Origin: an uncultured Anaerolineales bacterium
Lineage (GTDB): Bacteria; Chloroflexota; Anaerolineae; Anaerolineales; UBA11858
DNA: 55,942 nt
NCBI GenBank assembly: GCA_964653835.1
Contig: CAZZFZ010000001.1
Span: forward strand, 19,746 to 75,687
Direction of reading: 5' to 3'
A program made the translations under genes and the position numbers. The number at the start of each line of letters is the position of its first letter. The stretch's first letter is position 1. Shown in pieces: positions 1-55,942 of this stretch. The notes under the pieces are model-generated. The model saw only the letters and a list, made by a program, of their open reading frames with translations, did no database searches and was not told the DNA's origin.

Positions 1-2
1 CC

Positions 3-221
3 TTGCGGGAATGGATCACGCCGCAGGAGAACGGCCTGCTCGCCGACCCTGACGACCCCGCAGCGATGGCGGAGGCCATCCTCGCGGCGTTGACCGACTC
101 TGATCTGCGGCGACGCGCCCGTGCGAAAAACGCCCACCTCATCGCCGAGCGCGCTGAGTACGGGGCTGTGATGGCGCAGGCGGATGCGTTTTATCAGCAG
201 TTGATTGCAAGCAAAGGTTGA
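3..221 (+). CDS. Glycosyltransferase (GT-B, family 4-like) C-terminal fragment; 5' part lies outside the window
   Basis: ORF is open to the left edge. The tail 'GLLADPDDPAAMAEAILAALTDSDLRRRARAKNAHLIAE' resembles the conserved C-terminal region of GT4 enzymes. Family call is by eye only. Confidence 0.5.
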   Translation: MREWITPQENGLLADPDDPAAMAEAILAALTDSDLRRRARAKNAHLIAERAEYGAVMAQADAFYQQLIASKG

Positions 222-269
222 TACAGGTGATTGGCCCCTGGCTATGGTCAGCGCTTGATGGGGGGGCGG

Positions 270-929
270 TTATTCCCGCTCTAATTGCTTCATCCACACC
301 GCCCAGCGAGAGGTGAAGTGCACCAGTGGGGTGGAGAGGATCAGTGGGGGAGTGACAGCTTGCTTCAGAGCTTCTTTGAGCGAAGTGGCGTCCTCGAAGG
401 GCGGCAGGAGCAGCGTGCCGCGGCCAACCTCGAAGGCGGCGTGGGCGTCTGAGCCACAGGTGCCGGGGATTCCGTGCGCCTGGGCGAAATCCGCTGCGCG
501 CCAGTTGTGCCACGGGAACATGCAGCGGGCGTTGAAGGTCTCGATGGCGTCTACGTGGGGGAGGATCGCCAGCAAGTCGGCGTCTTTCCAATGACCTTTG
601 CGATGCCGGTCGAAGGGGTGTGAAACGCTGATGAAGGCGTTTTGCGCGCGTAGGCGAGCGATCGCCTCCAGCGGCGGCAGCCCGGCGGGGACTTCCTCGC
701 GCACGAAGGCTGCCAGCAGTTCCCCCTGCGTGGTCATGATCTCCTCACCGACGATGACGCGTTCCGGATCGAGTTCTTTGCAGCGCAACGCTCCTTCGAT
801 GCGGTTGTGATCGGTGACGATCAGGCGGTCGATGCCGCGGCGTCGCGCCGTGGCCACCAGTTTTTCTGGTTGTGTCAGGCTGTCGGGGGAGTAGATTGTG
901 TGTGTGTGGAAGTCGGTTCGCCAGCGCAT
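270..929 (-). CDS. PHP-domain metal-dependent phosphoesterase
   Basis: 219 aa. N-terminal 'DFHTHTIYSPDS' (HxH), then 'IVTDHN', 'VSHPF' and 'GSDAH', which are typical PHP-family metal-ligand motifs. Confidence 0.85.
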   Translation of the reverse strand: MRWRTDFHTHTIYSPDSLTQPEKLVATARRRGIDRLIVTDHNRIEGALRCKELDPERVIVGEEIMTTQGELLAAFVREEVPAGLPPLEAIARLRAQNAFISVSHPFDRHRKGHWKDADLLAILPHVDAIETFNARCMFPWHNWRAADFAQAHGIPGTCGSDAHAAFEVGRGTLLLPPFEDATSLKEALKQAVTPPLILSTPLVHFTSRWAVWMKQLERE

Positions 930-1076
930 AGGGGGATTTTACCCCACTCGCAGAAGGTCTGGGGTGAAAGCTGGCTGTAGTATAATGATTCCACTTTAAC
1001 CGGGGTATGATAGTACGCCTCACTCGAGGCGTAACCAGGCCATTTGGCCGCGCTATGTGAAACATGGGGCGACTCC

Positions 1077-4000
1077 ATGGGCACTCAGAAAACCGAGAAG
1101 AAAAATGGGGGCCGGCTATCCACGTTCTCTCTGGCACTGATCGTAGCGGTTTTTTCGCTGGCGTTGTTTTATGCGTTGCTGCCAGTTGCTGAAGAGCCCC
1201 GGGATCTGCTTGTGGAGGAGGAACGTGCCTATCTTGCGCTGGGGCGCCATGGGGTGCGGATACTGGATATTTCCAACATGGCTGCTCCCCAGGAGATCGG
1301 TCGCCTGGATACGCCGGGGTATGCCTATCAACTGGCGTTGCGCACGGATTCGCTAGGGCGGCAAATTCTCTTTGTTGCAGATGGATGGTGGGGAGCGCTG
1401 GCGCTGGATGTCACGGATCCTGCCAAGATCAATGTGCTATGGCGCAGCAGTGGGGTGCGCCGCGCCCGCGGTATCGTCCTGGCTGGCGATGATCTGTTCG
1501 TCAGCGACCCTGGGGGCAAGCTGCATCGCTTTAAGGTTGATTCGCTTCCTGCTCCGCCAGAAGAGGTGTTGCACTGGGTTTGGGATAAAGCAACGGGGAT
1601 TGTTCGCGGCCTGGGGCCGCTGTGGGTGGATGGGAATCGCTTGTACAGTGTGCGAAATGGAAATCAATGGGTGTTTTTCGATATCTCCAACCGAGATCTA
1701 CCTCAGCCGGCAGCGGCGATCACCGCGCCCGCCGAGATCCTCGACCTGGCGATCGCTGACGGCAGGGTTTACCTGGCTTTGGGTACTTTGGGGGTGACCT
1801 GGGTGGCTCCGGCCAAGGGCGTTGAAACTTTTGGTGTCGAACCTGTGCCCATTGGCGATGTCCACAGCCTGGATGTGAAAGGTGGCTATCTGTACGCCGG
1901 CGTCAAGGGGCGCGGGGTAGTCGTGCATGATCTCAGCGGCGGCACCGCCTGGTCGCTGGTGGCAAGCGCGGAGACGCGGCAAACTCCAGGTCAGCTGGTA
2001 TACGATCGAGGGCGGATTATCCTGGCCGATGGGCGTCGGACGGTTTCCCTCCTGGGTATAACCGATTCGCTGAAGCAGACCGATTTGCAGCGCGTCTTGA
2101 GCGGTTACGTCGCCGATGTAGCCGTCCATCCTGGAGGCTATATCTATCTGGCCAATTGCGAGCAGGGCGTGCAGATTCTGACTCATCAGGGAGAGCGTCG
2201 AGGGGATGTGCATGATCTGCCGGGTTGCGTTCAGGCTGTCGTTGTAACACAGACGCATCTTTTCGCTGCCGTCCGCGATCGCGGGGTAAGGGTTTATAGC
2301 CTGACGGATGGACTGGAGACGCCGAAGTTGCTTAGCGAGATTGGCACGGGCGGAGCGGCGCGTGACCTCCTGGCCCAGGGCCAGTATGTCTACGTGGCTG
2401 ATGGGACGGCGGGGTTGAAGGTGGTGGATTGGGCGTTGCCGCTGAATCAGGTGATCGCCACGCTCTCTTTTGGGGAGGGGGCCGATTTGCAGCGGATTGC
2501 CCTTTCCGGTGATCGGCTTTATCTTGCCGCTGGCTCGCTGGGGTTGCAGGTTGTTTCGATTGAAAATCCAGCGCAGCCGCAATCGCTGGCTGCGGTGCAG
2601 GTTGGGGGCGAGGTTCGTTCGGTCGCTGTGCAGGCCATCACACAGGGGGATGGGGAAAACGCGGTGCATGCCTATTTGATTGGCAAGGGCAGTGACGGTC
2701 AACAGATTCTCTGGGTGGTTGACGTCAGTGATCCGGGTAAGGCGCGCGTCCTCAGTCAGGTTCGCCTCGCCGCTGAGCCGCGGGATGTCGCCGTGGACGG
2801 GCGACTGGTGTATGTGCTCGAAGCCGGGCGCGGCCTGCAGGTTTATGATGTCGCTGACCCGGCCGCTCCGCAGGATCGCTCCCCGGCCCCGCAAGAGGGA
2901 GATTTCAATCGCCTGACGGTTGCCGATCATCGCGTGTATGTCGCCCGCGCGACGCGGGGCGTTGCGGCTTATCGCGTGGTAAACCCAGAAGCACCCGAAA
3001 CCGTTTTTTCTCTGGATATGTTCGGTGTGCTGCGCGCCGGGGGCGTCCGTGACGGCTACCTGTACGCCGTGGATGGCTCCGGTGAGATGTGGGTCGCGAA
3101 TTTGCATGACCCAGGGCAGGCTTTCGTCGTCAGCCGCTACCGCACTCCCGGCGAGGCGCGCGGGCTGGATATCCGCGGCGACTACGCTTACATCGCCGAT
3201 GGCAGCCAGGGTTTGCGCATCCTGCAATTGGGGGATGGCGGCGCCTTGACGCCTGTGGGCGGGTTCGAAGCGATGGATAACGCCCGTGATGTGGTCGTCG
3301 GCGATGGGTACGCTTTTGTGGTCAATCGCGAGGCGCGCATTGAGGTCTTTGACGTGCGCAATCCGGGAAACCCTGAACCGCTTCTGGGTTTCAACACCCG
3401 GGGAACTGTCCTCGATCTGGACATACTCAACGGATATCTGTACGTCGCTGAGGGGGATCAGGGGATTGAAGTGTGGGATGTCCGTCAGCCCGGGCGCCCT
3501 CAGTATGTGGAATTTCCCCTGAGTGAGGATTGGGGGAGCGTAACCCGTCTGGAGGCCTCTCCTAGCGGAAGCGTGCTTTATGTGCTTTCTGCTCAGCAGG
3601 GGTTGCTTGCTCTGCGCGCGACCCGGCCGGGCGCGGCACGCCTGGTGGCGTGTTTTGCCTCGCAGGGAGAACCCCAGGACGTTCATCTGATCGGGCGTTA
3701 TGTGTTATTTGCGGATGGCGAGGCCGGGACGCGCGTTTTCCACCACCTGGCAAACGATGAGATTAATGAAGTCAGTGGGGGGCCAATTCCGGGATATGCT
3801 GCGAACGTATTGGGCATCAACCTGAATCCAGTTCAGGAGTTGGAGTTCCTGGTGGCTACCGTGGGGCAAAACGGGATGGTGCACCTGAAGCAGGTGAAGA
3901 ACGCGGTTTCGTTTTTCTCTGCAGGGCAATACTTCCTGCCTGGCCGCGGAGGGCTGGTCGGCCTCTTGCTTAATTCAGTGACGCTTCCCCAGGTGGAGAT

Positions 4001-5531
4001 GACAGCGGCGCAGGTGTTCCTGGGGATGCTGGTTTTCTGGCTCAGTTTGCGCCTGTTTCTAATTCTGGCCTCCGGACAGGTGCTGCCGTTGGCGGAGGGC
4101 TGGTTTAGCCGCACCGCCCTCCAGCGGTTAACCAGCTACATCTGGGGGATGCACGGGCCTGTGGTGTTCGTCCGCGATGGCAAAGGAGAACAGCGTCAGG
4201 GCGAGTTTGCGCCCACCGGTACCGGATTGGTGTTTATCGACGCGGTCAGCGCAGCGGTGTTGGAGCGGCGCGCTGGCCTGCCGGGGTTGCTAGGGCGCAT
4301 CAGGAATTTTCTTCGCCGCCGCCACCCGCGCGAGAATCTGGGCATGCGCCCGGTTGGGCCTGGGGTGAATCTGATTCGCCGTGGAGAGCGGCTGCGCGCT
4401 GTTGTGGATTTACGCCGTCAAATTCGCCTGCGGGTGGGCGTGACGGCCAAGACGGCCGATGGTATGGATGTTTCCTCGGTTGTGTTTTCTTTATTCTCCC
4501 TCGGCATGTCTGCCGACAGGCTGCTGGTTACTTATATCGGGGATGATGAAAAACCGGAGAATGTCCGCGAGGTACAGTTGCGCGAAGTCTCGCCTTCTAA
4601 AGATGATGAATTCACTCGTCAGATCGTTGCCCGGCTGGCAGACACATTTGATCCCTCCGACAAGCTTGAGGTTCACCGCTATATCGAGCGTTTTCGCAGT
4701 CGTCGGGTGGATGCCACGTGGCAGGCGCCGCCCGCGCCGCCGGATTGGCCTTTGTTCATTTATAACCCGGAGCGCGTGCGTGCGGCCGGCGTTTTGGGGC
4801 GGGCGTATAACCGGGAGAGTGAAACGTGGGAGGACTGGACGCGCATGCCGCTAGATATCGCCGTGGATATCTTTCGGGGTTTGTTGGAGCGCTATGCGTT
4901 TGACGATCTTTTTGTTCCAGACAGGCCGAATGGCACCCATTTGAGACAACTGGGCGATGATTTCCGCCAGAAGATGATCCACCAGGGGATTTTGGCTGTT
5001 CAGTTTGTCGAGCGTGCGGATGGCAAACCTATCCGTGAGGGAGATGACTGGCGTGAAGGGGCGCTTACTCGTTACCCGGTGTGGGAGTTGCCGCCAAACG
5101 GCAAGCCGCTGCGCGGGCGTGGCATTCGCATTTTGCATGCTGGTTTTGCCGGTTTGACGCCTACCCGGCCGGAGGTGATGCGAGATTACCGTTATGGATT
5201 CTGGCGCAGCTTGCAGCGTAAGCGTGTGTTGGAAACCAGCGGTGATTACCAGCGGCAGGCGTTGCGGATTATGAGTCAGGCGCGCGCCCAGGCGCAGCGT
5301 GAGATGGCAAATTCGTTGCTGCGCATCCTGCATACGCCGGGGCTCTCGAAATCCTCCCTGGCGCTGCGCGTTTTTCAGGCTTTGGAGGCCGCGGCGACCA
5401 ACCCGGCCGCGGGAAAGAAACTCTCCCGCGATGTGACCTATTTGCTTCACACCCTGGGCAATTTGTTGTTGCCCGGGCGCGATGAGCGACGCGGGGACGA
5501 CCTGACGCCGGATGACCCTCAGGCGGAGTGA
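1077..5531 (+). CDS. Giant membrane protein: N-terminal TM anchor, ~20 LVIVD-like beta-propeller blades, hydrophobic block, C-terminal SPFH/band-7-like domain
   Basis: ATG at 1077; the track ORF opens at TTG 1044. TM helix 'LSTFSLALIVAVFSLALFYALL'. Repeated blades such as 'VYVADGTAGLKVVDW', 'LYLAAGSLGLQVVSIENPAQPQ' and 'LYVAEGDQGIEVWDVRQPGRPQ' run up to about nt 3750. A hydrophobic segment spans nt ~3950-4075. The C-terminal core is 'GPGVNLIRRGERLRAVVDLRRQIRLRVGVTAKTADGMDV'. Confidence 0.85.
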   Translation: MGTQKTEKKNGGRLSTFSLALIVAVFSLALFYALLPVAEEPRDLLVEEERAYLALGRHGVRILDISNMAAPQEIGRLDTPGYAYQLALRTDSLGRQILFVADGWWGALALDVTDPAKINVLWRSSGVRRARGIVLAGDDLFVSDPGGKLHRFKVDSLPAPPEEVLHWVWDKATGIVRGLGPLWVDGNRLYSVRNGNQWVFFDISNRDLPQPAAAITAPAEILDLAIADGRVYLALGTLGVTWVAPAKGVETFGVEPVPIGDVHSLDVKGGYLYAGVKGRGVVVHDLSGGTAWSLVASAETRQTPGQLVYDRGRIILADGRRTVSLLGITDSLKQTDLQRVLSGYVADVAVHPGGYIYLANCEQGVQILTHQGERRGDVHDLPGCVQAVVVTQTHLFAAVRDRGVRVYSLTDGLETPKLLSEIGTGGAARDLLAQGQYVYVADGTAGLKVVDWALPLNQVIATLSFGEGADLQRIALSGDRLYLAAGSLGLQVVSIENPAQPQSLAAVQVGGEVRSVAVQAITQGDGENAVHAYLIGKGSDGQQILWVVDVSDPGKARVLSQVRLAAEPRDVAVDGRLVYVLEAGRGLQVYDVADPAAPQDRSPAPQEGDFNRLTVADHRVYVARATRGVAAYRVVNPEAPETVFSLDMFGVLRAGGVRDGYLYAVDGSGEMWVANLHDPGQAFVVSRYRTPGEARGLDIRGDYAYIADGSQGLRILQLGDGGALTPVGGFEAMDNARDVVVGDGYAFVVNREARIEVFDVRNPGNPEPLLGFNTRGTVLDLDILNGYLYVAEGDQGIEVWDVRQPGRPQYVEFPLSEDWGSVTRLEASPSGSVLYVLSAQQGLLALRATRPGAARLVACFASQGEPQDVHLIGRYVLFADGEAGTRVFHHLANDEINEVSGGPIPGYAANVLGINLNPVQELEFLVATVGQNGMVHLKQVKNAVSFFSAGQYFLPGRGGLVGLLLNSVTLPQVEMTAAQVFLGMLVFWLSLRLFLILASGQVLPLAEGWFSRTALQRLTSYIWGMHGPVVFVRDGKGEQRQGEFAPTGTGLVFIDAVSAAVLERRAGLPGLLGRIRNFLRRRHPRENLGMRPVGPGVNLIRRGERLRAVVDLRRQIRLRVGVTAKTADGMDVSSVVFSLFSLGMSADRLLVTYIGDDEKPENVREVQLREVSPSKDDEFTRQIVARLADTFDPSDKLEVHRYIERFRSRRVDATWQAPPAPPDWPLFIYNPERVRAAGVLGRAYNRESETWEDWTRMPLDIAVDIFRGLLERYAFDDLFVPDRPNGTHLRQLGDDFRQKMIHQGILAVQFVERADGKPIREGDDWREGALTRYPVWELPPNGKPLRGRGIRILHAGFAGLTPTRPEVMRDYRYGFWRSLQRKRVLETSGDYQRQALRIMSQARAQAQREMANSLLRILHTPGLSKSSLALRVFQALEAAATNPAAGKKLSRDVTYLLHTLGNLLLPGRDERRGDDLTPDDPQAE

Positions 5532-5537
5532 GGCACG

Positions 5538-6881
5538 ATGAGACGGATTTTCCGTGACTTTCGATCTCGAACCAATCCCTGGCTGGGCGGGCAACCGTGG
5601 GGGTGTGCGCGTTTCCTCATCCTGGGAGGGTTTGTCATCCTGCTGGGGGTGGTGGCCGGCGCGTTGAGCAGGACGATTGACGTCCCCTCGTTGCTGGTTT
5701 ACCTTCGCTCGCAACAATGGTCGATAGCTTTCGTCACGTTGTTCCAGCCGTACTCCTGGCTGGTGTTGCTGGCCTTTGGGTTGGGCATGGCAGTTTGTGC
5801 TCGCTATGTGCAGGATGTTTTCGCCATCCCTGCCCCGCGCGCTGCCTGGCACTATCTGGTTGCCCTGCTGTTCCGCGTGCGTCAGCCGCGGTTGAATGTG
5901 GAAGATGGGCGTTTCCGGGAGCTGGAGGAGGAGTTTCACCTTCTGCGTGACGTCGGCGGGCCGGGGTTCCTTGTGATTCAGCAGGGGAATCTGGTTTTGC
6001 TGGAGGGGATGGATGGGCGGCCGCGCGTGTGCGCCGCGGGGCCGAATTATGTCGCTCCGTTCGAGCGCGTGCGCGAAATCATCAGCCTGGATGACCAGAT
6101 CGTCCCGTTGTCGCCGGTTCGGGCGACCACGCGCGACGGCATCATAGTGGAAGTCCGTGAGGCGGAATTCGCTTTTCGACTGCGCACTGGCCGCGGTGAC
6201 AGCGATCTGGCCCGCCGCGAAGCGGATAGCCCCTATGTCTTCTCGTTGCAGGCCGCCCTGCGCAGTTATTACAATCGCTCTGTTGGTTCAGGTGGCGTGA
6301 CGCCCTGGCAGCAGGTGGTCGCTCGCGCGGTGACGAGCGCGATCACCGGCTATATTCAGCAGAATCGCCTCGAAGATCTCATTCCCCCGGAGGAGGCCCG
6401 CACTGTCGCCGCGGGCGAATCCCAACCCAATGCAGAATATGCGCCGCGGTTTGCCCGCGAGGTCATCACCCAGCGCCTGAATAACGACGCCACGCGCGCT
6501 CAGCTGGAAGACGTGGGCGCTGAGTTGGTTTGGGTGAATATGGGTCAATTCCGCATCGTGGATGACCGCGTCAACGCTCAGTTGATCGAAACCTGGGGCG
6601 CCCCCTGGAAGGGGCGCGCCGAGATCAACCTGGCCGCGGGCGAAGCACAGCGCTGGGCGCTCATTGAGTCCGGGCGCGCCGAAGCGCAGGCAGAGTTGCT
6701 CCAGGATATCCTCGAGATCTTCAACACCGCCGGGGCGCAAGAGGCTTCGCGGGAGGAGCTGGAAACCATGATCCTGGTGCGTACCACGCAGATCCTTGAG
6801 GCGCTTTCCCAGAGCGGGCTTCCGCCGGACGCCGAGAGTGGAAGCGAAGGAGACGACTTCGATCTGCCTCCGCCAGTATAA
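5538..6881 (+). CDS. SPFH/band-7-like membrane protein, paralogous to the C-terminal domain of the preceding gene
   Basis: 447 aa, starting 6 nt after the upstream stop. Two or three N-terminal hydrophobic helices. Core 'GPNYVAPFERVREIISLDDQIVPLSPVRATTRDGIIVEV', then 'GAELVWVNMGQFRIVDD', then an 'AAGEAQRWALIESGRAEAQAELL' coiled-coil-like tail. Acidic C-terminus. Confidence 0.8.
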   Translation: MRRIFRDFRSRTNPWLGGQPWGCARFLILGGFVILLGVVAGALSRTIDVPSLLVYLRSQQWSIAFVTLFQPYSWLVLLAFGLGMAVCARYVQDVFAIPAPRAAWHYLVALLFRVRQPRLNVEDGRFRELEEEFHLLRDVGGPGFLVIQQGNLVLLEGMDGRPRVCAAGPNYVAPFERVREIISLDDQIVPLSPVRATTRDGIIVEVREAEFAFRLRTGRGDSDLARREADSPYVFSLQAALRSYYNRSVGSGGVTPWQQVVARAVTSAITGYIQQNRLEDLIPPEEARTVAAGESQPNAEYAPRFAREVITQRLNNDATRAQLEDVGAELVWVNMGQFRIVDDRVNAQLIETWGAPWKGRAEINLAAGEAQRWALIESGRAEAQAELLQDILEIFNTAGAQEASREELETMILVRTTQILEALSQSGLPPDAESGSEGDDFDLPPPV

Positions 6882-6913
6882 ACGCCCATTATGGGTGGAT
6901 AAAGGAGGTGACC

Positions 6914-7111
6914 ATGACCAACCCTGCGACACAAAAAGATTCTAATGGCGCGCGCTGCGAGGTCATCCTCTTGATGGTGGAGCAAATTGAAAAGCTGCCT
7001 CCACGGTTGCGTGCCTGTCACGTGTTGACGTGGTATTATCATCCGCGTTTGGAATATCCCTGGGATGAGTTGCGCGCTGCTTTGCTCAGGGCGCTCCTCA
7101 AGCCCAACTGA
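6914..7111 (+). CDS. Small hypothetical protein (65 aa) with a sigma-70 region-4-like 'LPPRLR' segment
   Basis: Near-consensus SD AAGGAGG (6902-6908) lies 5 nt before ATG 6914. The stop at 7111 falls before the psuG start. 'IEKLPPRLRACHVLTWYY' resembles the start of the ECF sigma region 4 helix-turn-helix, but the protein is far too short for a sigma factor. Confidence 0.45.
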   Translation: MTNPATQKDSNGARCEVILLMVEQIEKLPPRLRACHVLTWYYHPRLEYPWDELRAALLRALLKPN

Positions 7112-7133
7112 TCGAAATTCGGAGTGTAACGTA

Positions 7134-8060
7134 GTGAATTTGAAGAGTGCGTATATTCTGGGGGATGAGGTTTCCCGCGCCCGTGAGATGGGTGTCCCGC
7201 TGGTCGCTTTGGAAACCACAGTGGTCACCCACGGTTTGCCTTCCCCTCGCAACCTGGAGCTGGCTGCGGATATGGAGACCGCGGTGCGGGAAGGTGGCGC
7301 CGCGCCGGCGACCATTGCTGTGCTGGATGGGAAAATCTGCGTGGGGATGACGGCGGAGGAACTGGAGCGTCTGGTGGCGGCGCGGCCCTTGCGAAAGATC
7401 AGCCGTCGCGATTTCGCCCCTGCATTGGCCCGCAAAGAGAGCGGAGGGACGACCGTCGCCGGGACGATGATCGCGGCCCACGCCGTGGGTATTCAGGTGT
7501 TTGCCACCGGCGGCATCGGTGGGGTGCATCGCTTTCCCCCTTACGATGTCTCCGCCGATCTGCCAGAGCTGGCGCGTACCCCGTTGATCGTGGTTTGCGC
7601 TGGGGCCAAGGCGATCCTCGACCTGCCCGCCACCCTGGAGATGTTGGAGACCTGGGGGGTGCCGGTGATCGGCTACCAGACGGACGAGTTCCCGGCATTT
7701 TACTCCCAGAGCAGCGGATTGCCGGTCAGCGCCCGCGCTGATTCGCCCGCGGAGGTGGCTGAGATTGCCCGCGCCCACTGGGGGCTGGGGTTGGAGAGCG
7801 CTGTGCTGGTGGCCGTGCCGCCACAGGCCTCGGCGCTGCCCGCCGAAGAGCTGGAAGCAGCGATTCAGCAGGCGTTGCGCGAGGCCGAAGCCCAGGGGAT
7901 ACGCGGCCAGGCCAGCACGCCCTTTTTGCTGGCGCGGGTGAGTGAACTCACCGGTCAGGCCAGCCTGCACGCCAACCTGGATTTATTGTTGAACAACGCC
8001 CGCGTTGCCGCTCAGATTGCCGTTGCTTTGGGAGGGAATAAGGCAAAGACGTTTGTGTAG
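7134..8060 (+). CDS. psuG: Pseudouridine-5'-phosphate glycosidase
   Basis: 'PLVALETTVVTHGLPSPRNLE', 'ATIAVLDGKICVGM', 'TTVAGTMIAAH..GI.VFATGGIGGVHR' and 'DVSADL.EL..TP..VVCAGAKAILD' match the PsuG (IndA) family. GTG 7134 is preceded by GGAG at 7121; the track ORF start at 7065 looks like an in-frame extension. Confidence 0.9.
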   Translation: MNLKSAYILGDEVSRAREMGVPLVALETTVVTHGLPSPRNLELAADMETAVREGGAAPATIAVLDGKICVGMTAEELERLVAARPLRKISRRDFAPALARKESGGTTVAGTMIAAHAVGIQVFATGGIGGVHRFPPYDVSADLPELARTPLIVVCAGAKAILDLPATLEMLETWGVPVIGYQTDEFPAFYSQSSGLPVSARADSPAEVAEIARAHWGLGLESAVLVAVPPQASALPAEELEAAIQQALREAEAQGIRGQASTPFLLARVSELTGQASLHANLDLLLNNARVAAQIAVALGGNKAKTFV

Positions 8061-8089
8061 CACCTGGGCATACAAAAGTAGAGGCACCT

Positions 8090-8295
8090 GAGTTCGGGAT
8101 AAGGCAAAACGCCATAGATGCGATCAACGCCCTTCGATACGCACTTCGCCAGCGCTCAGTGCTACTCAGGACGCTGATCTCTTCACTGAATAACGCATCC
8201 TGAGTAGCGCCCCGGGCTGAGTAGCAAAGCGTACCGAAGCCCAAGGCGCGTATCGAAGGGTGCGTTATTCATCAGGTAACACTTATCCCGAATTC
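8090..8295. repeat. Nested-hairpin MITE/REP-like intergenic repeat, full-length copy 1
   Basis: Outer 14-nt inverted repeat GAGTTCGGGATAAG (8090-8103) / CTTATCCCGAATTC (8282-8295). Inner perfect 13-bp pair CCCTTCGATACGC (8130-8142) / GCGTATCGAAGGG (8248-8260). Further CTACTCAGG / CCTGAGTAG pairing. Core 8123-8268 recurs at 54443-54590 and includes an identical 30-mer. Confidence 0.65.
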
Positions 8296-8300
8296 ACGTT

Positions 8301-8337
8301 AAAGGCGGCTGTCACCTGCGAAGTGGCAGCCGCCTTT
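8301..8337. terminator. Bidirectional intrinsic terminator between convergent psuG and the PT-rich gene
   Basis: AAAGGCGGCTGTCAC (8301-8315) pairs with GTGGCAGCCGCCTTT (8323-8337), 14 of 15 bp. An A-run and a T-run flank the stem on both strands. Confidence 0.6.
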
Positions 8338-8361
8338 GTGCCTGGCGTTTTAAAAGCTCAC

Positions 8362-9438
8362 CTACGGCGTGGCCGTGGGGTGGCGTGTGATGGTGGGGGT
8401 AGGCGTGGTTGGCGTTGCCGTTGGCCAGCGTGTGATGGTGGGGGAGAGCGTCGCCGTGGGGGTGATCGGGGTTGGCGTCAGCGTCTGGCTTGGCGTTAGA
8501 GTCAGCGAGGGGGTGTAGGTTGGCGACGACGTGGCCGTGGGGATGGTTGGCGTGATGGTTGGCGTGGGAGTGCGCGTTAGTGTCGGCCAGGGGGTGATGG
8601 TGGGGGTGATGGTCGGCGTATAGGTTGGCGTGTAGGTGCTGGTGGGCGTGGGCGTTGAGGTTGGGGGTTCGCCCTCGACGATGAAACTGCCGCCGACGAT
8701 CCAGTTCAGGCCGATGAAAATCTCCACCCGGTATTCCCCTGGGCGCCAGTCTTCGGCGTCCGGTTGCCAGTCGGAGAATCCAGCCCCTCCACTGCCCCAA
8801 TGCCAGGGACTGGTTTCAAAGTGAACCAGATTGCCCTCGTAATACCATAGCGCCGTCCACTGGGTATCGTCGGTCATGCCGTCGTAGGTGAAGTAGGCGT
8901 ACATGTGGCCGACCGGATTGGTAAAAACTTCGGCGGGTTTGATTGGGCGGTAGAGCGAATCCACGCCCTCGTTGGTGAATTGCAGGCGGCTGAAGACCAC
9001 ATCGGCAGGGGGGGTGAGGTTGCCCTCGAATTGCGCCTCGATGGCCAGGGGGATGTGGGGCGTAGGTGTGATCGTCGGTGTGTTGGAGACCTCTGGCGTG
9101 GGCGTGATGGTCGGCGAATGGGTGATCGTGGGGGTCTGCGAGATTGTGGGGGTCAGGCTGACGGTGGCGGTGAGCGTGGGGGTGACAGAGGGAGGGTAGA
9201 AACTGTAGGCCACCGGTTCGGCGTAACCGTTGACTGCATAGGCCAGACCTCCCAATACCACGAAGAGGAAAACGCGCCGCCAGCCCCGCACCATCCCCTC
9301 GCGGCGCATGCGGAAATAAGGGATCCGGCGCGCGCGGGAGATCGCCCGAATCCCGCTCCACAGGCTGAGCAGGGCCAGCAGGCTGAGAACGATGGTCGCG
9401 GTGAGTACGCCGGTGCGGACGTCCAGATTTACAGGCAT
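8362..9438 (-). CDS. Membrane protein with two Pro/Thr-rich low-complexity linkers flanking a globular domain
   Basis: 358 aa. Two N-terminal hydrophobic helices. 'TPTLTATVSLTPTISQTPTITHSPTITPTPEVSNTPTITPTP', then a ~150-aa Trp/Tyr-rich domain, then a ~110-aa C-terminal TPT/ITP tract. Confidence 0.8.
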   Translation of the reverse strand: MPVNLDVRTGVLTATIVLSLLALLSLWSGIRAISRARRIPYFRMRREGMVRGWRRVFLFVVLGGLAYAVNGYAEPVAYSFYPPSVTPTLTATVSLTPTISQTPTITHSPTITPTPEVSNTPTITPTPHIPLAIEAQFEGNLTPPADVVFSRLQFTNEGVDSLYRPIKPAEVFTNPVGHMYAYFTYDGMTDDTQWTALWYYEGNLVHFETSPWHWGSGGAGFSDWQPDAEDWRPGEYRVEIFIGLNWIVGGSFIVEGEPPTSTPTPTSTYTPTYTPTITPTITPWPTLTRTPTPTITPTIPTATSSPTYTPSLTLTPSQTLTPTPITPTATLSPTITRWPTATPTTPTPTITRHPTATP

Positions 9439-9455
9439 GAAGGTTAGCCTTGTGG

Positions 9456-10226
9456 TCAGGCGCGTTCTTCGGCGATGACCGGGTTGACCAGCTCGCCGAT
9501 TCCTTCGATGTGAACGCGCACTTCATCCCCGGGGTTGAGCGGGCTGACGCCGGCAGGCGTGCCGGTCAGGATCAGGTCGCCGGGTTCCAGGGTCATCACG
9601 GAAGAGATAAAAGCGATCAATTGCGGGATGGAGAAGACCATATCGCGGGTGGAGGCCATCTGGCGCATCTCGCCGTTGACGTGGCAGGTGACCAGTACAT
9701 CGGTTGGGTCGATGGCGGTTTCAATCCACGGCCCCAGCGGGCAGAAGGTATCGAAGCCTTTGCCGCGCGTCCACTGGCCGTCGCTCATTTGCAGGTCGCG
9801 TGCGGTGACATCGTTGGCGGCGGTGTAGCCCAGGATGTGGTTTTTGGCCTCTTCAGGGGCGATCCAGCGGCCGCGCTTGCTGATGACTACGGCCAGCTCG
9901 GCCTCGTGCTCCACCTGCTTGGATTGTGGCGGCAGCACGATGTCCTCGCCCGGCGCGATCACCGCCGAGGGGGGTTTGAGGAAGATCAGGGGGACCTTCG
10001 GCACCTCGGCCTGATGTTCGGCGGCGTGGGCGGCGTAGTTGCGGCCCACGCAGATGATTTTGCTTGGCTGCACCGGCGCGAGAAGACGAATCTCACTGAG
10101 AGGAAAGCGCAGTTCTCCTCGCTGATAAGCCCCGAAAATGTCGCCGTCAATCGGCCCGGCCTGATCTTCGAGCACCCAGCCGTAAGCGGCTTCGCCGTTG
10201 GAGGTTTGGTAACGAATGATGCGCAT
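9456..10226 (-). CDS. Fumarylacetoacetate hydrolase (FAH) family protein
   Basis: 'KIICVGRNYAAHAAE', 'PLIFLKP', 'EAELAVVI', 'GYT..NDVTARDLQ', 'KGFDTFCPLGPW', 'MVF....LIAFIS..MTL.PGDLILTGTP.GV'. Start chosen at 'MRIIRY' (ATG 10226); the track ORF extends to 10268. Confidence 0.9.
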   Translation of the reverse strand: MRIIRYQTSNGEAAYGWVLEDQAGPIDGDIFGAYQRGELRFPLSEIRLLAPVQPSKIICVGRNYAAHAAEHQAEVPKVPLIFLKPPSAVIAPGEDIVLPPQSKQVEHEAELAVVISKRGRWIAPEEAKNHILGYTAANDVTARDLQMSDGQWTRGKGFDTFCPLGPWIETAIDPTDVLVTCHVNGEMRQMASTRDMVFSIPQLIAFISSVMTLEPGDLILTGTPAGVSPLNPGDEVRVHIEGIGELVNPVIAEERA

Positions 10227-10331
10227 GGGTTTTGTACCTTTTTGGTGAATGCGTGTAAAGTCTATCACAAGATCGAAGAAGGGGGCAGATGTTCTCCGGA
10301 ATCTCTTCCGGTGCGTGGGCGCGGCGAGGCG

Positions 10332-11210
10332 TTAGGGGGCGAGCGGGAGGGTGACCAGCATGCCGGTCAGCGCGTCCAGGCCCGAGGAGTTTCCCCAGCC
10401 GAGGAGGTCATCCAGCGTCTTTTCTGTGGCGGTGCGTGTGCCCATCAAGGCGTCCAGCGCGTGGATCAGACGTTCGTCCGCCAGCCCGTCGCCGGCGCAG
10501 GCGATCAGCCCGGCGCTGATCGCCGTGGAGCGCGCCTGGATCATCTGGATTAGCTCTTCTTGGAGATTCTCCAGATCGCCTCTCAGGCCCAGGACATTGC
10601 CCCAGCGGTGGAGGGCGAGCATCAGCCCGAGGAGGAAATCGTCGCCCGATGGGGTGAGGCCCCCGCCGTAGCCGATTAACGGTACGGCCAGGGCAGGGAT
10701 TTGCTGCCAGCGTGCCTCGTGGAGGGCGGCGCGAATCGCCAGTACGGCTTCTTCCCGCGGATGCTGGCCTTTAGCCTGGCGTGAAAGTAAGGCGGGGATG
10801 ATGGGGGCAAACCCTCTCTCTGGTTTGCGGTGGTATGCCTGGATGGCAAAGCCAGGCCGAGGGGAGGGATGCGCCGCGAGAGGCGGTTCGGGGCACCAGA
10901 CCTGCGCCTGCCGCAGGTCAATTTGCAGCTTGACCTGTGAGAACAGGAGCCCCTCGGGTGCGCGTTCCCCTGCGGTTTCTGGAGTCAGGCGTGCGAGTTT
11001 GGGGGCGTCCTGGTGATCCAGGTTAAGCGTCAGCGGGCCGCGAAAACGTTCTGTCGAGAGGAAGACGATCTTCCGATTGGAGCATTGCAGGAACGCGCCG
11101 CGCGAAGTCGTCCCCACAACTTGAAGTGAGCGAGTCTGGTGCAGAATCTGCTGCGCTGCTGATCCGATGGAAGTGCACTGGAGTGAAGCGGTGGAGCTCG
11201 TTGGATTCAT
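10332..11210 (-). CDS. DUF2877 (E. coli YlbF-like) protein
   Basis: 292 aa. The motif 'LIGYGGGLTPSGDDFLLGLMLAL' and the overall size fit what I recall of DUF2877. It lies next to the FdrA and DUF1116 genes, its usual partners. Confidence 0.7.
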   Translation of the reverse strand: MNPTSSTASLQCTSIGSAAQQILHQTRSLQVVGTTSRGAFLQCSNRKIVFLSTERFRGPLTLNLDHQDAPKLARLTPETAGERAPEGLLFSQVKLQIDLRQAQVWCPEPPLAAHPSPRPGFAIQAYHRKPERGFAPIIPALLSRQAKGQHPREEAVLAIRAALHEARWQQIPALAVPLIGYGGGLTPSGDDFLLGLMLALHRWGNVLGLRGDLENLQEELIQMIQARSTAISAGLIACAGDGLADERLIHALDALMGTRTATEKTLDDLLGWGNSSGLDALTGMLVTLPLAP

Positions 11211-11221
11211 CCGTTCAGGTC

Positions 11222-11249
11222 TTGTGTAATTTTATGTGTGGATTATAAT
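11222..11249 (+). promoter_or_regulatory. Candidate sigma-A promoter in the divergent intergenic region
   Basis: TTGTGT (11222-11227), 16-nt spacer, TATAAT (11244-11249). A second TATAAT lies at 11268-11273. This would give a leader of about 130 nt to the CoA-transferase gene. Confidence 0.35.
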
Positions 11250-11385
11250 GGGGCGTGTGCATTGATGTATAATAACACCCCGAGGCGAAGCCTGACAGTC
11301 TGAGAACAGGCGGCGCCTCCCCCTAATTGACAATTGAGATGATGAGTCCCGTAAGCCGGATACTAGCGTTGGTGGAGGCGCGTTG

Positions 11386-12594
11386 ATGCAGGCATTGAGC
11401 GACATCCGGGTATTGGATCTGACCCGCGCCCTGGCGGGCCCGTTTTGTACGATGATGTTGGGGGATTTGGGCGCAGATGTGATCAAGGTGGAGCGCCCTG
11501 GCAAGGGGGACGAAAGTCGCGGCTGGGGGCCGCCGTTTGTGGGGGAATCTTATGAAGGCTATCCGGGCGAATCGGCGTATTTTCTGGCTATCAATCGCAA
11601 CAAGCGCAGTCTGACCGTAAACTTGAAATCTGCTGAAGGGCAGGAGATCATCCGCCGCCTGGTCAAAGAGGTGGATGTTTTTGTTGAGAACTTCCGCACC
11701 GGCGTGCTGGACGCCATGGGGCTGGGGTATGAGGACTTGCGCGCCGTCAACCCGCGCCTGGTGTATTGCTCGATCAGCGGCTATGGACGCACCGGCCCCT
11801 ATGCCAATCGCCCAGGGTATGACGCCATCTTGCAGGCCGAGGGCGGGCTGATGAGCATCACCGGCCCGGTGGAAGGGCCGCCTTCACGCGTGGGGATTCC
11901 CATCATTGATATCACCACAGGGATGTTCGCCGCCAGCGCCATTCTCGCCGCGCTGCGAGCGCGCGATCAGAGCGGCGAGGGGCAGCTTGTGGATATCTCG
12001 CTACTGGATACCAGTGTGGCGTTGCTGTCGAACGTGGCTTCGAATTACCTGGTGGGGGGGATTGAGCCGCCGCGGTTAGGCAACGCTCATCCCAATATCG
12101 CGCCCTATGGCGCCTTTCGGGCGCAGGATCGCTGGTTTGTGCTAGGCGCGGCCAATGAGCGGCAATGGGGGTTGTTGTGTGACGTACTTGGGCAGCCTGA
12201 GTTGAAGGATGACCCTCGCTTTGCCACAAATGGCGACCGCCTGGCCAACCGGGAGGCTCTGCACGATACGCTGAATCAGTTGTTTGCCACCCGCCCGGCG
12301 GAGGACTGGCTGGCGCAGCTGCGCCAGGGAGGTTTGCCATGCGGGCCGATCAACGCCATCCCGGATGTGTTTGCTCATCCACAGGCGGCAGCGCGCGACT
12401 TCGCTTTATCTGTTGAGCACCCCTCGGCTGGCGAGGTGAAGGTGGCGGGGTTCCCCTACAAGCTCTCCGAGACGCCAGCGACGATCCGACGCCCGCCGCC
12501 CAGGCTTGGCGAGCACACGGCCGAGGTGTTGGAGCAAATACTGGGCGTTGACTCTCAGAAACTGACACACTATCGCCAGCACGGCGTGGTGTGA
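11386..12594 (+). CDS. Family III CoA-transferase (CaiB/BaiF/Frc type)
   Basis: 'IRVLDLTRALAGPFCTMMLGDLGADVIKVERP..GD..R', 'N.NKRS...LK...G', 'DV.VENFR.GV...LG' and 'SISGYG..GP' are hallmark strings. GGAGG lies 8 nt before ATG 11386. Confidence 0.9.
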   Translation: MQALSDIRVLDLTRALAGPFCTMMLGDLGADVIKVERPGKGDESRGWGPPFVGESYEGYPGESAYFLAINRNKRSLTVNLKSAEGQEIIRRLVKEVDVFVENFRTGVLDAMGLGYEDLRAVNPRLVYCSISGYGRTGPYANRPGYDAILQAEGGLMSITGPVEGPPSRVGIPIIDITTGMFAASAILAALRARDQSGEGQLVDISLLDTSVALLSNVASNYLVGGIEPPRLGNAHPNIAPYGAFRAQDRWFVLGAANERQWGLLCDVLGQPELKDDPRFATNGDRLANREALHDTLNQLFATRPAEDWLAQLRQGGLPCGPINAIPDVFAHPQAAARDFALSVEHPSAGEVKVAGFPYKLSETPATIRRPPPRLGEHTAEVLEQILGVDSQKLTHYRQHGVV

Positions 12595-12628
12595 GCGCAT
12601 AAATCCATTCGTAAAAAAAGGAGCAGGC

Positions 12629-14350
12629 ATGGCTAAAATTGCTGTGGAGATTCGTTCGGGGGCGTATTACGATTCCGCTTTTTTGATGCAGTTGCAGGGA
12701 TTCCTGGCCGATCAGCCCGGGGTGTTGGACGTCGGCGTGGTGATGGGCACAGATGCGAACAAGGACGTGCTCGCTCAAAGCGGGTTGCTGGTGCACGAGG
12801 CGCAGGACGCCCTGGCGGACGACCTGGTGATCGTCATTAAGGGAGAGACGGAGGAAGCCGCTCAACTCGCCCTCAGTAAGGTGGATGAGTTAATCGCCTC
12901 GCGACGCAGCCGCGGCGGCGATGAAGATTACTTGCCCAAGACGGTTGCCTCGGCTGCAGCGATGCTCCCTGAAGCGCAGTGGGTGCTGGTTTCGGTGGCC
13001 GGGCGTTACGCCGCCGGCGTGGCGCGCCAGGCGTTGGCGCAGAATAAGCACGTTTTCCTTTATAGTGATAACGTCTCCGTGGAGGACGAGGTCGCCTTGA
13101 AACAGGAAGCCGCCAGCAAGGGGTTGCTGGTGATGGGGCCAGACTGCGGCACGGCGATCATTAACGGCATCGGTTTGGGGTTTGCCAACAAGGTGCGCGC
13201 CGGTTCTATTGGCATGGTGGCGGCTTCCGGGACCGGTTTGCAGCAGGTCTCGGTGCGTATCCATCAAATGGGCGGTGGGCTGACCCACGCCATCGGCACC
13301 GGCGGACGGGACGTCAAGGATGCTGTGGGGGCGATCACCGTGCGCCAGGGGTTGGATTTGCTCAGCCGAGACCCGGACACGAAAGTGATTGTGCTGGTCT
13401 CCAAGCCGCCTTCTAAGAAAGTCGCCGATGACCTGGTGCAGGCGGCGCGCAGGGCGGGCAAGCCGGTGGTGATTGACTTTATCGGCTATGCCACGGCGCT
13501 GCGTCAGGTGGAGAATATTTACTTCGCCACCACCTTTGACGAGGCTGCCCAGCTGGCGGTGGAACTATCTCAGGTAGATGCCGATTGGGGCGCGTCAGAT
13601 GTGTCGAAGTTTGCCCCGGAGCAAAAATACCTGCGTGGGCTGTTCTCGGGCGGCACACTGGCCTATGAGAGCCTGCTGATCCTGCATAATTATTTCCCCG
13701 GTGTGTATTCCAACATCCCCTTGAGTGAAGAGTATCGTCTGAAGGACTCGCTCGTCAGCCAGGAGCACACCCTGATTGACCTGGGCGAGGACGAGTTTAC
13801 CGTGGGGCGATTACACCCGATGATGGACAACGACCTGCGGGTGCGCCGCATCGCCAAAGAGGCCGCTGACCCTGAGACCGCGGTGATCCTGCTGGATGTG
13901 GTGCTGGGTTACGGCGCGCATGCAGACCCGGCCAGCGAACTGGCCCCGGCGATCGCCGCGGCCATCCAGACCGCCAAAGAAGCGGGGCGCCATCTGGAGG
14001 TTGTCGCCGTGGTTTCCGGTACGGATGAAGATCCGCAGGACATGGCTGCTCAAATTGAGGCGCTGGAGCAGGCTGGCGCGCGCGTTGAGACCAGCAACGA
14101 TCAGGCGGCCAATTATGTTGGACGATTGTTGAAGGCGTTGGAAGAGCGCGATGTCACGTCGGAAGAGTCCGCATCTGGCGTCGATCTGGCGACTCTCAAG
14201 CAACCGCTGGCGGCGATCAACGTCGGCCTCGAATCGTTCACTGAGAGCCTTGAGGCGCAGGGCGCACGAGTGGTTCATGTAGATTGGCGACCTCCGGCGC
14301 GCGGCAATGAAAAACTGGCGGGGATCCTGGAGCGCATGCGGAGCAAGTAA
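12629..14350 (+). CDS. fdrA: FdrA-like protein (succinyl-CoA-synthetase-like fold)
   Basis: 'GLLVMGPDCGTAIINGIGLGFANKV', 'GMVAASGTGLQQV', 'THAIGTGGRDV' and 'VLVSKPPS' parallel my recollection of E. coli FdrA. Good SD (AAGGAG) is present. Confidence 0.88.
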   Translation: MAKIAVEIRSGAYYDSAFLMQLQGFLADQPGVLDVGVVMGTDANKDVLAQSGLLVHEAQDALADDLVIVIKGETEEAAQLALSKVDELIASRRSRGGDEDYLPKTVASAAAMLPEAQWVLVSVAGRYAAGVARQALAQNKHVFLYSDNVSVEDEVALKQEAASKGLLVMGPDCGTAIINGIGLGFANKVRAGSIGMVAASGTGLQQVSVRIHQMGGGLTHAIGTGGRDVKDAVGAITVRQGLDLLSRDPDTKVIVLVSKPPSKKVADDLVQAARRAGKPVVIDFIGYATALRQVENIYFATTFDEAAQLAVELSQVDADWGASDVSKFAPEQKYLRGLFSGGTLAYESLLILHNYFPGVYSNIPLSEEYRLKDSLVSQEHTLIDLGEDEFTVGRLHPMMDNDLRVRRIAKEAADPETAVILLDVVLGYGAHADPASELAPAIAAAIQTAKEAGRHLEVVAVVSGTDEDPQDMAAQIEALEQAGARVETSNDQAANYVGRLLKALEERDVTSEESASGVDLATLKQPLAAINVGLESFTESLEAQGARVVHVDWRPPARGNEKLAGILERMRSK

Positions 14351-14374
14351 CACACAAAGTACGCGGAGGCGAAG

Positions 14375-15268
14375 ATGAAAGAATTTATTGGTGCATGTGT
14401 TCAAATTGCCATCACGCCGAACGATGTGAAAGCCAACGTGGAAAAGGGCGTTGCTTGGCTGGAGAAGGCCGCGCGCGAATACGAGGCCGAGCTGATCGCA
14501 TTCCCTGAGACGGTGACCACTGGCTATGACACCGGTTTGACCGCTGAAGGGTTATGGGATCTGGTGGATGAAGCCGGTGGCGAGATCAGCCGGGAGATCC
14601 AGAAAGCTGCTAAGTCCCTGGGGGTTCATGTGATCTGGCCTTCTTATCGCCGTGGCCCAAACCGCGGGGAGGTGTACAACTCCTCCATTTTGATCGGCCC
14701 GGACGGGGAGATCATCGGCATTTATGATAAGACACACCCCGCGCCATGGGAGCGCGTTCAGGGCGGCGGCTGGGCGACCATGGGGACCCGCGCCGACGTC
14801 TTTGAGACCGCGCTGGGGAATATCGGCATGATTATCTGTTACGATGGCGATTTCCCTGAACTTTCGCGCTTGCTGGCGATCCGGGGCGCGGAGGTGATTG
14901 TGCGTTCGGCAGCGCTGCAACGCAGTTACGATATCTGGTACATCACCAATTGCGCCCGCGCCTACGATAATCACGTCTACCTGATGGGGAGCAACCTGGT
15001 GGGGCCAGACGCAGCCGGGAATTATGGTTTTGGACACAGCATGATCGTCAACCCGATTGCCTGGCGGCTGGCGCAGGCGCGCGGCACGGAGGAGATCATC
15101 GCCGCCCGTCTCGACCCCGACCCGATGCGCTATATCACTTATGGCAGCAAAAGCCCGCAGACCTTCGATCATCTTGAAGATCGTAACCTGGAATTGTACG
15201 CAGAGATTCTCAAGGAGGCGCGCGCCCGCTTTGAACCGGGTAAACGTTTTCCTCAAGATAAAGCCTGA
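14375..15268 (+). CDS. Carbon-nitrogen hydrolase (nitrilase superfamily amidase)
   Basis: The Glu-Lys-Cys triad contexts are visible: 'LIAFPET', 'YDKTHP', 'MIICYDGDFPE'. 297 aa. Confidence 0.9.
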   Translation: MKEFIGACVQIAITPNDVKANVEKGVAWLEKAAREYEAELIAFPETVTTGYDTGLTAEGLWDLVDEAGGEISREIQKAAKSLGVHVIWPSYRRGPNRGEVYNSSILIGPDGEIIGIYDKTHPAPWERVQGGGWATMGTRADVFETALGNIGMIICYDGDFPELSRLLAIRGAEVIVRSAALQRSYDIWYITNCARAYDNHVYLMGSNLVGPDAAGNYGFGHSMIVNPIAWRLAQARGTEEIIAARLDPDPMRYITYGSKSPQTFDHLEDRNLELYAEILKEARARFEPGKRFPQDKA

Positions 15269-15294
15269 TGAATAAATAGAGAGGAAGGTTCCCG

Positions 15295-16536
15295 ATGGAT
15301 ATTGAAAAAGCCAATGCTGAAGCTGTAGGTCGCATGATGGAGGCGCGTCCTACGGTGGTGGGGATGGCGAAAGCCATTGATGTTGTCCCCGGGATGCGGG
15401 AAGACTTGCTGATGCACGCCGGCCCGCCGATCACCTGGGAGCGAGCTTCTGGCCCGATGAAGGGGGCGATTACCGGGGCGTTGATTTTTGAGGGCAAAGC
15501 CAAAAACATGGAAGAGGCCCAAAAGCTGGTCGAATCCGGCGAGATCAAGCTGGAGCCTTGCCATCACCATCAATCGGTGGGGCCGATGGCCGGAGTGACC
15601 TCTCCCCATATGTCGGTCTATATCCTCGAAAACAAAACGCATGGGAATTACACCTACTCCAACCTCAACGAGGGATATGGCAAGGTGCTGCGCTACGGGG
15701 CGTACAGCGAGGAAGTGATCGAAAAGCTGACGTGGATGGAAGAGGTCATGGCCCCTGTGCTGGGCAAAGCGATCGAATTGAGCGGTGGGATTGATATCCG
15801 ATCGCTGCTGGCTGAGGCTCTCCACATGGGTGACGAGGGGCACAACCGCAACAAGGCGGGTTCGGTGCTCTTCACCAAGGCGCTGGCACCTTATATCGTC
15901 AAGGCCACCGATGATCGCGAGGTCGCTTCCGAGATCATCAAGTTTATGGGCGACAACGCCCTGACGGTTCTCAATCCGGTGATGGCGGCCTGCAAGTCGA
16001 TGGTGGACGTGGCGCACAACGTGGAGGGCAGCACCATCGTCAGCGTGATGGCGCGCAACGGCACCGATTTTGGTATTCGCGTTTCGGGCCTCGGCGACCG
16101 CTGGTTCACCGCGCCGGTGGCTAAGCCTAAAGGGTTGTACTTCCCCGGCTTCACCGAGGACGACTCCAGTGGCGACATCGGCGACAGCACGATCACCGAG
16201 ACGGCGGGCATCGGCGGCTTCGCCATGGCGGCGGCCCCGGCGATCGTCACCTTCGTCAGCGGCACGCCCAAGGACGCCATCAATGCCACGCTGGAGATGT
16301 ATGAGATCACTTTCACCGAGCACAAGTTCTTCACCATCCCGCAGCTCGATTTCCGCGGTACGCCCACCGGCATTGATATCCGCAAGGTGGTTGAAACCGG
16401 CATAACGCCGCGCGTCAACACCGGCATCGCCCACAAAGACCCCGGCGTTGGCCAGGTCGGCGCGGGTCTGGTGCGCCCGCCGATGGAAATGTTCGAAGAG
16501 GCGTTGGTGGCCTTCGCGGAGAAGTATGGGTTTTAG
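15295..16536 (+). CDS. DUF1116 (E. coli YlbE-like) protein
   Basis: 'LLMHAGPPITWE...GPMKGA', 'PCHHHQSVGPMAGV', 'NLNEGYGKVLRYGAY', 'FGIRVSGLGDRWFTAP', 'ITETAGIGGFAM' and 'VETGITPRVNTGIAHK' closely parallel my recollection of YlbE. Confidence 0.88.
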   Translation: MDIEKANAEAVGRMMEARPTVVGMAKAIDVVPGMREDLLMHAGPPITWERASGPMKGAITGALIFEGKAKNMEEAQKLVESGEIKLEPCHHHQSVGPMAGVTSPHMSVYILENKTHGNYTYSNLNEGYGKVLRYGAYSEEVIEKLTWMEEVMAPVLGKAIELSGGIDIRSLLAEALHMGDEGHNRNKAGSVLFTKALAPYIVKATDDREVASEIIKFMGDNALTVLNPVMAACKSMVDVAHNVEGSTIVSVMARNGTDFGIRVSGLGDRWFTAPVAKPKGLYFPGFTEDDSSGDIGDSTITETAGIGGFAMAAAPAIVTFVSGTPKDAINATLEMYEITFTEHKFFTIPQLDFRGTPTGIDIRKVVETGITPRVNTGIAHKDPGVGQVGAGLVRPPMEMFEEALVAFAEKYGF

Positions 16537-16549
16537 CTAACAGGTAACA

Positions 16550-16631
16550 AGGTAACTGGGTGATTAGGGATTAGGTGAATTCCTGCATTCCTAGTTACCT
16601 AATACCTGGTTGCCTTTTTGCCCAGTTACCT
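16550..16631 (+). promoter_or_regulatory. Two-tier inverted-repeat element built from AGGTAAC / GTTACCT units
   Basis: AGGTAACTGGG (16550-16560) pairs with CCCAGTTACCT (16621-16631), a perfect 11 bp. ATTAGGT (16570-16576) pairs with ACCTAAT (16597-16603). Extra AGGTAAC at 16542 and GTTACCT at 16594. Located in the 109-nt gap before the tandem-cyclase gene. Confidence 0.35.
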
Positions 16632-16645
16632 GACTGGAGGAAGAG

Positions 16646-18316
16646 ATGGATCGTCAACAAGTTATCAAACTGCTTGAAACCGCCCGCTGGTACGACCTCA
16701 CCCAGGCGTTGAGCATTTTCACGCCGCCGTACCCGGGCGAGATGCCGTTGCAGGTGCACTTCTTCAAGCGGCTGACCGGCTCCTTCGGCGGCGGCCAGGG
16801 CGCTAATGGTCAGTTGATTGAGTGGAGCAACAACAATGGCACGCATCTGGTGGGGCCGCGCGCCTTTCACTCCGGCGAGCGCGCCATCGCCGATATCCCC
16901 CTCACCGATTTGTGCGGTGAGGGCGTGATTGTGGATATCTCCGACGCGGTGGAGGATTACGGCCTCTACACCCCGGAGATGATTACCGAACGCGCCGAGG
17001 TTAAGAAGGGCGATATTCTCATTATCAACACCGGCTATCACAAATACGGCTGGGATCAGCCCGACATCCCCAACCCGGAGTGCCAGGGCGGCATCGAAAA
17101 TAAGGAGTTTGGCTACTATCTGCGCCACCCCGGCCCCTCGCCGGAGTTCTTCCCGTGGGCGCTGGATATGGAGCTGAAGGTCATCGGCGTGGATTGCGGC
17201 TCCGCCGAACACCCGATGAACACCAACCTGCGCTACATGCACGCCCGCGAGTTTGAGAAGGCGGAGGCCAAGCTCAAGGCGAAATACGGCAAGAGCTGGG
17301 ATGAGATGTTCCCGCCGGAGTGGTATCACAAGCTGACGCATATCACCATGCCCAAGGCGGGGCTGCTGCTGGCCGAATCCCTCGGCGGGCAGATTGACGA
17401 GCTGAGCAACCAGCGCGCCTGGATCATGCTTCAGCCGATCCCCTTCATGGAAGTTGAATCGGCCTGGAGCCGGGTGGTCGCTTTGCAGGCCCCCGAGGGG
17501 ATGGATGATGCTGAGTTCTTCGAGGCCATGCGACAGGTGGAGATGCTCGATATGACCCTGCCCTTTAGCGTGCAGACCCCGCAGTGGGCTAACTACGAGC
17601 CGCTGAGCGTCAAATACACCAAGCGCGTCGGTGGGCAGTATTTTGGCCTGGGGCGCAACAACGCCCATTGCCGCGCCAGCTTCCACTTGGCAACGCACAT
17701 GGATGGCGAGAAACACTTCCACGCTGGTGGGCGCACCATTGGCGAGATGCCCTTTGAGGCCTGGTTCGGCCCTGGGGCGGTGGCCGATATCTCCGAGTTC
17801 GTCAGTGATACCAGCGTGTATACCCCGGAGATGATCGAAAAGGTGGTCGAGGTGCGCGAGGGAGATATCCTGGTCATCAAGACTGGTTATCACAAATACG
17901 GCTGGAACAGCCCGGACTCAGATGAGTTCCGCTACATGATCCGGCATCCTGGCCCCTCACCTGATTTCGCTGACTGGTGCATCGAAAAGAAGATCAAGTG
18001 GTTGGCGGTGGATTGTGTGGCGATGGAGCACCCCATGAATACCATCCAGCGCATCTGGCACCCCAAGACCTTTGAGGAAGCCAACCAGAAGCTGATTGAA
18101 CAATACGGCGCGGACTGGGATACCGTCTATCCTCTGGATAAGTACTACCAGGATATGCACCTGAATCTGTTCCCCAAGGGCATCATCCACGCCGAGAACC
18201 TGGGTACTGATCTGGCGCGCATGGAGAGCGGCCGTTACTTCATCGGTTGCTTCGTGCAGAAGGGCATGGAGCTGGCCTCCTGCTGGGCGCGCTTTGTGGC
18301 TTTCAAAGAAAGCTGA
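16646..18316 (+). CDS. Tandem-domain cyclase-family protein (two kynurenine-formamidase-like domains fused)
   Basis: 556 aa. Both halves share 'GDIL.I.TGYHKYGW', 'RHPGPSP.F..W' and 'GVDC/AVDC...EHPMNT'. The second half keeps 'HLATHMDGEKH'; the first half has 'NNGTHLVGPRAFH'. SD GGAGG lies upstream. Confidence 0.85.
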   Translation: MDRQQVIKLLETARWYDLTQALSIFTPPYPGEMPLQVHFFKRLTGSFGGGQGANGQLIEWSNNNGTHLVGPRAFHSGERAIADIPLTDLCGEGVIVDISDAVEDYGLYTPEMITERAEVKKGDILIINTGYHKYGWDQPDIPNPECQGGIENKEFGYYLRHPGPSPEFFPWALDMELKVIGVDCGSAEHPMNTNLRYMHAREFEKAEAKLKAKYGKSWDEMFPPEWYHKLTHITMPKAGLLLAESLGGQIDELSNQRAWIMLQPIPFMEVESAWSRVVALQAPEGMDDAEFFEAMRQVEMLDMTLPFSVQTPQWANYEPLSVKYTKRVGGQYFGLGRNNAHCRASFHLATHMDGEKHFHAGGRTIGEMPFEAWFGPGAVADISEFVSDTSVYTPEMIEKVVEVREGDILVIKTGYHKYGWNSPDSDEFRYMIRHPGPSPDFADWCIEKKIKWLAVDCVAMEHPMNTIQRIWHPKTFEEANQKLIEQYGADWDTVYPLDKYYQDMHLNLFPKGIIHAENLGTDLARMESGRYFIGCFVQKGMELASCWARFVAFKES

Positions 18317-18324
18317 TCTCGCCA

Positions 18325-18368
18325 CGGCCTGACGGGTTTTGCTGACCTGTCAGGCCGTTTTGTCTCTT
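18325..18368 (+). terminator. Terminator-like hairpin abutting the next start codon
   Basis: CGGCCTGAC (18325-18333) pairs with GTCAGGCCG (18349-18357). It is followed by TTTTGTCTCTT and then ATG 18369. Confidence 0.45.
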
Positions 18369-19238
18369 ATGATCCTTGTCACGGGCGCAGCAGGCAAAAC
18401 CGGGCGGGCGGTGATCCAGGCTCTGGCGACGGTGGGAGCCTCGGTGCGGGCTTTTGTCCACCGCCAGGAACAACGAGCCACCGTCGAAGCGCTCGGCGCG
18501 CGGGAAGTGTTCTGTGGTGATCTGCGCGACCCTCAGGCGCTGGCGCAGGCGGCGCAGGGCGTGCGGGCTGTGTATCACATCTGCCCCAACGTCCACCCCG
18601 ATGAGTTTGCTATTGGCAGCGAGGTGATCGCCGCGGCCGCCGCTGCGGATGTGAAGCACTTTGTCTTTCATTCGGTGCTGCATCCCCAAACCGAGGCCAT
18701 GCCGCACCACTGGCACAAACTCCGCGTGGAAGAGCGTTTGTTTGAGTCCGGTTTGCCTTTCACCATTTTGCAGCCTACGGCTTATATGCAAAACATCCTG
18801 GCCTATTGGCCGCAAATCGCTGAAGAGGGTGTCTATCCCGTCCCCTACAATGTGGACGCCCAGACCTGCCTGGTGGATCTGGTCGATGTGGCTGAGGTTG
18901 CCGCGCAGGTGTTGACGCGTCCCGGACACGTCGGCGCGACCTATGAACTGGTTGGCACGGATGCGCTCACTCCAAGGGCGATCGCCGGAGAACTCGGCGC
19001 CCATCTGGGTCAACCCGTCGCCGCCCATCAGACTCCGGTTGAGGATTGGCGACGTCAGGCCGCCGACAAGTTGAGTGGATATGCCCTCGATGCCCTGACT
19101 CGTATGTTTGTCTATTATGACCGTTATGGGTTGCGCGGCAACTCGAAAGTGTTGACTTGCCTGTTGGGTCGCGCGCCGACCTCACTGAAGCAGTTTCTGC
19201 GGCGCGAACGCCCGCAACCCAACGAAACTCTGGCGTGA
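18369..19238 (+). CDS. NmrA-like / atypical SDR NAD(P)-binding protein
   Basis: N-terminal Rossmann motif 'MILVTGAAGKTGRAV'. Start chosen at ATG 18369; the track ORF opens at TTG 18339. Confidence 0.85.
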   Translation: MILVTGAAGKTGRAVIQALATVGASVRAFVHRQEQRATVEALGAREVFCGDLRDPQALAQAAQGVRAVYHICPNVHPDEFAIGSEVIAAAAAADVKHFVFHSVLHPQTEAMPHHWHKLRVEERLFESGLPFTILQPTAYMQNILAYWPQIAEEGVYPVPYNVDAQTCLVDLVDVAEVAAQVLTRPGHVGATYELVGTDALTPRAIAGELGAHLGQPVAAHQTPVEDWRRQAADKLSGYALDALTRMFVYYDRYGLRGNSKVLTCLLGRAPTSLKQFLRRERPQPNETLA

Positions 19239-19239
19239 T

Positions 19240-19268
19240 TTGATTTCTGACATGTGATTTGTTATAAC
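19240..19268 (+). promoter_or_regulatory. Candidate sigma-A promoter for the Mo-hydroxylase genes
   Basis: TTGATT (19240-19245), 17-nt spacer, TATAAC (19263-19268). The -10 sits inside the perfect palindrome GTTATAAC. Confidence 0.35.
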
Positions 19269-19300
19269 GTCATGTGTGAGGAGCAAAGGAGAAGAACCCT

Positions 19301-20194
19301 ATGAAGCCACCCCCATTCGAGTATTATGCTCCTGCTTCGCTGGAAGAGGCTCTGGCGTTGATGGCCGAACACGGCTGGGACGCCAAGCCGCTGGCCGGTG
19401 GGCAAAGCCTGATCCCAATGATGAACTTCCGCCTTGCCCAACCGGAGGTGCTGGTGGACCTGAACGGCATCGCGGAGCTGGGGTATATCCGCGCAGCGGA
19501 TGACGGCGGCGTGTTGATCGGCGCGATGGCGCGCCACAAGACGGTTCAGCATGATGCCCTGATCGCCGAGCGCGCCCCGCTGGTGCACGAAACCATGCCC
19601 AAAATCGCCACCCAGCAGATCCGCAACCGCGGCACCTTTGGCGGCAGCCTGGCGCACGCCGACCCTGCCGCCGAGCTGGTCTCCGTCAGCATGGTGTTGG
19701 ATGGGCGCATGCGTTTGCAGAGCGCGCAGGGAGAGCGCTGGGTGTCAGCGAGCGAGTTTTTCATCAGCCTGTTCACGACCGCGCTGGAGCCGGAAGAATT
19801 ACTGGTTGAAGTACACCTGCCGCCGCTGCCGGAGCGCGCTGGATGGTCGCTACAAGAGGTCGCCCGCCGTCCGCATGATTTTGCTTTGATGGGCGTCGCC
19901 GCGGTGGTCAGCCTGGACGAGGATGGGAAGTGTAACTTCGCCCGGCTGAGTTACCTCAGCGCTGGCGATGGCCCGATGGAAGGGCGGCAGGCTGCCGCGG
20001 TGTTGGTGGGCGAGAAGCCTTCCGCCGAGGCGATCCGGGCCGCGGCTGAAGCGGGCGCCTCGCTGGACATCGAACCAAGCGATGACATTCACGCCACGGC
20101 GGAGTTCCGCCGCCACCTGGCGAACGTGCTTACCCGTAGGGCGTTGGAAGAAGCCTTTGCGCTGGCTAGCGGGCAGCGAAGGAGCGAACCATGA
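19301..20194 (+). CDS. Molybdenum hydroxylase FAD-binding (medium, CoxM/XdhB-like) subunit
   Basis: 'LAGGQSLIPMMNFRLA', 'IRNRGT.GGSLAHADP' and 'ATAEFRRHL' are typical of the CO-dehydrogenase flavoprotein family. The stop overlaps the next start (ATGA). Confidence 0.9.
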   Translation: MKPPPFEYYAPASLEEALALMAEHGWDAKPLAGGQSLIPMMNFRLAQPEVLVDLNGIAELGYIRAADDGGVLIGAMARHKTVQHDALIAERAPLVHETMPKIATQQIRNRGTFGGSLAHADPAAELVSVSMVLDGRMRLQSAQGERWVSASEFFISLFTTALEPEELLVEVHLPPLPERAGWSLQEVARRPHDFALMGVAAVVSLDEDGKCNFARLSYLSAGDGPMEGRQAAAVLVGEKPSAEAIRAAAEAGASLDIEPSDDIHATAEFRRHLANVLTRRALEEAFALASGQRRSEP

Positions 20195-20667
20195 GCGAGT
20201 TATTCAAATTGAAAGTAACCGTTAACGGCGAAGTGTATGAGCGCGAGGTGGAACCGCGCCTGTTGTTGAGCGATTTCCTGCGCCACGAGCTGGGGCTGAC
20301 CGGCACGCACGTTGGTTGTGAACATGGCGTCTGTGGTGCCTGTACCGTACTGCTGGATGGCGAAGCGGTGCGTTCGTGTTTGATGTTTGCCCCCCAGGCT
20401 CACGGACGCGAGATCGTCACCGTGGAGGGGCTGGGGACCATTGATGAGATGCATCCGCTGCAGCAAGCGTTTCAGGAGGCCCACGGCCTGCAATGCGGCT
20501 TCTGCACCCCGGGTTTCCTCACCTCGTTGATTCCTTTCCTGGAGGAGAACCCCAACCCCAGCGAAGAAGAGATCCGCGAAGCGATTTCAGGTAACCTGTG
20601 CCGTTGCACGGGGTATGTGCACATTGTGGAAGCGGTTAAGCTGGCAGCCGAGAAGATGAACGCCTGA
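20191..20667 (+). CDS. Molybdenum hydroxylase [2Fe-2S] (small, CoxS-like) subunit
   Basis: Cys motifs 'CEHGVCGACTV', 'CGFCTPG' and 'CRCTGY'. 158 aa. Confidence 0.92.
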   Translation: MSELFKLKVTVNGEVYEREVEPRLLLSDFLRHELGLTGTHVGCEHGVCGACTVLLDGEAVRSCLMFAPQAHGREIVTVEGLGTIDEMHPLQQAFQEAHGLQCGFCTPGFLTSLIPFLEENPNPSEEEIREAISGNLCRCTGYVHIVEAVKLAAEKMNA

Positions 20668-20717
20668 CGCGTTCGGGCGCACCCCCCGCGCCCAGACGGT
20701 GTTATAAGGAGAGTACC

Positions 20718-23060
20718 GTGACAAAGAAATTTGTTGGCCAACGCGTTAAACGCAACGAGGACCCTCGTTTGCTAACCGGGCAGGCGTTGTTCGTGGATGA
20801 TGTAGACATCCCCGGCATGCTGCATGCGGCTTTCTTGCGCAGCGATTACGCTCATGCCCGCATCGTGCGAATTGATACCACGCGCGCCCGTCAACGCCCC
20901 GGCGTGGTGGCGGTTTACACCGCCGAGGATATGGGCGCGGATTGGCAACCCGGCCCACCGCTGGTTTCGCCGCCCCCCACCGTGGAAGATGTGACGTTCT
21001 ACTCCCGGCGGCAACCCCCTTTGGTGAAAGAGAAAGTCCGTCACGCGGGCGAGGCGATTGCCGTGGTCATCGCCGAGAGCCGCTACATCGCCGAGGACGC
21101 AGTGGATGACATCGAGATTGAGTACGAGCCGCTGCCCGCGGTGGTGGATATGGAAGCCGCCCTGGAGCCAGGCAGCGCCCTGGTGCACGATGATCTCGAA
21201 TCCAACCTGGCGGCGCATCTATATCAGCAGAAAGGGGATTACGAAGCGGCGCGCCAGGAGGCCGATCTTGTCATCCGTCGTCGCATTGTGATTGACCGCG
21301 GCGCGGCAGCAGCGATGGAAAACCGCGGCATCGTCGCCTGGTGGGATGAGCGCAGCCAGCAGTTGACCATCTGGGATACCACGCAGGCGCCGATCCCCAT
21401 TCGCAACGGCACGGCCGCCCGGTTGGGGCTTTCTGAGAATCAGGTGCGGGTGATCGCTCCCTTTGTCGGCGGTGGGTTCGGCCCCAAGATCATGATGTTC
21501 TACCCCGAGGAGATGCTCATCCCCTGGGTCTCCATGCAGTTGGGCCGTCCCGTCAAGTGGATTGAGGACCGCCGCGAGAACTTCTACGCTACCACGCAGG
21601 AACGCGGCCAGATTCACGATGTGGAGATCGCTCTTTCGAAGGATGGGCGCATCCTGGGGCTGAAGGATGATTTTCTGCACGACACTGGCGCTTATGACCC
21701 CTATGGCCTGACCATCCCGCTGAACACGCAGAGCCACGTCATGGGGGGGTACGATATTCAGAACTTCTCTTCGGAGTTCAAGGTCGTTTTCACCAATAAG
21801 ACCATCGTCACGCCGGTGCGCGGCGCGGGACGTCCGCAGGGGATCTTCGTCATCGAGCGCATGCTGGATATCGCCGCCCGCGAGCTGGGCATGGATCCGA
21901 TTGAGCTGCGCATGAAGAACTTCATCCCGCCGGATAAATTCCCTTACCACCATCAGATCATCGATCAGGCCTTTGCCGAGTTGATCTTCGACAGCGGCAA
22001 CTACAAGCCGGTGATGGAGAAGGCGCTGGAGTTGATCGGCTACGAAAAATTCATCAAAGAAGAGCAGCCGCGCCTGCGTAAAGAAGGTCGCTACGCCGGC
22101 ATCGCTGTCGCCCCGTTTGTCGAGACTTCGGGCGTTGGGCCATACGAGGGCGCGCGCATTCAAATTGAACCCAGCGGACGCGTCAACCTGGCGACCGGTA
22201 TCGGCACGCAGGGGCAGGGGCATTTCACCTCCTTTGCCCAGATCGTCGCCGAGCAACTCGGCGTGGACGTTACCGATGTGCGTGTAGTCACGGGCGACAC
22301 CGCTGAGTTTCACTGGGGCACCGGGACGTTCGCCAGTCGCGGCGCGGTAGTCGCTGGCAACGCGGTGTTGGCGGCGGCGACCAACGTCCGCAAGAAGGTG
22401 CTCAAGCTGGCCAGTAAGGTGTTGGAGGCGCCGGAGGACGAGCTGGAAATTGAGGACGGCGTGGTGCGCGTGGCGGATGTGCCCCGCATTTCGATCTCGC
22501 TGGGTGAGCTGGCTGCGCTGGCCAACCCCTTGCGTGGCGCGGTTGAACCTGGCACAGAGCCGGGCTTGGAATCCACCGATTACTTCGGGCCACAGTATGG
22601 CGCGGCGGCTTTCGGTGTCCACGCCATGATCCTGGAAGTGGACCCGGAAACCATGATGGTGGAGATTAAGCGTTACGTGGTGGTCGAGGACTGCGGTGTG
22701 ATGCTCAACCCGACCATCGTGGAAGGGCAAATCCACGGTGGTGTCTCCATGGGTGTCGGGCAGGCGTTTTACGAGAAACTGCACTACGATGATAACGGCC
22801 AGTTACTCAACGCCTCGCTGATGGATTATCTGATCCCCACGGCGCATGAAATGCCGCGCGAGTTCAAAGTTGGACACCTGGAGACGCGCTCGCCGTTGAA
22901 CACGTTGGGGAGCAAAGGCGTGGGCGAGGCTGGCGCCATCCCCGTGCCGGCGTTATTCGCCCAGGCGCTGGAGAACGCCTTCCAGGATCGCAAGTTGGAG
23001 ATCCTGGAGACTCCGCTCAGCCCCAACCGCTTGTTTGAGTTGTTGCACGAGGAGAGTTGA
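20718..23060 (+). CDS. Molybdenum hydroxylase molybdopterin-binding (large, CoxL/XdhA-family) subunit; not a bona fide CO dehydrogenase
   Basis: 780 aa. 'VGQRVKRNEDPRLLTGQALFVDD' N-terminus. The active-site loop reads 'TPVRGAGRPQG' rather than the form-I CODH 'AYxCSFR'. 'GSKGVGEAG' lies near the C-terminus. GTG start with AAGGAG upstream. Confidence 0.92.
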   Translation: MTKKFVGQRVKRNEDPRLLTGQALFVDDVDIPGMLHAAFLRSDYAHARIVRIDTTRARQRPGVVAVYTAEDMGADWQPGPPLVSPPPTVEDVTFYSRRQPPLVKEKVRHAGEAIAVVIAESRYIAEDAVDDIEIEYEPLPAVVDMEAALEPGSALVHDDLESNLAAHLYQQKGDYEAARQEADLVIRRRIVIDRGAAAAMENRGIVAWWDERSQQLTIWDTTQAPIPIRNGTAARLGLSENQVRVIAPFVGGGFGPKIMMFYPEEMLIPWVSMQLGRPVKWIEDRRENFYATTQERGQIHDVEIALSKDGRILGLKDDFLHDTGAYDPYGLTIPLNTQSHVMGGYDIQNFSSEFKVVFTNKTIVTPVRGAGRPQGIFVIERMLDIAARELGMDPIELRMKNFIPPDKFPYHHQIIDQAFAELIFDSGNYKPVMEKALELIGYEKFIKEEQPRLRKEGRYAGIAVAPFVETSGVGPYEGARIQIEPSGRVNLATGIGTQGQGHFTSFAQIVAEQLGVDVTDVRVVTGDTAEFHWGTGTFASRGAVVAGNAVLAAATNVRKKVLKLASKVLEAPEDELEIEDGVVRVADVPRISISLGELAALANPLRGAVEPGTEPGLESTDYFGPQYGAAAFGVHAMILEVDPETMMVEIKRYVVVEDCGVMLNPTIVEGQIHGGVSMGVGQAFYEKLHYDDNGQLLNASLMDYLIPTAHEMPREFKVGHLETRSPLNTLGSKGVGEAGAIPVPALFAQALENAFQDRKLEILETPLSPNRLFELLHEES

Positions 23061-23100
23061 ATCGTTTCGCGAATTACATTTATGAGGAGAGGAAGCTGAC

Positions 23101-23553
23101 ATGAAGATATCTGGCGAATATGTTTTTGACGGCCAGCGTGATGTGCTCTGGCAGGCCCTCCGTGACCCGGAGGTGCTTGCCAACGCCATGCCGGGGACAC
23201 AGCGCCTTGAGAAAATCAGTGATACAGAGTATCAGGGGGAAATGAAAGTCCGCATCGGTCCCGTTGGGGGGAGCTTCAGCGGGAAGATCACGGTATCGGA
23301 CGAAGTGCCACCAGAACGTTACACCATGACGGTGGAAGGCCAGGGCAAAACCGGCTTTCTCAAGGGAGTGGGGCGGATCGAGCTGGAAGACCTGGGAGAT
23401 GGCACAACGCGCATGGTTTACACGGGGGAGGTGCAGATCGGCGGCAAAGTTGCCAGCGTGGGACAACGTCTGTTTGACACCGTGAGCAAGAACATCATCC
23501 GTCAAGGACTGGATAAGATCAACGAATCTTTGAAAGCCCGCCCCTCAACATAG
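23101..23553 (+). CDS. CoxG-like SRPBCC protein
   Basis: 150 aa. 'MKISGEY.F......W..L.DPEVL...MPG' and '..G.....G.V.IGG..ASVGQRL' fit the carbon monoxide dehydrogenase subunit G family. Confidence 0.85.
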   Translation: MKISGEYVFDGQRDVLWQALRDPEVLANAMPGTQRLEKISDTEYQGEMKVRIGPVGGSFSGKITVSDEVPPERYTMTVEGQGKTGFLKGVGRIELEDLGDGTTRMVYTGEVQIGGKVASVGQRLFDTVSKNIIRQGLDKINESLKARPST

Positions 23554-23567
23554 AAAGGATCAACGCA

Positions 23568-23720
23568 GTGACAGACGTCAAGCCGAGCAACGCAGAGGAA
23601 AAGAAAGCCGGGAAAGGGACGATGTCCGGTGGCGTGCTCTCTCCGGTGCAGTTTACCCTGGTTTTCCTCTCCATCATGGTAGTTATCCTTCTCGTGGCGT
23701 ACGTTGCCAATATGGGATAA
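23568..23720 (+). CDS. Small (50 aa) single-pass membrane peptide
   Basis: Not in the track because it is under 60 aa. GTG 23568 has AAAGGA 8 nt upstream. Translation is 'VTDVKPSNAEEKKAGKGTMSGGVLSPVQFTLVFLSIMVVILLVAYVANMG'. The stop is followed immediately by a terminator. Confidence 0.45.
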   Translation: MTDVKPSNAEEKKAGKGTMSGGVLSPVQFTLVFLSIMVVILLVAYVANMG

Positions 23721-23748
23721 AGCGGCTGTAATTTAGGCCGCTTTTTTA
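23721..23748 (+). terminator. Rho-independent terminator ending the Mo-hydroxylase operon
   Basis: AGCGGC, 10-nt loop, GCCGCT, followed by TTTTTTATTT. Confidence 0.7.
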
Positions 23749-23874
23749 TTTCCCTCAAATCGGAAAGGAGGTGATGCCCGGAGATGATTGTTGCAGCCTG
23801 GTCAGCCGGGGGCTGCTCCTCAAATACCTGGTTGAGTTGGATCGTTTTTCGATAGACCAAAAGGAGAATGAAAC

Positions 23875-25227
23875 ATGGCTATTGCGGAACGCAAAATTGC
23901 AGGGTATCTCCCCAATGAGGCTCCGCCGTTCGGGCGCATGGTTGTGCTAGGGTTCCAGCACGTGTTGACCATGTTCCCCGCCACGGTTTTCTGTGCGCTC
24001 TTCACAGGCTTCCACGTCTCAACTGTGTTGTTTGTCGCCGGGCTGGCGACGGTTGTGGCGTTGATCCTCTCGAAGCTGGGCATCGGCAAGTTTATCCCCT
24101 TGTTCTATGGTTCGAGCTTTAGCTACCTGGCCGCCTACCTGGCGATCACCAACGCCGAATGGGGTGTTCCCGCTTCCGACGAGTTAATCAGCACCATGCA
24201 GGCGGGCATCCTGGTCACCGGCGTGTTCAACATCATTGTCGGCCTGATCATCAAAGCCGTTGGCAAAGAAGCCATTGATAAGGTCCTGCCGCCGGTGGTC
24301 ACCGGCTCGGTGGCAGCGATCATCGGCTTTGGCCTGGGTTTTGCCGCCCTTGATATGGCTTCGGTCAACTGGACTGTTGCTTTCATCACCCTGATAACCA
24401 CGATCCTGCTCTCGGCGTATTTGCAGGGGAGGGGCTTCATTGGCATGATCCCCATCCTTCTAGGCGCTATTGTTGGTTATGTTGTTTCGATCCCCCTGGG
24501 CTTGGTGGATTTTTCCGGCGTGGCCGCGGCGAACTGGCTGGTGGTGCCGCACTTCACCTTCCCCACGTTTAGCGGCCCCATGGTGGTGACGGCCATCTTC
24601 AGCATCAGTGTGATGGCGCTGGCCACCATTCCGGAGTCCACCGCTCACCTTTATCAGATCAGTCTGTATGTTGACCGCTTCGCCGAGCAGATTGGCGAGG
24701 AGCCTTATCACCTGGATGAGTACATCGGCTTCAACCTGATCCTGGATGGCCTGGGCGACATGATTAACGGCCTCTTCGGTTCGACGGCCGGGACAAACTA
24801 CGGTGAGAACAACTCGCTGATGGCGATCACGCTGAACTACTCCGGTCCGGTGTTGATCGCTGCTGGTGTGATCTCCATGTTGCTGGGCTTCATCGGCAAA
24901 CTGGAGGCGTTGGTGGCCTCCGTTCCGATTGCCGTCAGCGGTGGTCTGGCGATCTACCTCTTCGGCGTGATCGGCATGCAGGGCATCGCCCTGATGGTGG
25001 AGAACAACGTCAGCCTGTTCAACGCCCGGACGCTGGCCGTTGGCGCGGTAATTATGGTCATCGGCATCGGCGGCAACATCGGTTATCCGGGCGGCTTCCT
25101 GCCGATCCCTATCATGCAGGGGATATTCCCGCAAGGCCTGCCTGCCATCGCCACCGCGGCGGTTGTCGGCATCCTGTTGAACGCGGTTTTCCTGATCTTC
25201 AAACCACCCGAAACCAACTACGGGTGA
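23875..25227 (+). CDS. NCS2/NAT-family nucleobase permease, UraA (uracil)-like
   Basis: 450 aa polytopic protein. 'LGFQHVLTMFPATV' N-terminus. The NAT signature reads 'GENNSLMAIT', Glu-Asn as in UraA 'GENIGVMAIT' rather than Gln-Asn as in xanthine/urate carriers. Confidence 0.88.
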   Translation: MAIAERKIAGYLPNEAPPFGRMVVLGFQHVLTMFPATVFCALFTGFHVSTVLFVAGLATVVALILSKLGIGKFIPLFYGSSFSYLAAYLAITNAEWGVPASDELISTMQAGILVTGVFNIIVGLIIKAVGKEAIDKVLPPVVTGSVAAIIGFGLGFAALDMASVNWTVAFITLITTILLSAYLQGRGFIGMIPILLGAIVGYVVSIPLGLVDFSGVAAANWLVVPHFTFPTFSGPMVVTAIFSISVMALATIPESTAHLYQISLYVDRFAEQIGEEPYHLDEYIGFNLILDGLGDMINGLFGSTAGTNYGENNSLMAITLNYSGPVLIAAGVISMLLGFIGKLEALVASVPIAVSGGLAIYLFGVIGMQGIALMVENNVSLFNARTLAVGAVIMVIGIGGNIGYPGGFLPIPIMQGIFPQGLPAIATAAVVGILLNAVFLIFKPPETNYG

Positions 25228-25257
25228 TCCCTTACCACGTTTCGTGTAGTGCGCTTG

Positions 25258-25283
25258 CAGGCGCCTGGGCAACCGGGCGCCTG
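25258..25283 (+). terminator. Hairpin downstream of the permease gene (weak terminator)
   Basis: CAGGCGCC, 10-nt loop, GGCGCCTG. No immediate T-run. Confidence 0.4.
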
Positions 25284-25321
25284 TAATGGTTGATGTTTTG
25301 GCGGCGATTGGTGAAATGAAT

Positions 25322-25350
25322 TTGACACCAGCAGAGCATTTATGTAAAAT
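25322..25350 (+). promoter_or_regulatory. Near-consensus sigma-A promoter for BMP-ABC importer 1
   Basis: TTGACA (25322-25327), 17-nt spacer, TAAAAT (25345-25350). It leaves a leader of about 150 nt before ATG 25507. Confidence 0.55.
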
Positions 25351-25506
25351 GATGAGGCTGCAGGGGGTTTTCATTGACGAGGACGCGGCCCGTGGGCTGC
25401 TTATACGACGAATGGCGAACGTAAGAACAGGAGGTTGTATCGACACAAACGGATAACGCACATTCACTCTAACGGTTCTATCCCTATCCGTTCGAAGGAG
25501 GAAGAA

Positions 25507-26796
25507 ATGAAGCGTAAGTCGTTTTATCTGATCCTGGCTGCATTATTTGCGGCAACTCTGTTGCTGGCGGCCTGTAAGCCGGCAGCGCCCGAGGAAGCGC
25601 CCGCCGCCGAAGGGGAAAAGGCGGAAGAGGCGGCTCCGGCTGAAGAAGCGGCACCCGCTGCGGAGGAGTTGACCCTGGCCATTGAGCACTTCAGCATCAT
25701 CGAGGGCACAACTTGGTCGGGCGCTCATAACCGCGCTGGCGAGCGCATCGCCGAAAAATACCCCAATGTGAACTACGTTTATCGTGAAGAGGTCGGCCCC
25801 GATCTTTCGGTTCCCTTTGCTGAGGAATTGATCGCCAATGGCGCCGACATCGTTGTAGGTAACGCGGAGTTCATGGGCATGCCACTGGTCGAAATCGCCG
25901 ATAAATACCCCGATGTGAACTTTGTTTCCATCATCGCCAGCGACCTGACCACCAAGGACAACTTCCTGCGCATCTTCCCGCGCCAGTATCAGGCCCTCTA
26001 CCTCGAGGGGTTGATCGCCGGCGCGCTGACCGAAACGGGCAACATCGGTATTGTCTCGGCGTTCCCCTCGGTGCAGGTGATCCGCCGCACGGCTGGCTTC
26101 TACCTCGGTGTGATGGACGCTGCTGAACTGCTCGGCAAGGACATCACCGTGTATGTCAAATACGCGGGCGACTGGTACCTGCCGCAAGAAGAGCGCGATA
26201 TCGCCACCACGCTGGTGGATCAGTACAACGTGGATGTGATTACCCATCAGACCGACTCCGGGTCGCCGCTGGACGTGGCCGTGGAGAAGGGCATCTGGTT
26301 CGTGGGTAAGGACATGGACATCGTTGGCTTCTATGGCTGGGCCGACACCAATACGGTGGCGGTTTCCTTCGACACCCGCTGGGAAGTGCTGTATGATCAG
26401 ATCATTCAGGCTATGATGGCGGGAGAGCAGCCCGAGCAGATCCTCTACCTGGGTATGGAATCGACCATGACCCTGGCGGATGGCACCGAAGAGGCCACCG
26501 TGGATATCATGAATGACAACAAAGTCGGCATCGACGCCATCAGCCCTGCTGCACTGGATAAGATCCCGCAGGAGATCATCGACCTGGTCAAGCAGCGCCG
26601 CGAGCAGATGATGGCGGGCGAGTGGGATCCCTTCACCGAGCACGCCTTTGTCAGCAACGGCACCGGCCTGGAGCTGGAAGGGCTGCCCATCCCGGCGGCG
26701 GGCACCGAAGTGAAACCCGCTGGCGAGGAACCCACGGTTGAGTGGCTGCTCTCGCAGTTCAACTTCGACCTGGAAGGGATGAAGATCCTGGAGTAA
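25507..26796 (+). CDS. BMP-family (basic membrane protein / PnrA-like) ABC substrate-binding lipoprotein, copy 1
   Basis: Lipobox 'LLLAAC', then an Ala/Glu/Pro-rich linker. 'GNIGIVSAFP..QVIR...GF..G' is typical of BMP/Med binding proteins. SD GAAGGAGG before ATG 25507; the track start at 25435 is an in-frame extension. Confidence 0.9.
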   Translation: MKRKSFYLILAALFAATLLLAACKPAAPEEAPAAEGEKAEEAAPAEEAAPAAEELTLAIEHFSIIEGTTWSGAHNRAGERIAEKYPNVNYVYREEVGPDLSVPFAEELIANGADIVVGNAEFMGMPLVEIADKYPDVNFVSIIASDLTTKDNFLRIFPRQYQALYLEGLIAGALTETGNIGIVSAFPSVQVIRRTAGFYLGVMDAAELLGKDITVYVKYAGDWYLPQEERDIATTLVDQYNVDVITHQTDSGSPLDVAVEKGIWFVGKDMDIVGFYGWADTNTVAVSFDTRWEVLYDQIIQAMMAGEQPEQILYLGMESTMTLADGTEEATVDIMNDNKVGIDAISPAALDKIPQEIIDLVKQRREQMMAGEWDPFTEHAFVSNGTGLELEGLPIPAAGTEVKPAGEEPTVEWLLSQFNFDLEGMKILE

Positions 26797-26847
26797 GCTC
26801 AACGCTGAAATAACCACGCCGATCTTGACTTGACGTTACACGAAGAT

Positions 26848-26891
26848 GAGGCTCCCAGTCTTTGGGGGGTCCCCCCCAGGATGGGAGCCTC
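26848..26891 (+). other. Strong intercistronic stem-loop after the binding-protein gene
   Basis: GAGGCTCCCA (26848-26857) pairs with TGGGAGCCTC (26882-26891). There is an inner GGGGGG/CCCCCC stem. No T-run follows. Confidence 0.5.
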
Positions 26892-26944
26892 ACCTGTAGG
26901 TCTTATATCGTTCAATTTGTCAGGACAACATTGAGAAAAATCCT

Positions 26945-28492
26945 ATGCCGCCAGAAAAACCTGAGGTAAACAACACCGTCCTCTCCGCCCGCGGGATTAC
27001 CAAGCGCTTCCCTGGTGTGGTGGCAAACGACGGTATTGATTTCGACATCAAGGCGGGAGAAATTCACGCTATTTTGGGGGAAAACGGGGCTGGTAAAACC
27101 ACGCTGATGAACATCCTTTTTGGACTTTACCAGCCAGATGAAGGCGAGTTGTATGTTCATGGGAAGCGAGTTGAATTCAAGTCGCCGCTTGATGCCATTG
27201 AGTTGGGGATTGGCATGGTGCATCAGCATCGCAAGCTGGTGCCTGCTCACACCGTTTTGGAGAACATCGTTTTGGGGCACCCGCACGCCGGGAAGATTTT
27301 GAACCTGCGCCGCGCCGAGCGGGAATTGCGCCAGTTGTGCGATAAATATGGCTTCAAGATTGATTTTCGCGCCAAGGTGTGGCAGCTCTCGGAAGGGGAG
27401 AAGCAACTTGTGGAAATCCTCAAGGCGCTGTATCGCGGCGCGGAAATCTTGATCCTCGACGAACCCACTTCGGCGCTGACCCCGGTGGAGACCGAGATCT
27501 TGCTCGATTCGATCCAGGCTATGGCCGAACACGACCTGGCGATCGTCCCCTTCATCACCCACAAGCTGCCGATTGTGCTTTCGATCAGCGACCAGGTGAC
27601 CGTACTGCGTCGCGGCAAGGTCGTCAGCCGGATTGAGACGGCCAAGGCGACGGAGAAAAGCCTGGCGAAGGAGATGGTTGGCCGCGAGGTGCTTTTCCAC
27701 ATCAAGCGGGAGCGGGTTGAACCTGGCAAGCCGGTGCTGCAGGTGGAAAATCTCTCCGCGTTGAGCGATAAAGGCGTCACCGCGCTGGACAGCGTCTCGT
27801 TCACCATCCGGGAAGGGGAGATTTTCGGCGTCGCTGGCGTTTCCGGGAATGGTCAGCAAGAGCTGGTTGAGACGCTCGCCGGGCTGCGCGAACCCCAGGG
27901 TGGGCACATTTTCCTCGATGGGGTGGAGATCACCCACGCCAGCAGCCTGGAGCGCTGGAAACGGGGGCTGGGTTATATCCCGGCGGATCGCATCGGCATG
28001 GGCTCGATTGGTGAGTTCACCCTGGTGGAGAATGTCTTGCTCAACAACTTCTTCGATGAAGAGTTCTGCCGCTATGGTGTGCTGGATTACAAAAAGGCAC
28101 GTCAAGTGACTGAGGCGATGATTAAGGAATATGATGTCGCCGCGCCGGGGCCGGACGTGCTTGCGCGCAAACTCTCCGGCGGCAACCTGCAAAAGATTAT
28201 CCTGGCGCGCGTGCTCAACCGCAGGCCGCGCCTGGTGATCGCCGATCTCCCCTCGCAGGGGTTGGATGTCGGCGCTACGGAGTTCGTGCGCAACAAACTT
28301 GTGGACGCCAAGGTGGGCAAGGCTGCCGTGCTGCTGATCTCCGAAGACCTGGATGAAATTCTGGCGATCAGCGATTGGGTGGCGCCGATATACGAAGGCC
28401 GCTTCATGGGTATTTTGCCCGCGGATGAGGCGGCGCGGGATAAGATTGGTGAGATGATGGCTGGTTTGGCTGCGGAAGGTGAAGGACAATGA
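26945..28492 (+). CDS. ABC transporter ATP-binding protein with duplicated ATPase domains
   Basis: Walker A 'GENGAGKTT', signature 'LSEGEKQ', Walker B 'ILILDEPT'. The second half has 'GVSGNGQQEL' and 'LSGGNLQK'. Confidence 0.93.
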   Translation: MPPEKPEVNNTVLSARGITKRFPGVVANDGIDFDIKAGEIHAILGENGAGKTTLMNILFGLYQPDEGELYVHGKRVEFKSPLDAIELGIGMVHQHRKLVPAHTVLENIVLGHPHAGKILNLRRAERELRQLCDKYGFKIDFRAKVWQLSEGEKQLVEILKALYRGAEILILDEPTSALTPVETEILLDSIQAMAEHDLAIVPFITHKLPIVLSISDQVTVLRRGKVVSRIETAKATEKSLAKEMVGREVLFHIKRERVEPGKPVLQVENLSALSDKGVTALDSVSFTIREGEIFGVAGVSGNGQQELVETLAGLREPQGGHIFLDGVEITHASSLERWKRGLGYIPADRIGMGSIGEFTLVENVLLNNFFDEEFCRYGVLDYKKARQVTEAMIKEYDVAAPGPDVLARKLSGGNLQKIILARVLNRRPRLVIADLPSQGLDVGATEFVRNKLVDAKVGKAAVLLISEDLDEILAISDWVAPIYEGRFMGILPADEAARDKIGEMMAGLAAEGEGQ

Positions 28493-29610
28493 GAATTGGC
28501 AACTATCACTTTAAGCTCGAAAAGCGGGTGTCGCTGACCGGCTGGCAGGCGACCTCGATTTCGATCTTCGCCGTTGTCGTCGCCTTGCTGCTCTTTAGTT
28601 TGATCTTTGTGCAGGCGGGTGTCTCGCCCCTTGAGGCGTATGGCGAGATTTTCGACTATGCGTTTGCCAACCCTTATGGCTTGCCGTTGACGTTGAATCG
28701 TTTTATCTTTCTCTTGTTTTGTACGTATGCCTTTATTTTGCCCCTGCGGGCCGGACTGTGGAATATCGGCATGACCGGTCAGCTCTACGCCGGTTCTTTA
28801 AGCGTCTTCGCGGTGCTGTACGCCTTTGGGGCGCAGAGTTCGCGTTCGCTGGAGCTTGCGCCGGGACTGGTGATCCCCCTGATGGTGCTGGCGGCGCTCA
28901 TCGGCGGGATGGTGCCTGGGGCGATCGCTGGGTTTCTCAAAGGGCGCTACAACACCAATGAGATCGTCGTGACGATGATGCTGAATTTTATCTTCTTCTG
29001 GCTGGTTTCGTTCATGATTAAAGAGGGGGGCTTGTTCATGAATCCCGGCGGTCGCGGCGAAAGTTTTGAGCTGCCCCCTTCGGTGTATGCGCCGCTGTAT
29101 AAGGGTGTGCCCTTCACCGGCGCGCTGGTGCTGGGGATTGGTCTCTTGCTGGCGTTCCTCTTCGCACGCACGCGCCTGGGGTATGAGATCAAGGCGTATG
29201 GCAAAAGCCCCAACGCGGCGCGCTACGCTGGGATCAGTGCCTATCGAATTCCGTTGATCGTTTTCCTCCTCGGTGGGGCGATCGCCGGGCTGGCGGGATA
29301 TCACTATTTCGCTGCCGTGCCGGGGGTTTACAAGATCGCGCGTAATTACGTGCAATTTGGTGATCTTGCCTTCTACGGCATTATCTGCGGCCTGATCTCC
29401 CAGGGCAACCCGCTGTCGGCCATCCCTGTGGCGTTATTGTTCGGCGGATTGTCGATTGGCGGCCGTTTTGTGCAGGGAAAGATGCACATGGCCTTTGGTG
29501 TGGATTACGCCCTGTTGGGTGTCTTGATGATTACCCTGGTGGCTTTTCAGTTTTTCTATCGGTACAAGATCGTACGCCTGCGAATCATGGAGGAAGTCGC
29601 CGATGCTTGA
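28489..29610 (+). CDS. ABC transporter permease (BMP-type system)
   Basis: 373 aa polytopic protein. Its start overlaps the ATPase stop (ATGA). Confidence 0.9.
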   Translation: MRIGNYHFKLEKRVSLTGWQATSISIFAVVVALLLFSLIFVQAGVSPLEAYGEIFDYAFANPYGLPLTLNRFIFLLFCTYAFILPLRAGLWNIGMTGQLYAGSLSVFAVLYAFGAQSSRSLELAPGLVIPLMVLAALIGGMVPGAIAGFLKGRYNTNEIVVTMMLNFIFFWLVSFMIKEGGLFMNPGGRGESFELPPSVYAPLYKGVPFTGALVLGIGLLLAFLFARTRLGYEIKAYGKSPNAARYAGISAYRIPLIVFLLGGAIAGLAGYHYFAAVPGVYKIARNYVQFGDLAFYGIICGLISQGNPLSAIPVALLFGGLSIGGRFVQGKMHMAFGVDYALLGVLMITLVAFQFFYRYKIVRLRIMEEVADA

Positions 29611-30478
29611 GTTCATCGCCCGAAGCCTGGATGCTTCGACTATTTTCACGATCGCCGCGCTGGGCGAACTGGTTGGCCAGCGATCAGGTATTCTGAACGT
29701 CGGCGTGGAAGGGGTGATGTTGTTTGGGGCCACGCTGGGCTTTATCGTCGCGCAGACCACCGGGAGTTTCCTGCTGGGCTTTCTGGTGGGCGTCGCGGTT
29801 GGTGGCCTGCTTGGGTTGCTGCATGGGTTTTTCTCCATCACTCTGGGGGGCGACCAGGTCGTCAGCGGCATGGGGATCTGGATCCTCGGGTTTGGGTTGA
29901 CCACCTATATCGGCAGCCCCTATACCGGCCCGCTGGGCATGGATCGCATCCCCACGCTGTTTGGGCTTTCCCCGTTTTTCTATGTCGGCATCGCCTCCGT
30001 GGCGCTGGTGTGGTTTGTGCTGCACAAGACCAGCCTGGGATTGGCGATCCGCTCGGTGGGTGAGAACCCCTCTGTGGCGGAAGTTTCGGGGATCAACGTA
30101 TCGCGCATTCGCTATTTGTGCGTTGTGGTCGCGGGGATGTTCATGGGACTGGCCGGCGCGGTGTATTCGCTGAACTATAACCCGGTGTGGAACTACAACT
30201 TCCTGATGGGGTGGGGGTTCGTCGCCCTGGCGTTGGTCTTCTTCTCGATGTGGAATCCCTGGTTCTTGCTCGGCGGCTCCCTGCTCTTTGGCACGATGTG
30301 GCAACTTTCGCTCAACCCGGAGATGGTGCTCCCTGGCGTGTTGTCGCGCTACATCTGGCGTACCATCCCCTTTGTGATTACCGTGGTCGTGTTGCTGATT
30401 ATGTCCACGCGCTGGTTCCGCACCCGCTGGGGGGCGGCCAAGCCCGAGGCGCTGGGGTTGCCATATGTTAAAGAATAG
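29603..30478 (+). CDS. ABC transporter permease (BMP-type system)
   Basis: 291 aa polytopic protein. 'GE.V.QRSGILNVGVEG.M' is a typical N-terminal motif. 8-nt overlap with the preceding gene. Confidence 0.9.
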   Translation: MLEFIARSLDASTIFTIAALGELVGQRSGILNVGVEGVMLFGATLGFIVAQTTGSFLLGFLVGVAVGGLLGLLHGFFSITLGGDQVVSGMGIWILGFGLTTYIGSPYTGPLGMDRIPTLFGLSPFFYVGIASVALVWFVLHKTSLGLAIRSVGENPSVAEVSGINVSRIRYLCVVVAGMFMGLAGAVYSLNYNPVWNYNFLMGWGFVALALVFFSMWNPWFLLGGSLLFGTMWQLSLNPEMVLPGVLSRYIWRTIPFVITVVVLLIMSTRWFRTRWGAAKPEALGLPYVKE

Positions 30479-30531
30479 GGGGCATGGTTCATCTGTGCAG
30501 ATCGTGTGGCGTTATGGTGACATTTGTTAGA

Positions 30532-30561
30532 TTGACAGAGATTGACACCGATGCGTAAAAT
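30532..30561 (+). promoter_or_regulatory. Sigma-A-like promoter for the decarboxylase operon
   Basis: TTGACA (30532-30537), 18-nt spacer, TAAAAT (30556-30561). A second TTGACACC lies at 30542. It shares 'TTGACACC' and 'GTAAAATGA' with the promoter at 25322. Confidence 0.5.
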
Positions 30562-30593
30562 GAAATCGCTTTATAGCGAGAAGTCAGGCTAGC

Positions 30594-30632
30594 GGCCAGG
30601 GGGTGGAGAGTGGACTTCTCCACCCTTTGGCC
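30594..30632 (+). promoter_or_regulatory. Terminator-like hairpin inside the decarboxylase leader (candidate attenuator)
   Basis: GGTGGAGA (30602-30609) pairs with TCTCCACC (30617-30624). The stem is extended by GGCCAGGG / CCCTTTGGCC and followed by the U-rich CTTTGGCCTTTGG. Confidence 0.4.
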
Positions 30633-30681
30633 TTTGGCTAAATATTCAGTTCGCGTCATTCGATGATACGGAGGAGCCATT

Positions 30682-32232
30682 TTGGATCATCAAGCACTGA
30701 TCGCTGAGTTGAAAGAAAAACGGAAGAGCATTGCTCAAGGGGGTGGTGAAAAACGCATCGAAGCGCAACACGCCAAAGGGAAATTAACCGCCCGCGAACG
30801 CATCAACCTGCTTCTGGATGAAGGTAGCTTTCAAGAGGTTGACGCCTATTGGACGCATCGCCATTCTGATTTCGGCATGGATCAGAAGCGCTACCCCGGT
30901 GATAGCGTGGTGGTCGGGTTTGGCAAAATTGATGGCCGCATGGTCGCCGTCTATTCCCAGGATTTCACCGTGCTGGGCGGTTCGTTCTCAGAAGTTCAAG
31001 GGCAGAAAATTGCCAAGGTGTTCGATCTGGCCTTGGATGCAGGCGTTCCGGTCATCGGCATCATGGATTCGGTCGGCGCGCGCATCCAGGAAGGGGTCTA
31101 TAGCCTGGCGGCGTATTCGGAATTGTTCTGGCGTAACACTCAGGCCAGCGGAGTGGTGCCGCAGATCAGCGTGATGGTTGGTCCCTGCGCCGGTGGCTCG
31201 GTTTATTCGCCCGGCCTGACGGATTTCGTCATCATGACCGAGGGCGTCAGTCAGATGTTCATCACTGGCCCCAAGGTGATCGAAACGGTGACGCGCGAGA
31301 AAGTGGATATGGAGACCCTGGGCGGTGCGGCGGTGCACAGCGCCAAGAGCGGTGTGGCGCATTTCGTCGCCCCCGATGAGCCTGCCGCGTTTCAACTCAC
31401 GCGCAAGCTGTTTAGCTACCTGCCTTCCAACAACGCCGAAGCTCCGCCCTCGACTCCGCCGCAAGACGATCCCTGGCGGCAAGACGAAGCGCTCAACACC
31501 CTGGTGCCTACCGATCCGTCTGAGGCCTATGATATGCGCGAAGTGATCGAGCGCATTTTTGACCTGGGCAGTTTTATGCCGGTGCACGAACGCTTCGCCA
31601 CCAGCGCTATCGTAGGTTTTGCCCGTTTGCATGGGCAGCCGGTAGGCGTGATCGCCAATCAGCCCAGTGTGCTGGCGGGCGTGCTGGACATCGATACCTC
31701 AGACAAGATCGCCCGCTTCATCCGTTTTTGTGATGCCTTCAATATCCCCTTGATCTCTCTGATCGACACGCCAGGGTTCATGCCCGGCGTGATGCAGGAG
31801 CACAGTGGCGTCATCCGTCATGGGGCCAAGATCGTCTACGCTTATTCCGAAGCCACGGTGCCGAAACTGGCGGTCATTGTGCGCAAGGCGTATGGCGGCG
31901 CGTACATCGTTATGAGCAGCAAGTATATTCGCACCGATCTGGTCTACGCCTGGCCGACGGCGGAGATCGCCGTAATGGGCGCGGATGGGGCGGTCAACAT
32001 TCTTTACGCCAAAGATCTGAAGAGCGCGGAGAACCCCGAGGAAGTAAGGCAGCAGTTCGTCGCCGAGTTCAAGGAGAAGTTTTCCAAGCCCTATACCGCC
32101 GCCGCCAGTGGCCATGTGGATGACGTGCTCATTCCCTCCGAGACGCGCCCACGGCTGATCGCCGCCCTGGAATTGCTCAAAGACAAGCGCACGCAGACGC
32201 GCCCGAAAAAGCATGGCAATATCCCGCTTTAA
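30682..32232 (+). CDS. Acyl-CoA carboxyltransferase subunit (MmdA / PccB-like alpha subunit of a biotin decarboxylase)
   Basis: 516 aa. 'KGKLTARERI..LLD.GSF.E', 'GDSVV.G.G.I.GR.V.V.SQDFTV.GGS' and 'AYGGAYIVM' are typical of methylmalonyl-CoA decarboxylase alpha / propionyl-CoA carboxylase beta. TTG start with GGAGG 7 nt upstream. Confidence 0.92.
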   Translation: MDHQALIAELKEKRKSIAQGGGEKRIEAQHAKGKLTARERINLLLDEGSFQEVDAYWTHRHSDFGMDQKRYPGDSVVVGFGKIDGRMVAVYSQDFTVLGGSFSEVQGQKIAKVFDLALDAGVPVIGIMDSVGARIQEGVYSLAAYSELFWRNTQASGVVPQISVMVGPCAGGSVYSPGLTDFVIMTEGVSQMFITGPKVIETVTREKVDMETLGGAAVHSAKSGVAHFVAPDEPAAFQLTRKLFSYLPSNNAEAPPSTPPQDDPWRQDEALNTLVPTDPSEAYDMREVIERIFDLGSFMPVHERFATSAIVGFARLHGQPVGVIANQPSVLAGVLDIDTSDKIARFIRFCDAFNIPLISLIDTPGFMPGVMQEHSGVIRHGAKIVYAYSEATVPKLAVIVRKAYGGAYIVMSSKYIRTDLVYAWPTAEIAVMGADGAVNILYAKDLKSAENPEEVRQQFVAEFKEKFSKPYTAAASGHVDDVLIPSETRPRLIAALELLKDKRTQTRPKKHGNIPL

Positions 32233-32252
32233 CAGGAAGCAGAGGTGTTCAC

Positions 32253-32570
32253 GTGAGTAGTTTGGGTCAGGGTTTAAGTATCAGCGTGATGGGGATTTTG
32301 ATCACCTTTGCCTCACTGGGGATTTTGATCCTGGTGATGATCGCCCTGCGGGAGTGGTTTGCGCCGCGCACCTCGAAGGAGGCCCCTCGGCCTGATGGCA
32401 GTGAGGATGGCGCACCGCAGACGGAAAGCGACGCCGCGGCGGTGGCTGCGGCCACGGCTGTGGCTTTTCTGAAGGCCCGGCAACGTCAACGTGCGGCGCT
32501 TGGCAAAGTCCTCGAAGCGCCGCAGGGGCGCTGGTGGCTCATGAATGCACTGTGGAGGCACGATGGCTGA
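32253..32570 (+). CDS. OadG-like small membrane subunit of the Na+-translocating decarboxylase
   Basis: The N-terminal helix 'LGQGLSISVMGILITFASLGILILVMIAL' matches the OadG family pattern. GTG start. Confidence 0.68.
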   Translation: MSSLGQGLSISVMGILITFASLGILILVMIALREWFAPRTSKEAPRPDGSEDGAPQTESDAAAVAAATAVAFLKARQRQRAALGKVLEAPQGRWWLMNALWRHDG

Positions 32571-33012
32571 CAACACCCACAAAATCCTTGTGCGAATCGA
32601 TGGCCAGGAATTTCAGGTTGAGGTTGAAAATTTAAACGCTTCGCCCGTGGTCGCGCGCGTGAACGGACGCGCTTATCAGGTCTTCCTGGAGGAAAGCAGC
32701 GGCAGTAGTACTGTTGCGTCGGTGCCGAGAGTGGTCGCCGTGCCCGCGACTACTGCTCAACCGGCTGCCGCGGTGGCGCCGCCTGCAACGGAGGCCGCCA
32801 CGGACGTGGTCACTGCCCCCATGCCGGGTGACATCGTCGAAGTGAAAGTCCTTCCCGGACAGGAAGTCCAGGCCGGGGATCCGATTTGTGTCCTCGACGC
32901 CATGAAGATGAAGAACATGATTTATTCGCCGCAGGCTGGCCGGGTGGCCAGCGTCGACGTCGCGCCGGGGCAATCGGTGGACTACGGCACGGTGCTGGTG
33001 CGCTTCGAGTAG
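32563..33012 (+). CDS. Biotin carboxyl carrier subunit
   Basis: C-terminal biotinyl domain with the 'VLDAMKMKN' (AMKM) attachment motif. An Ala/Pro-rich linker is present. ATG 32563 is preceded by GGAGG and overlaps the upstream stop. Confidence 0.85.
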   Translation: MADNTHKILVRIDGQEFQVEVENLNASPVVARVNGRAYQVFLEESSGSSTVASVPRVVAVPATTAQPAAAVAPPATEAATDVVTAPMPGDIVEVKVLPGQEVQAGDPICVLDAMKMKNMIYSPQAGRVASVDVAPGQSVDYGTVLVRFE

Positions 33013-33022
33013 GGAGTATTTT

Positions 33023-34147
33023 ATGGATATCGTCAGGCTGTTGTTGCAGGCTCCCTTATCGCTGACGTGGCAAAGCGCGGTGATGATCGCTGTAGGCGGG
33101 GTGTTGATTTACCTGGCCGTGGCTAAAGATTATGAGCCGGTGCTGCTTTTGCCAATCGGGTTTGGCGCCATCCTCACCAACCTGCCGCTGACCGGCATTG
33201 CCGACGCCAGTCAGCATGGGTTGCTGGGGATTCTCTACGAGGCGGGGATCACTACTGAGTTGTTCCCGCTGCTGATTTTCATTGGGATCGGCGCAATGAC
33301 CGATTTTGGCCCCCTGCTGGAAAACCCCAAGATGGCGTTGCTGGGCGCGGCTGGGCAGTTTGGGATTTTTGGCACCCTGATGTTGGCGCTCAGCCTGGGG
33401 TTCAATTTGAACGAGGCGGCCTCGATCGGCATCATCGGCGCGATTGATGGGCCAACGGCGATTTACGTCTCAAGCCGCCTGGCTCCAGAGCTGCTGGGGC
33501 CGATCGCCGTGGCGGCTTACAGCTATATGTCGCTTGTGCCGATCATTCAACCGCCGGTGATGCGATTGTTGACCACCAACGCGGAGCGCACCGTGCGCAT
33601 GCCTTACACACAGCGCGAGATCTCCAAAACCGCGCGTGTGCTTTTCCCCATCGTGGTGACCATCATTGTGTCGCTGATCTCCCCGAAAGCCTCGCCATTG
33701 ATCGCCACGCTGATGTTTGGTAATCTGATGCGTGAATCCGGCGTTGTGGAGCGCCTCTCGAAAGCGGCGCAAAACGAGATTGCCAATGTCACCACCATCT
33801 TCCTGGGCCTGACGATTGGCAGCACGATGACCGGGGCGAGCTTTATCCGTCCGGAGACGGCGTTGATCCTGGCGATGGGGCTGCTGGCCTTTGTGCTGGA
33901 CACGGTGGGTGGCGTGTTGTTTGGCAAGCTGCTTTACCTGCTTTCTGGCAAGAAGTTCAACCCGCTGATCGGCGCGGCGGGCATCAGCGCCTTTCCAATG
34001 TCAGCGCGCATAGTGCAGCGTGTGGGGCAGGAGTATGATCGAGGTAACTTTTTACTGATGCACGCCATGGGCGCCAACACCGCCGGGCAATTGGGCAGCG
34101 TGGTGGCTGGCGGCGTCGTGCTGGCGCTGCTCTCTGGTGCGTTTTGA
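33023..34147 (+). CDS. Na+-translocating decarboxylase beta (membrane pump) subunit (OadB/MmdB/GcdB family)
   Basis: 374 aa polytopic protein. 'EP.LLLPIGFG.IL.N.P', 'GA.GQ.GIF', 'GAIDGPT.I', 'GAAGISAFPMSAR' and 'LMHAMG.N..G' are characteristic. Confidence 0.92.
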   Translation: MDIVRLLLQAPLSLTWQSAVMIAVGGVLIYLAVAKDYEPVLLLPIGFGAILTNLPLTGIADASQHGLLGILYEAGITTELFPLLIFIGIGAMTDFGPLLENPKMALLGAAGQFGIFGTLMLALSLGFNLNEAASIGIIGAIDGPTAIYVSSRLAPELLGPIAVAAYSYMSLVPIIQPPVMRLLTTNAERTVRMPYTQREISKTARVLFPIVVTIIVSLISPKASPLIATLMFGNLMRESGVVERLSKAAQNEIANVTTIFLGLTIGSTMTGASFIRPETALILAMGLLAFVLDTVGGVLFGKLLYLLSGKKFNPLIGAAGISAFPMSARIVQRVGQEYDRGNFLLMHAMGANTAGQLGSVVAGGVVLALLSGAF

Positions 34148-34186
34148 GTTTTGTGTATTCCTGATATAGAAGTAAGGAGCATTTTT

Positions 34187-35068
34187 ATGAAGCTGATTGA
34201 TCTCACCATTCCTCTGGGGGTGGGCACACCCCCGTGGCCGACCTATGAACCCTTACAGGTCAAGTATTTCAAGCGCCTGGCGCCCAATGGTGCAAACGGT
34301 CAGTTGTTGACCCATTCCAACCATCTGGGGACGCACCTGGATGGCGAAATCCACTTTTATACGCCTGGCAAGGATATGGCCGAGCTGGATATGGATTTCC
34401 TCGTCCACGAAGGGGTGATCGTGGACTTGAGCGACGTCGCCGGCGATTACGATATCTACACCAGCCAGATGGTGGAAGAGCGGGTGGAGGTCAAAGAGGG
34501 CGATATCCTCATCATCCACACCGGCTACCATCACTTTGGCTGGGATCACGACACCGCCGATGAGATTCGCTACATGGTCAAGCACCCTGGGCCAGACCGC
34601 GAGTTTGCCGAGTGGGCCAAGGCCAAGAAACTGCGCTGGATTGGCGTAGATTGTGGCAGCGCCGATCACCCGATGAACACCATCATCCGCAACTGGATGC
34701 CGCGGCAGGCGAAAGAGGCTGAAAAGGTCTTCCAAAAGAAGTTTGGCAAAACAGTCGCCGAGGTCTTTGACGACAGCAAATACCAGTTGATGCACATTGA
34801 GATGTTCCCACATGGCATCATCCACGCGGAGTGCCTGGGCGGCGACATTGACCTGCTGCTCAATCAGCGCGTGACCATCGGCTTCTTCCCCTGGCGCTTT
34901 GTCGATGGCGAAGCCAGCATCGGGCGTTGTGTGGCCTTTGTAGAAGATGATCGCTACGAAGAGCTGATGGCCAGGAAGGTGCAGATGCCCAAAACGCGCT
35001 TCGGCGACGCCGTTGACCCCGCGCATGTGGAGCGCCTCAACAAACTCAGCGTGGCGAACCTGGCTTAG
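34187..35068 (+). CDS. Cyclase-family (kynurenine-formamidase-like) hydrolase, single domain
   Basis: Intact metal motif 'HLGTHLDGEIH'. 'GDILIIHTGYHHFGW', 'KHPGP' and 'GVDCGSADHPMNT' are paralogous to both halves of 16646-18316. AAGGAG precedes ATG 34187. Confidence 0.88.
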   Translation: MKLIDLTIPLGVGTPPWPTYEPLQVKYFKRLAPNGANGQLLTHSNHLGTHLDGEIHFYTPGKDMAELDMDFLVHEGVIVDLSDVAGDYDIYTSQMVEERVEVKEGDILIIHTGYHHFGWDHDTADEIRYMVKHPGPDREFAEWAKAKKLRWIGVDCGSADHPMNTIIRNWMPRQAKEAEKVFQKKFGKTVAEVFDDSKYQLMHIEMFPHGIIHAECLGGDIDLLLNQRVTIGFFPWRFVDGEASIGRCVAFVEDDRYEELMARKVQMPKTRFGDAVDPAHVERLNKLSVANLA

Positions 35069-35075
35069 CAACATG

Positions 35076-35113
35076 CACCCTTGGCGGGGCTTTCCCGTTG
35101 AGGGTGTTTTTGT
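35076..35113 (+). terminator. Rho-independent terminator
   Basis: CACCCT...(CGGG/CCCG inner stem)...AGGGTG followed by TTTTTGTTG. Confidence 0.7.
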
Positions 35114-35156
35114 TGAAATTTATTAATCCAACCGATCTACCAAAAGGAGAAAGAAC

Positions 35157-35882
35157 ATGCGTCTCGAAACACCCTGTGATGTCACTCGTCCTCAGATCAC
35201 CTTTGACGTCGAAGAAATTGAACCCATCCTTCAGGCTCCGCCGATGGATTTGAAGCCCTGGCCTGGGGCGATGATCGAACTGAAAGATGGCCGCACGCTC
35301 TACATCCGCGAAGCGCGCCTCGAAGAGGCCCCCATGATGATGGAGTATGTCATGAAGGTCATGCAGACCAAGCACGACTTTTATGACGTGGTCGGCGCGC
35401 GCGTGTATGCCGAGCTGGCTGGCTGGTATCGCAAGCGCTTGAAGGATCCCTACACCCTGGTGGGAATCGTGGATGGGGTATGGGCCGGTTTCGCCAATGG
35501 TCGCCTGATGAACAAGGATATCAACATCAGCCTGCACACGATGGCGCTGCTGCGCGGCCTACGCGTTGGCGCGATCATGTACTACGCCAAGGCCTACTAC
35601 GGCTTTGAGATCCTTGGCAACAAGGAATGGTGGGCGACCTATGAGAGTTACAATGGCTGGAAGCGCTGGGGCGTTGGCATGGCTCAGCCGAGCTATCCCT
35701 GGCCGGAGTACCAGCATGAACTCGGCGGCGCGCGCGTTTATTACGTCACCAAGGAATACTGGGATGCCGCGGTGAAGGATTACGTCCGCCAGATGGTTGG
35801 CGCAGACCTGAACTTTGACGTGCCCGATGAGATCGTCAAGGCTAATGAGACCATGCGTCTCCCAGACGACGTGACCGTATAA
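35157..35882 (+). CDS. Hypothetical protein (241 aa), possibly GNAT-fold
   Basis: Good SD (AAAGGAG). Coding-like composition. 'IELKDGRTLYIREARLEEAPMMMEY' and 'LLRGLRVGAIMYY' loosely recall the acetyltransferase N-terminus and motif A. No firm family recognised. Confidence 0.7.
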   Translation: MRLETPCDVTRPQITFDVEEIEPILQAPPMDLKPWPGAMIELKDGRTLYIREARLEEAPMMMEYVMKVMQTKHDFYDVVGARVYAELAGWYRKRLKDPYTLVGIVDGVWAGFANGRLMNKDINISLHTMALLRGLRVGAIMYYAKAYYGFEILGNKEWWATYESYNGWKRWGVGMAQPSYPWPEYQHELGGARVYYVTKEYWDAAVKDYVRQMVGADLNFDVPDEIVKANETMRLPDDVTV

Positions 35883-35895
35883 AGTTTTGAAAGAT

Positions 35896-35926
35896 GGGGC
35901 AGGTCGATGACTGGTCGGCCTGCCCC
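35896..35926 (+). terminator. Hairpin after the hypothetical gene (weak terminator)
   Basis: GGGGCAGG (35896-35903) pairs with CCTGCCCC (35919-35926). The U-tract is poor. Confidence 0.4.
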
Positions 35927-36078
35927 AAATTCCATGAGTCGAGTGCCCTGTTAGTAAGCGCGGCTCATACTGAACGGCGTTTTATTACTGTATCCTGAGT
36001 TCAGTTTGAAAGGAGGTGGTTCGGAGCAAATACTTTCGATTGTGATTCCATTCGTTTCTATAAAGACAGGAGGAAAAG

Positions 36079-37101
36079 ATGTCTATCAAACGGTTCCCCA
36101 TTTTCCTGGTTGTGGCTGTGCTGCTGGTGTTGGTGGCAGCCTGTGCTCCGAAACAGGCCGCAGAACCGGCTGGAGGAGAGGCTGGCGTGCCCTTCTTCTA
36201 CGCCGCATTTGCCACCCCGATTGAAGAACCCTGGGACGGTGTGATCCACGAAGCACTGCAAAAAGCCGCCGATGAGGGCAAGATCACCTACGAGTACACC
36301 GACGATATCGGCTACTCTGGCGATATGGAGCGCGTGCTGCGCGAGGTCGCCGAGCAAAAGAAGCCGGACGCCATCTTTGGCGATGCCTTTGGCAACGAAG
36401 AAGCTGTGCGGCGCGTGGCGGCGGATTACCCGGAGATCGCCTTTGTGTTTGGTTCGGGCTTTGGCCCGGCAGGGGATAACTTCGCCGTCTTCGATAACTG
36501 GATTCACGAACCGGCTTATCTGAGCGGGTTGATCGCTGGCGGTGTGACCGAGAGCAACGTGATCGGCGTCGTCGGTGGGCATCCTGTCCCCGAGGTGAAC
36601 CGCATCATCAACGCCTTCATCCAGGGCGTCAAGGAAGTCAACCCGGATGCCACCGTGCTGGTCACCTTTATCAACAGCTGGTTTGATCCCGCGGCAGCTA
36701 AGGAAGCTGCGCTCTCGCAGATTGACGCTGGGGCGGACGTGCTCTTCGCTGAGCGCTTTGGCGTGATCGAGGCCGCGGTGGAGAACGATCTGTATGCTTT
36801 TGGCAACATGAGCGATCAGTATGACCTCGGCCCCGACCACGTACTCACCGGCCCGGTGTGGAACATGACCCCCACGGTGGAGTACGTCATCGAACAGGTC
36901 AAGGGTGGCACCTTTACCTCGCAAGACCTGAAAGACTTCAGCATGATGGGCAAGGGCGGCGCTTCGCTGGCCCCCTACCACGGCATGGATGAGAAGATCC
37001 CGCAGGAGATCATCGATCTGGTGCAGCAGCGCCAGGATGAGATTTTGCAAGGTCTCTTCCGCGTGGACATCGATGAAGCCGCGCCGGCTGGTTCGAACTA
37101 G
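36079..37101 (+). CDS. BMP-family ABC substrate-binding lipoprotein, copy 2
   Basis: Lipobox 'LVAAC'. 'NVIGVVGGHPVPEVNRIINAFIQG' is typical of BMP proteins. SD AGGAGG. Confidence 0.9.
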   Translation: MSIKRFPIFLVVAVLLVLVAACAPKQAAEPAGGEAGVPFFYAAFATPIEEPWDGVIHEALQKAADEGKITYEYTDDIGYSGDMERVLREVAEQKKPDAIFGDAFGNEEAVRRVAADYPEIAFVFGSGFGPAGDNFAVFDNWIHEPAYLSGLIAGGVTESNVIGVVGGHPVPEVNRIINAFIQGVKEVNPDATVLVTFINSWFDPAAAKEAALSQIDAGADVLFAERFGVIEAAVENDLYAFGNMSDQYDLGPDHVLTGPVWNMTPTVEYVIEQVKGGTFTSQDLKDFSMMGKGGASLAPYHGMDEKIPQEIIDLVQQRQDEILQGLFRVDIDEAAPAGSN

Positions 37102-37110
37102 CGGGCTTTT

Positions 37111-37151
37111 GGGCATGACCCAAAAAGGGGTCATGCCCTCTTTTTCTTTTT
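37111..37151 (+). terminator. Rho-independent terminator/attenuating stem-loop after binding-protein gene 2
   Basis: GGGCATGACCC, 6-nt loop, GGGTCATGCCC (a perfect 11 bp), followed by TCTTTTTCTTTTT. Confidence 0.75.
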
Positions 37152-37161
37152 GGGAGAACGT

Positions 37162-38679
37162 ATGCATATCGTCGAAATGAAGGCGATCACCAAGCAGTTT
37201 GGGGAGGTGATCGCCAATCGTCAGGTGGATTTTGACCTGCGGCGAGGTGAGATTCACGCCCTGCTGGGCGAGAACGGCGCTGGAAAAACCACCCTGATGC
37301 GCATCCTCTATGGCCTCTACCGCGCCGATAGCGGTGAAATCTGGATGGAAGGCCAGCCGGTGCAGATACACTCGCCGCGCGATGCCATTGCGTTGGGGAT
37401 CGGCATGGTGACGCAGCACTTCGCCCTGGTGCCCCCATTCAGCGTGGCAGAGAATGTGATTATGGGGTATCGCGAGAGCGTCAACCTGGATATGGCCGCC
37501 GTTGAGGCCGAGGTCGCCGCCGCCGCTGAACGCTTCGGTATCGCCATTGACCCGCGGGCGCGGGTGCGCCATCTCTCGGTGGGGCAGCGTCAGCGGGTGG
37601 AGATCCTCAAAGCGCTGTTTCGCCAGGCGCGCGTGCTGATCCTCGATGAGCCGACCGCGGTGCTCATTCCCCAGGAAGTTGAAGCGTTGTTTGAGACGTT
37701 GCGCAGGCTGCGTCAGCAGGGCATCTCGGTTGTCTTTATCTCACACAAGCTGAACGAGGTCATGGCGATCAGCGACCGGGTGACGGTGCTGCGGGATGGC
37801 CAGGCAATCGCCACGATGGACACCGCCGCGACCACACCTGCCAAGCTGGCCCGCATGATGGTGGGGCGCGAGACATTTGGCGTTGTCCGTCAGGGAGGGC
37901 ATGCACACAGCGCTGAACCGGTGTTGCAGGTGAGCGGGCTGTGCGCCACCGATGACCGTGGCCTGCCCGCCCTGAAGAACATCTCCCTCTCCGTGTATGG
38001 CGGCGAGGTGTTGGGCATCGCCGGCGTTGGCGGGAACGGCCAGAAGGAGCTGGCGGAGACCCTGTGCGGCATCCGTCAACCCACCGCGGGGAGCCTGCGC
38101 GTCAACGGACGGGAAATGCGCGGGGCAACGCCAGCGGAGATGTCCGCCGCGGGGGTGGGACGCATCCCCGAGGACCGACACGCTGGCGTGGTAGGGGAGC
38201 TTTCGGTGGCTGACAATCTGGTGATGGAGGTCTTGCCGCGTTTTACCAGCTACGGCGTGCTGGATCGCAAAGCCATTGGGCAGTATGCTCAGGAATTGAT
38301 CGATCAATTTCAAATTAAGGCCCGCCCCGAGGATAAGGCGCGCACGCTCTCGGGGGGCAATTTGCAAAAGGTGCTGCTGGCGCGCGTGCTGGCCAATCAG
38401 CCGGATCTAATTATCGCCCCACAGCCGACGCGCGGCCTGGACGTGGGTGCCACCGAATACGTCCACCAGCAATTGCTGGCGCAGCGCGAACGCGGCGCGG
38501 CGGTGCTGTTGATTTCGGAAGACCTGGATGAAATTCTGGCCCTCTCCGATCGGATCGCGGTCATCTATGAAGGCGAGATCGTCGGAGTGGTGTCGGTGGA
38601 GGAAGCGGATATTGAGCGCCTCGGCTTGTGGATGTCGGGCGCGGTCAAGGAAGAGAATCATGCCCCTGCCGAAGTTTAG
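37162..38679 (+). CDS. ABC transporter ATP-binding protein with duplicated ATPase domains, copy 2
   Basis: 'GENGAGKTT', 'LSVGQRQR', 'VLILDEPT'. The second half has 'GVGGNGQKEL' and 'LSGGNLQK'. ATG 37162 chosen over TTG 37150. Confidence 0.93.
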   Translation: MHIVEMKAITKQFGEVIANRQVDFDLRRGEIHALLGENGAGKTTLMRILYGLYRADSGEIWMEGQPVQIHSPRDAIALGIGMVTQHFALVPPFSVAENVIMGYRESVNLDMAAVEAEVAAAAERFGIAIDPRARVRHLSVGQRQRVEILKALFRQARVLILDEPTAVLIPQEVEALFETLRRLRQQGISVVFISHKLNEVMAISDRVTVLRDGQAIATMDTAATTPAKLARMMVGRETFGVVRQGGHAHSAEPVLQVSGLCATDDRGLPALKNISLSVYGGEVLGIAGVGGNGQKELAETLCGIRQPTAGSLRVNGREMRGATPAEMSAAGVGRIPEDRHAGVVGELSVADNLVMEVLPRFTSYGVLDRKAIGQYAQELIDQFQIKARPEDKARTLSGGNLQKVLLARVLANQPDLIIAPQPTRGLDVGATEYVHQQLLAQRERGAAVLLISEDLDEILALSDRIAVIYEGEIVGVVSVEEADIERLGLWMSGAVKEENHAPAEV

Positions 38680-39721
38680 ATTGGAAAAAACAGGCGCGCC
38701 GTTGTGGTTCCGTTCGATGATCCCGGTGATCACCCTGGCGATCACCTTTGTGCTGACCTCGGGTTTGATCCTCTGGGGGCGCGCCAACCCCTTTGAGGCT
38801 TATTACTATTTTTTAATCGAGCCGCTTTCCAGCCGGGTGAGCTTTTTGGAAGTGCTGGTCAAATCCACGCCGTTGATCCTCACCGGAATTTCCGTCACCG
38901 TGGCGTTTGTGAGCGGCTATTACAACATCGGTGCGGAGGGACAGCTTTATGCCGGCGCGCTGGCTGCGGCCTGGTTGGGGACGAAGCTGGCAGGCGTGCC
39001 TGTGTTCCTCGCCATCCTCCTCATGCTGTCCGGTGGTTTCTTCGCTGGTCTGCTTTGGGCGTTGATCCCGGCGCTACTGCGGGTGTATTGGAAGGTAGAT
39101 GAGGTCGTCACCACCCTGCTGACCAACTCGATTATCCTGTTCATTGTGAGCGCCATCCTGAACGGCCCGTGGCGCGATCCTCAATCGGGATGGCCCCAGT
39201 CGCCGGAGATTGCCGAAGCCGCCCGTTTGCCGCAACTGGTCGCCCGGTCGCGGCTGCACGTTGGTTTCCTCATCGCTTTGCTGGTGGCGGCGCTCATCTG
39301 GTTTATCCTGGCGCGCACGGCGTTTGGGTTGCGGTTGCGCGCTGTTGGCCTGGGGAAGGAAGGCGCCCGTTTCGCCGGTATTTCTGTGGAACGTAGCATG
39401 TTGGTCGCTGCTTTGATCAGCGGTGGCATCGCCGGAATCGCCGGGTATGTTGAGGTCGCCGGGATTCAGTATCACCTGATCGGCGAGTTGTCGCCGGGGT
39501 ATGGCTATACCGGCATCATCCTGGCCACCATGGGTGGATTGAACGCCATCGGTGTGACCGCTTCGGCGTTGTTCTTCGGGCTGGTGGAAACCGGCGCGCA
39601 GACGGTCAGCCGTGCCCTGGGCGTGCCGGTGTACCTGGGCGAGGTTACCCAGGCCACCATGCTGCTGGTGATCCTGGGGATGTTCCTGTTGCAGAATTAC
39701 CGCATCCGGAGGGTGTCATGA
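38660..39721 (+). CDS. ABC transporter permease, copy 2
   Basis: Hydrophobic sequence starts at 'MPLPKFRLEKTGAPLWFRSMIPVITLAITFV' (ATG 38660). The track ORF from 38528 overlaps the ATPase in another frame and is Arg/Ser-rich there. Confidence 0.88.
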   Translation: MPLPKFRLEKTGAPLWFRSMIPVITLAITFVLTSGLILWGRANPFEAYYYFLIEPLSSRVSFLEVLVKSTPLILTGISVTVAFVSGYYNIGAEGQLYAGALAAAWLGTKLAGVPVFLAILLMLSGGFFAGLLWALIPALLRVYWKVDEVVTTLLTNSIILFIVSAILNGPWRDPQSGWPQSPEIAEAARLPQLVARSRLHVGFLIALLVAALIWFILARTAFGLRLRAVGLGKEGARFAGISVERSMLVAALISGGIAGIAGYVEVAGIQYHLIGELSPGYGYTGIILATMGGLNAIGVTASALFFGLVETGAQTVSRALGVPVYLGEVTQATMLLVILGMFLLQNYRIRRVS

Positions 39722-40644
39722 TCGTCGCTATGTTTATCGCCACGCTGACGGCGGCCACGCTTCGGGTCGCCACGCCGATTCTGCTGGCCGCCATCGGCGA
39801 GACGTTCGCCGAGCGCGCCGGTGTGCTCAACCTGGGTATTGAAGGGACGATGTTTCTGGGGGCGTTTGTGGGGTTTTACCTCGCCGATCTGATCGGTTCG
39901 TTGGAGACCGGTTTGCTGGCCGCCATGGTGATCGGGGTGTTGATGGGATTGTTGATGGCCTTCCTCTCCGTGACGCTGGGCGTCAATCAACACGTCTCCG
40001 GCCTGGGGATCACCTTGCTGGCGGGCGGCCTGGCGTTGTATGCCTTCCGCCTGAACTACGGCGGCAGCTCCACCCCGCCTTCGATTGAGCCGTTTGGGAA
40101 ATTCTCTCCCCTGGCAGGTGTGCCCGTGTTGGGGACCATCCTGGATCAATATGCGCTCACTTACATCGCCTTTCTGGTAGTGGTGCCGCTGGCCTGGTGG
40201 CTGCTCTATCGCACCAGCCTGGGGTTGAAAATCCGCGCCGTGGGCGAGAACCCCGAAGCGGCGGACGCCGCGGGAATCAACGTTTTTCGCGTTCGCTACC
40301 TCGCCCTGGGAATCGCGGGCGGTCTGATGGGCCTGGGCGGGGCGTTCCTCTCGCTGGCGCAGTTGGGCGCGTTTACCCACGGCATCATCGCCGGGCGCGG
40401 CTGGGTGGCTATCGCCCTGGTCATCTTCGGGAACTGGAATCCCGTCAAGGTGATGTGGGGCTCGCTGATCTTTGGGGGCACCTACGCGCTGCAATTGCGC
40501 CTCCAGGCTATGGGGCTGGAATTACCCATCCCCTATGAAACATTCCTGGCGCTCCCTTACATCGTCACCATTGTCGCACTGGTCATCGCCGGGCGGCAGG
40601 CTTCCTATCCGGCGGCGTTGTTGAAGCCTTATCGGCGGGAGTGA
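39718..40644 (+). CDS. ABC transporter permease, copy 2
   Basis: 308 aa polytopic protein. 'GE.FAERAGVLNLGIEG.M'. ATGA overlap with the previous gene. Confidence 0.9.
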   Translation: MIVAMFIATLTAATLRVATPILLAAIGETFAERAGVLNLGIEGTMFLGAFVGFYLADLIGSLETGLLAAMVIGVLMGLLMAFLSVTLGVNQHVSGLGITLLAGGLALYAFRLNYGGSSTPPSIEPFGKFSPLAGVPVLGTILDQYALTYIAFLVVVPLAWWLLYRTSLGLKIRAVGENPEAADAAGINVFRVRYLALGIAGGLMGLGGAFLSLAQLGAFTHGIIAGRGWVAIALVIFGNWNPVKVMWGSLIFGGTYALQLRLQAMGLELPIPYETFLALPYIVTIVALVIAGRQASYPAALLKPYRRE

Positions 40645-40694
40645 AATCGCCTCCCGTTCTTTGAGATCGTCATGGAGACAGAAAGGATGCTGCA

Positions 40695-41939
40695 ATGGCA
40701 AATCAATTTGATCTTCTGGTAAAAAATGGTCGGCTTCGCGGGCAGCCCGAAAAGCGCGTCGATATCGGCATCGCCGAGGGGCGCATCGCGGTGATGGAGG
40801 AGAACCTGAGCGGGGAGGCGGCGGTGGTGCTGGATGCCGGTGGCAACCTGGTCACCGAGTCGTTTGTCAACACCCACCTGCACCTGTGCAAGGTTTACAC
40901 CCTGCCGATGATGGACGAACTCGCCCTCAAGGACTACCACGGCGCGGACATGGGCAAGGCGATGACCGCCATCGAGCTGGCGGCGCGGGTTAAGGAGAAT
41001 TACGACGAAGTCTGGATCATCAAGAACGTGCGCAAGGCCATCGCCCTCTCGGCGATCTACGGCGGCACGCACGTGCGCGCCTTCGCCGATGTGGATAGCA
41101 AAGCCAAGCTGGAAGGCGTCAAGGCGCTGTTGCGCGCCCGCGACGAATTCAAGGGGATCGTGGATATTCAGGTGGTGGCATTTGCCCAGGACGGGATCGT
41201 GCGAGAGCCGGGCGCGGAGGAATTGATGCGCCAGGCCATGGAGTTGGGCGCCGATGTGGTGGGCGGCATCCCCTGGATCGAATACACCGACGCCGACATC
41301 GCCGAGCACGTGCGCGTGTGCTTCGACCTCGCCGAGGAGTACGACAAGCCGGTTTCCATGCTGGTGGATGACGCCGGCGACTCTGGCCTGCGTTCGCTGG
41401 AGGTCATGGCGTTGGAGACGATCCAGCGCGGCTGGCAGGGGCGCTCGCTGGCGCACCATGCCCGCGCTATGGCGCTGTATCCCAAGCCGTATTTACAAAA
41501 ACTGGCCGCGCTGCTGAAGAAGGCTGAAATGGGCGTGGTCAGCGATCCGCACACCGGCCCGTTGCACGCCCGCGTGCGAGAGCTGCTGGAGGAGGGCGTG
41601 CTGGTCTGCCTGGGGATGGATGATATTTCCGATGCGTACTATCCCTATGGGCGCAACAACATGCTGGAGGTCGCTTTCCTGGTTTCGCACCTCTTGTGGA
41701 TGACCACCCGGCAGGATATGGAGACGCTGTACGATATGGTGACCACGAAGGCGGCGCAGTGCATCGGCCTGACTGATTTTGGCCTGCGGGTGGGCGCGCC
41801 TGCCAACCTGGTGGTGCTCGATCAGCCCGACGTTCTCGAGGCGCTGCGTTACCACGACGCGCCGAAGTATGTCATCAGCCACGGCAGGCTGGTGGATCAG
41901 GAGAAGATGCGTTCTCTAGTTAATACGCGTGAGTGGTAG
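40695..41939 (+). CDS. Amidohydrolase-superfamily deaminase/ring hydrolase (CodA / AtzC-like)
   Basis: 414 aa. 'DLLVKNGRL......VDIGI.EGRI' then the metal motif 'FVNTHLHL'. The ~410-aa length and layout match bacterial cytosine deaminase relatives. Confidence 0.85.
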   Translation: MANQFDLLVKNGRLRGQPEKRVDIGIAEGRIAVMEENLSGEAAVVLDAGGNLVTESFVNTHLHLCKVYTLPMMDELALKDYHGADMGKAMTAIELAARVKENYDEVWIIKNVRKAIALSAIYGGTHVRAFADVDSKAKLEGVKALLRARDEFKGIVDIQVVAFAQDGIVREPGAEELMRQAMELGADVVGGIPWIEYTDADIAEHVRVCFDLAEEYDKPVSMLVDDAGDSGLRSLEVMALETIQRGWQGRSLAHHARAMALYPKPYLQKLAALLKKAEMGVVSDPHTGPLHARVRELLEEGVLVCLGMDDISDAYYPYGRNNMLEVAFLVSHLLWMTTRQDMETLYDMVTTKAAQCIGLTDFGLRVGAPANLVVLDQPDVLEALRYHDAPKYVISHGRLVDQEKMRSLVNTREW

Positions 41940-41962
41940 TCCGCCAGGCGGTTTATTTAACC

Positions 41963-42030
41963 CACGAAGGGCACGAAGGTGCACGAAGTTTTTTTATGAT
42001 TTTCTTGGTGTGGTTTGGTGTCCTTCGTGC
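41963..42030 (+). promoter_or_regulatory. Triple direct CACGAAG repeat plus inverted copy upstream of the Mop-like gene
   Basis: CACGAAGG-GCACGAAGG-TGCACGAAG (41963-41988), then TTTTTTT. CCTTCGTGC (42022-42030) can pair with any of the three upstream copies. Confidence 0.3.
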
Positions 42031-42046
42031 TCTTTGTGGTGAATAA

Positions 42047-44833
42047 ATGGGAGCGTTTATAGTGGAGAAAATACAGGTTTCTTTAACGGTAAACGGCCAG
42101 CCGGTTAAGGCGGAAGTGCCCCCGAAGATGAACCTGATGAAGTTCTTGCGGCGCTACTTGGGGTTGACGGGCACGAAGAACGGTTGTGATAGCGGACATT
42201 GCGGCGCCTGCACGGTGATCGTCGATGGCAAGGCGCGCCGCGCCTGCCTGGTGCGCATGGAGAAGGCGGACGGCAGTCAGGTGGAGACCATCGAAGGGCT
42301 GGCCGCCAACGGGCGTTTGCACCCCCTGCAATACACCTTTGTGGAACACGACGCGGTGCAATGCGGCTATTGCACGCCAGGGATGATTATGGCCTCTAAA
42401 GCGCTGCTGGAGACCAACCCCGCGCCTACAGAGGAAGAGATCAAAACGTTTCTTAAACAGAACAATAATCTCTGCCGTTGCACCGGCTATTTGCAGATCT
42501 TTGACGCCGTGCGCTCTGCCGGGGAGATACTCGCCCGCGGGGAGACGCCACCCCCGATCGAGCCGGAGGGCTATCAGGCGCGCGCCAGTCGTTTGCGGCG
42601 CGATGCCCTTGGCCTGGTCACCGGCTCCACGCTGTTCAGCGACGACCTCAACCTGGAGGAAATGCTGTATGGGAAAATCCTCTGGGCGGCCTATCCCCAC
42701 GCCGAGATCGTCCGTATGGATACCTCGGCGGCGGAGGCGCTGCCCGGTGTGGTGCGCGTCATCACCGCCGACGACATCCCCGGCAAGAATCAGACGGGCA
42801 TCGTCGAGCGCGATCAGCCTGCTCTGGCGGCGGACAAAGTCCGCTATATCGGCGACCCGGTGGCGGTGGTCTTCGCCGAAAGCGAGGAGATCGCCGAGCA
42901 GGCGATCGGCCTGATCGAAGTGGATTACCGCGTGCTGCCTGGCGTGTTTACCCCCGAGGATGCCGCTCGCTCCGACGCGCCCAAGATTCACGAGAAGGGC
43001 AACCTGGCGCACCATGCCGAGATCATCCGCGGAGACGTTGACGCTGCCTTTGCGCAGTGCGCCGTGGTGGTGGAAGGCGATTTCACCACCCCCTTCATCG
43101 AGCACGCTTTCCTGGAGCCGGAATCCGGCGTCGCCTATCCCACCGATGACGGCGGCATCGTACTCAAGATGGGTACGCAGAGCGCCTTTGATGTGCGCAG
43201 CCAGCTGGCCGACATCCTGGCGATGCCCGAAGAGAAGATCCGCGTGGTGCAAATGCCCATGGGTGGGGCCTTCGGCGGCAAGGAGGACCCGATCATCGAG
43301 CAGCACCTGGCGCTGGGCGCGCTGCTCACCGGTCGCCCGGTGAAAATCACCCTGACGCGCCCGGAATCCCTGCGGGTGCACGCCAAACGTCACCCGGCGT
43401 GGATGCACTTCAAAACCGGCGCCGATGCCGAAGGGCGCTTGCTGGCGATTGAGGCAAAAATCACCCTGGATGCCGGTGCGTATATGTCCCTGAGTTTCGA
43501 CGTTCTGGAAAACACCCTGGTCTTCGCCGCCGGGCCGTATTTCGTCCCCAACCTGCGGCTGGAGGGCTGGGCCTGGCACACCAACAACGTGCTGGCAGGG
43601 GCGATGCGCGGCTTCGGCGTCAACCAGGTGGCCGTCGCCCTGGAACAGCAAATTGACGAGATCGCCCGCAGGCTGGGCATGGATCCTTTTGACATCCGTT
43701 TGCTCAACGGGCTGGATGTCGGCCTGCCCACCGCTGCCGATCACGTGCTCACTGAAGGCGTGGTCTCCATCAAAGAGACGGTTGAGGCCGCCCGTCAAGC
43801 GTTCCAGCAACTTGACCTGCCCGCGGTCAACGGGACGAAGAAGCTCGGCATCGGCGTGGCCTCGGCGGTCAAGAACATTGGCTTTGGGCACGGCCTGCCC
43901 GAAAAGGCGGGGGCCATCGCCGAACTGGCCAGCGACGGCAGCGTCACCCTGCGGCACAGCCAGCATGAATACGGCCAGGGGGCGCAGGTGGGCATCGCTC
44001 AACTGGTCTCGATGGAGCTGGGCGTGCCGATCGCTGATATCGAGGTCATCGGGCCGGACACCGCCCGCACACCGCCGACCGGACCGACCACCGCCTCGCG
44101 GCAGACCTTTATGACCGGCAACGCGGTGGTGATGGCTTGTCGCGCCCTCAAGGAAGAGGTGTTCAGCCGCGCCGCGGAACTGCTCGATCAGGAGCCAAGC
44201 CGCCTGCGCCTGGAGGGGAGCAGAGTGATCGACTCGGAGAGCGGGCGTTCGATCGAGCTGGCAGAGATCGGCGATCGCTTCGTTGTTGAGCGCGTTTACG
44301 AACCGTCGAAGTCGGCCCCATTGCTCGAAGGGGAACCCAGCCATTACGGTCAGCCAGATTTCGAATCCCGCCCGACGCACTGGTGCTATGCCTACAACAC
44401 CCAGGTGGCCGTGGTGACGGTGGACACGCGCACCGGTCAGGTGGACGTGCTCAAGGTGATCTCCGCCAACGACCTGGGCAACGTCATCAATCGGGCTGCG
44501 GTGCTGGGGCAAATCCACGGTGGGGTGATGATGGGGTTGGGTTACGCCCTTTCGGAGAAGTTCGTCGTCGAGCAAGGGTACAACCTCACCGATACGCTGC
44601 GCAAGTGTGGCGTGCCTGGCCCGGATATGGCCCCGGAGATCATCCCCGCGCTGGTGGAGGTGCCGCACCCTGAGGGGCCGCGCGGCGCTAAAGGCTTTGC
44701 CGAAGCGCCCTCGCTGGCGACCGCGCCGGCGATCCTCAACGCCATCTACGACGCCGTCGGCGTGCGCATTCGCGATCTGCCAGCCGAGAAAAAACGCGTG
44801 CTCGCCGCCTTGAAGGCTGCTGAATCGTCCTGA
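42047..44833 (+). CDS. Fused [2Fe-2S] + molybdopterin aldehyde-oxidoreductase-type Mo hydroxylase (Mop-like, no FAD domain)
   Basis: 928 aa. N-terminal 'CDSGHCGACTV', 'CGYCTPGM' and 'CRCTGY', then an XDH-family body with 'GAMRGFGVNQ' and 'AKGFAEAP'. The start could instead be GTG 42062. Confidence 0.92.
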   Translation: MGAFIVEKIQVSLTVNGQPVKAEVPPKMNLMKFLRRYLGLTGTKNGCDSGHCGACTVIVDGKARRACLVRMEKADGSQVETIEGLAANGRLHPLQYTFVEHDAVQCGYCTPGMIMASKALLETNPAPTEEEIKTFLKQNNNLCRCTGYLQIFDAVRSAGEILARGETPPPIEPEGYQARASRLRRDALGLVTGSTLFSDDLNLEEMLYGKILWAAYPHAEIVRMDTSAAEALPGVVRVITADDIPGKNQTGIVERDQPALAADKVRYIGDPVAVVFAESEEIAEQAIGLIEVDYRVLPGVFTPEDAARSDAPKIHEKGNLAHHAEIIRGDVDAAFAQCAVVVEGDFTTPFIEHAFLEPESGVAYPTDDGGIVLKMGTQSAFDVRSQLADILAMPEEKIRVVQMPMGGAFGGKEDPIIEQHLALGALLTGRPVKITLTRPESLRVHAKRHPAWMHFKTGADAEGRLLAIEAKITLDAGAYMSLSFDVLENTLVFAAGPYFVPNLRLEGWAWHTNNVLAGAMRGFGVNQVAVALEQQIDEIARRLGMDPFDIRLLNGLDVGLPTAADHVLTEGVVSIKETVEAARQAFQQLDLPAVNGTKKLGIGVASAVKNIGFGHGLPEKAGAIAELASDGSVTLRHSQHEYGQGAQVGIAQLVSMELGVPIADIEVIGPDTARTPPTGPTTASRQTFMTGNAVVMACRALKEEVFSRAAELLDQEPSRLRLEGSRVIDSESGRSIELAEIGDRFVVERVYEPSKSAPLLEGEPSHYGQPDFESRPTHWCYAYNTQVAVVTVDTRTGQVDVLKVISANDLGNVINRAAVLGQIHGGVMMGLGYALSEKFVVEQGYNLTDTLRKCGVPGPDMAPEIIPALVEVPHPEGPRGAKGFAEAPSLATAPAILNAIYDAVGVRIRDLPAEKKRVLAALKAAESS

Positions 44834-44885
44834 GCCACATGGTAAAATGGCGCAATTCAATCCATTTTGCCCTCAGGAGGTTCTC

Positions 44886-45320
44886 ATGGATAAGTTTATG
44901 CAGGCAGCCATTGAGGAGGCGCGCAAAGGTCAGCGCGCCGGCGGTATCCCCATTGGTTCGGTGCTGGTCAAGGATGATCAAATCGTCGGGCGGGGGCACA
45001 ACCGCCGCGTGCAGGATGGCGATCCGATCATGCATGCCGAGATCCATTGCCTGCAAAACGCTGGGCGCGTGGGTAGTTATGCGGGTACCACGCTGTACTC
45101 CACCCTGATGCCGTGCTACCTGTGCGCTGGCGCGGTGGTGCAGTTCGGCATCAAGAAAGTGATCGTTGGGGAGGGGGAGACCTTTGATGGCGCGGAGGAG
45201 TTCATGCGCGCCCACGGCGTGGAGGTCATCAACCTCGATCTGGATGAATGCAAGCAGATGATGTACGCTTTTATTGAAAACAATCCCAAACTGTGGTCCG
45301 AAGACATCGGCGAGCTATAA
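44886..45320 (+). CDS. CDA-fold zinc deaminase (yeast Fcy1-type cytosine deaminase / guanine deaminase-like)
   Basis: 'HAEIHCLQNAG' (HAE) and 'PCYLCAGAV' (PCxxC) zinc motifs. 'TLYSTLMPC' and 'IKKVIVGE' parallel Fcy1. AGGAGG precedes ATG 44886. Confidence 0.9.
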   Translation: MDKFMQAAIEEARKGQRAGGIPIGSVLVKDDQIVGRGHNRRVQDGDPIMHAEIHCLQNAGRVGSYAGTTLYSTLMPCYLCAGAVVQFGIKKVIVGEGETFDGAEEFMRAHGVEVINLDLDECKQMMYAFIENNPKLWSEDIGEL

Positions 45321-45323
45321 TCT

Positions 45324-46358
45324 ATGCGTGACATACTGCCGCAGATCCGTGAGTGGCTGGCGCGCGGCGAGCGCGTCGCCCTGGCGACGGTGATCCGTAC
45401 CTGGGGGTCGTCGCCGCGCCCGGTGGGGGCGCACATGGCGATCAACGCCGCGGGCGAGATCGCCGGTTCGGTCAGTGGCGGGTGTGTGGAAGGGGCAGTC
45501 GCCGAGGCGGGGCTGGAAGCGCTGCAAAGCGGTCGGCCACGTCTGTTGCATTTCGGCGTGGCGGATGAGACCGCCTGGTCGGTGGGGCTTTCCTGCGGCG
45601 GCCAGATTGATGTTTTTGTGTGTGAATTGTTGGGGGAGCAGGTGGATGGATGGGAGGCGCGGTTGCGCTCCGGGGATCGTTTCGCCGTCGCCACGCTGAT
45701 CCGCGGCCCGCAGGAATGGCTGGGGTACAGTTTCTTCCTGGATGGGGAGGGGATACCCTCTTCCGACCTTCCCGCGTTCCTGCAACCCTGGGATGATGCT
45801 GTTCCCGAGGGGAGGTTATCCCCGCATGGCGCGCAAGAGATTGATGTGCGGGGAGCGACGCTTTTCGTCAACTGGCAGGAGCCGCCGTTGAAGTTGATCG
45901 TCGTGGGCGGCGTACACATCGCCATCCCCCTGGTGACGCTGGCAAAAACGCTGGGCTACCATACCGTGGTGGTGGATCCGCGGCGTATGTTCGGCAGCGC
46001 GGCGCGCTTTCCCCGTGTGGATGAGTTAATCACGGCGTGGCCGCAGGACGCGCTGGAGCAGACAGGCATCACGGCGGGAACGGCGGTAGCCATGCTCACT
46101 CACGATCCCAAGATTGATGATCCGGCTTTGGTAGTCGCCTTGCGCAGCCCGGCGTTCTACGTCGGCGCGCTGGGTAGCCGGAAGACTCACCAGAAGCGGC
46201 GGGCGCGGCTGCTCAAGGCGGGGTTGACCACCGCCGAGCTCGACCGCCTGCACGCGCCCATCGGACTCGACCTGGGCGGGCGCGCCCCTGAGGAGATCGC
46301 CCTAGCCGTGATGGCCGAGATCGTCCAGGCGCGTTATCGAGGCGACGGCAGACGGTAG
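45324..46358 (+). CDS. xdhC: XdhC/CoxI-family molybdenum cofactor insertion chaperone
   Basis: 'ALATVIRTWGSSPRPVGAHMAI...G...GSVSGGCVE' at the N-terminus. C-terminal Rossmann-like 'LIVVGGVHIA' and 'AFYVGALGSR'. Confidence 0.9.
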   Translation: MRDILPQIREWLARGERVALATVIRTWGSSPRPVGAHMAINAAGEIAGSVSGGCVEGAVAEAGLEALQSGRPRLLHFGVADETAWSVGLSCGGQIDVFVCELLGEQVDGWEARLRSGDRFAVATLIRGPQEWLGYSFFLDGEGIPSSDLPAFLQPWDDAVPEGRLSPHGAQEIDVRGATLFVNWQEPPLKLIVVGGVHIAIPLVTLAKTLGYHTVVVDPRRMFGSAARFPRVDELITAWPQDALEQTGITAGTAVAMLTHDPKIDDPALVVALRSPAFYVGALGSRKTHQKRRARLLKAGLTTAELDRLHAPIGLDLGGRAPEEIALAVMAEIVQARYRGDGRR

Positions 46359-46388
46359 ACCGCGGACGGCTGTCTGTTGTCCGTGGTC
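46358..46388. terminator. Hairpin between convergent xdhC and the acyl-CoA synthetase gene
   Basis: GACCGCGGAC (46358-46367) pairs with GTCCGTGGTC (46379-46388), 10 bp including one G-U pair. Confidence 0.55.
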
Positions 46389-46411
46389 TATCATCCGTCG
46401 TTGGCGATCAT

Positions 46412-48370
46412 TTACCTCGCCCGTTTGATTTCCTCCACCGCCTCCGGGTTGACCAGCGAGGATGTGTCGCCCAGATCCAGCCCTAAATAAGCAGCTCGCA
46501 CCATGCGGCGCATCACCTTGGCGTTGCGCGTCATCGGCAGCGCGCCGACGAAGAGCACTTCTTTGGGGGCGAAGGATTTACCCATCGCTTTGGCAACCAG
46601 TTGGCGTAACTCGGCGCGCAGCGCGTCATCTGGCTCTGCTTCGGGGTGCAGCACGCAGAAGGCGACGATGGCGTTGCCCTTGAGTTCGTCGGGGACGCCC
46701 ACGGCGGCGGCTTCTACCACCTGGGGGTGCCCCACCAGCACCGATTCCACCTCCGCCGGGCCGAGGCGCTTTCCGGCTACTTTAATGGTGTCATCGGAGC
46801 GACCCAACACGTACCACTGCCCGTCAGGGTCGCGGCGTGCCCAATCGCCGTGCACCCACACGTCCGGCCAGCGCGACCAGTAGGTCTGGATGTAGCGTTC
46901 GGGGTCTTTCCAGAAGCCGCGCGTCATCCCGATCCAGGGGGTTTTGATCACCAGTTCGCCCACTTCGCCGACGATGGATTGGCCGTACTCGTCGAGCACG
47001 TCGGCGGCCACGCCGGGGCAGGGGCCGGGGAAGCTGCACGGCTTGATCGGCAGCAGCGGGTTGCCCATCAGGATGCCGCCGGAAAGCTCGGTGCCCCCCG
47101 TGTAGTTGATGATGGGGATCTTCCCCTCGCCGACCTCCTCAAAGAGCCACAGCCAGGGGTCGTCGTTCCACGGTTCGCCAGTGGAGCCGACCATGCGAAG
47201 GCTGGAGAGATCATGGGCTTTGACCAGCGCCTCGCCGTGCGGCATCAGGGCGCGGATCAGCGAAGGGGAAAGCCCCAGCTTGTTGATGCGGTGTCGCTCA
47301 ATCAGCGCCCAGAGTCGATCCGGGGCGGGGTAGTCCAGCGCGCCGTCGTACAGGAAGCCGGTGGATTGCAGCAACAATGGGCCAAAGATCATCCACGGGC
47401 CGAGCATCCAGCCCATATCGGTGATCCAGTAGATGACCTCCTCGGGGTGCAGATCCATGCCAAAGGCCACGTCCTGGGTCGCCTTGACCGGGAATCCGCA
47501 ATGGGTGTGGACGGCCCCTTTGGGGCGACCTGTGGTCCCCGAGGTATAAATCACCATAATCACGTCTTCGGCGGAGGTTTGCTCGGTGGGGGCTTCCTCA
47601 GCCTGAGCGGGGATCAAGTCGTGCCACCAGTGGTCGCGGCCGGGCGTCATGGGGGCCTGTCCGTCCAGCCGTTGCAGGACGATCATGTGTTCCAGGTGAG
47701 GGAGCTGTTTGGCAGCCTCATCGGCCACGGCTTTGATGTGGATTGTTTTGCCGCGGCGGTAGAATCCGTCGGCGGTGAACAGCGCTTTGGCCTCGGTGTC
47801 GGCCAGGCGGGTGACCACCGGGTTGACGCCAAAGCCGGAGAAGAGCGGGACGATGATCGCGCCGATCTTGGCGATCGCCAACAGCGCGGCGGCGATCTCA
47901 GGTGTCATCGGCATGAAGATGCCTACCGCGTCGCCCTTGCCGACTCCCAGGGAGCGCAGCGCGTTGGCGGCCTGGTTGGTCAGGCGGTAAAGTTCGCCGT
48001 AGGTGATGTTGCGGGTTACCTCCTCCTCGCCCTCCCAGATGAAGGCGATCTTCTCCTCCGTGGGGGTGCCGATGTATTTATCCAGGCAGTTGTGGACGAT
48101 GTTCATTTTCCCGTCCACGCACCAGCGGGGCCATTGGATGCCTTTGGAGAGATCAACCACCTGCGTGTAGGGCTGGTAAAAGCGGATGTCGAGGAATTTA
48201 AGCAGCGCGTCGGTGTACCAGGCCACATCCTCGGTGGAGCGGCGCATCAGCTCGTCGAAATCGGCGATGCCGTGTTGTCGCATGAAGCGCGTCAGGTTGG
48301 CCTGCTGGACGTGCTCCGGGGTGGGCTGCCAGGCGAAATCGCCGCGGTCAACAGGAACAAGAGTTGTCAT
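46412..48370 (-). CDS. AMP-forming acyl-CoA synthetase (acetyl-CoA synthetase-like, 652 aa)
   Basis: AMP-binding signature 'VIYTSGTTGRPKGAVHTH', 'TGD.A..D.DG......GR.DD.IK..G.R', and the C-terminal 'LP.TR..K..RR'. Confidence 0.92.
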   Translation of the reverse strand: MTTLVPVDRGDFAWQPTPEHVQQANLTRFMRQHGIADFDELMRRSTEDVAWYTDALLKFLDIRFYQPYTQVVDLSKGIQWPRWCVDGKMNIVHNCLDKYIGTPTEEKIAFIWEGEEEVTRNITYGELYRLTNQAANALRSLGVGKGDAVGIFMPMTPEIAAALLAIAKIGAIIVPLFSGFGVNPVVTRLADTEAKALFTADGFYRRGKTIHIKAVADEAAKQLPHLEHMIVLQRLDGQAPMTPGRDHWWHDLIPAQAEEAPTEQTSAEDVIMVIYTSGTTGRPKGAVHTHCGFPVKATQDVAFGMDLHPEEVIYWITDMGWMLGPWMIFGPLLLQSTGFLYDGALDYPAPDRLWALIERHRINKLGLSPSLIRALMPHGEALVKAHDLSSLRMVGSTGEPWNDDPWLWLFEEVGEGKIPIINYTGGTELSGGILMGNPLLPIKPCSFPGPCPGVAADVLDEYGQSIVGEVGELVIKTPWIGMTRGFWKDPERYIQTYWSRWPDVWVHGDWARRDPDGQWYVLGRSDDTIKVAGKRLGPAEVESVLVGHPQVVEAAAVGVPDELKGNAIVAFCVLHPEAEPDDALRAELRQLVAKAMGKSFAPKEVLFVGALPMTRNAKVMRRMVRAAYLGLDLGDTSSLVNPEAVEEIKRAR

Positions 48371-48400
48371 GGCATCCTCCTTTGGTATAAGCCGGGTGGA

Positions 48401-49498
48401 TTAAGGTTTTTCTGCCTGCAAAGCGTATACGCTGCCTTCTACGTCGCTGAGGAGGACCCAGGCCCCCTGAATGCTCAGGGTGTCGGGAGCGATGATGCCT
48501 GTGGCAAAACGCCCGACGGCCTGGCCGGTTTGGACGTCGATGGCGAGCAGCTCTCCATCGGCGGTGAGGGCGAAAAGCTGATCCCGGCGCAGGAGCGGGG
48601 GTGCGTGAAGGTTGGAGAGGGGGAAGTTCCATTGCTGCTGACCGTCGTCGGCAACCCAGGCGTTGATCTCGCCCTCGCCCCAGGTGATGACAATTTCGCC
48701 TGCCCCGATGACGCCTTTCGTCCCCTCGGGGGGAGTGTTCTCCCAAAGGGTTTCTCCGGCGGCGAGGTCGAAGGCGCGCAGCGCCTCCGTTGTCAGCGTC
48801 AGGACGGCGGCGCGGGTGGCGACCAGTGTGGTAGGGGGTTGCTTCAGGGCGACGCGCCAGCGCAGGACACCGTCCGCCGCGCCGAGTGCGTAGAGCCAGT
48901 GAGAATTGCCCTGCGCCGCGCTGAAGAGCACCAGATCGCTGGCGCGAACCGGCGTGTCAATCGCCGCGCCGGGGAGGTCGAAGCGCCACAGGGTTTCTCC
49001 GTTGGCGGCGTTGAGGGCGTAGAGCACGCCCCCGACGTTGGGGGGCGCGGCGTTGGCGGCGGCGAAGATCACGTAGCGATCCACCAGTGGGGCGCGCTGC
49101 ACTTCGCCCTCAAGGGCGATTTCCCATTCCGTGACCCCGCGGCGCGTTCCCAGCGCCAGCAAGCGACCCTGTGCCCCGGCGAGCAGGACCGAATCCAGGG
49201 TGGTGGTCAGGCTTTCACGCCATAAATGCGCCGGGGTTTCCAGCTGCCAGCGCTCCTCGCCGGTTTGCAGGTCAAAGGCCTGGAGCGCGCCGGTTTGCGG
49301 CAGGACGACCACGATGTTCTTGAGGATTTGCGGTGGGCGGCTGAGCGCGGCGGCGTTGGTTTGCGTCCATGCCGCGGATAGGGCATTGATGTTAATCCCC
49401 TGCGCGTTTTGTGCGGGCGTGCATGCGGCGAGGAGGGGGAGGAGCAGGATAAGCAGCCAGCGGATGAGCGTGGCTAGCGGGAGGGTCACTTCTCCCAT
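48401..49498 (-). CDS. PQQ-like (BamB-type) beta-propeller repeat lipoprotein
   Basis: Signal/lipobox 'LLPLLAAC'. Repeated 'G...W.......' blades such as 'LQTGEERWQ', 'ANGETLWRF', 'ADGVLRWR' and 'AAGETLWEN'. Confidence 0.8.
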
Positions 49499-50454
49499 TG
49501 ACTGACCTCATCAAGACGGCTTTTTTCCTCGGGGGTCAGGGCGACGCGAATCGCCCCGAGGTTGTCTTCCAGTTGAGCGAGTGTGCGCGGGCCGATGATC
49601 GGGCTGGTGATGAGCGGGTCGGCCAGCAGCCAGGCCAGGGCGACCTGCGAGGGGCTGGCCTCGTGCGCTTTTGCGATCTCCTCGATTGCTGCCAGGATCT
49701 TCCAGCCGTGCTCGTTGAAGTAGCGCCGCTTGATCCCGTCGGCGCGCACGCTTTCGGGTATGGGATCTTCGGGGCGGTATTTACCGGTCAGGAAGCCGCC
49801 GCCCAGCGGGGAGTAGGGCAGCACGCCGATGCCGTAGACGCGACAGACCTCGGCCAGCTCGCGCTCGAAATCGGCGCGGTGCGCCAGGTTGTAGTGCGGT
49901 TGCAGCGAGTCGTAGCGCGCCAGGTTGAGTCGTTCAGAAGTCCATAGCGCCTGCATCAGCCGCCAGGCGGGATAGTTGGACGCGCCGATATAACGCACTT
50001 TCCCCTGACGCACCAGGTCATCCAGGGCGCGCAGCGTCTCTTCAATGGGGGTTTGTTCATCGTACCAGTGGGTTTGATACAGGTCAATGTAATCCGTCCC
50101 CAGGCGACGCAGCGAGGCCTCCACGGCGTGCAGGATGTGGTGGCGGGAAAGCCCTTCGGCGTTGGGGTCTGACCCCATGCGCCCACGTACTTTTGTGGCG
50201 ATGATGACCTGGTCGCGCGGCACGTTGAAGCGGCGCAGCCACTTTCCGATAATATCTTCGGCCACGCCGCCGGGGTTGCCCTCCACCCAGTGGGAGTAAA
50301 TATCGGCGGTGTCAATGAAGTTGATCCCCGCGGCGTAAGCGGCGTTGAGGATTTCAAACGAAAGGGCTTCGTCCGCCGTCCAGCCAAACTGCATCGTCCC
50401 CAGGCAGATTTCGGAGACTTTCAGGCCGGTGCGTCCGAGGTTGCGATAATTCAT
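49486..50454 (-). CDS. Aldo/keto reductase
   Basis: '[18 protein letters not shown]', '[11 protein letters not shown]', 'ATK', 'DYIDLYQ.H' and '[10 protein letters not shown]' are classic AKR motifs. Confidence 0.92.
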
Positions 50455-50472
50455 CTTGCCTCCTGTGGTTGT

Positions 50473-51822
50473 TTATTCCATTCTACCATTTTCAGCGGTT
50501 CGCAAGTCCGCCATCACGCCTCGGCTGCGCCACCACAACCAGGCGGTTTGCACCCCCATGCCCAGCGTGTAGGCCAGCATGGCGACGTACAACCCGGTGA
50601 AAGCGCCCCAGGCCACGCCAATGACCAGGGCTGCTCCGGTGGCGATCAGGAAGATAACCACGGCCTCGGTGATGGCGCGCGTTTCGCGGCTGTTCAGGAT
50701 TGCTCCCTGATACCAGCTTTGCAAAGCGGCGAAGCCGGGGAGCAGCAGCCCGAACCACAGGCCCTGGTGCGCCAGCGCGCTCAACGGCTCGGAGAGCGCC
50801 GTCACCCGGCGCAGCCAGAAGTCGGCCAGCGGGGTGGCGACTAGGATGAACTGCAGGCCGACGACGAGTGCTGTCAGCCAGCCGGTGAAGCGTCGCAGGC
50901 GGGCGTAGGCGTTAGGGCGTTCGAGCAGGGCGACGACCACCTCGTTGTAGGCCACGCCTGTGCTGCGGAATACGAAGCTCAGGCCGATGACCACCGGCCA
51001 CACGGCCAGCGATTCGAGCGCCTGGGGCATGCGGCTGATCGCCGCGCTGCCCATCGGTTGGATGAACAGTGCCAGCAGGGAAGTGGTTGCTAGAGGAATG
51101 TAAAACTGCAGGAACATCGAGCGGGTGAGGGGCGGCTCTACAGGCGGAGCGGTGCGCAGTGGCCCTTTGACCACCGGGCGGGCGGCCAGCCCGGCGAAGT
51201 TCGCCTCGCTGACCACGCCGGTCGCCACCGCCCCTGTGGCGACCACGATGCCGGGGATGTTCTTGAGGTAGAGGCCCAGCGTGAGCACGCTGACATCCGC
51301 CGTCAGGCGGATCGCCGTCCCCACGGTCACTGCCCAGGACTGGTTGAAGCGGATCATCACGCCTTGTTTGAAGCGCCGGTAAGCGATTGCCCACGTCCAG
51401 GGTAGCATGATGCGCAGGCCGACGCGGGCAGGTTCGACGATCTCGGCAGGCGCACCGATGATGCTTTCCACCACAAAATAGTAGAGCGGGGTGAAGGCGA
51501 TCAGAGCATGGAGGGTGGTCAGCGCGGCGCCGCCGAAGATCATATAGCGCCGCAATCTGTCATAGGAAGCCTGATCTTTGCTCAGCGCCGTGGAGGCCGC
51601 CAGCAGCATGATGATCGGCGATTCGATGATGAGCGCCAGGGGAAAGACCACGCCGCCGTAGGCCGCCAGGTGAATCTCCGGGTTCGCCAGGCGGGCGACG
51701 AAAATGCTCAGGGCGGGCAGCTCGGCGGCCATCAGCAGCCAGCTCCCGGCCAGGGGCAGCCAGGTGGTCAGAATCTCTCTAAAGGTGGGAGTGCTTTGAT
51801 TGGGATGTGTGGAGGTGGTCAT
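50473..51822 (-). CDS. Polytopic membrane protein, MATE/MOP-superfamily-like
   Basis: 449 aa with about 12 hydrophobic segments. The N-terminal layout resembles MATE exporters; this is an unverified family call. ATGA overlap with the upstream MFS gene. Confidence 0.65.
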   Translation of the reverse strand: MTTSTHPNQSTPTFREILTTWLPLAGSWLLMAAELPALSIFVARLANPEIHLAAYGGVVFPLALIIESPIIMLLAASTALSKDQASYDRLRRYMIFGGAALTTLHALIAFTPLYYFVVESIIGAPAEIVEPARVGLRIMLPWTWAIAYRRFKQGVMIRFNQSWAVTVGTAIRLTADVSVLTLGLYLKNIPGIVVATGAVATGVVSEANFAGLAARPVVKGPLRTAPPVEPPLTRSMFLQFYIPLATTSLLALFIQPMGSAAISRMPQALESLAVWPVVIGLSFVFRSTGVAYNEVVVALLERPNAYARLRRFTGWLTALVVGLQFILVATPLADFWLRRVTALSEPLSALAHQGLWFGLLLPGFAALQSWYQGAILNSRETRAITEAVVIFLIATGAALVIGVAWGAFTGLYVAMLAYTLGMGVQTAWLWWRSRGVMADLRTAENGRME

Positions 51823-53015
51823 GCGTCACTCGGAGTGTCTGAGGTTTTGGGAAGCGTAAGGATCGCCGGGATGCTCAGCAGGGCGATCGCTGCGCTGCCG
51901 TAGAAGGTCGCTCGCAGCCCCCAGGCGTCGCCAGCCGCGCCGATGAGGGGCAGCGCCAGGGCGCTCACCAGGAAGCTCATCGAGAGGAAAAGCCCGTTGC
52001 CCATCGCCCGGTTATCCGGCACGTGATCCTGCACCAGGGCGAGGAAAACCGGCTGGGTGGCGATGCTGAAAAAGCCCAGCAGCAGGAGCAGGGGAATCTG
52101 CAGCCAGCCTTCCACCTGGAGGAAAACCACGGTCAGGGTTGAAGCGCCCAGCATGGCGATAATCAGTGTGGCGCGGCGGCCGATGTGGTCGCTGATCGTG
52201 CCGCTGAGCAACGCGCCCAGGATGCCTGCCAGTTCGAGGATGGCGAGCGAAGCCCCGGCGAACGCCAGCGAAGCGCCCTCGGAGGTCAGGAACGTGGGCA
52301 GGTAGGTGGTCAGGCTGGCGTTGAGGAAGGAGCGCGGCAGGATGATGAACAGGAGCGGAAGGAAGACGGTTGTCAGTTTGGGGAGCAGGCTGCGGACGCT
52401 GGCGGGGCGCGGCGGCGTGCTTTTTACCGCGGCGCGCCGGAAGCGCCACAGCATAATCAGCGAGGCCCCCCAGCCAATGAACAGCAGGCGATACAGCCCC
52501 TCCAGCCCCCACAGGCCGACGGCGGTCACGGCTACAATCGGCCCCAAGGTCCGCCCCAGTTCGCCGCCGGCCATGAACAGGCTCATGCCCAGCCCGACGC
52601 GCTTGCCTGCGCTGGAGGCGACCATCGCCGGCGCGGGCGCGTGGAAGAGCGCAGTGCTGATGCCCACCAGGAACAGCACGGCCGCCAGCGCGGGGTAGTT
52701 CGGTGCCAGGCCCATGAGCAGAATCAGCGAGGCGGAAACCGCGGGGGCGAAGATGACGAAGAATCGCAGGCTGATTTTGTCGGCCAGGTAGCCGATGAAC
52801 GGGTTGAGGATAGCCGGCAGGCGCATGAAGGAGACCAGCGAACCGGCCATGGTCAGCGAAATGGAGAGCTGCTGGATGATGATGGGCAGCAGGGGCGCCA
52901 CGAAGGCGGTGTGCGTATCGTGTACGAAGTGGCCGAAGACGATGGTAAGGATCTTATCCGTCTGAAACGCCTGTTCGCGTTCGCGCCCTGATGTGTTGGT
53001 GTTTTTTGAGGTCAT
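51819..53015 (-). CDS. MFS transporter
   Basis: 398 aa with about 12 TM segments. 'G.L.D..GRR' -like loop 'GTISDHIGRR'. Confidence 0.85.
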   Translation of the reverse strand: MTSKNTNTSGREREQAFQTDKILTIVFGHFVHDTHTAFVAPLLPIIIQQLSISLTMAGSLVSFMRLPAILNPFIGYLADKISLRFFVIFAPAVSASLILLMGLAPNYPALAAVLFLVGISTALFHAPAPAMVASSAGKRVGLGMSLFMAGGELGRTLGPIVAVTAVGLWGLEGLYRLLFIGWGASLIMLWRFRRAAVKSTPPRPASVRSLLPKLTTVFLPLLFIILPRSFLNASLTTYLPTFLTSEGASLAFAGASLAILELAGILGALLSGTISDHIGRRATLIIAMLGASTLTVVFLQVEGWLQIPLLLLLGFFSIATQPVFLALVQDHVPDNRAMGNGLFLSMSFLVSALALPLIGAAGDAWGLRATFYGSAAIALLSIPAILTLPKTSDTPSDA

Positions 53016-53073
53016 TTACCCTCCAGAAGTTAAAGCGGGGGCGATGCCCCGCTTACGGATTTGAGACAAGGAA

Positions 53074-53102
53074 CAGCCCTGCGAGCGAATATCGCAGGGC
53101 TG
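53074..53102 (-). terminator. Terminator hairpin after the upstream MFS gene
   Basis: CAGCCCTGCGA, 7-nt loop, TCGCAGGGCTG (a perfect 11 bp). It is T-rich downstream on the minus strand. A second hairpin lies at 53033-53054. Confidence 0.55.
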
Positions 53103-53127
53103 AGGTGGAAGCTTTGTTGAATGCTTC

Positions 53128-54423
53128 TCATGCAGCCTGTTCGGCGCGCTGGCGCATCTGCTGCCGCAGGGTTTCGATGTCGCCTTCGATGAAGAACAGC
53201 GCGCCGAGGTAGAAGAAGAAGCACAGCAGCCAGGCGGTCACGCTGATGGAGAGGATGGAGGTCTCCAGGCTGGTGGCGTCGGCGATGATTCCTGCCAGCA
53301 GCGGCGCGAAGGCCGCCCCAAAGTTCTCGATGAAGTACTCGACGGCCTGGGCGGTGCTGCGCACCTCGGGAACAGTGATATCGTAAACCGTGGAGATCAC
53401 ATTGGGGGAGGAGAGTGGCATGAAGATGGCAGTCAACAGCATGAAAATCAGGAAAGTCGTCCTTTCAGCGACCGGCGTCTTAATCGCCAGGAAGAGGAAG
53501 ATCGCCCCCATGAGCACGCCCAGGCTGGAGACCAGGATGCGCCCTTTGCGGGTGTGCTTGAAGGCCGCGTCGCCCACCCAGCCGCCGACGAAGTAGCCGA
53601 AGGCCAGCACCAGGATGACTGGCGCCATGGTGAACAGGATGGCGTCTCCATCATAGCCGCGCTCTTTCTCCAGATAGTCGAAGAAAAAGTAGGTGATCAC
53701 GTTCCAGGGGAAGACGCCGGCAAAACCCTGCAGGAAGACGAACCACATCGTCCGTTTTTTGAAGACCTCGCGCGCCTCTCCCCAGGAGAAGCGGAACTGG
53801 GGCATCTCTTCGAGGCCGGCTTCGGCGAACTCCGGCTCGGCTTTGCCGCGGGGCATCTCTTTGACGAAGAAGAAGATCAGGATCGCCAGCAAAATCCCCA
53901 GCCCGCCGGTGATGTAGAAGATGTTGCGCCAGCCCAGGCCAGGGGCGACCATCAGGGCCAGCACCATGCCGAGCAGGTAGCCGAGCGGCTGCGCCAGTTG
54001 CAGCAGGCCGTAGACCTTGCCGCGCAGCGTCGGACCGAAGTAGTCGGCGATCAGGGTGTACAGGCCGGGATAGGATGAGTCGTCAATCCCGGTGGAAGCG
54101 CGCGTGGCGACGAAGGCGGGGTAGGTGGGGGCGATGGCGCTTAGCCAGGTGGTCGCTCCCCAGATGAAGGAGGCCAGCGCCAGCAGTTTGGCGCGGGCGT
54201 AGCGGTCGTAGAGGTAGCCCCAGATCGGGTATAGAACCGTGCCGACGATCAGCGCACCGGTGATCACCAGGCCAAACTGGGTGTTGGTGATGCCGAAATC
54301 AGCGCTGATAGGGGATTTCAGTGGTCCGATGAGCAGCTTATCCGTCTGGTGCAGGAGCATGAAGAAGAAGAAAATCAGGACGACCGGCCAGCGGCGGGGG
54401 GAAGCGTTTTTGGGTTTCATCAT
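53128..54423 (-). CDS. MFS transporter (Spinster-like)
   Basis: 431 aa with 12 TM segments. 'G.L.DR..R' loop 'GYLYDRYARAK'. Confidence 0.88.
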   Translation of the reverse strand: MMKPKNASPRRWPVVLIFFFFMLLHQTDKLLIGPLKSPISADFGITNTQFGLVITGALIVGTVLYPIWGYLYDRYARAKLLALASFIWGATTWLSAIAPTYPAFVATRASTGIDDSSYPGLYTLIADYFGPTLRGKVYGLLQLAQPLGYLLGMVLALMVAPGLGWRNIFYITGGLGILLAILIFFFVKEMPRGKAEPEFAEAGLEEMPQFRFSWGEAREVFKKRTMWFVFLQGFAGVFPWNVITYFFFDYLEKERGYDGDAILFTMAPVILVLAFGYFVGGWVGDAAFKHTRKGRILVSSLGVLMGAIFLFLAIKTPVAERTTFLIFMLLTAIFMPLSSPNVISTVYDITVPEVRSTAQAVEYFIENFGAAFAPLLAGIIADATSLETSILSISVTAWLLCFFFYLGALFFIEGDIETLRQQMRQRAEQAA

Positions 54424-54442
54424 GCCTCCGAAGAAAGAATAA

Positions 54443-54615
54443 ATCAGCGCCCTTCGATACGCACTTCGCCAGCGCTCCGTGCTACTCAGGGCGCTGATCT
54501 TTTTATTGAAAAAAACGCAACCTGAGTAACGCCATTTAGGCTGAGTAGCGAAGTGTACCGAAGCCTAAGGCGCGTATCGAAGGGGCGTTACTAAGGGATC
54601 GCTTGTCCCAAATTC
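54443..54615. repeat. MITE/REP-like repeat, copy 2 (left end missing or diverged)
   Basis: Shares with copy 1 the identical 30-mer CGCCCTTCGATACGCACTTCGCCAGCGCTC. It also shares GTGCTACTCAGG, CGCTGATCT, GCTGAGTAGC..GTACCGAAGCC.AAGGCGCGTATCGAAGGG and a diverged right terminal repeat CTTGTCCCAAATTC (54602-54615). Confidence 0.65.
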
Positions 54616-54618
54616 GCG

Positions 54619-55725
54619 CTATTTTAACACATTGTGCGCACGCCGATATTGCTCTCGAAGTTCGTCAATGGGGTGAAGTTCGCCGTCAGTGGCTTCAAAG
54701 TGCCAGTGTTGCCAGCCGTTGCAGGGGCTTCCGTTCAGTAGGTGTTTGCCGCATTGATGGATAGAGCCTTCAAAGCCGTCTTGTAAGCGCAGATTTCCAT
54801 CTGGCTTGATGTGGGCGAAGGCTGCTTTGTCGCCGCGGAAATAAACTTTTTGTCCTGGTTGCAGGTAGCCCGAGGCGAGTAGCTCGCTGAAAGCCACCCT
54901 GGGTGACAGCCGCTTGCGATCGCGCACATCCAATACCTCGCTGCTGGCTGGCTCTGGCGTGATGGCGTCAATGCGGGCCTGCGCGATCTCAATGTACGTT
55001 TTCTCTCGCTCAATGCCGATCCAGCGGCGGTGTAGTTTCTTCGCCACCGCGCCGGTGGTGCCGCTGCCGAAAAACGGATCCAGCACAACGTCTCCGGGGT
55101 TGCTGGCGGCCAGGATGACGCGGTAGAGCAGCGCTTCCGGTTTTTGGGTGGAGTGGGCTTTTTTGCCGTTGATTCTGATGCGCTCTTTGCCGGAGCAAAT
55201 CGGCAGCACCCAATCGCTGCGCATCTGCTTTCCCCCATTGAGCGCTTTCATGGCGTGGTGGTTGAAGGTGTATTTTGCGCCTTTGAATTTGCTCGCCCAC
55301 AGCAACGTCTCATGGGCGTTGGTAAAGCGCACCCCGCGGAAGTTGGGCATCGGGTTGGTTTTGATCCAGACCACGTCGTTGAGGAACCAGTACTCCAGAT
55401 CCTGCATGATGGCGCCGATGCGGTATATGTTGTGGTAGGAGCCGATCACCCAGATCGTGCCGGTATCTTTCAGCACCCGGCGGCAGGCCTGCAGCCATTG
55501 GCGGCTGAACTCGTCGTAGGCTTGCAAGTCGTCGAACTTGTCCCAATGGTCGTCCACGCCGTCCACGCGGGTCATGTTGGGCCGCCAGAGCTCCTGTTGC
55601 AACTGGAGGTTGTAGGGCGGGTCGGCGAAGATCAGGTCAACCGATTTTTCCGGCAGTGCGTTGAGTATTTCAACGCAGTCGCCGTGCAAAATCCGGTCGA
55701 GGAAGGGTTCGTCAGGAGGGGGCAT
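54619..55725 (-). CDS. ccrM: CcrM-type beta-class N6-adenine DNA methyltransferase with C-terminal DNA-binding extension
   Basis: 'LPEKSVDLIFADPPYNLQL', 'VDDHWDKF', 'RVLKDTGTIWVIGSYHNI', 'NDVVWIKTNPMPNFRG.RF.NAHETL.WA', 'KAHSTQKPEALLYRVILA', 'DPFFGSGTTG' and C-terminal 'GSIHQ.G......CNGW.HWHF' track Caulobacter CcrM almost motif for motif. Start at ATG 55725, or 55773 per the track. Confidence 0.9.
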   Translation of the reverse strand: MPPPDEPFLDRILHGDCVEILNALPEKSVDLIFADPPYNLQLQQELWRPNMTRVDGVDDHWDKFDDLQAYDEFSRQWLQACRRVLKDTGTIWVIGSYHNIYRIGAIMQDLEYWFLNDVVWIKTNPMPNFRGVRFTNAHETLLWASKFKGAKYTFNHHAMKALNGGKQMRSDWVLPICSGKERIRINGKKAHSTQKPEALLYRVILAASNPGDVVLDPFFGSGTTGAVAKKLHRRWIGIEREKTYIEIAQARIDAITPEPASSEVLDVRDRKRLSPRVAFSELLASGYLQPGQKVYFRGDKAAFAHIKPDGNLRLQDGFEGSIHQCGKHLLNGSPCNGWQHWHFEATDGELHPIDELREQYRRAHNVLK

Positions 55726-55821
55726 AACGATTGGAAGGATACAAGGGGGTCTTGCTTCTTCTGTCCCTTGCATCTGTGTTTATCTGTGGTGAATTTCCTT
55801 GTCTTTTCCGCGCTGGAGTGT

Positions 55822-55830
55822 ATTGTAGCA
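55822..55830 (-). promoter_or_regulatory. Extended -10 (TGcTACAAT) candidate promoter for the methyltransferase gene
   Basis: The minus strand reads TGCTACAAT. No convincing -35 is present. Confidence 0.3.
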
Positions 55831-55843
55831 TAGCCCGAGACGT

Positions 55844-55942
55844 TTACTCTTTGATGAGGTTGTACACCTGCTCCATCTCGTGGCGGAACTGAGATGTGTA
55901 CAGCCGGTAGTAGTGGCCGCGCTGGCGTAGCAATTCGGCGTG
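55844..55942 (-). CDS. ABC exporter (MsbA/multidrug type) C-terminal tail; the rest lies outside the window
   Basis: The minus-strand translation 'HAELLRQRGHYYRLYTSQFRHEMEQVYNLIKE*' has the 'G.Y..LY..QF' ending typical of ABC exporter ATPase domains. The ORF is open to the right edge. Confidence 0.55.
   Translation of the reverse strand, partial: HAELLRQRGHYYRLYTSQFRHEMEQVYNLIKE

Follow-up and report, generated by a model that had tools for sequence, protein, structure and literature searches.

In Propionigenium modestum and Veillonella parvula, MmdABCD(E), the Na+-translocating methylmalonyl-CoA decarboxylase (EC 7.2.4.3), acts on methylmalonyl-CoA derived from succinate. One operon encodes an acyl-CoA carboxyltransferase made as a single chain, a small anchor, a biotin carrier that is a protein of its own with an Ala/Pro linker, and a pump of the OadB family. 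The same four subunit types are encoded by one operon in the window, the 55,942-nucleotide stretch of DNA from an uncultured Anaerolineales bacterium that is analysed here. Unlike the mmd systems, the window operon has no mutase, epimerase or succinate CoA-transferase gene nearby, and its α subunit falls below the cut-off of the mmdA model TIGR01117 (766 versus 999 bits), although mmdA is the best family of this subunit. The window operon also lies inside a catabolic cluster for an N-heterocycle and is predicted to share a transcript with part of it. The encoded enzyme is proposed to act on malonyl-CoA derived from the ring of a pyrimidine.

CoA-dependent, membrane-bound decarboxylation of malonyl-CoA has been reported for Sporomusa malonica, which stands beside Malonomonas rubra as a close known system; according to Dehning and Schink, Sporomusa reportedly uses malonyl-CoA. 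When malonate is decarboxylated, the MadA–H system of M. rubra (EC 7.2.4.4) uses a biotin carrier and a pump of the OadB type to conserve energy (PMC8085960), as is proposed for the window. Malonomonas relies on MadA, an acyl carrier protein, and its carboxyltransferase is split, whereas the window α subunit is one fused chain and free CoA, delivered by a family-III CoA-transferase, would act as the thioester carrier. Moreover, with a score of 181 bits, the window pump falls well short of the cut-off of the Mad-type model TIGR03136 (597).

Oxidative pyrimidine degradation in actinomycetes relies on uracil/thymine dehydrogenase, barbiturase and ureidomalonase. The intermediates proposed for the window (uracil, barbiturate, ureidomalonate and malonate) are those of this route, and a hydroxylase would likewise act first. 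In contrast to the actinomycete route, cyclase-family, AllFGH-like and C-N hydrolase proteins are proposed to open the ring and cleave the ureide, the ureido group would be released as carbamoyl phosphate instead of urea, and malonate would be activated and then decarboxylated by a Na+ pump. The actinomycetes that use the oxidative route are aerobic, whereas the class of the window organism is known mainly as anaerobes. AllFGH of Escherichia coli is an oxamic transcarbamylase that cleaves oxalurate (PMC11326118). The corresponding FdrA/DUF1116/DUF2877 trio is present in the window, and the same phosphorolysis of an N-acylurea is proposed. However, the window genes are split and interleaved with CoA-transferase and C-N hydrolase genes, and carbamate kinase, which scores above its family cut-off, is encoded outside the cluster on contig C116. 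The proposed window substrate is one carbon longer, and its amide product would be metabolized further, whereas oxamate is excreted.

The decarboxylase operon

Four contiguous ORFs on the plus strand (30682–34147) encode a complete biotin-dependent decarboxylase, and profile matches confirm the positions and families given in the preliminary description. The α subunit (30682–32232, plus strand; 516 aa) is a carboxyltransferase of the PccB/12S/MmdA type that matches PF01039 (Carboxyl_trans) over its full length with 620 bits. Solved PccB-type chains score 590–665 bits against it, with 1VRG (665 bits) and 1X0U (638 bits) as the best, compared with merely 88–116 bits for the glutaconyl-CoA decarboxylase subunit GcdA. 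The earlier assignment of the α subunit to the acyl-CoA type thus holds, and (methyl)malonyl-CoA is the expected substrate class. Ile409 of the α subunit lies within the motif GGAY-I-VM at a site that is occupied by Asp in the genome's own carboxylase paralogue and that we take to be the specificity position of Streptomyces coelicolor PccB (D422) and AccB (I420).

The small OadG/MmdD-like membrane anchor (32253–32570, plus strand; 105 aa) exceeds the cut-off of PF04277 (OAD_gamma; 31 versus 27 bits) but not that of TIGR01195 (27.7 versus 36 bits) and, as read from its sequence, begins with one hydrophobic helix. The MmdC-like biotin carboxyl carrier (32545–33012, plus strand; 155 aa; PF00364 Biotin_lipoyl, 69 bits) contains an Ala/Pro-rich linker and an AMKM motif at residues 119–122, with the predicted biotinyl-Lys121 encoded at 32905–32907. 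Its translation may alternatively start at the ATG at 32563. The β subunit (33023–34147, plus strand; 374 aa) is a membrane carboxybiotin decarboxylase and Na+ pump of the OadB/MmdB family (PF03977 OAD_beta, 524 bits; TIGR01109, 465 bits with a cut-off of 191). It matches Salmonella OadB (6IVA) with 371 bits and retains all essential residues in the alignment to Salmonella and Klebsiella OadB, namely E40, D203, Y229, R304, N311, N373, G377, S382, R389 and N412, whose roles have been described (PMC7274780). The four subunits are predicted to form a biotin-dependent, Na+-translocating (methyl)malonyl-CoA decarboxylase. In such a complex, the α subunit would take the free carboxyl group from the acyl-CoA and load it onto the carrier-bound biotin, and the β subunit would decarboxylate carboxybiotin and export Na+, with the small subunit as the anchor.

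The operon is preceded by a promoter-like site (30532–30561, plus strand; TTGACA-18-TAAAAT) that matches the consensus at 11 of 12 positions, and a further TTGACACC copy begins within this region at 30542. A similar doubled TGACA element with AATAAAAT is found ahead of mmdA in related loci, even where the upstream gene differs. The TTGACACC and GTAAAATGA boxes recur with different spacing in the importer promoter (25322–25352), which weakly hints at co-regulation. RNAfold predicts a strong hairpin with a 17-bp central stem in the 5′ leader (30594–30632, plus strand) and −53.5 kcal/mol for the 120-nt leader. The stem is also observed in the closest relative (L008), and no Rfam family matched the hairpin.

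A fifth gene (34187–35068, plus strand) encodes a cyclase-family metal hydrolase (PF04199, 107 bits) that carries the HxGTHxDxxxH motif as HLGTHLDGEIH and is proposed as a candidate ring-opening amidohydrolase analogous to barbiturase. Its ATG at 34187 lies 39 bp past oadB, with no strong terminator in the gap. An intrinsic terminator (35075–35107, plus strand) with a 15-pair stem, including eight G-C pairs, and a following T run lies downstream. The four decarboxylase genes and the cyclase gene are thus predicted to form one transcription unit with its own promoter. The cyclase gene is accompanied by a gene for a conserved 241-aa protein (35157–35882, plus strand), and the two adjoin in 11 related loci. 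No sequence match to this protein was found in Pfam, NCBIfam or the PDB. Its AlphaFold model (pLDDT 70, pTM 0.74) suggests a GNAT (acyl-CoA acyltransferase) fold, with GNAT enzymes making up all of the top 50 Foldseek matches.

Linkage of the operon to the cluster in relatives

The preliminary description regarded a lack of linkage to the neighbours in related genomes as evidence against its reading. Of the 35 loci from Chloroflexota that carry a related α subunit, 26 show cluster genes adjoining the decarboxylase operon, in at least 10 gene orders. In the window's α clade (99% support, n = 18), every one of the 16 loci with sufficient flanking sequence shows the linkage. Linked α subunits fall into two well-separated clades (support 97–99%), and the strongly supported branches of the α tree require at least five gains or losses of linkage. 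The cyclase gene adjoins oadB in 13 of the 35 loci, a CoA-transferase gene lies directly 5′ of mmdA in L025, L032 and L040, and FdrA, AllG and cyclase genes directly follow the operon in G303, G344 and L019. All-type or C-N hydrolase genes also border the decarboxylase in L019, L024, L028, L029, L035, L036, G303, G344 and G187. In G187 and L036, the carboxyltransferase gene is kept in the cluster without oadB, together with the carrier gene in G187. In G322, a genome of the same order, the cluster is collinear but lacks the cassette, and an Mmd of its own is encoded elsewhere; this fits either insertion in the window or loss in G322. Judged by these gene orders, the linkage is real rather than a matter of chance.

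Co-occurrence was assessed across 401 Anaerolineae genomes. Cyclase orthologues (at least 69% identity) are present in 106 genomes and OadB in 157; the resulting 78/28/79/216 distribution corresponds to an odds ratio of 7.6 (p = 4e-17), a value that ignores phylogeny and genome size. OadB is missing from 28 of the 106 cluster-bearing genomes, and the pump therefore appears to be a frequent but optional end module. Most Anaerolineae that possess the pump as well as the cluster carry them on separate contigs.

Comparative genomics points to a functional link between pump and cluster. Alternatively, the complex could be a general methylmalonyl-CoA decarboxylase that serves the fermentation of amino acids or of succinate to propionate, like its counterparts in Propionigenium and Veillonella, and that entered the cluster by rearrangement and is functionally untied to it. 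Such an origin would agree with mmdA as the best α family, with the GGAY-I-VM motif shared by linked and unlinked α subunits, and with the abundance of OadB/Mmd operons in Anaerolineae, which usually stand isolated among unrelated genes. The genome also encodes one OadB and two members of the methylmalonyl-CoA mutase family (MM_CoA_mutase). However, this account is unlikely, given that the linkage recurs in many gene orders and in two separate α clades, that CoA-transferase or FdrA/AllG genes directly adjoin the operon in several lineages, that the cyclase gene shares the predicted transcription unit of the pump, and that OadB is enriched in cluster-bearing genomes. In addition, the 10-kb flanks of all 36 Chloroflexota-clade loci are free of mutase genes. 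A general methylmalonyl-CoA role and a cluster role of the pump are not mutually exclusive; with two mutase genes in the genome, the lone pump could additionally serve ordinary succinate/propionate metabolism.

Cluster genes and the proposed pathway

The surroundings of the operon are as first described (importer, cyclase, deaminases and an upstream CoA-transferase), with a few refinements. The last permease gene of a Bmp-type ABC importer lies immediately 5′ of the operon, an NCS2 permease gene (23875–25227, plus strand; Pfam; proposed base uptake) 5.4 kb upstream and the family-III CoA-transferase gene (11383–12594, plus strand; PF02515, 485 bits) 18 kb upstream. The CoA-transferase has the dicarboxylate enzyme SUGCT as its best solved relative (397 bits), for which malonyl-CoA is given as a donor in a review (PMC8085960), and it is proposed to activate malonate or methylmalonate. 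Around it are genes for AllH-like (10332–11210, minus strand; PF11392), FdrA/AllF-like (12629–14350; NF004760, 556 bits, above the cut-off of 433), C-N hydrolase (14375–15268; PF00795) and AllG-like (15295–16536; PF06545) proteins. These proteins are proposed to perform acyl-urea phosphorolysis and then hydrolysis of the resulting amide. Since oxalurate is the homologue of ureidomalonate shorter by one carbon, AllFGH chemistry is counted in favour of the proposed ureidomalonate step. A CoxMSL-type Mo hydroxylase with CoxG (19301–23553, plus strand; Pfam) would hydroxylate the ring. Downstream, the 40695–46358 region (plus strand) encodes a CodA/AtzC-like amidohydrolase, a fused Mo hydroxylase, an Fcy1-type cytosine deaminase and XdhC; the two genes for deaminases lie 6.5 and 10.7 kb past the operon.

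Among solved relatives, the NCS2 permease is closest to the uracil permease UraA with 155 bits, whereas UapA, a carrier of urate and xanthine, reaches 30 bits. The Fcy1-type deaminase scores 128 bits with yeast cytosine deaminase, 46 with guanine deaminase and 75 with TadA, and the amidohydrolase 195 bits with AtzC and 156–161 with CodA. These relatives of the transporter and deaminases point to a pyrimidine substrate, and PsuG (7065–8060) is counted toward the same signal. The fused Mo hydroxylase, which is closest to purine hydroxylases (TIGR03311, 727 bits), counts against it. No member of the known families of barbiturase (AtzD/TrzD fold) or ureidomalonase (amidase signature) turned up among the scanned ORFs of the window, and the two steps would therefore need non-homologous replacements, which are at present guesses.

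From sequence comparison, we infer which substrate is used, how steps 2–6 are ordered and which enzyme performs each of them, and we consider the whole route probable. Fcy1-type and CodA-like enzymes would deaminate cytosine to uracil (step 1), and a molybdenum hydroxylase would convert uracil or thymine at C6 to (5-methyl)barbiturate (step 2). The ring would be opened by a cyclase-family hydrolase to ureidomalonate (step 3), which an AllFGH-like complex would cleave by acyl-urea phosphorolysis into carbamoyl phosphate and malonamate (step 4). The C-N hydrolase would release ammonia and malonate (step 5), and the family-III CoA-transferase would form malonyl-CoA, or methylmalonyl-CoA from thymine, with CoA probably taken from acetyl-CoA (step 6). 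Finally, malonyl-CoA would be decarboxylated to acetyl-CoA and CO2 with Na+ export by the pump (step 7). The carbamate kinase gene of the genome counts in favour of the route, and its location outside the cluster against it. A further point against the route is that the one ATP synthase c subunit identified lacks what we take to be the Na+-binding motif.

The cluster could instead serve another N-heterocycle or ureide, such as a purine via xanthine or urate, oxalurate or another imported ureide, a substituted pyrimidine or a triazine, with decarboxylation of another 2-carboxy-acyl-CoA. AllFGH genes beside Bmp-type importers have been interpreted as oxalurate utilization (PMC12625717). The presence of XdhC, the similarity of the fused Mo hydroxylase to selenium-dependent xanthine dehydrogenase and PucD, the slight preference of the amidohydrolase for the triazine enzyme AtzC over CodA and four further Mo hydroxylase large-subunit genes in the genome (the fused one in the window, two on contig C13 and one on C103) also fit such a substrate. 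However, oxalurate yields oxamate and oxalate, and oxalyl-CoA has no α carbon for the carbanion that a biotin carboxyltransferase needs, which would leave the pump without an explanation. A purine ring does not yield a simple malonyl skeleton, the NCS2 permease and the CDA-fold deaminase are far closer to uracil- and cytosine-specific proteins than to purine ones, and the allantoinase, allantoicase and uricase families were not seen in the window. A substrate of this kind is therefore quite improbable. Operation as a carboxylase, either driven by the Na+ gradient toward acetyl- or propionyl-CoA carboxylation or with α and carrier served by the biotin carboxylase on contig C19, is hardly credible despite the in vitro reversibility of Na+-pumping decarboxylases and the pump-less carboxyltransferases of G187 and L036, because that biotin carboxylase shares an operon with its own carboxyltransferase (59% identical) and carrier, the window pump is intact and carboxylation would serve no evident purpose in a catabolic cluster.

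The enzyme as such is ordinary, and its metabolic role appears to be undescribed so far; the earlier claim of novelty stands, as a literature search found no paper tying a Na+-pumping decarboxylase to pyrimidine breakdown. The sole Na+-pumping decarboxylase of this bacterium, predicted to act on (methyl)malonyl-CoA, sits within a conserved catabolic cluster that most likely serves anaerobic uracil/cytosine breakdown. The pathway would be an anaerobic variant of oxidative pyrimidine degradation with the pump as its last, energy-conserving step, in which the three-carbon skeleton left from the base would feed a Na+ gradient.

Subunits and substrate class of the decarboxylase

The four ORFs that the preliminary description assigned to a Na+-translocating decarboxylase (30682–34147, + strand) lie where it placed them, and each matches its subunit family in profile searches. 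The alpha carboxyltransferase (30682–32232) matches over its full length PF01039 (620 bits) and the mmdA model TIGR01117 (766 bits, under the curated cut-off of 998.8). The small anchor of the OadG/MmdD/GcdD type (32253–32570) is matched weakly, with 31.1 bits to PF04277 (OAD_gamma; cut-off 27) and 27.7 bits to NCBIfam TIGR01195 (under the cut-off of 36), and its hydrophobic N-terminus is visible directly in the sequence. The biotin carrier (32545–33012; PF00364, 69 bits) contains an Ala/Pro-rich linker and the AMKM motif at residues 119–122. The beta subunit (33023–34147) is an OadB-family membrane pump (PF03977, 524 bits; TIGR01109, 465 bits against a cut-off of 191) and aligns to Salmonella OadB (6IVA) with 371 bits. 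In this alignment, the window pump keeps the equivalents of E40, D203, R304, N311, S382 and N412, which are essential in OadB by mutagenesis (PMC7274780), as well as those of Y229, N373, G377 and R389. The predicted function of the complex is Na+ export coupled to decarboxylation, and it is almost certainly an ordinary member of the known OAD/MMD/GCD/MAD family (EC 7.2.4.x).

The alpha subunit is of the acyl-CoA type proposed for it, a PccB/12S-like single chain and not OadA or GcdA. It scores 589–665 bits against solved PccB-type carboxyltransferases, the 12S transcarboxylase subunit and an archaeal 'MmdA', but only 88–116 bits against GcdA of glutaconyl-CoA decarboxylase. These scores point to (methyl)malonyl-CoA as the substrate class and exclude a glutaconyl-CoA decarboxylase. 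The Malonomonas Mad system (EC 7.2.4.4) uses a split MadC/MadD carboxyltransferase and an acyl-ACP:malonate transferase, whereas the window alpha is one fused chain; no ACP or MadA-like family is found among the window ORFs scanned, and the pump reaches 181 bits against the Mad-type model TIGR03136 (cut-off 597), so a malonate decarboxylase of this type is also excluded.

A variable residue in the GGAY-x-VM motif, which we take to be the specificity site of Streptomyces coelicolor PccB (D422) and AccB (I420), is Ile in the window alpha (Ile409) and in all 24 cluster-linked relatives compared, and Asp in a paralogue on contig C19 of the same genome. At most, the Ile residue hints that the enzyme accepts the acetyl/malonyl pair. 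The two MM_CoA_mutase genes of the genome are both on contigs other than that of the window, and no methylmalonyl-CoA mutase gene lies closer than 10 kb to the operon, either in the window or in the 36 related Chloroflexota loci. A search for unlinked Mmd operons adjoining a mutase or epimerase gene found none.

The source genome is an Anaerolineales metagenome-assembled genome (2.97 Mb, 93% complete) with one OadB gene and three carboxyltransferases. The preliminary description had raised the alternative that the alpha subunit serves a carboxylase with a separately encoded biotin carboxylase. No biotin carboxylase is present in the window, and the only one detected near a carboxyltransferase belongs to a separate CT-BC-BCCP operon on C19. 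The C19 carboxyltransferase is 59% identical to the window alpha and is followed by the biotin carboxylase and its own carrier; it is a predicted true carboxylase. Because the C19 set is complete by itself, the alternative is discarded.

The decarboxylase genes appear to form a five-gene unit with a cyclase-family gene (34187–35068), as judged from a promoter-like site at 30532–30561 (TTGACA-18-TAAAAT, 11 of 12 positions), the only strong terminator of the unit at 35075–35107 and the cyclase-family start codon, an ATG at 34187, 39 bp past oadB. The orthologue in G322, a relative from the same order, starts at the corresponding Met. Upstream of mmdA, relatives among loci L009–L013 and L016 share an element GTAAGTTGACATGTCTGACAAT...AATAAAAT that contains a doubled TGACA, even with a different upstream gene; its window counterpart at 30532–30563 is TTGACAGAGATTGACACC...GTAAAATGA. 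This conserved promoter element is a possible operator that moves together with the cassette. The leader contains a strong 17-bp hairpin (30594–30632), kept in the closest relative (L008) and followed by TTTGGC with no T run. A riboswitch or other known RNA in the leaders was considered as a ligand clue and dropped after the Rfam search, which gave no match at the gathering score anywhere in the window, none for the leader hairpin, and only a chance-level match over 25200–36200 (E = 0.08).

Linkage of the pump to the catabolic cluster

Forty window ORFs were scanned with Pfam. The recognized genes lie on the + strand except for the AllH-like gene on the minus strand, and begin with PsuG, AllH-like and a family-III CoA-transferase. 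FdrA/AllF-like, C-N hydrolase and AllG-like genes come next, and then a double cyclase-family protein, an NmrA-like protein and a CoxMSL-type Mo hydroxylase with CoxG. An NCS2 permease and a Bmp-type ABC importer precede the decarboxylase operon with its cyclase gene. Downstream are a 241-aa orphan (35157–35882), a second Bmp-ABC importer, a CodA/AtzC-like amidohydrolase, a fused Mo hydroxylase, a CDA-fold deaminase and XdhC. Between the PsuG and AllH-like genes are two overlapping-region candidate ORFs (8362–9438, − strand; 9450–10553, + strand) for which neither a Pfam match nor an equivalent in the related loci was found.

Relatives of the alpha subunit were collected from one genome per species (80 loci), and linkage was counted in 35 Chloroflexota loci with alpha identities of 65–94%. 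Cluster genes flank the operon in 26 of these 35 loci, consistent with the link to its neighbours drawn in the preliminary description; the remaining nine are mostly short contigs or members of a sister clade. The gene orders vary, and those given here are part of a larger set. The operon lies between permease and cyclase genes in the window and in L008–L010, L014, L016 and L017, and the contigs of L011 and L012, which begin at mmdA, retain the mmd-cyclase side alone. In L019 and L024, it is preceded by AllH-NCS2-CoxMS-Mo and followed by amidohydrolase-FdrA-AllG-cyclase-orphan genes. It follows Bmp-ABC-CoxMS-Mo-CoA-transferase genes in L025 and L032, the second importer in L023, divergent AllG-FdrA genes in L028 and L035 and the amidohydrolase gene in L031, and it precedes orphan-ABC-orphan genes in L079. 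One contig labelled Syntrophales (L026, CAZTLA010000006.1) encodes an alpha (72% identity) and an OadB (79% identity) that are nested in the Chloroflexota clade, through either horizontal transfer or a binning error.

In the alpha tree, the window falls in a clade of 18 with 99% support; 16 members are linked and the remaining two are short contigs. Further cases came from 401 evenly sampled Anaerolineae genomes. Three of these genomes (G303, G282 and G344) have the order mmdA-bccp-oadB-FdrA-AllG-cyclase, and their alphas group together with 99% support, apart from the clade of 36 (97% support) to which the window belongs. Given the strongly supported branches of the tree, linkage must have been gained or lost five times or more.

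The clearest comparison is offered by the genome G322 (10 contigs), whose cluster (L092/L093, G322:C8:62001–102000) is collinear with window positions 11383–35068, from the CoA-transferase to the cyclase gene, but contains none of the four decarboxylase genes and no NCS2 permease. The cyclase gene of G322 begins 65 bp after the last ABC permease, and the genome's own Mmd operon, with an alpha from a third clade, is on another contig. The 3.7-kb mmd cassette with its promoter thus represents an insertion in the window or a loss in G322. After the G322 cyclase gene is a 396-aa ORF (L093:7940–9130) with no counterpart in the window. Two other clusters have a carboxyltransferase without a pump gene. 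In G187 (L104/L105, G187:C4:25001–65000), the carboxyltransferase and carrier genes are in the cluster, and no OadB was found anywhere in the 97%-complete genome; in L036 (10001–12380), mmdA is in the cluster and the gap before the cyclase gene is too short for oadB. Chance adjacency or plainly inherited synteny is rejected because the gene orders are numerous, linked alphas occur in two clades, and the cluster of G322 is collinear yet has no cassette.

Co-occurrence was counted with the cyclase gene as the cluster marker because close orthologues of the orphan are present in only 4 of the 401 genomes. OadB is found in 157 genomes, a cyclase orthologue of at least 69% identity in 106 (about a quarter of the sampled class) and both in 78 (odds ratio 7.6, Fisher p = 4e-17, uncorrected for phylogeny or genome size). 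However, only six genomes have both markers on one contig, OadB is absent from 28 cluster-bearing genomes (including several complete ones), and stand-alone Mmd operons amid unrelated genes are common. The pump thus appears to be a frequent, repeatedly recruited and optional end module. Its functional integration into the catabolic cluster is probable from the comparative data.

A candidate pyrimidine route through barbiturate

Several matches favour a pyrimidine as the substrate of the cluster. The CDA-fold deaminase aligns over its whole length with yeast cytosine deaminase Fcy1 (128 bits, against 75 bits for TadA and 46 bits for guanine deaminase), the amidohydrolase scores 195 bits against AtzC and 156–161 bits against Escherichia coli cytosine deaminase, and the NCS2 permease scores 155 bits against UraA and 30 bits against UapA. 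PsuG, encoded in the same window, releases uracil. Counting against pyrimidines, the closest resemblance of the fused Mo enzyme is to purine hydroxylases. The two xanthine-dehydrogenase-family Mo enzymes of the window are possible candidates for the conversion of uracil or thymine to (5-methyl)barbiturate.

The conserved core of the cluster consists of the permease, a Mo hydroxylase, a cyclase-family hydrolase, AllFGH-like proteins, a C-N hydrolase, the CoA-transferase and the carboxyltransferase complex. This core can be mapped one-to-one onto a putative route from uracil through barbiturate, ureidomalonate, carbamoyl phosphate plus malonamate, malonate and malonyl-CoA to acetyl-CoA. The oxidative pyrimidine pathway of aerobic actinomycetes differs in using a barbiturase of the AtzD/TrzD fold and an amidase-signature ureidomalonase, neither of which was detected by Pfam among the 40 window ORFs scanned. 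The CoA-transferase has the dicarboxylate enzyme SUGCT as its closest solved relative (397 bits), and malonyl-CoA is listed in a review as a donor for the SUGCT enzyme class (PMC8085960). The AllFGH set of E. coli phosphorolyses oxalurate, the lower homologue of ureidomalonate (PMC11326118).

AllFGH genes together with Bmp-ABC importers have been read by others as a system for oxalurate utilisation (PMC12625717). That reading would leave the biotin enzyme of the cluster without a substrate. The reason is chemical: oxalyl-CoA is unable to form the alpha-carbanion used by the biotin carboxyltransferase class. The pyrimidine route via barbiturate is the best available explanation of the gene set, and we lean modestly towards it.

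In the proposed mechanism, the operon would catalyse the terminal step of an anaerobic pyrimidine fermentation via barbiturate. The ring would be opened by the cyclase-family hydrolases in place of the known barbiturase. Energy would be conserved twice per ring, as ATP from the carbamoyl phosphate released by AllFGH-type phosphorolysis of ureidomalonate and as a Na+ gradient from malonyl-CoA decarboxylation, and the pump module would have entered the cluster in several independent recruitment events within Anaerolineae. For this full scheme, an undescribed barbiturate fermentation with cyclase ring opening, double energy conservation and repeated pump recruitment, we judge the chances to be evenly balanced.

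The orphan at 35157–35882 has no sequence-level family. The top 50 Foldseek matches of its AlphaFold model (pLDDT 70, pTM 0.74) are all GNAT acyl-CoA acyltransferases. The protein is very conserved (75–98% identity among the best 120 database matches listed, all Chloroflexota-like), and in the window's own lineage its gene nearly always adjoins that of the single-domain cyclase. A bolder variant, in which the orphan would hand the malonyl moiety of an amide or acyl-urea straight to CoA, is improbable.

Other catabolic genes are found outside the window. A 9-kb contig (C116:333–8912) encodes two ORFs with the STRTR carbamoyl-phosphate-binding motif of ATCase/OTCase-type transcarbamylases, followed by a carbamate kinase (2707–3663, above the family cut-off) and a third Bmp-type ABC importer; this set is a predicted second ureide-type catabolic unit, and its kinase also counts in favour of the proposed route. 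Three more gene sets for xanthine-dehydrogenase-family Mo hydroxylases are located on C13 and C103, and a fourth and a fifth Bmp-type ABC importer on C13 and C140, respectively. The genome seems to be specialised in N-heterocycle oxidation.

Possible use of the Na+ gradient and implications

The only ATP synthase c subunit found (C92:5539–5802) reads ...GIGIVTSG...AFAEAVAIY... and lacks the Gln and the Ser/Thr of Gln...Glu-Ser/Thr, which is presumably the Na+-binding signature of this subunit. A Na+-type ATP synthase is rejected on this basis, and the enzyme is probably proton-coupled. The Na+ gradient may be spent on Na+-coupled transport or Na+/H+ exchange instead.

To our knowledge, Na+-pumping decarboxylases come from only a few fermentations, those of oxaloacetate, methylmalonyl-CoA, glutaconyl-CoA and malonate, and we know of the oxidative pyrimidine pathway otherwise only from aerobes. 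In the full-text literature covered, which excludes most subscription journals, nothing was found that ties a Na+-pumping decarboxylase or AllFGH homologues to anaerobic pyrimidine or barbiturate breakdown, and no account of oxidative pyrimidine pathway genes in anaerobes turned up in the searchable literature. Sediments, digesters and the subsurface harbour Anaerolineae in large numbers, and nucleic-acid turnover is one of the main suppliers of carbon and nitrogen there. The proposal gives testable functions to several families that are little characterised, namely to the PF04199 paralogues, to AllFGH homologues beyond allantoin metabolism and to the GNAT-fold orphan. If true, it would make nucleobase breakdown a new substrate class for decarboxylation-driven energy conservation and would provide an anaerobic counterpart of the oxidative pyrimidine pathway.
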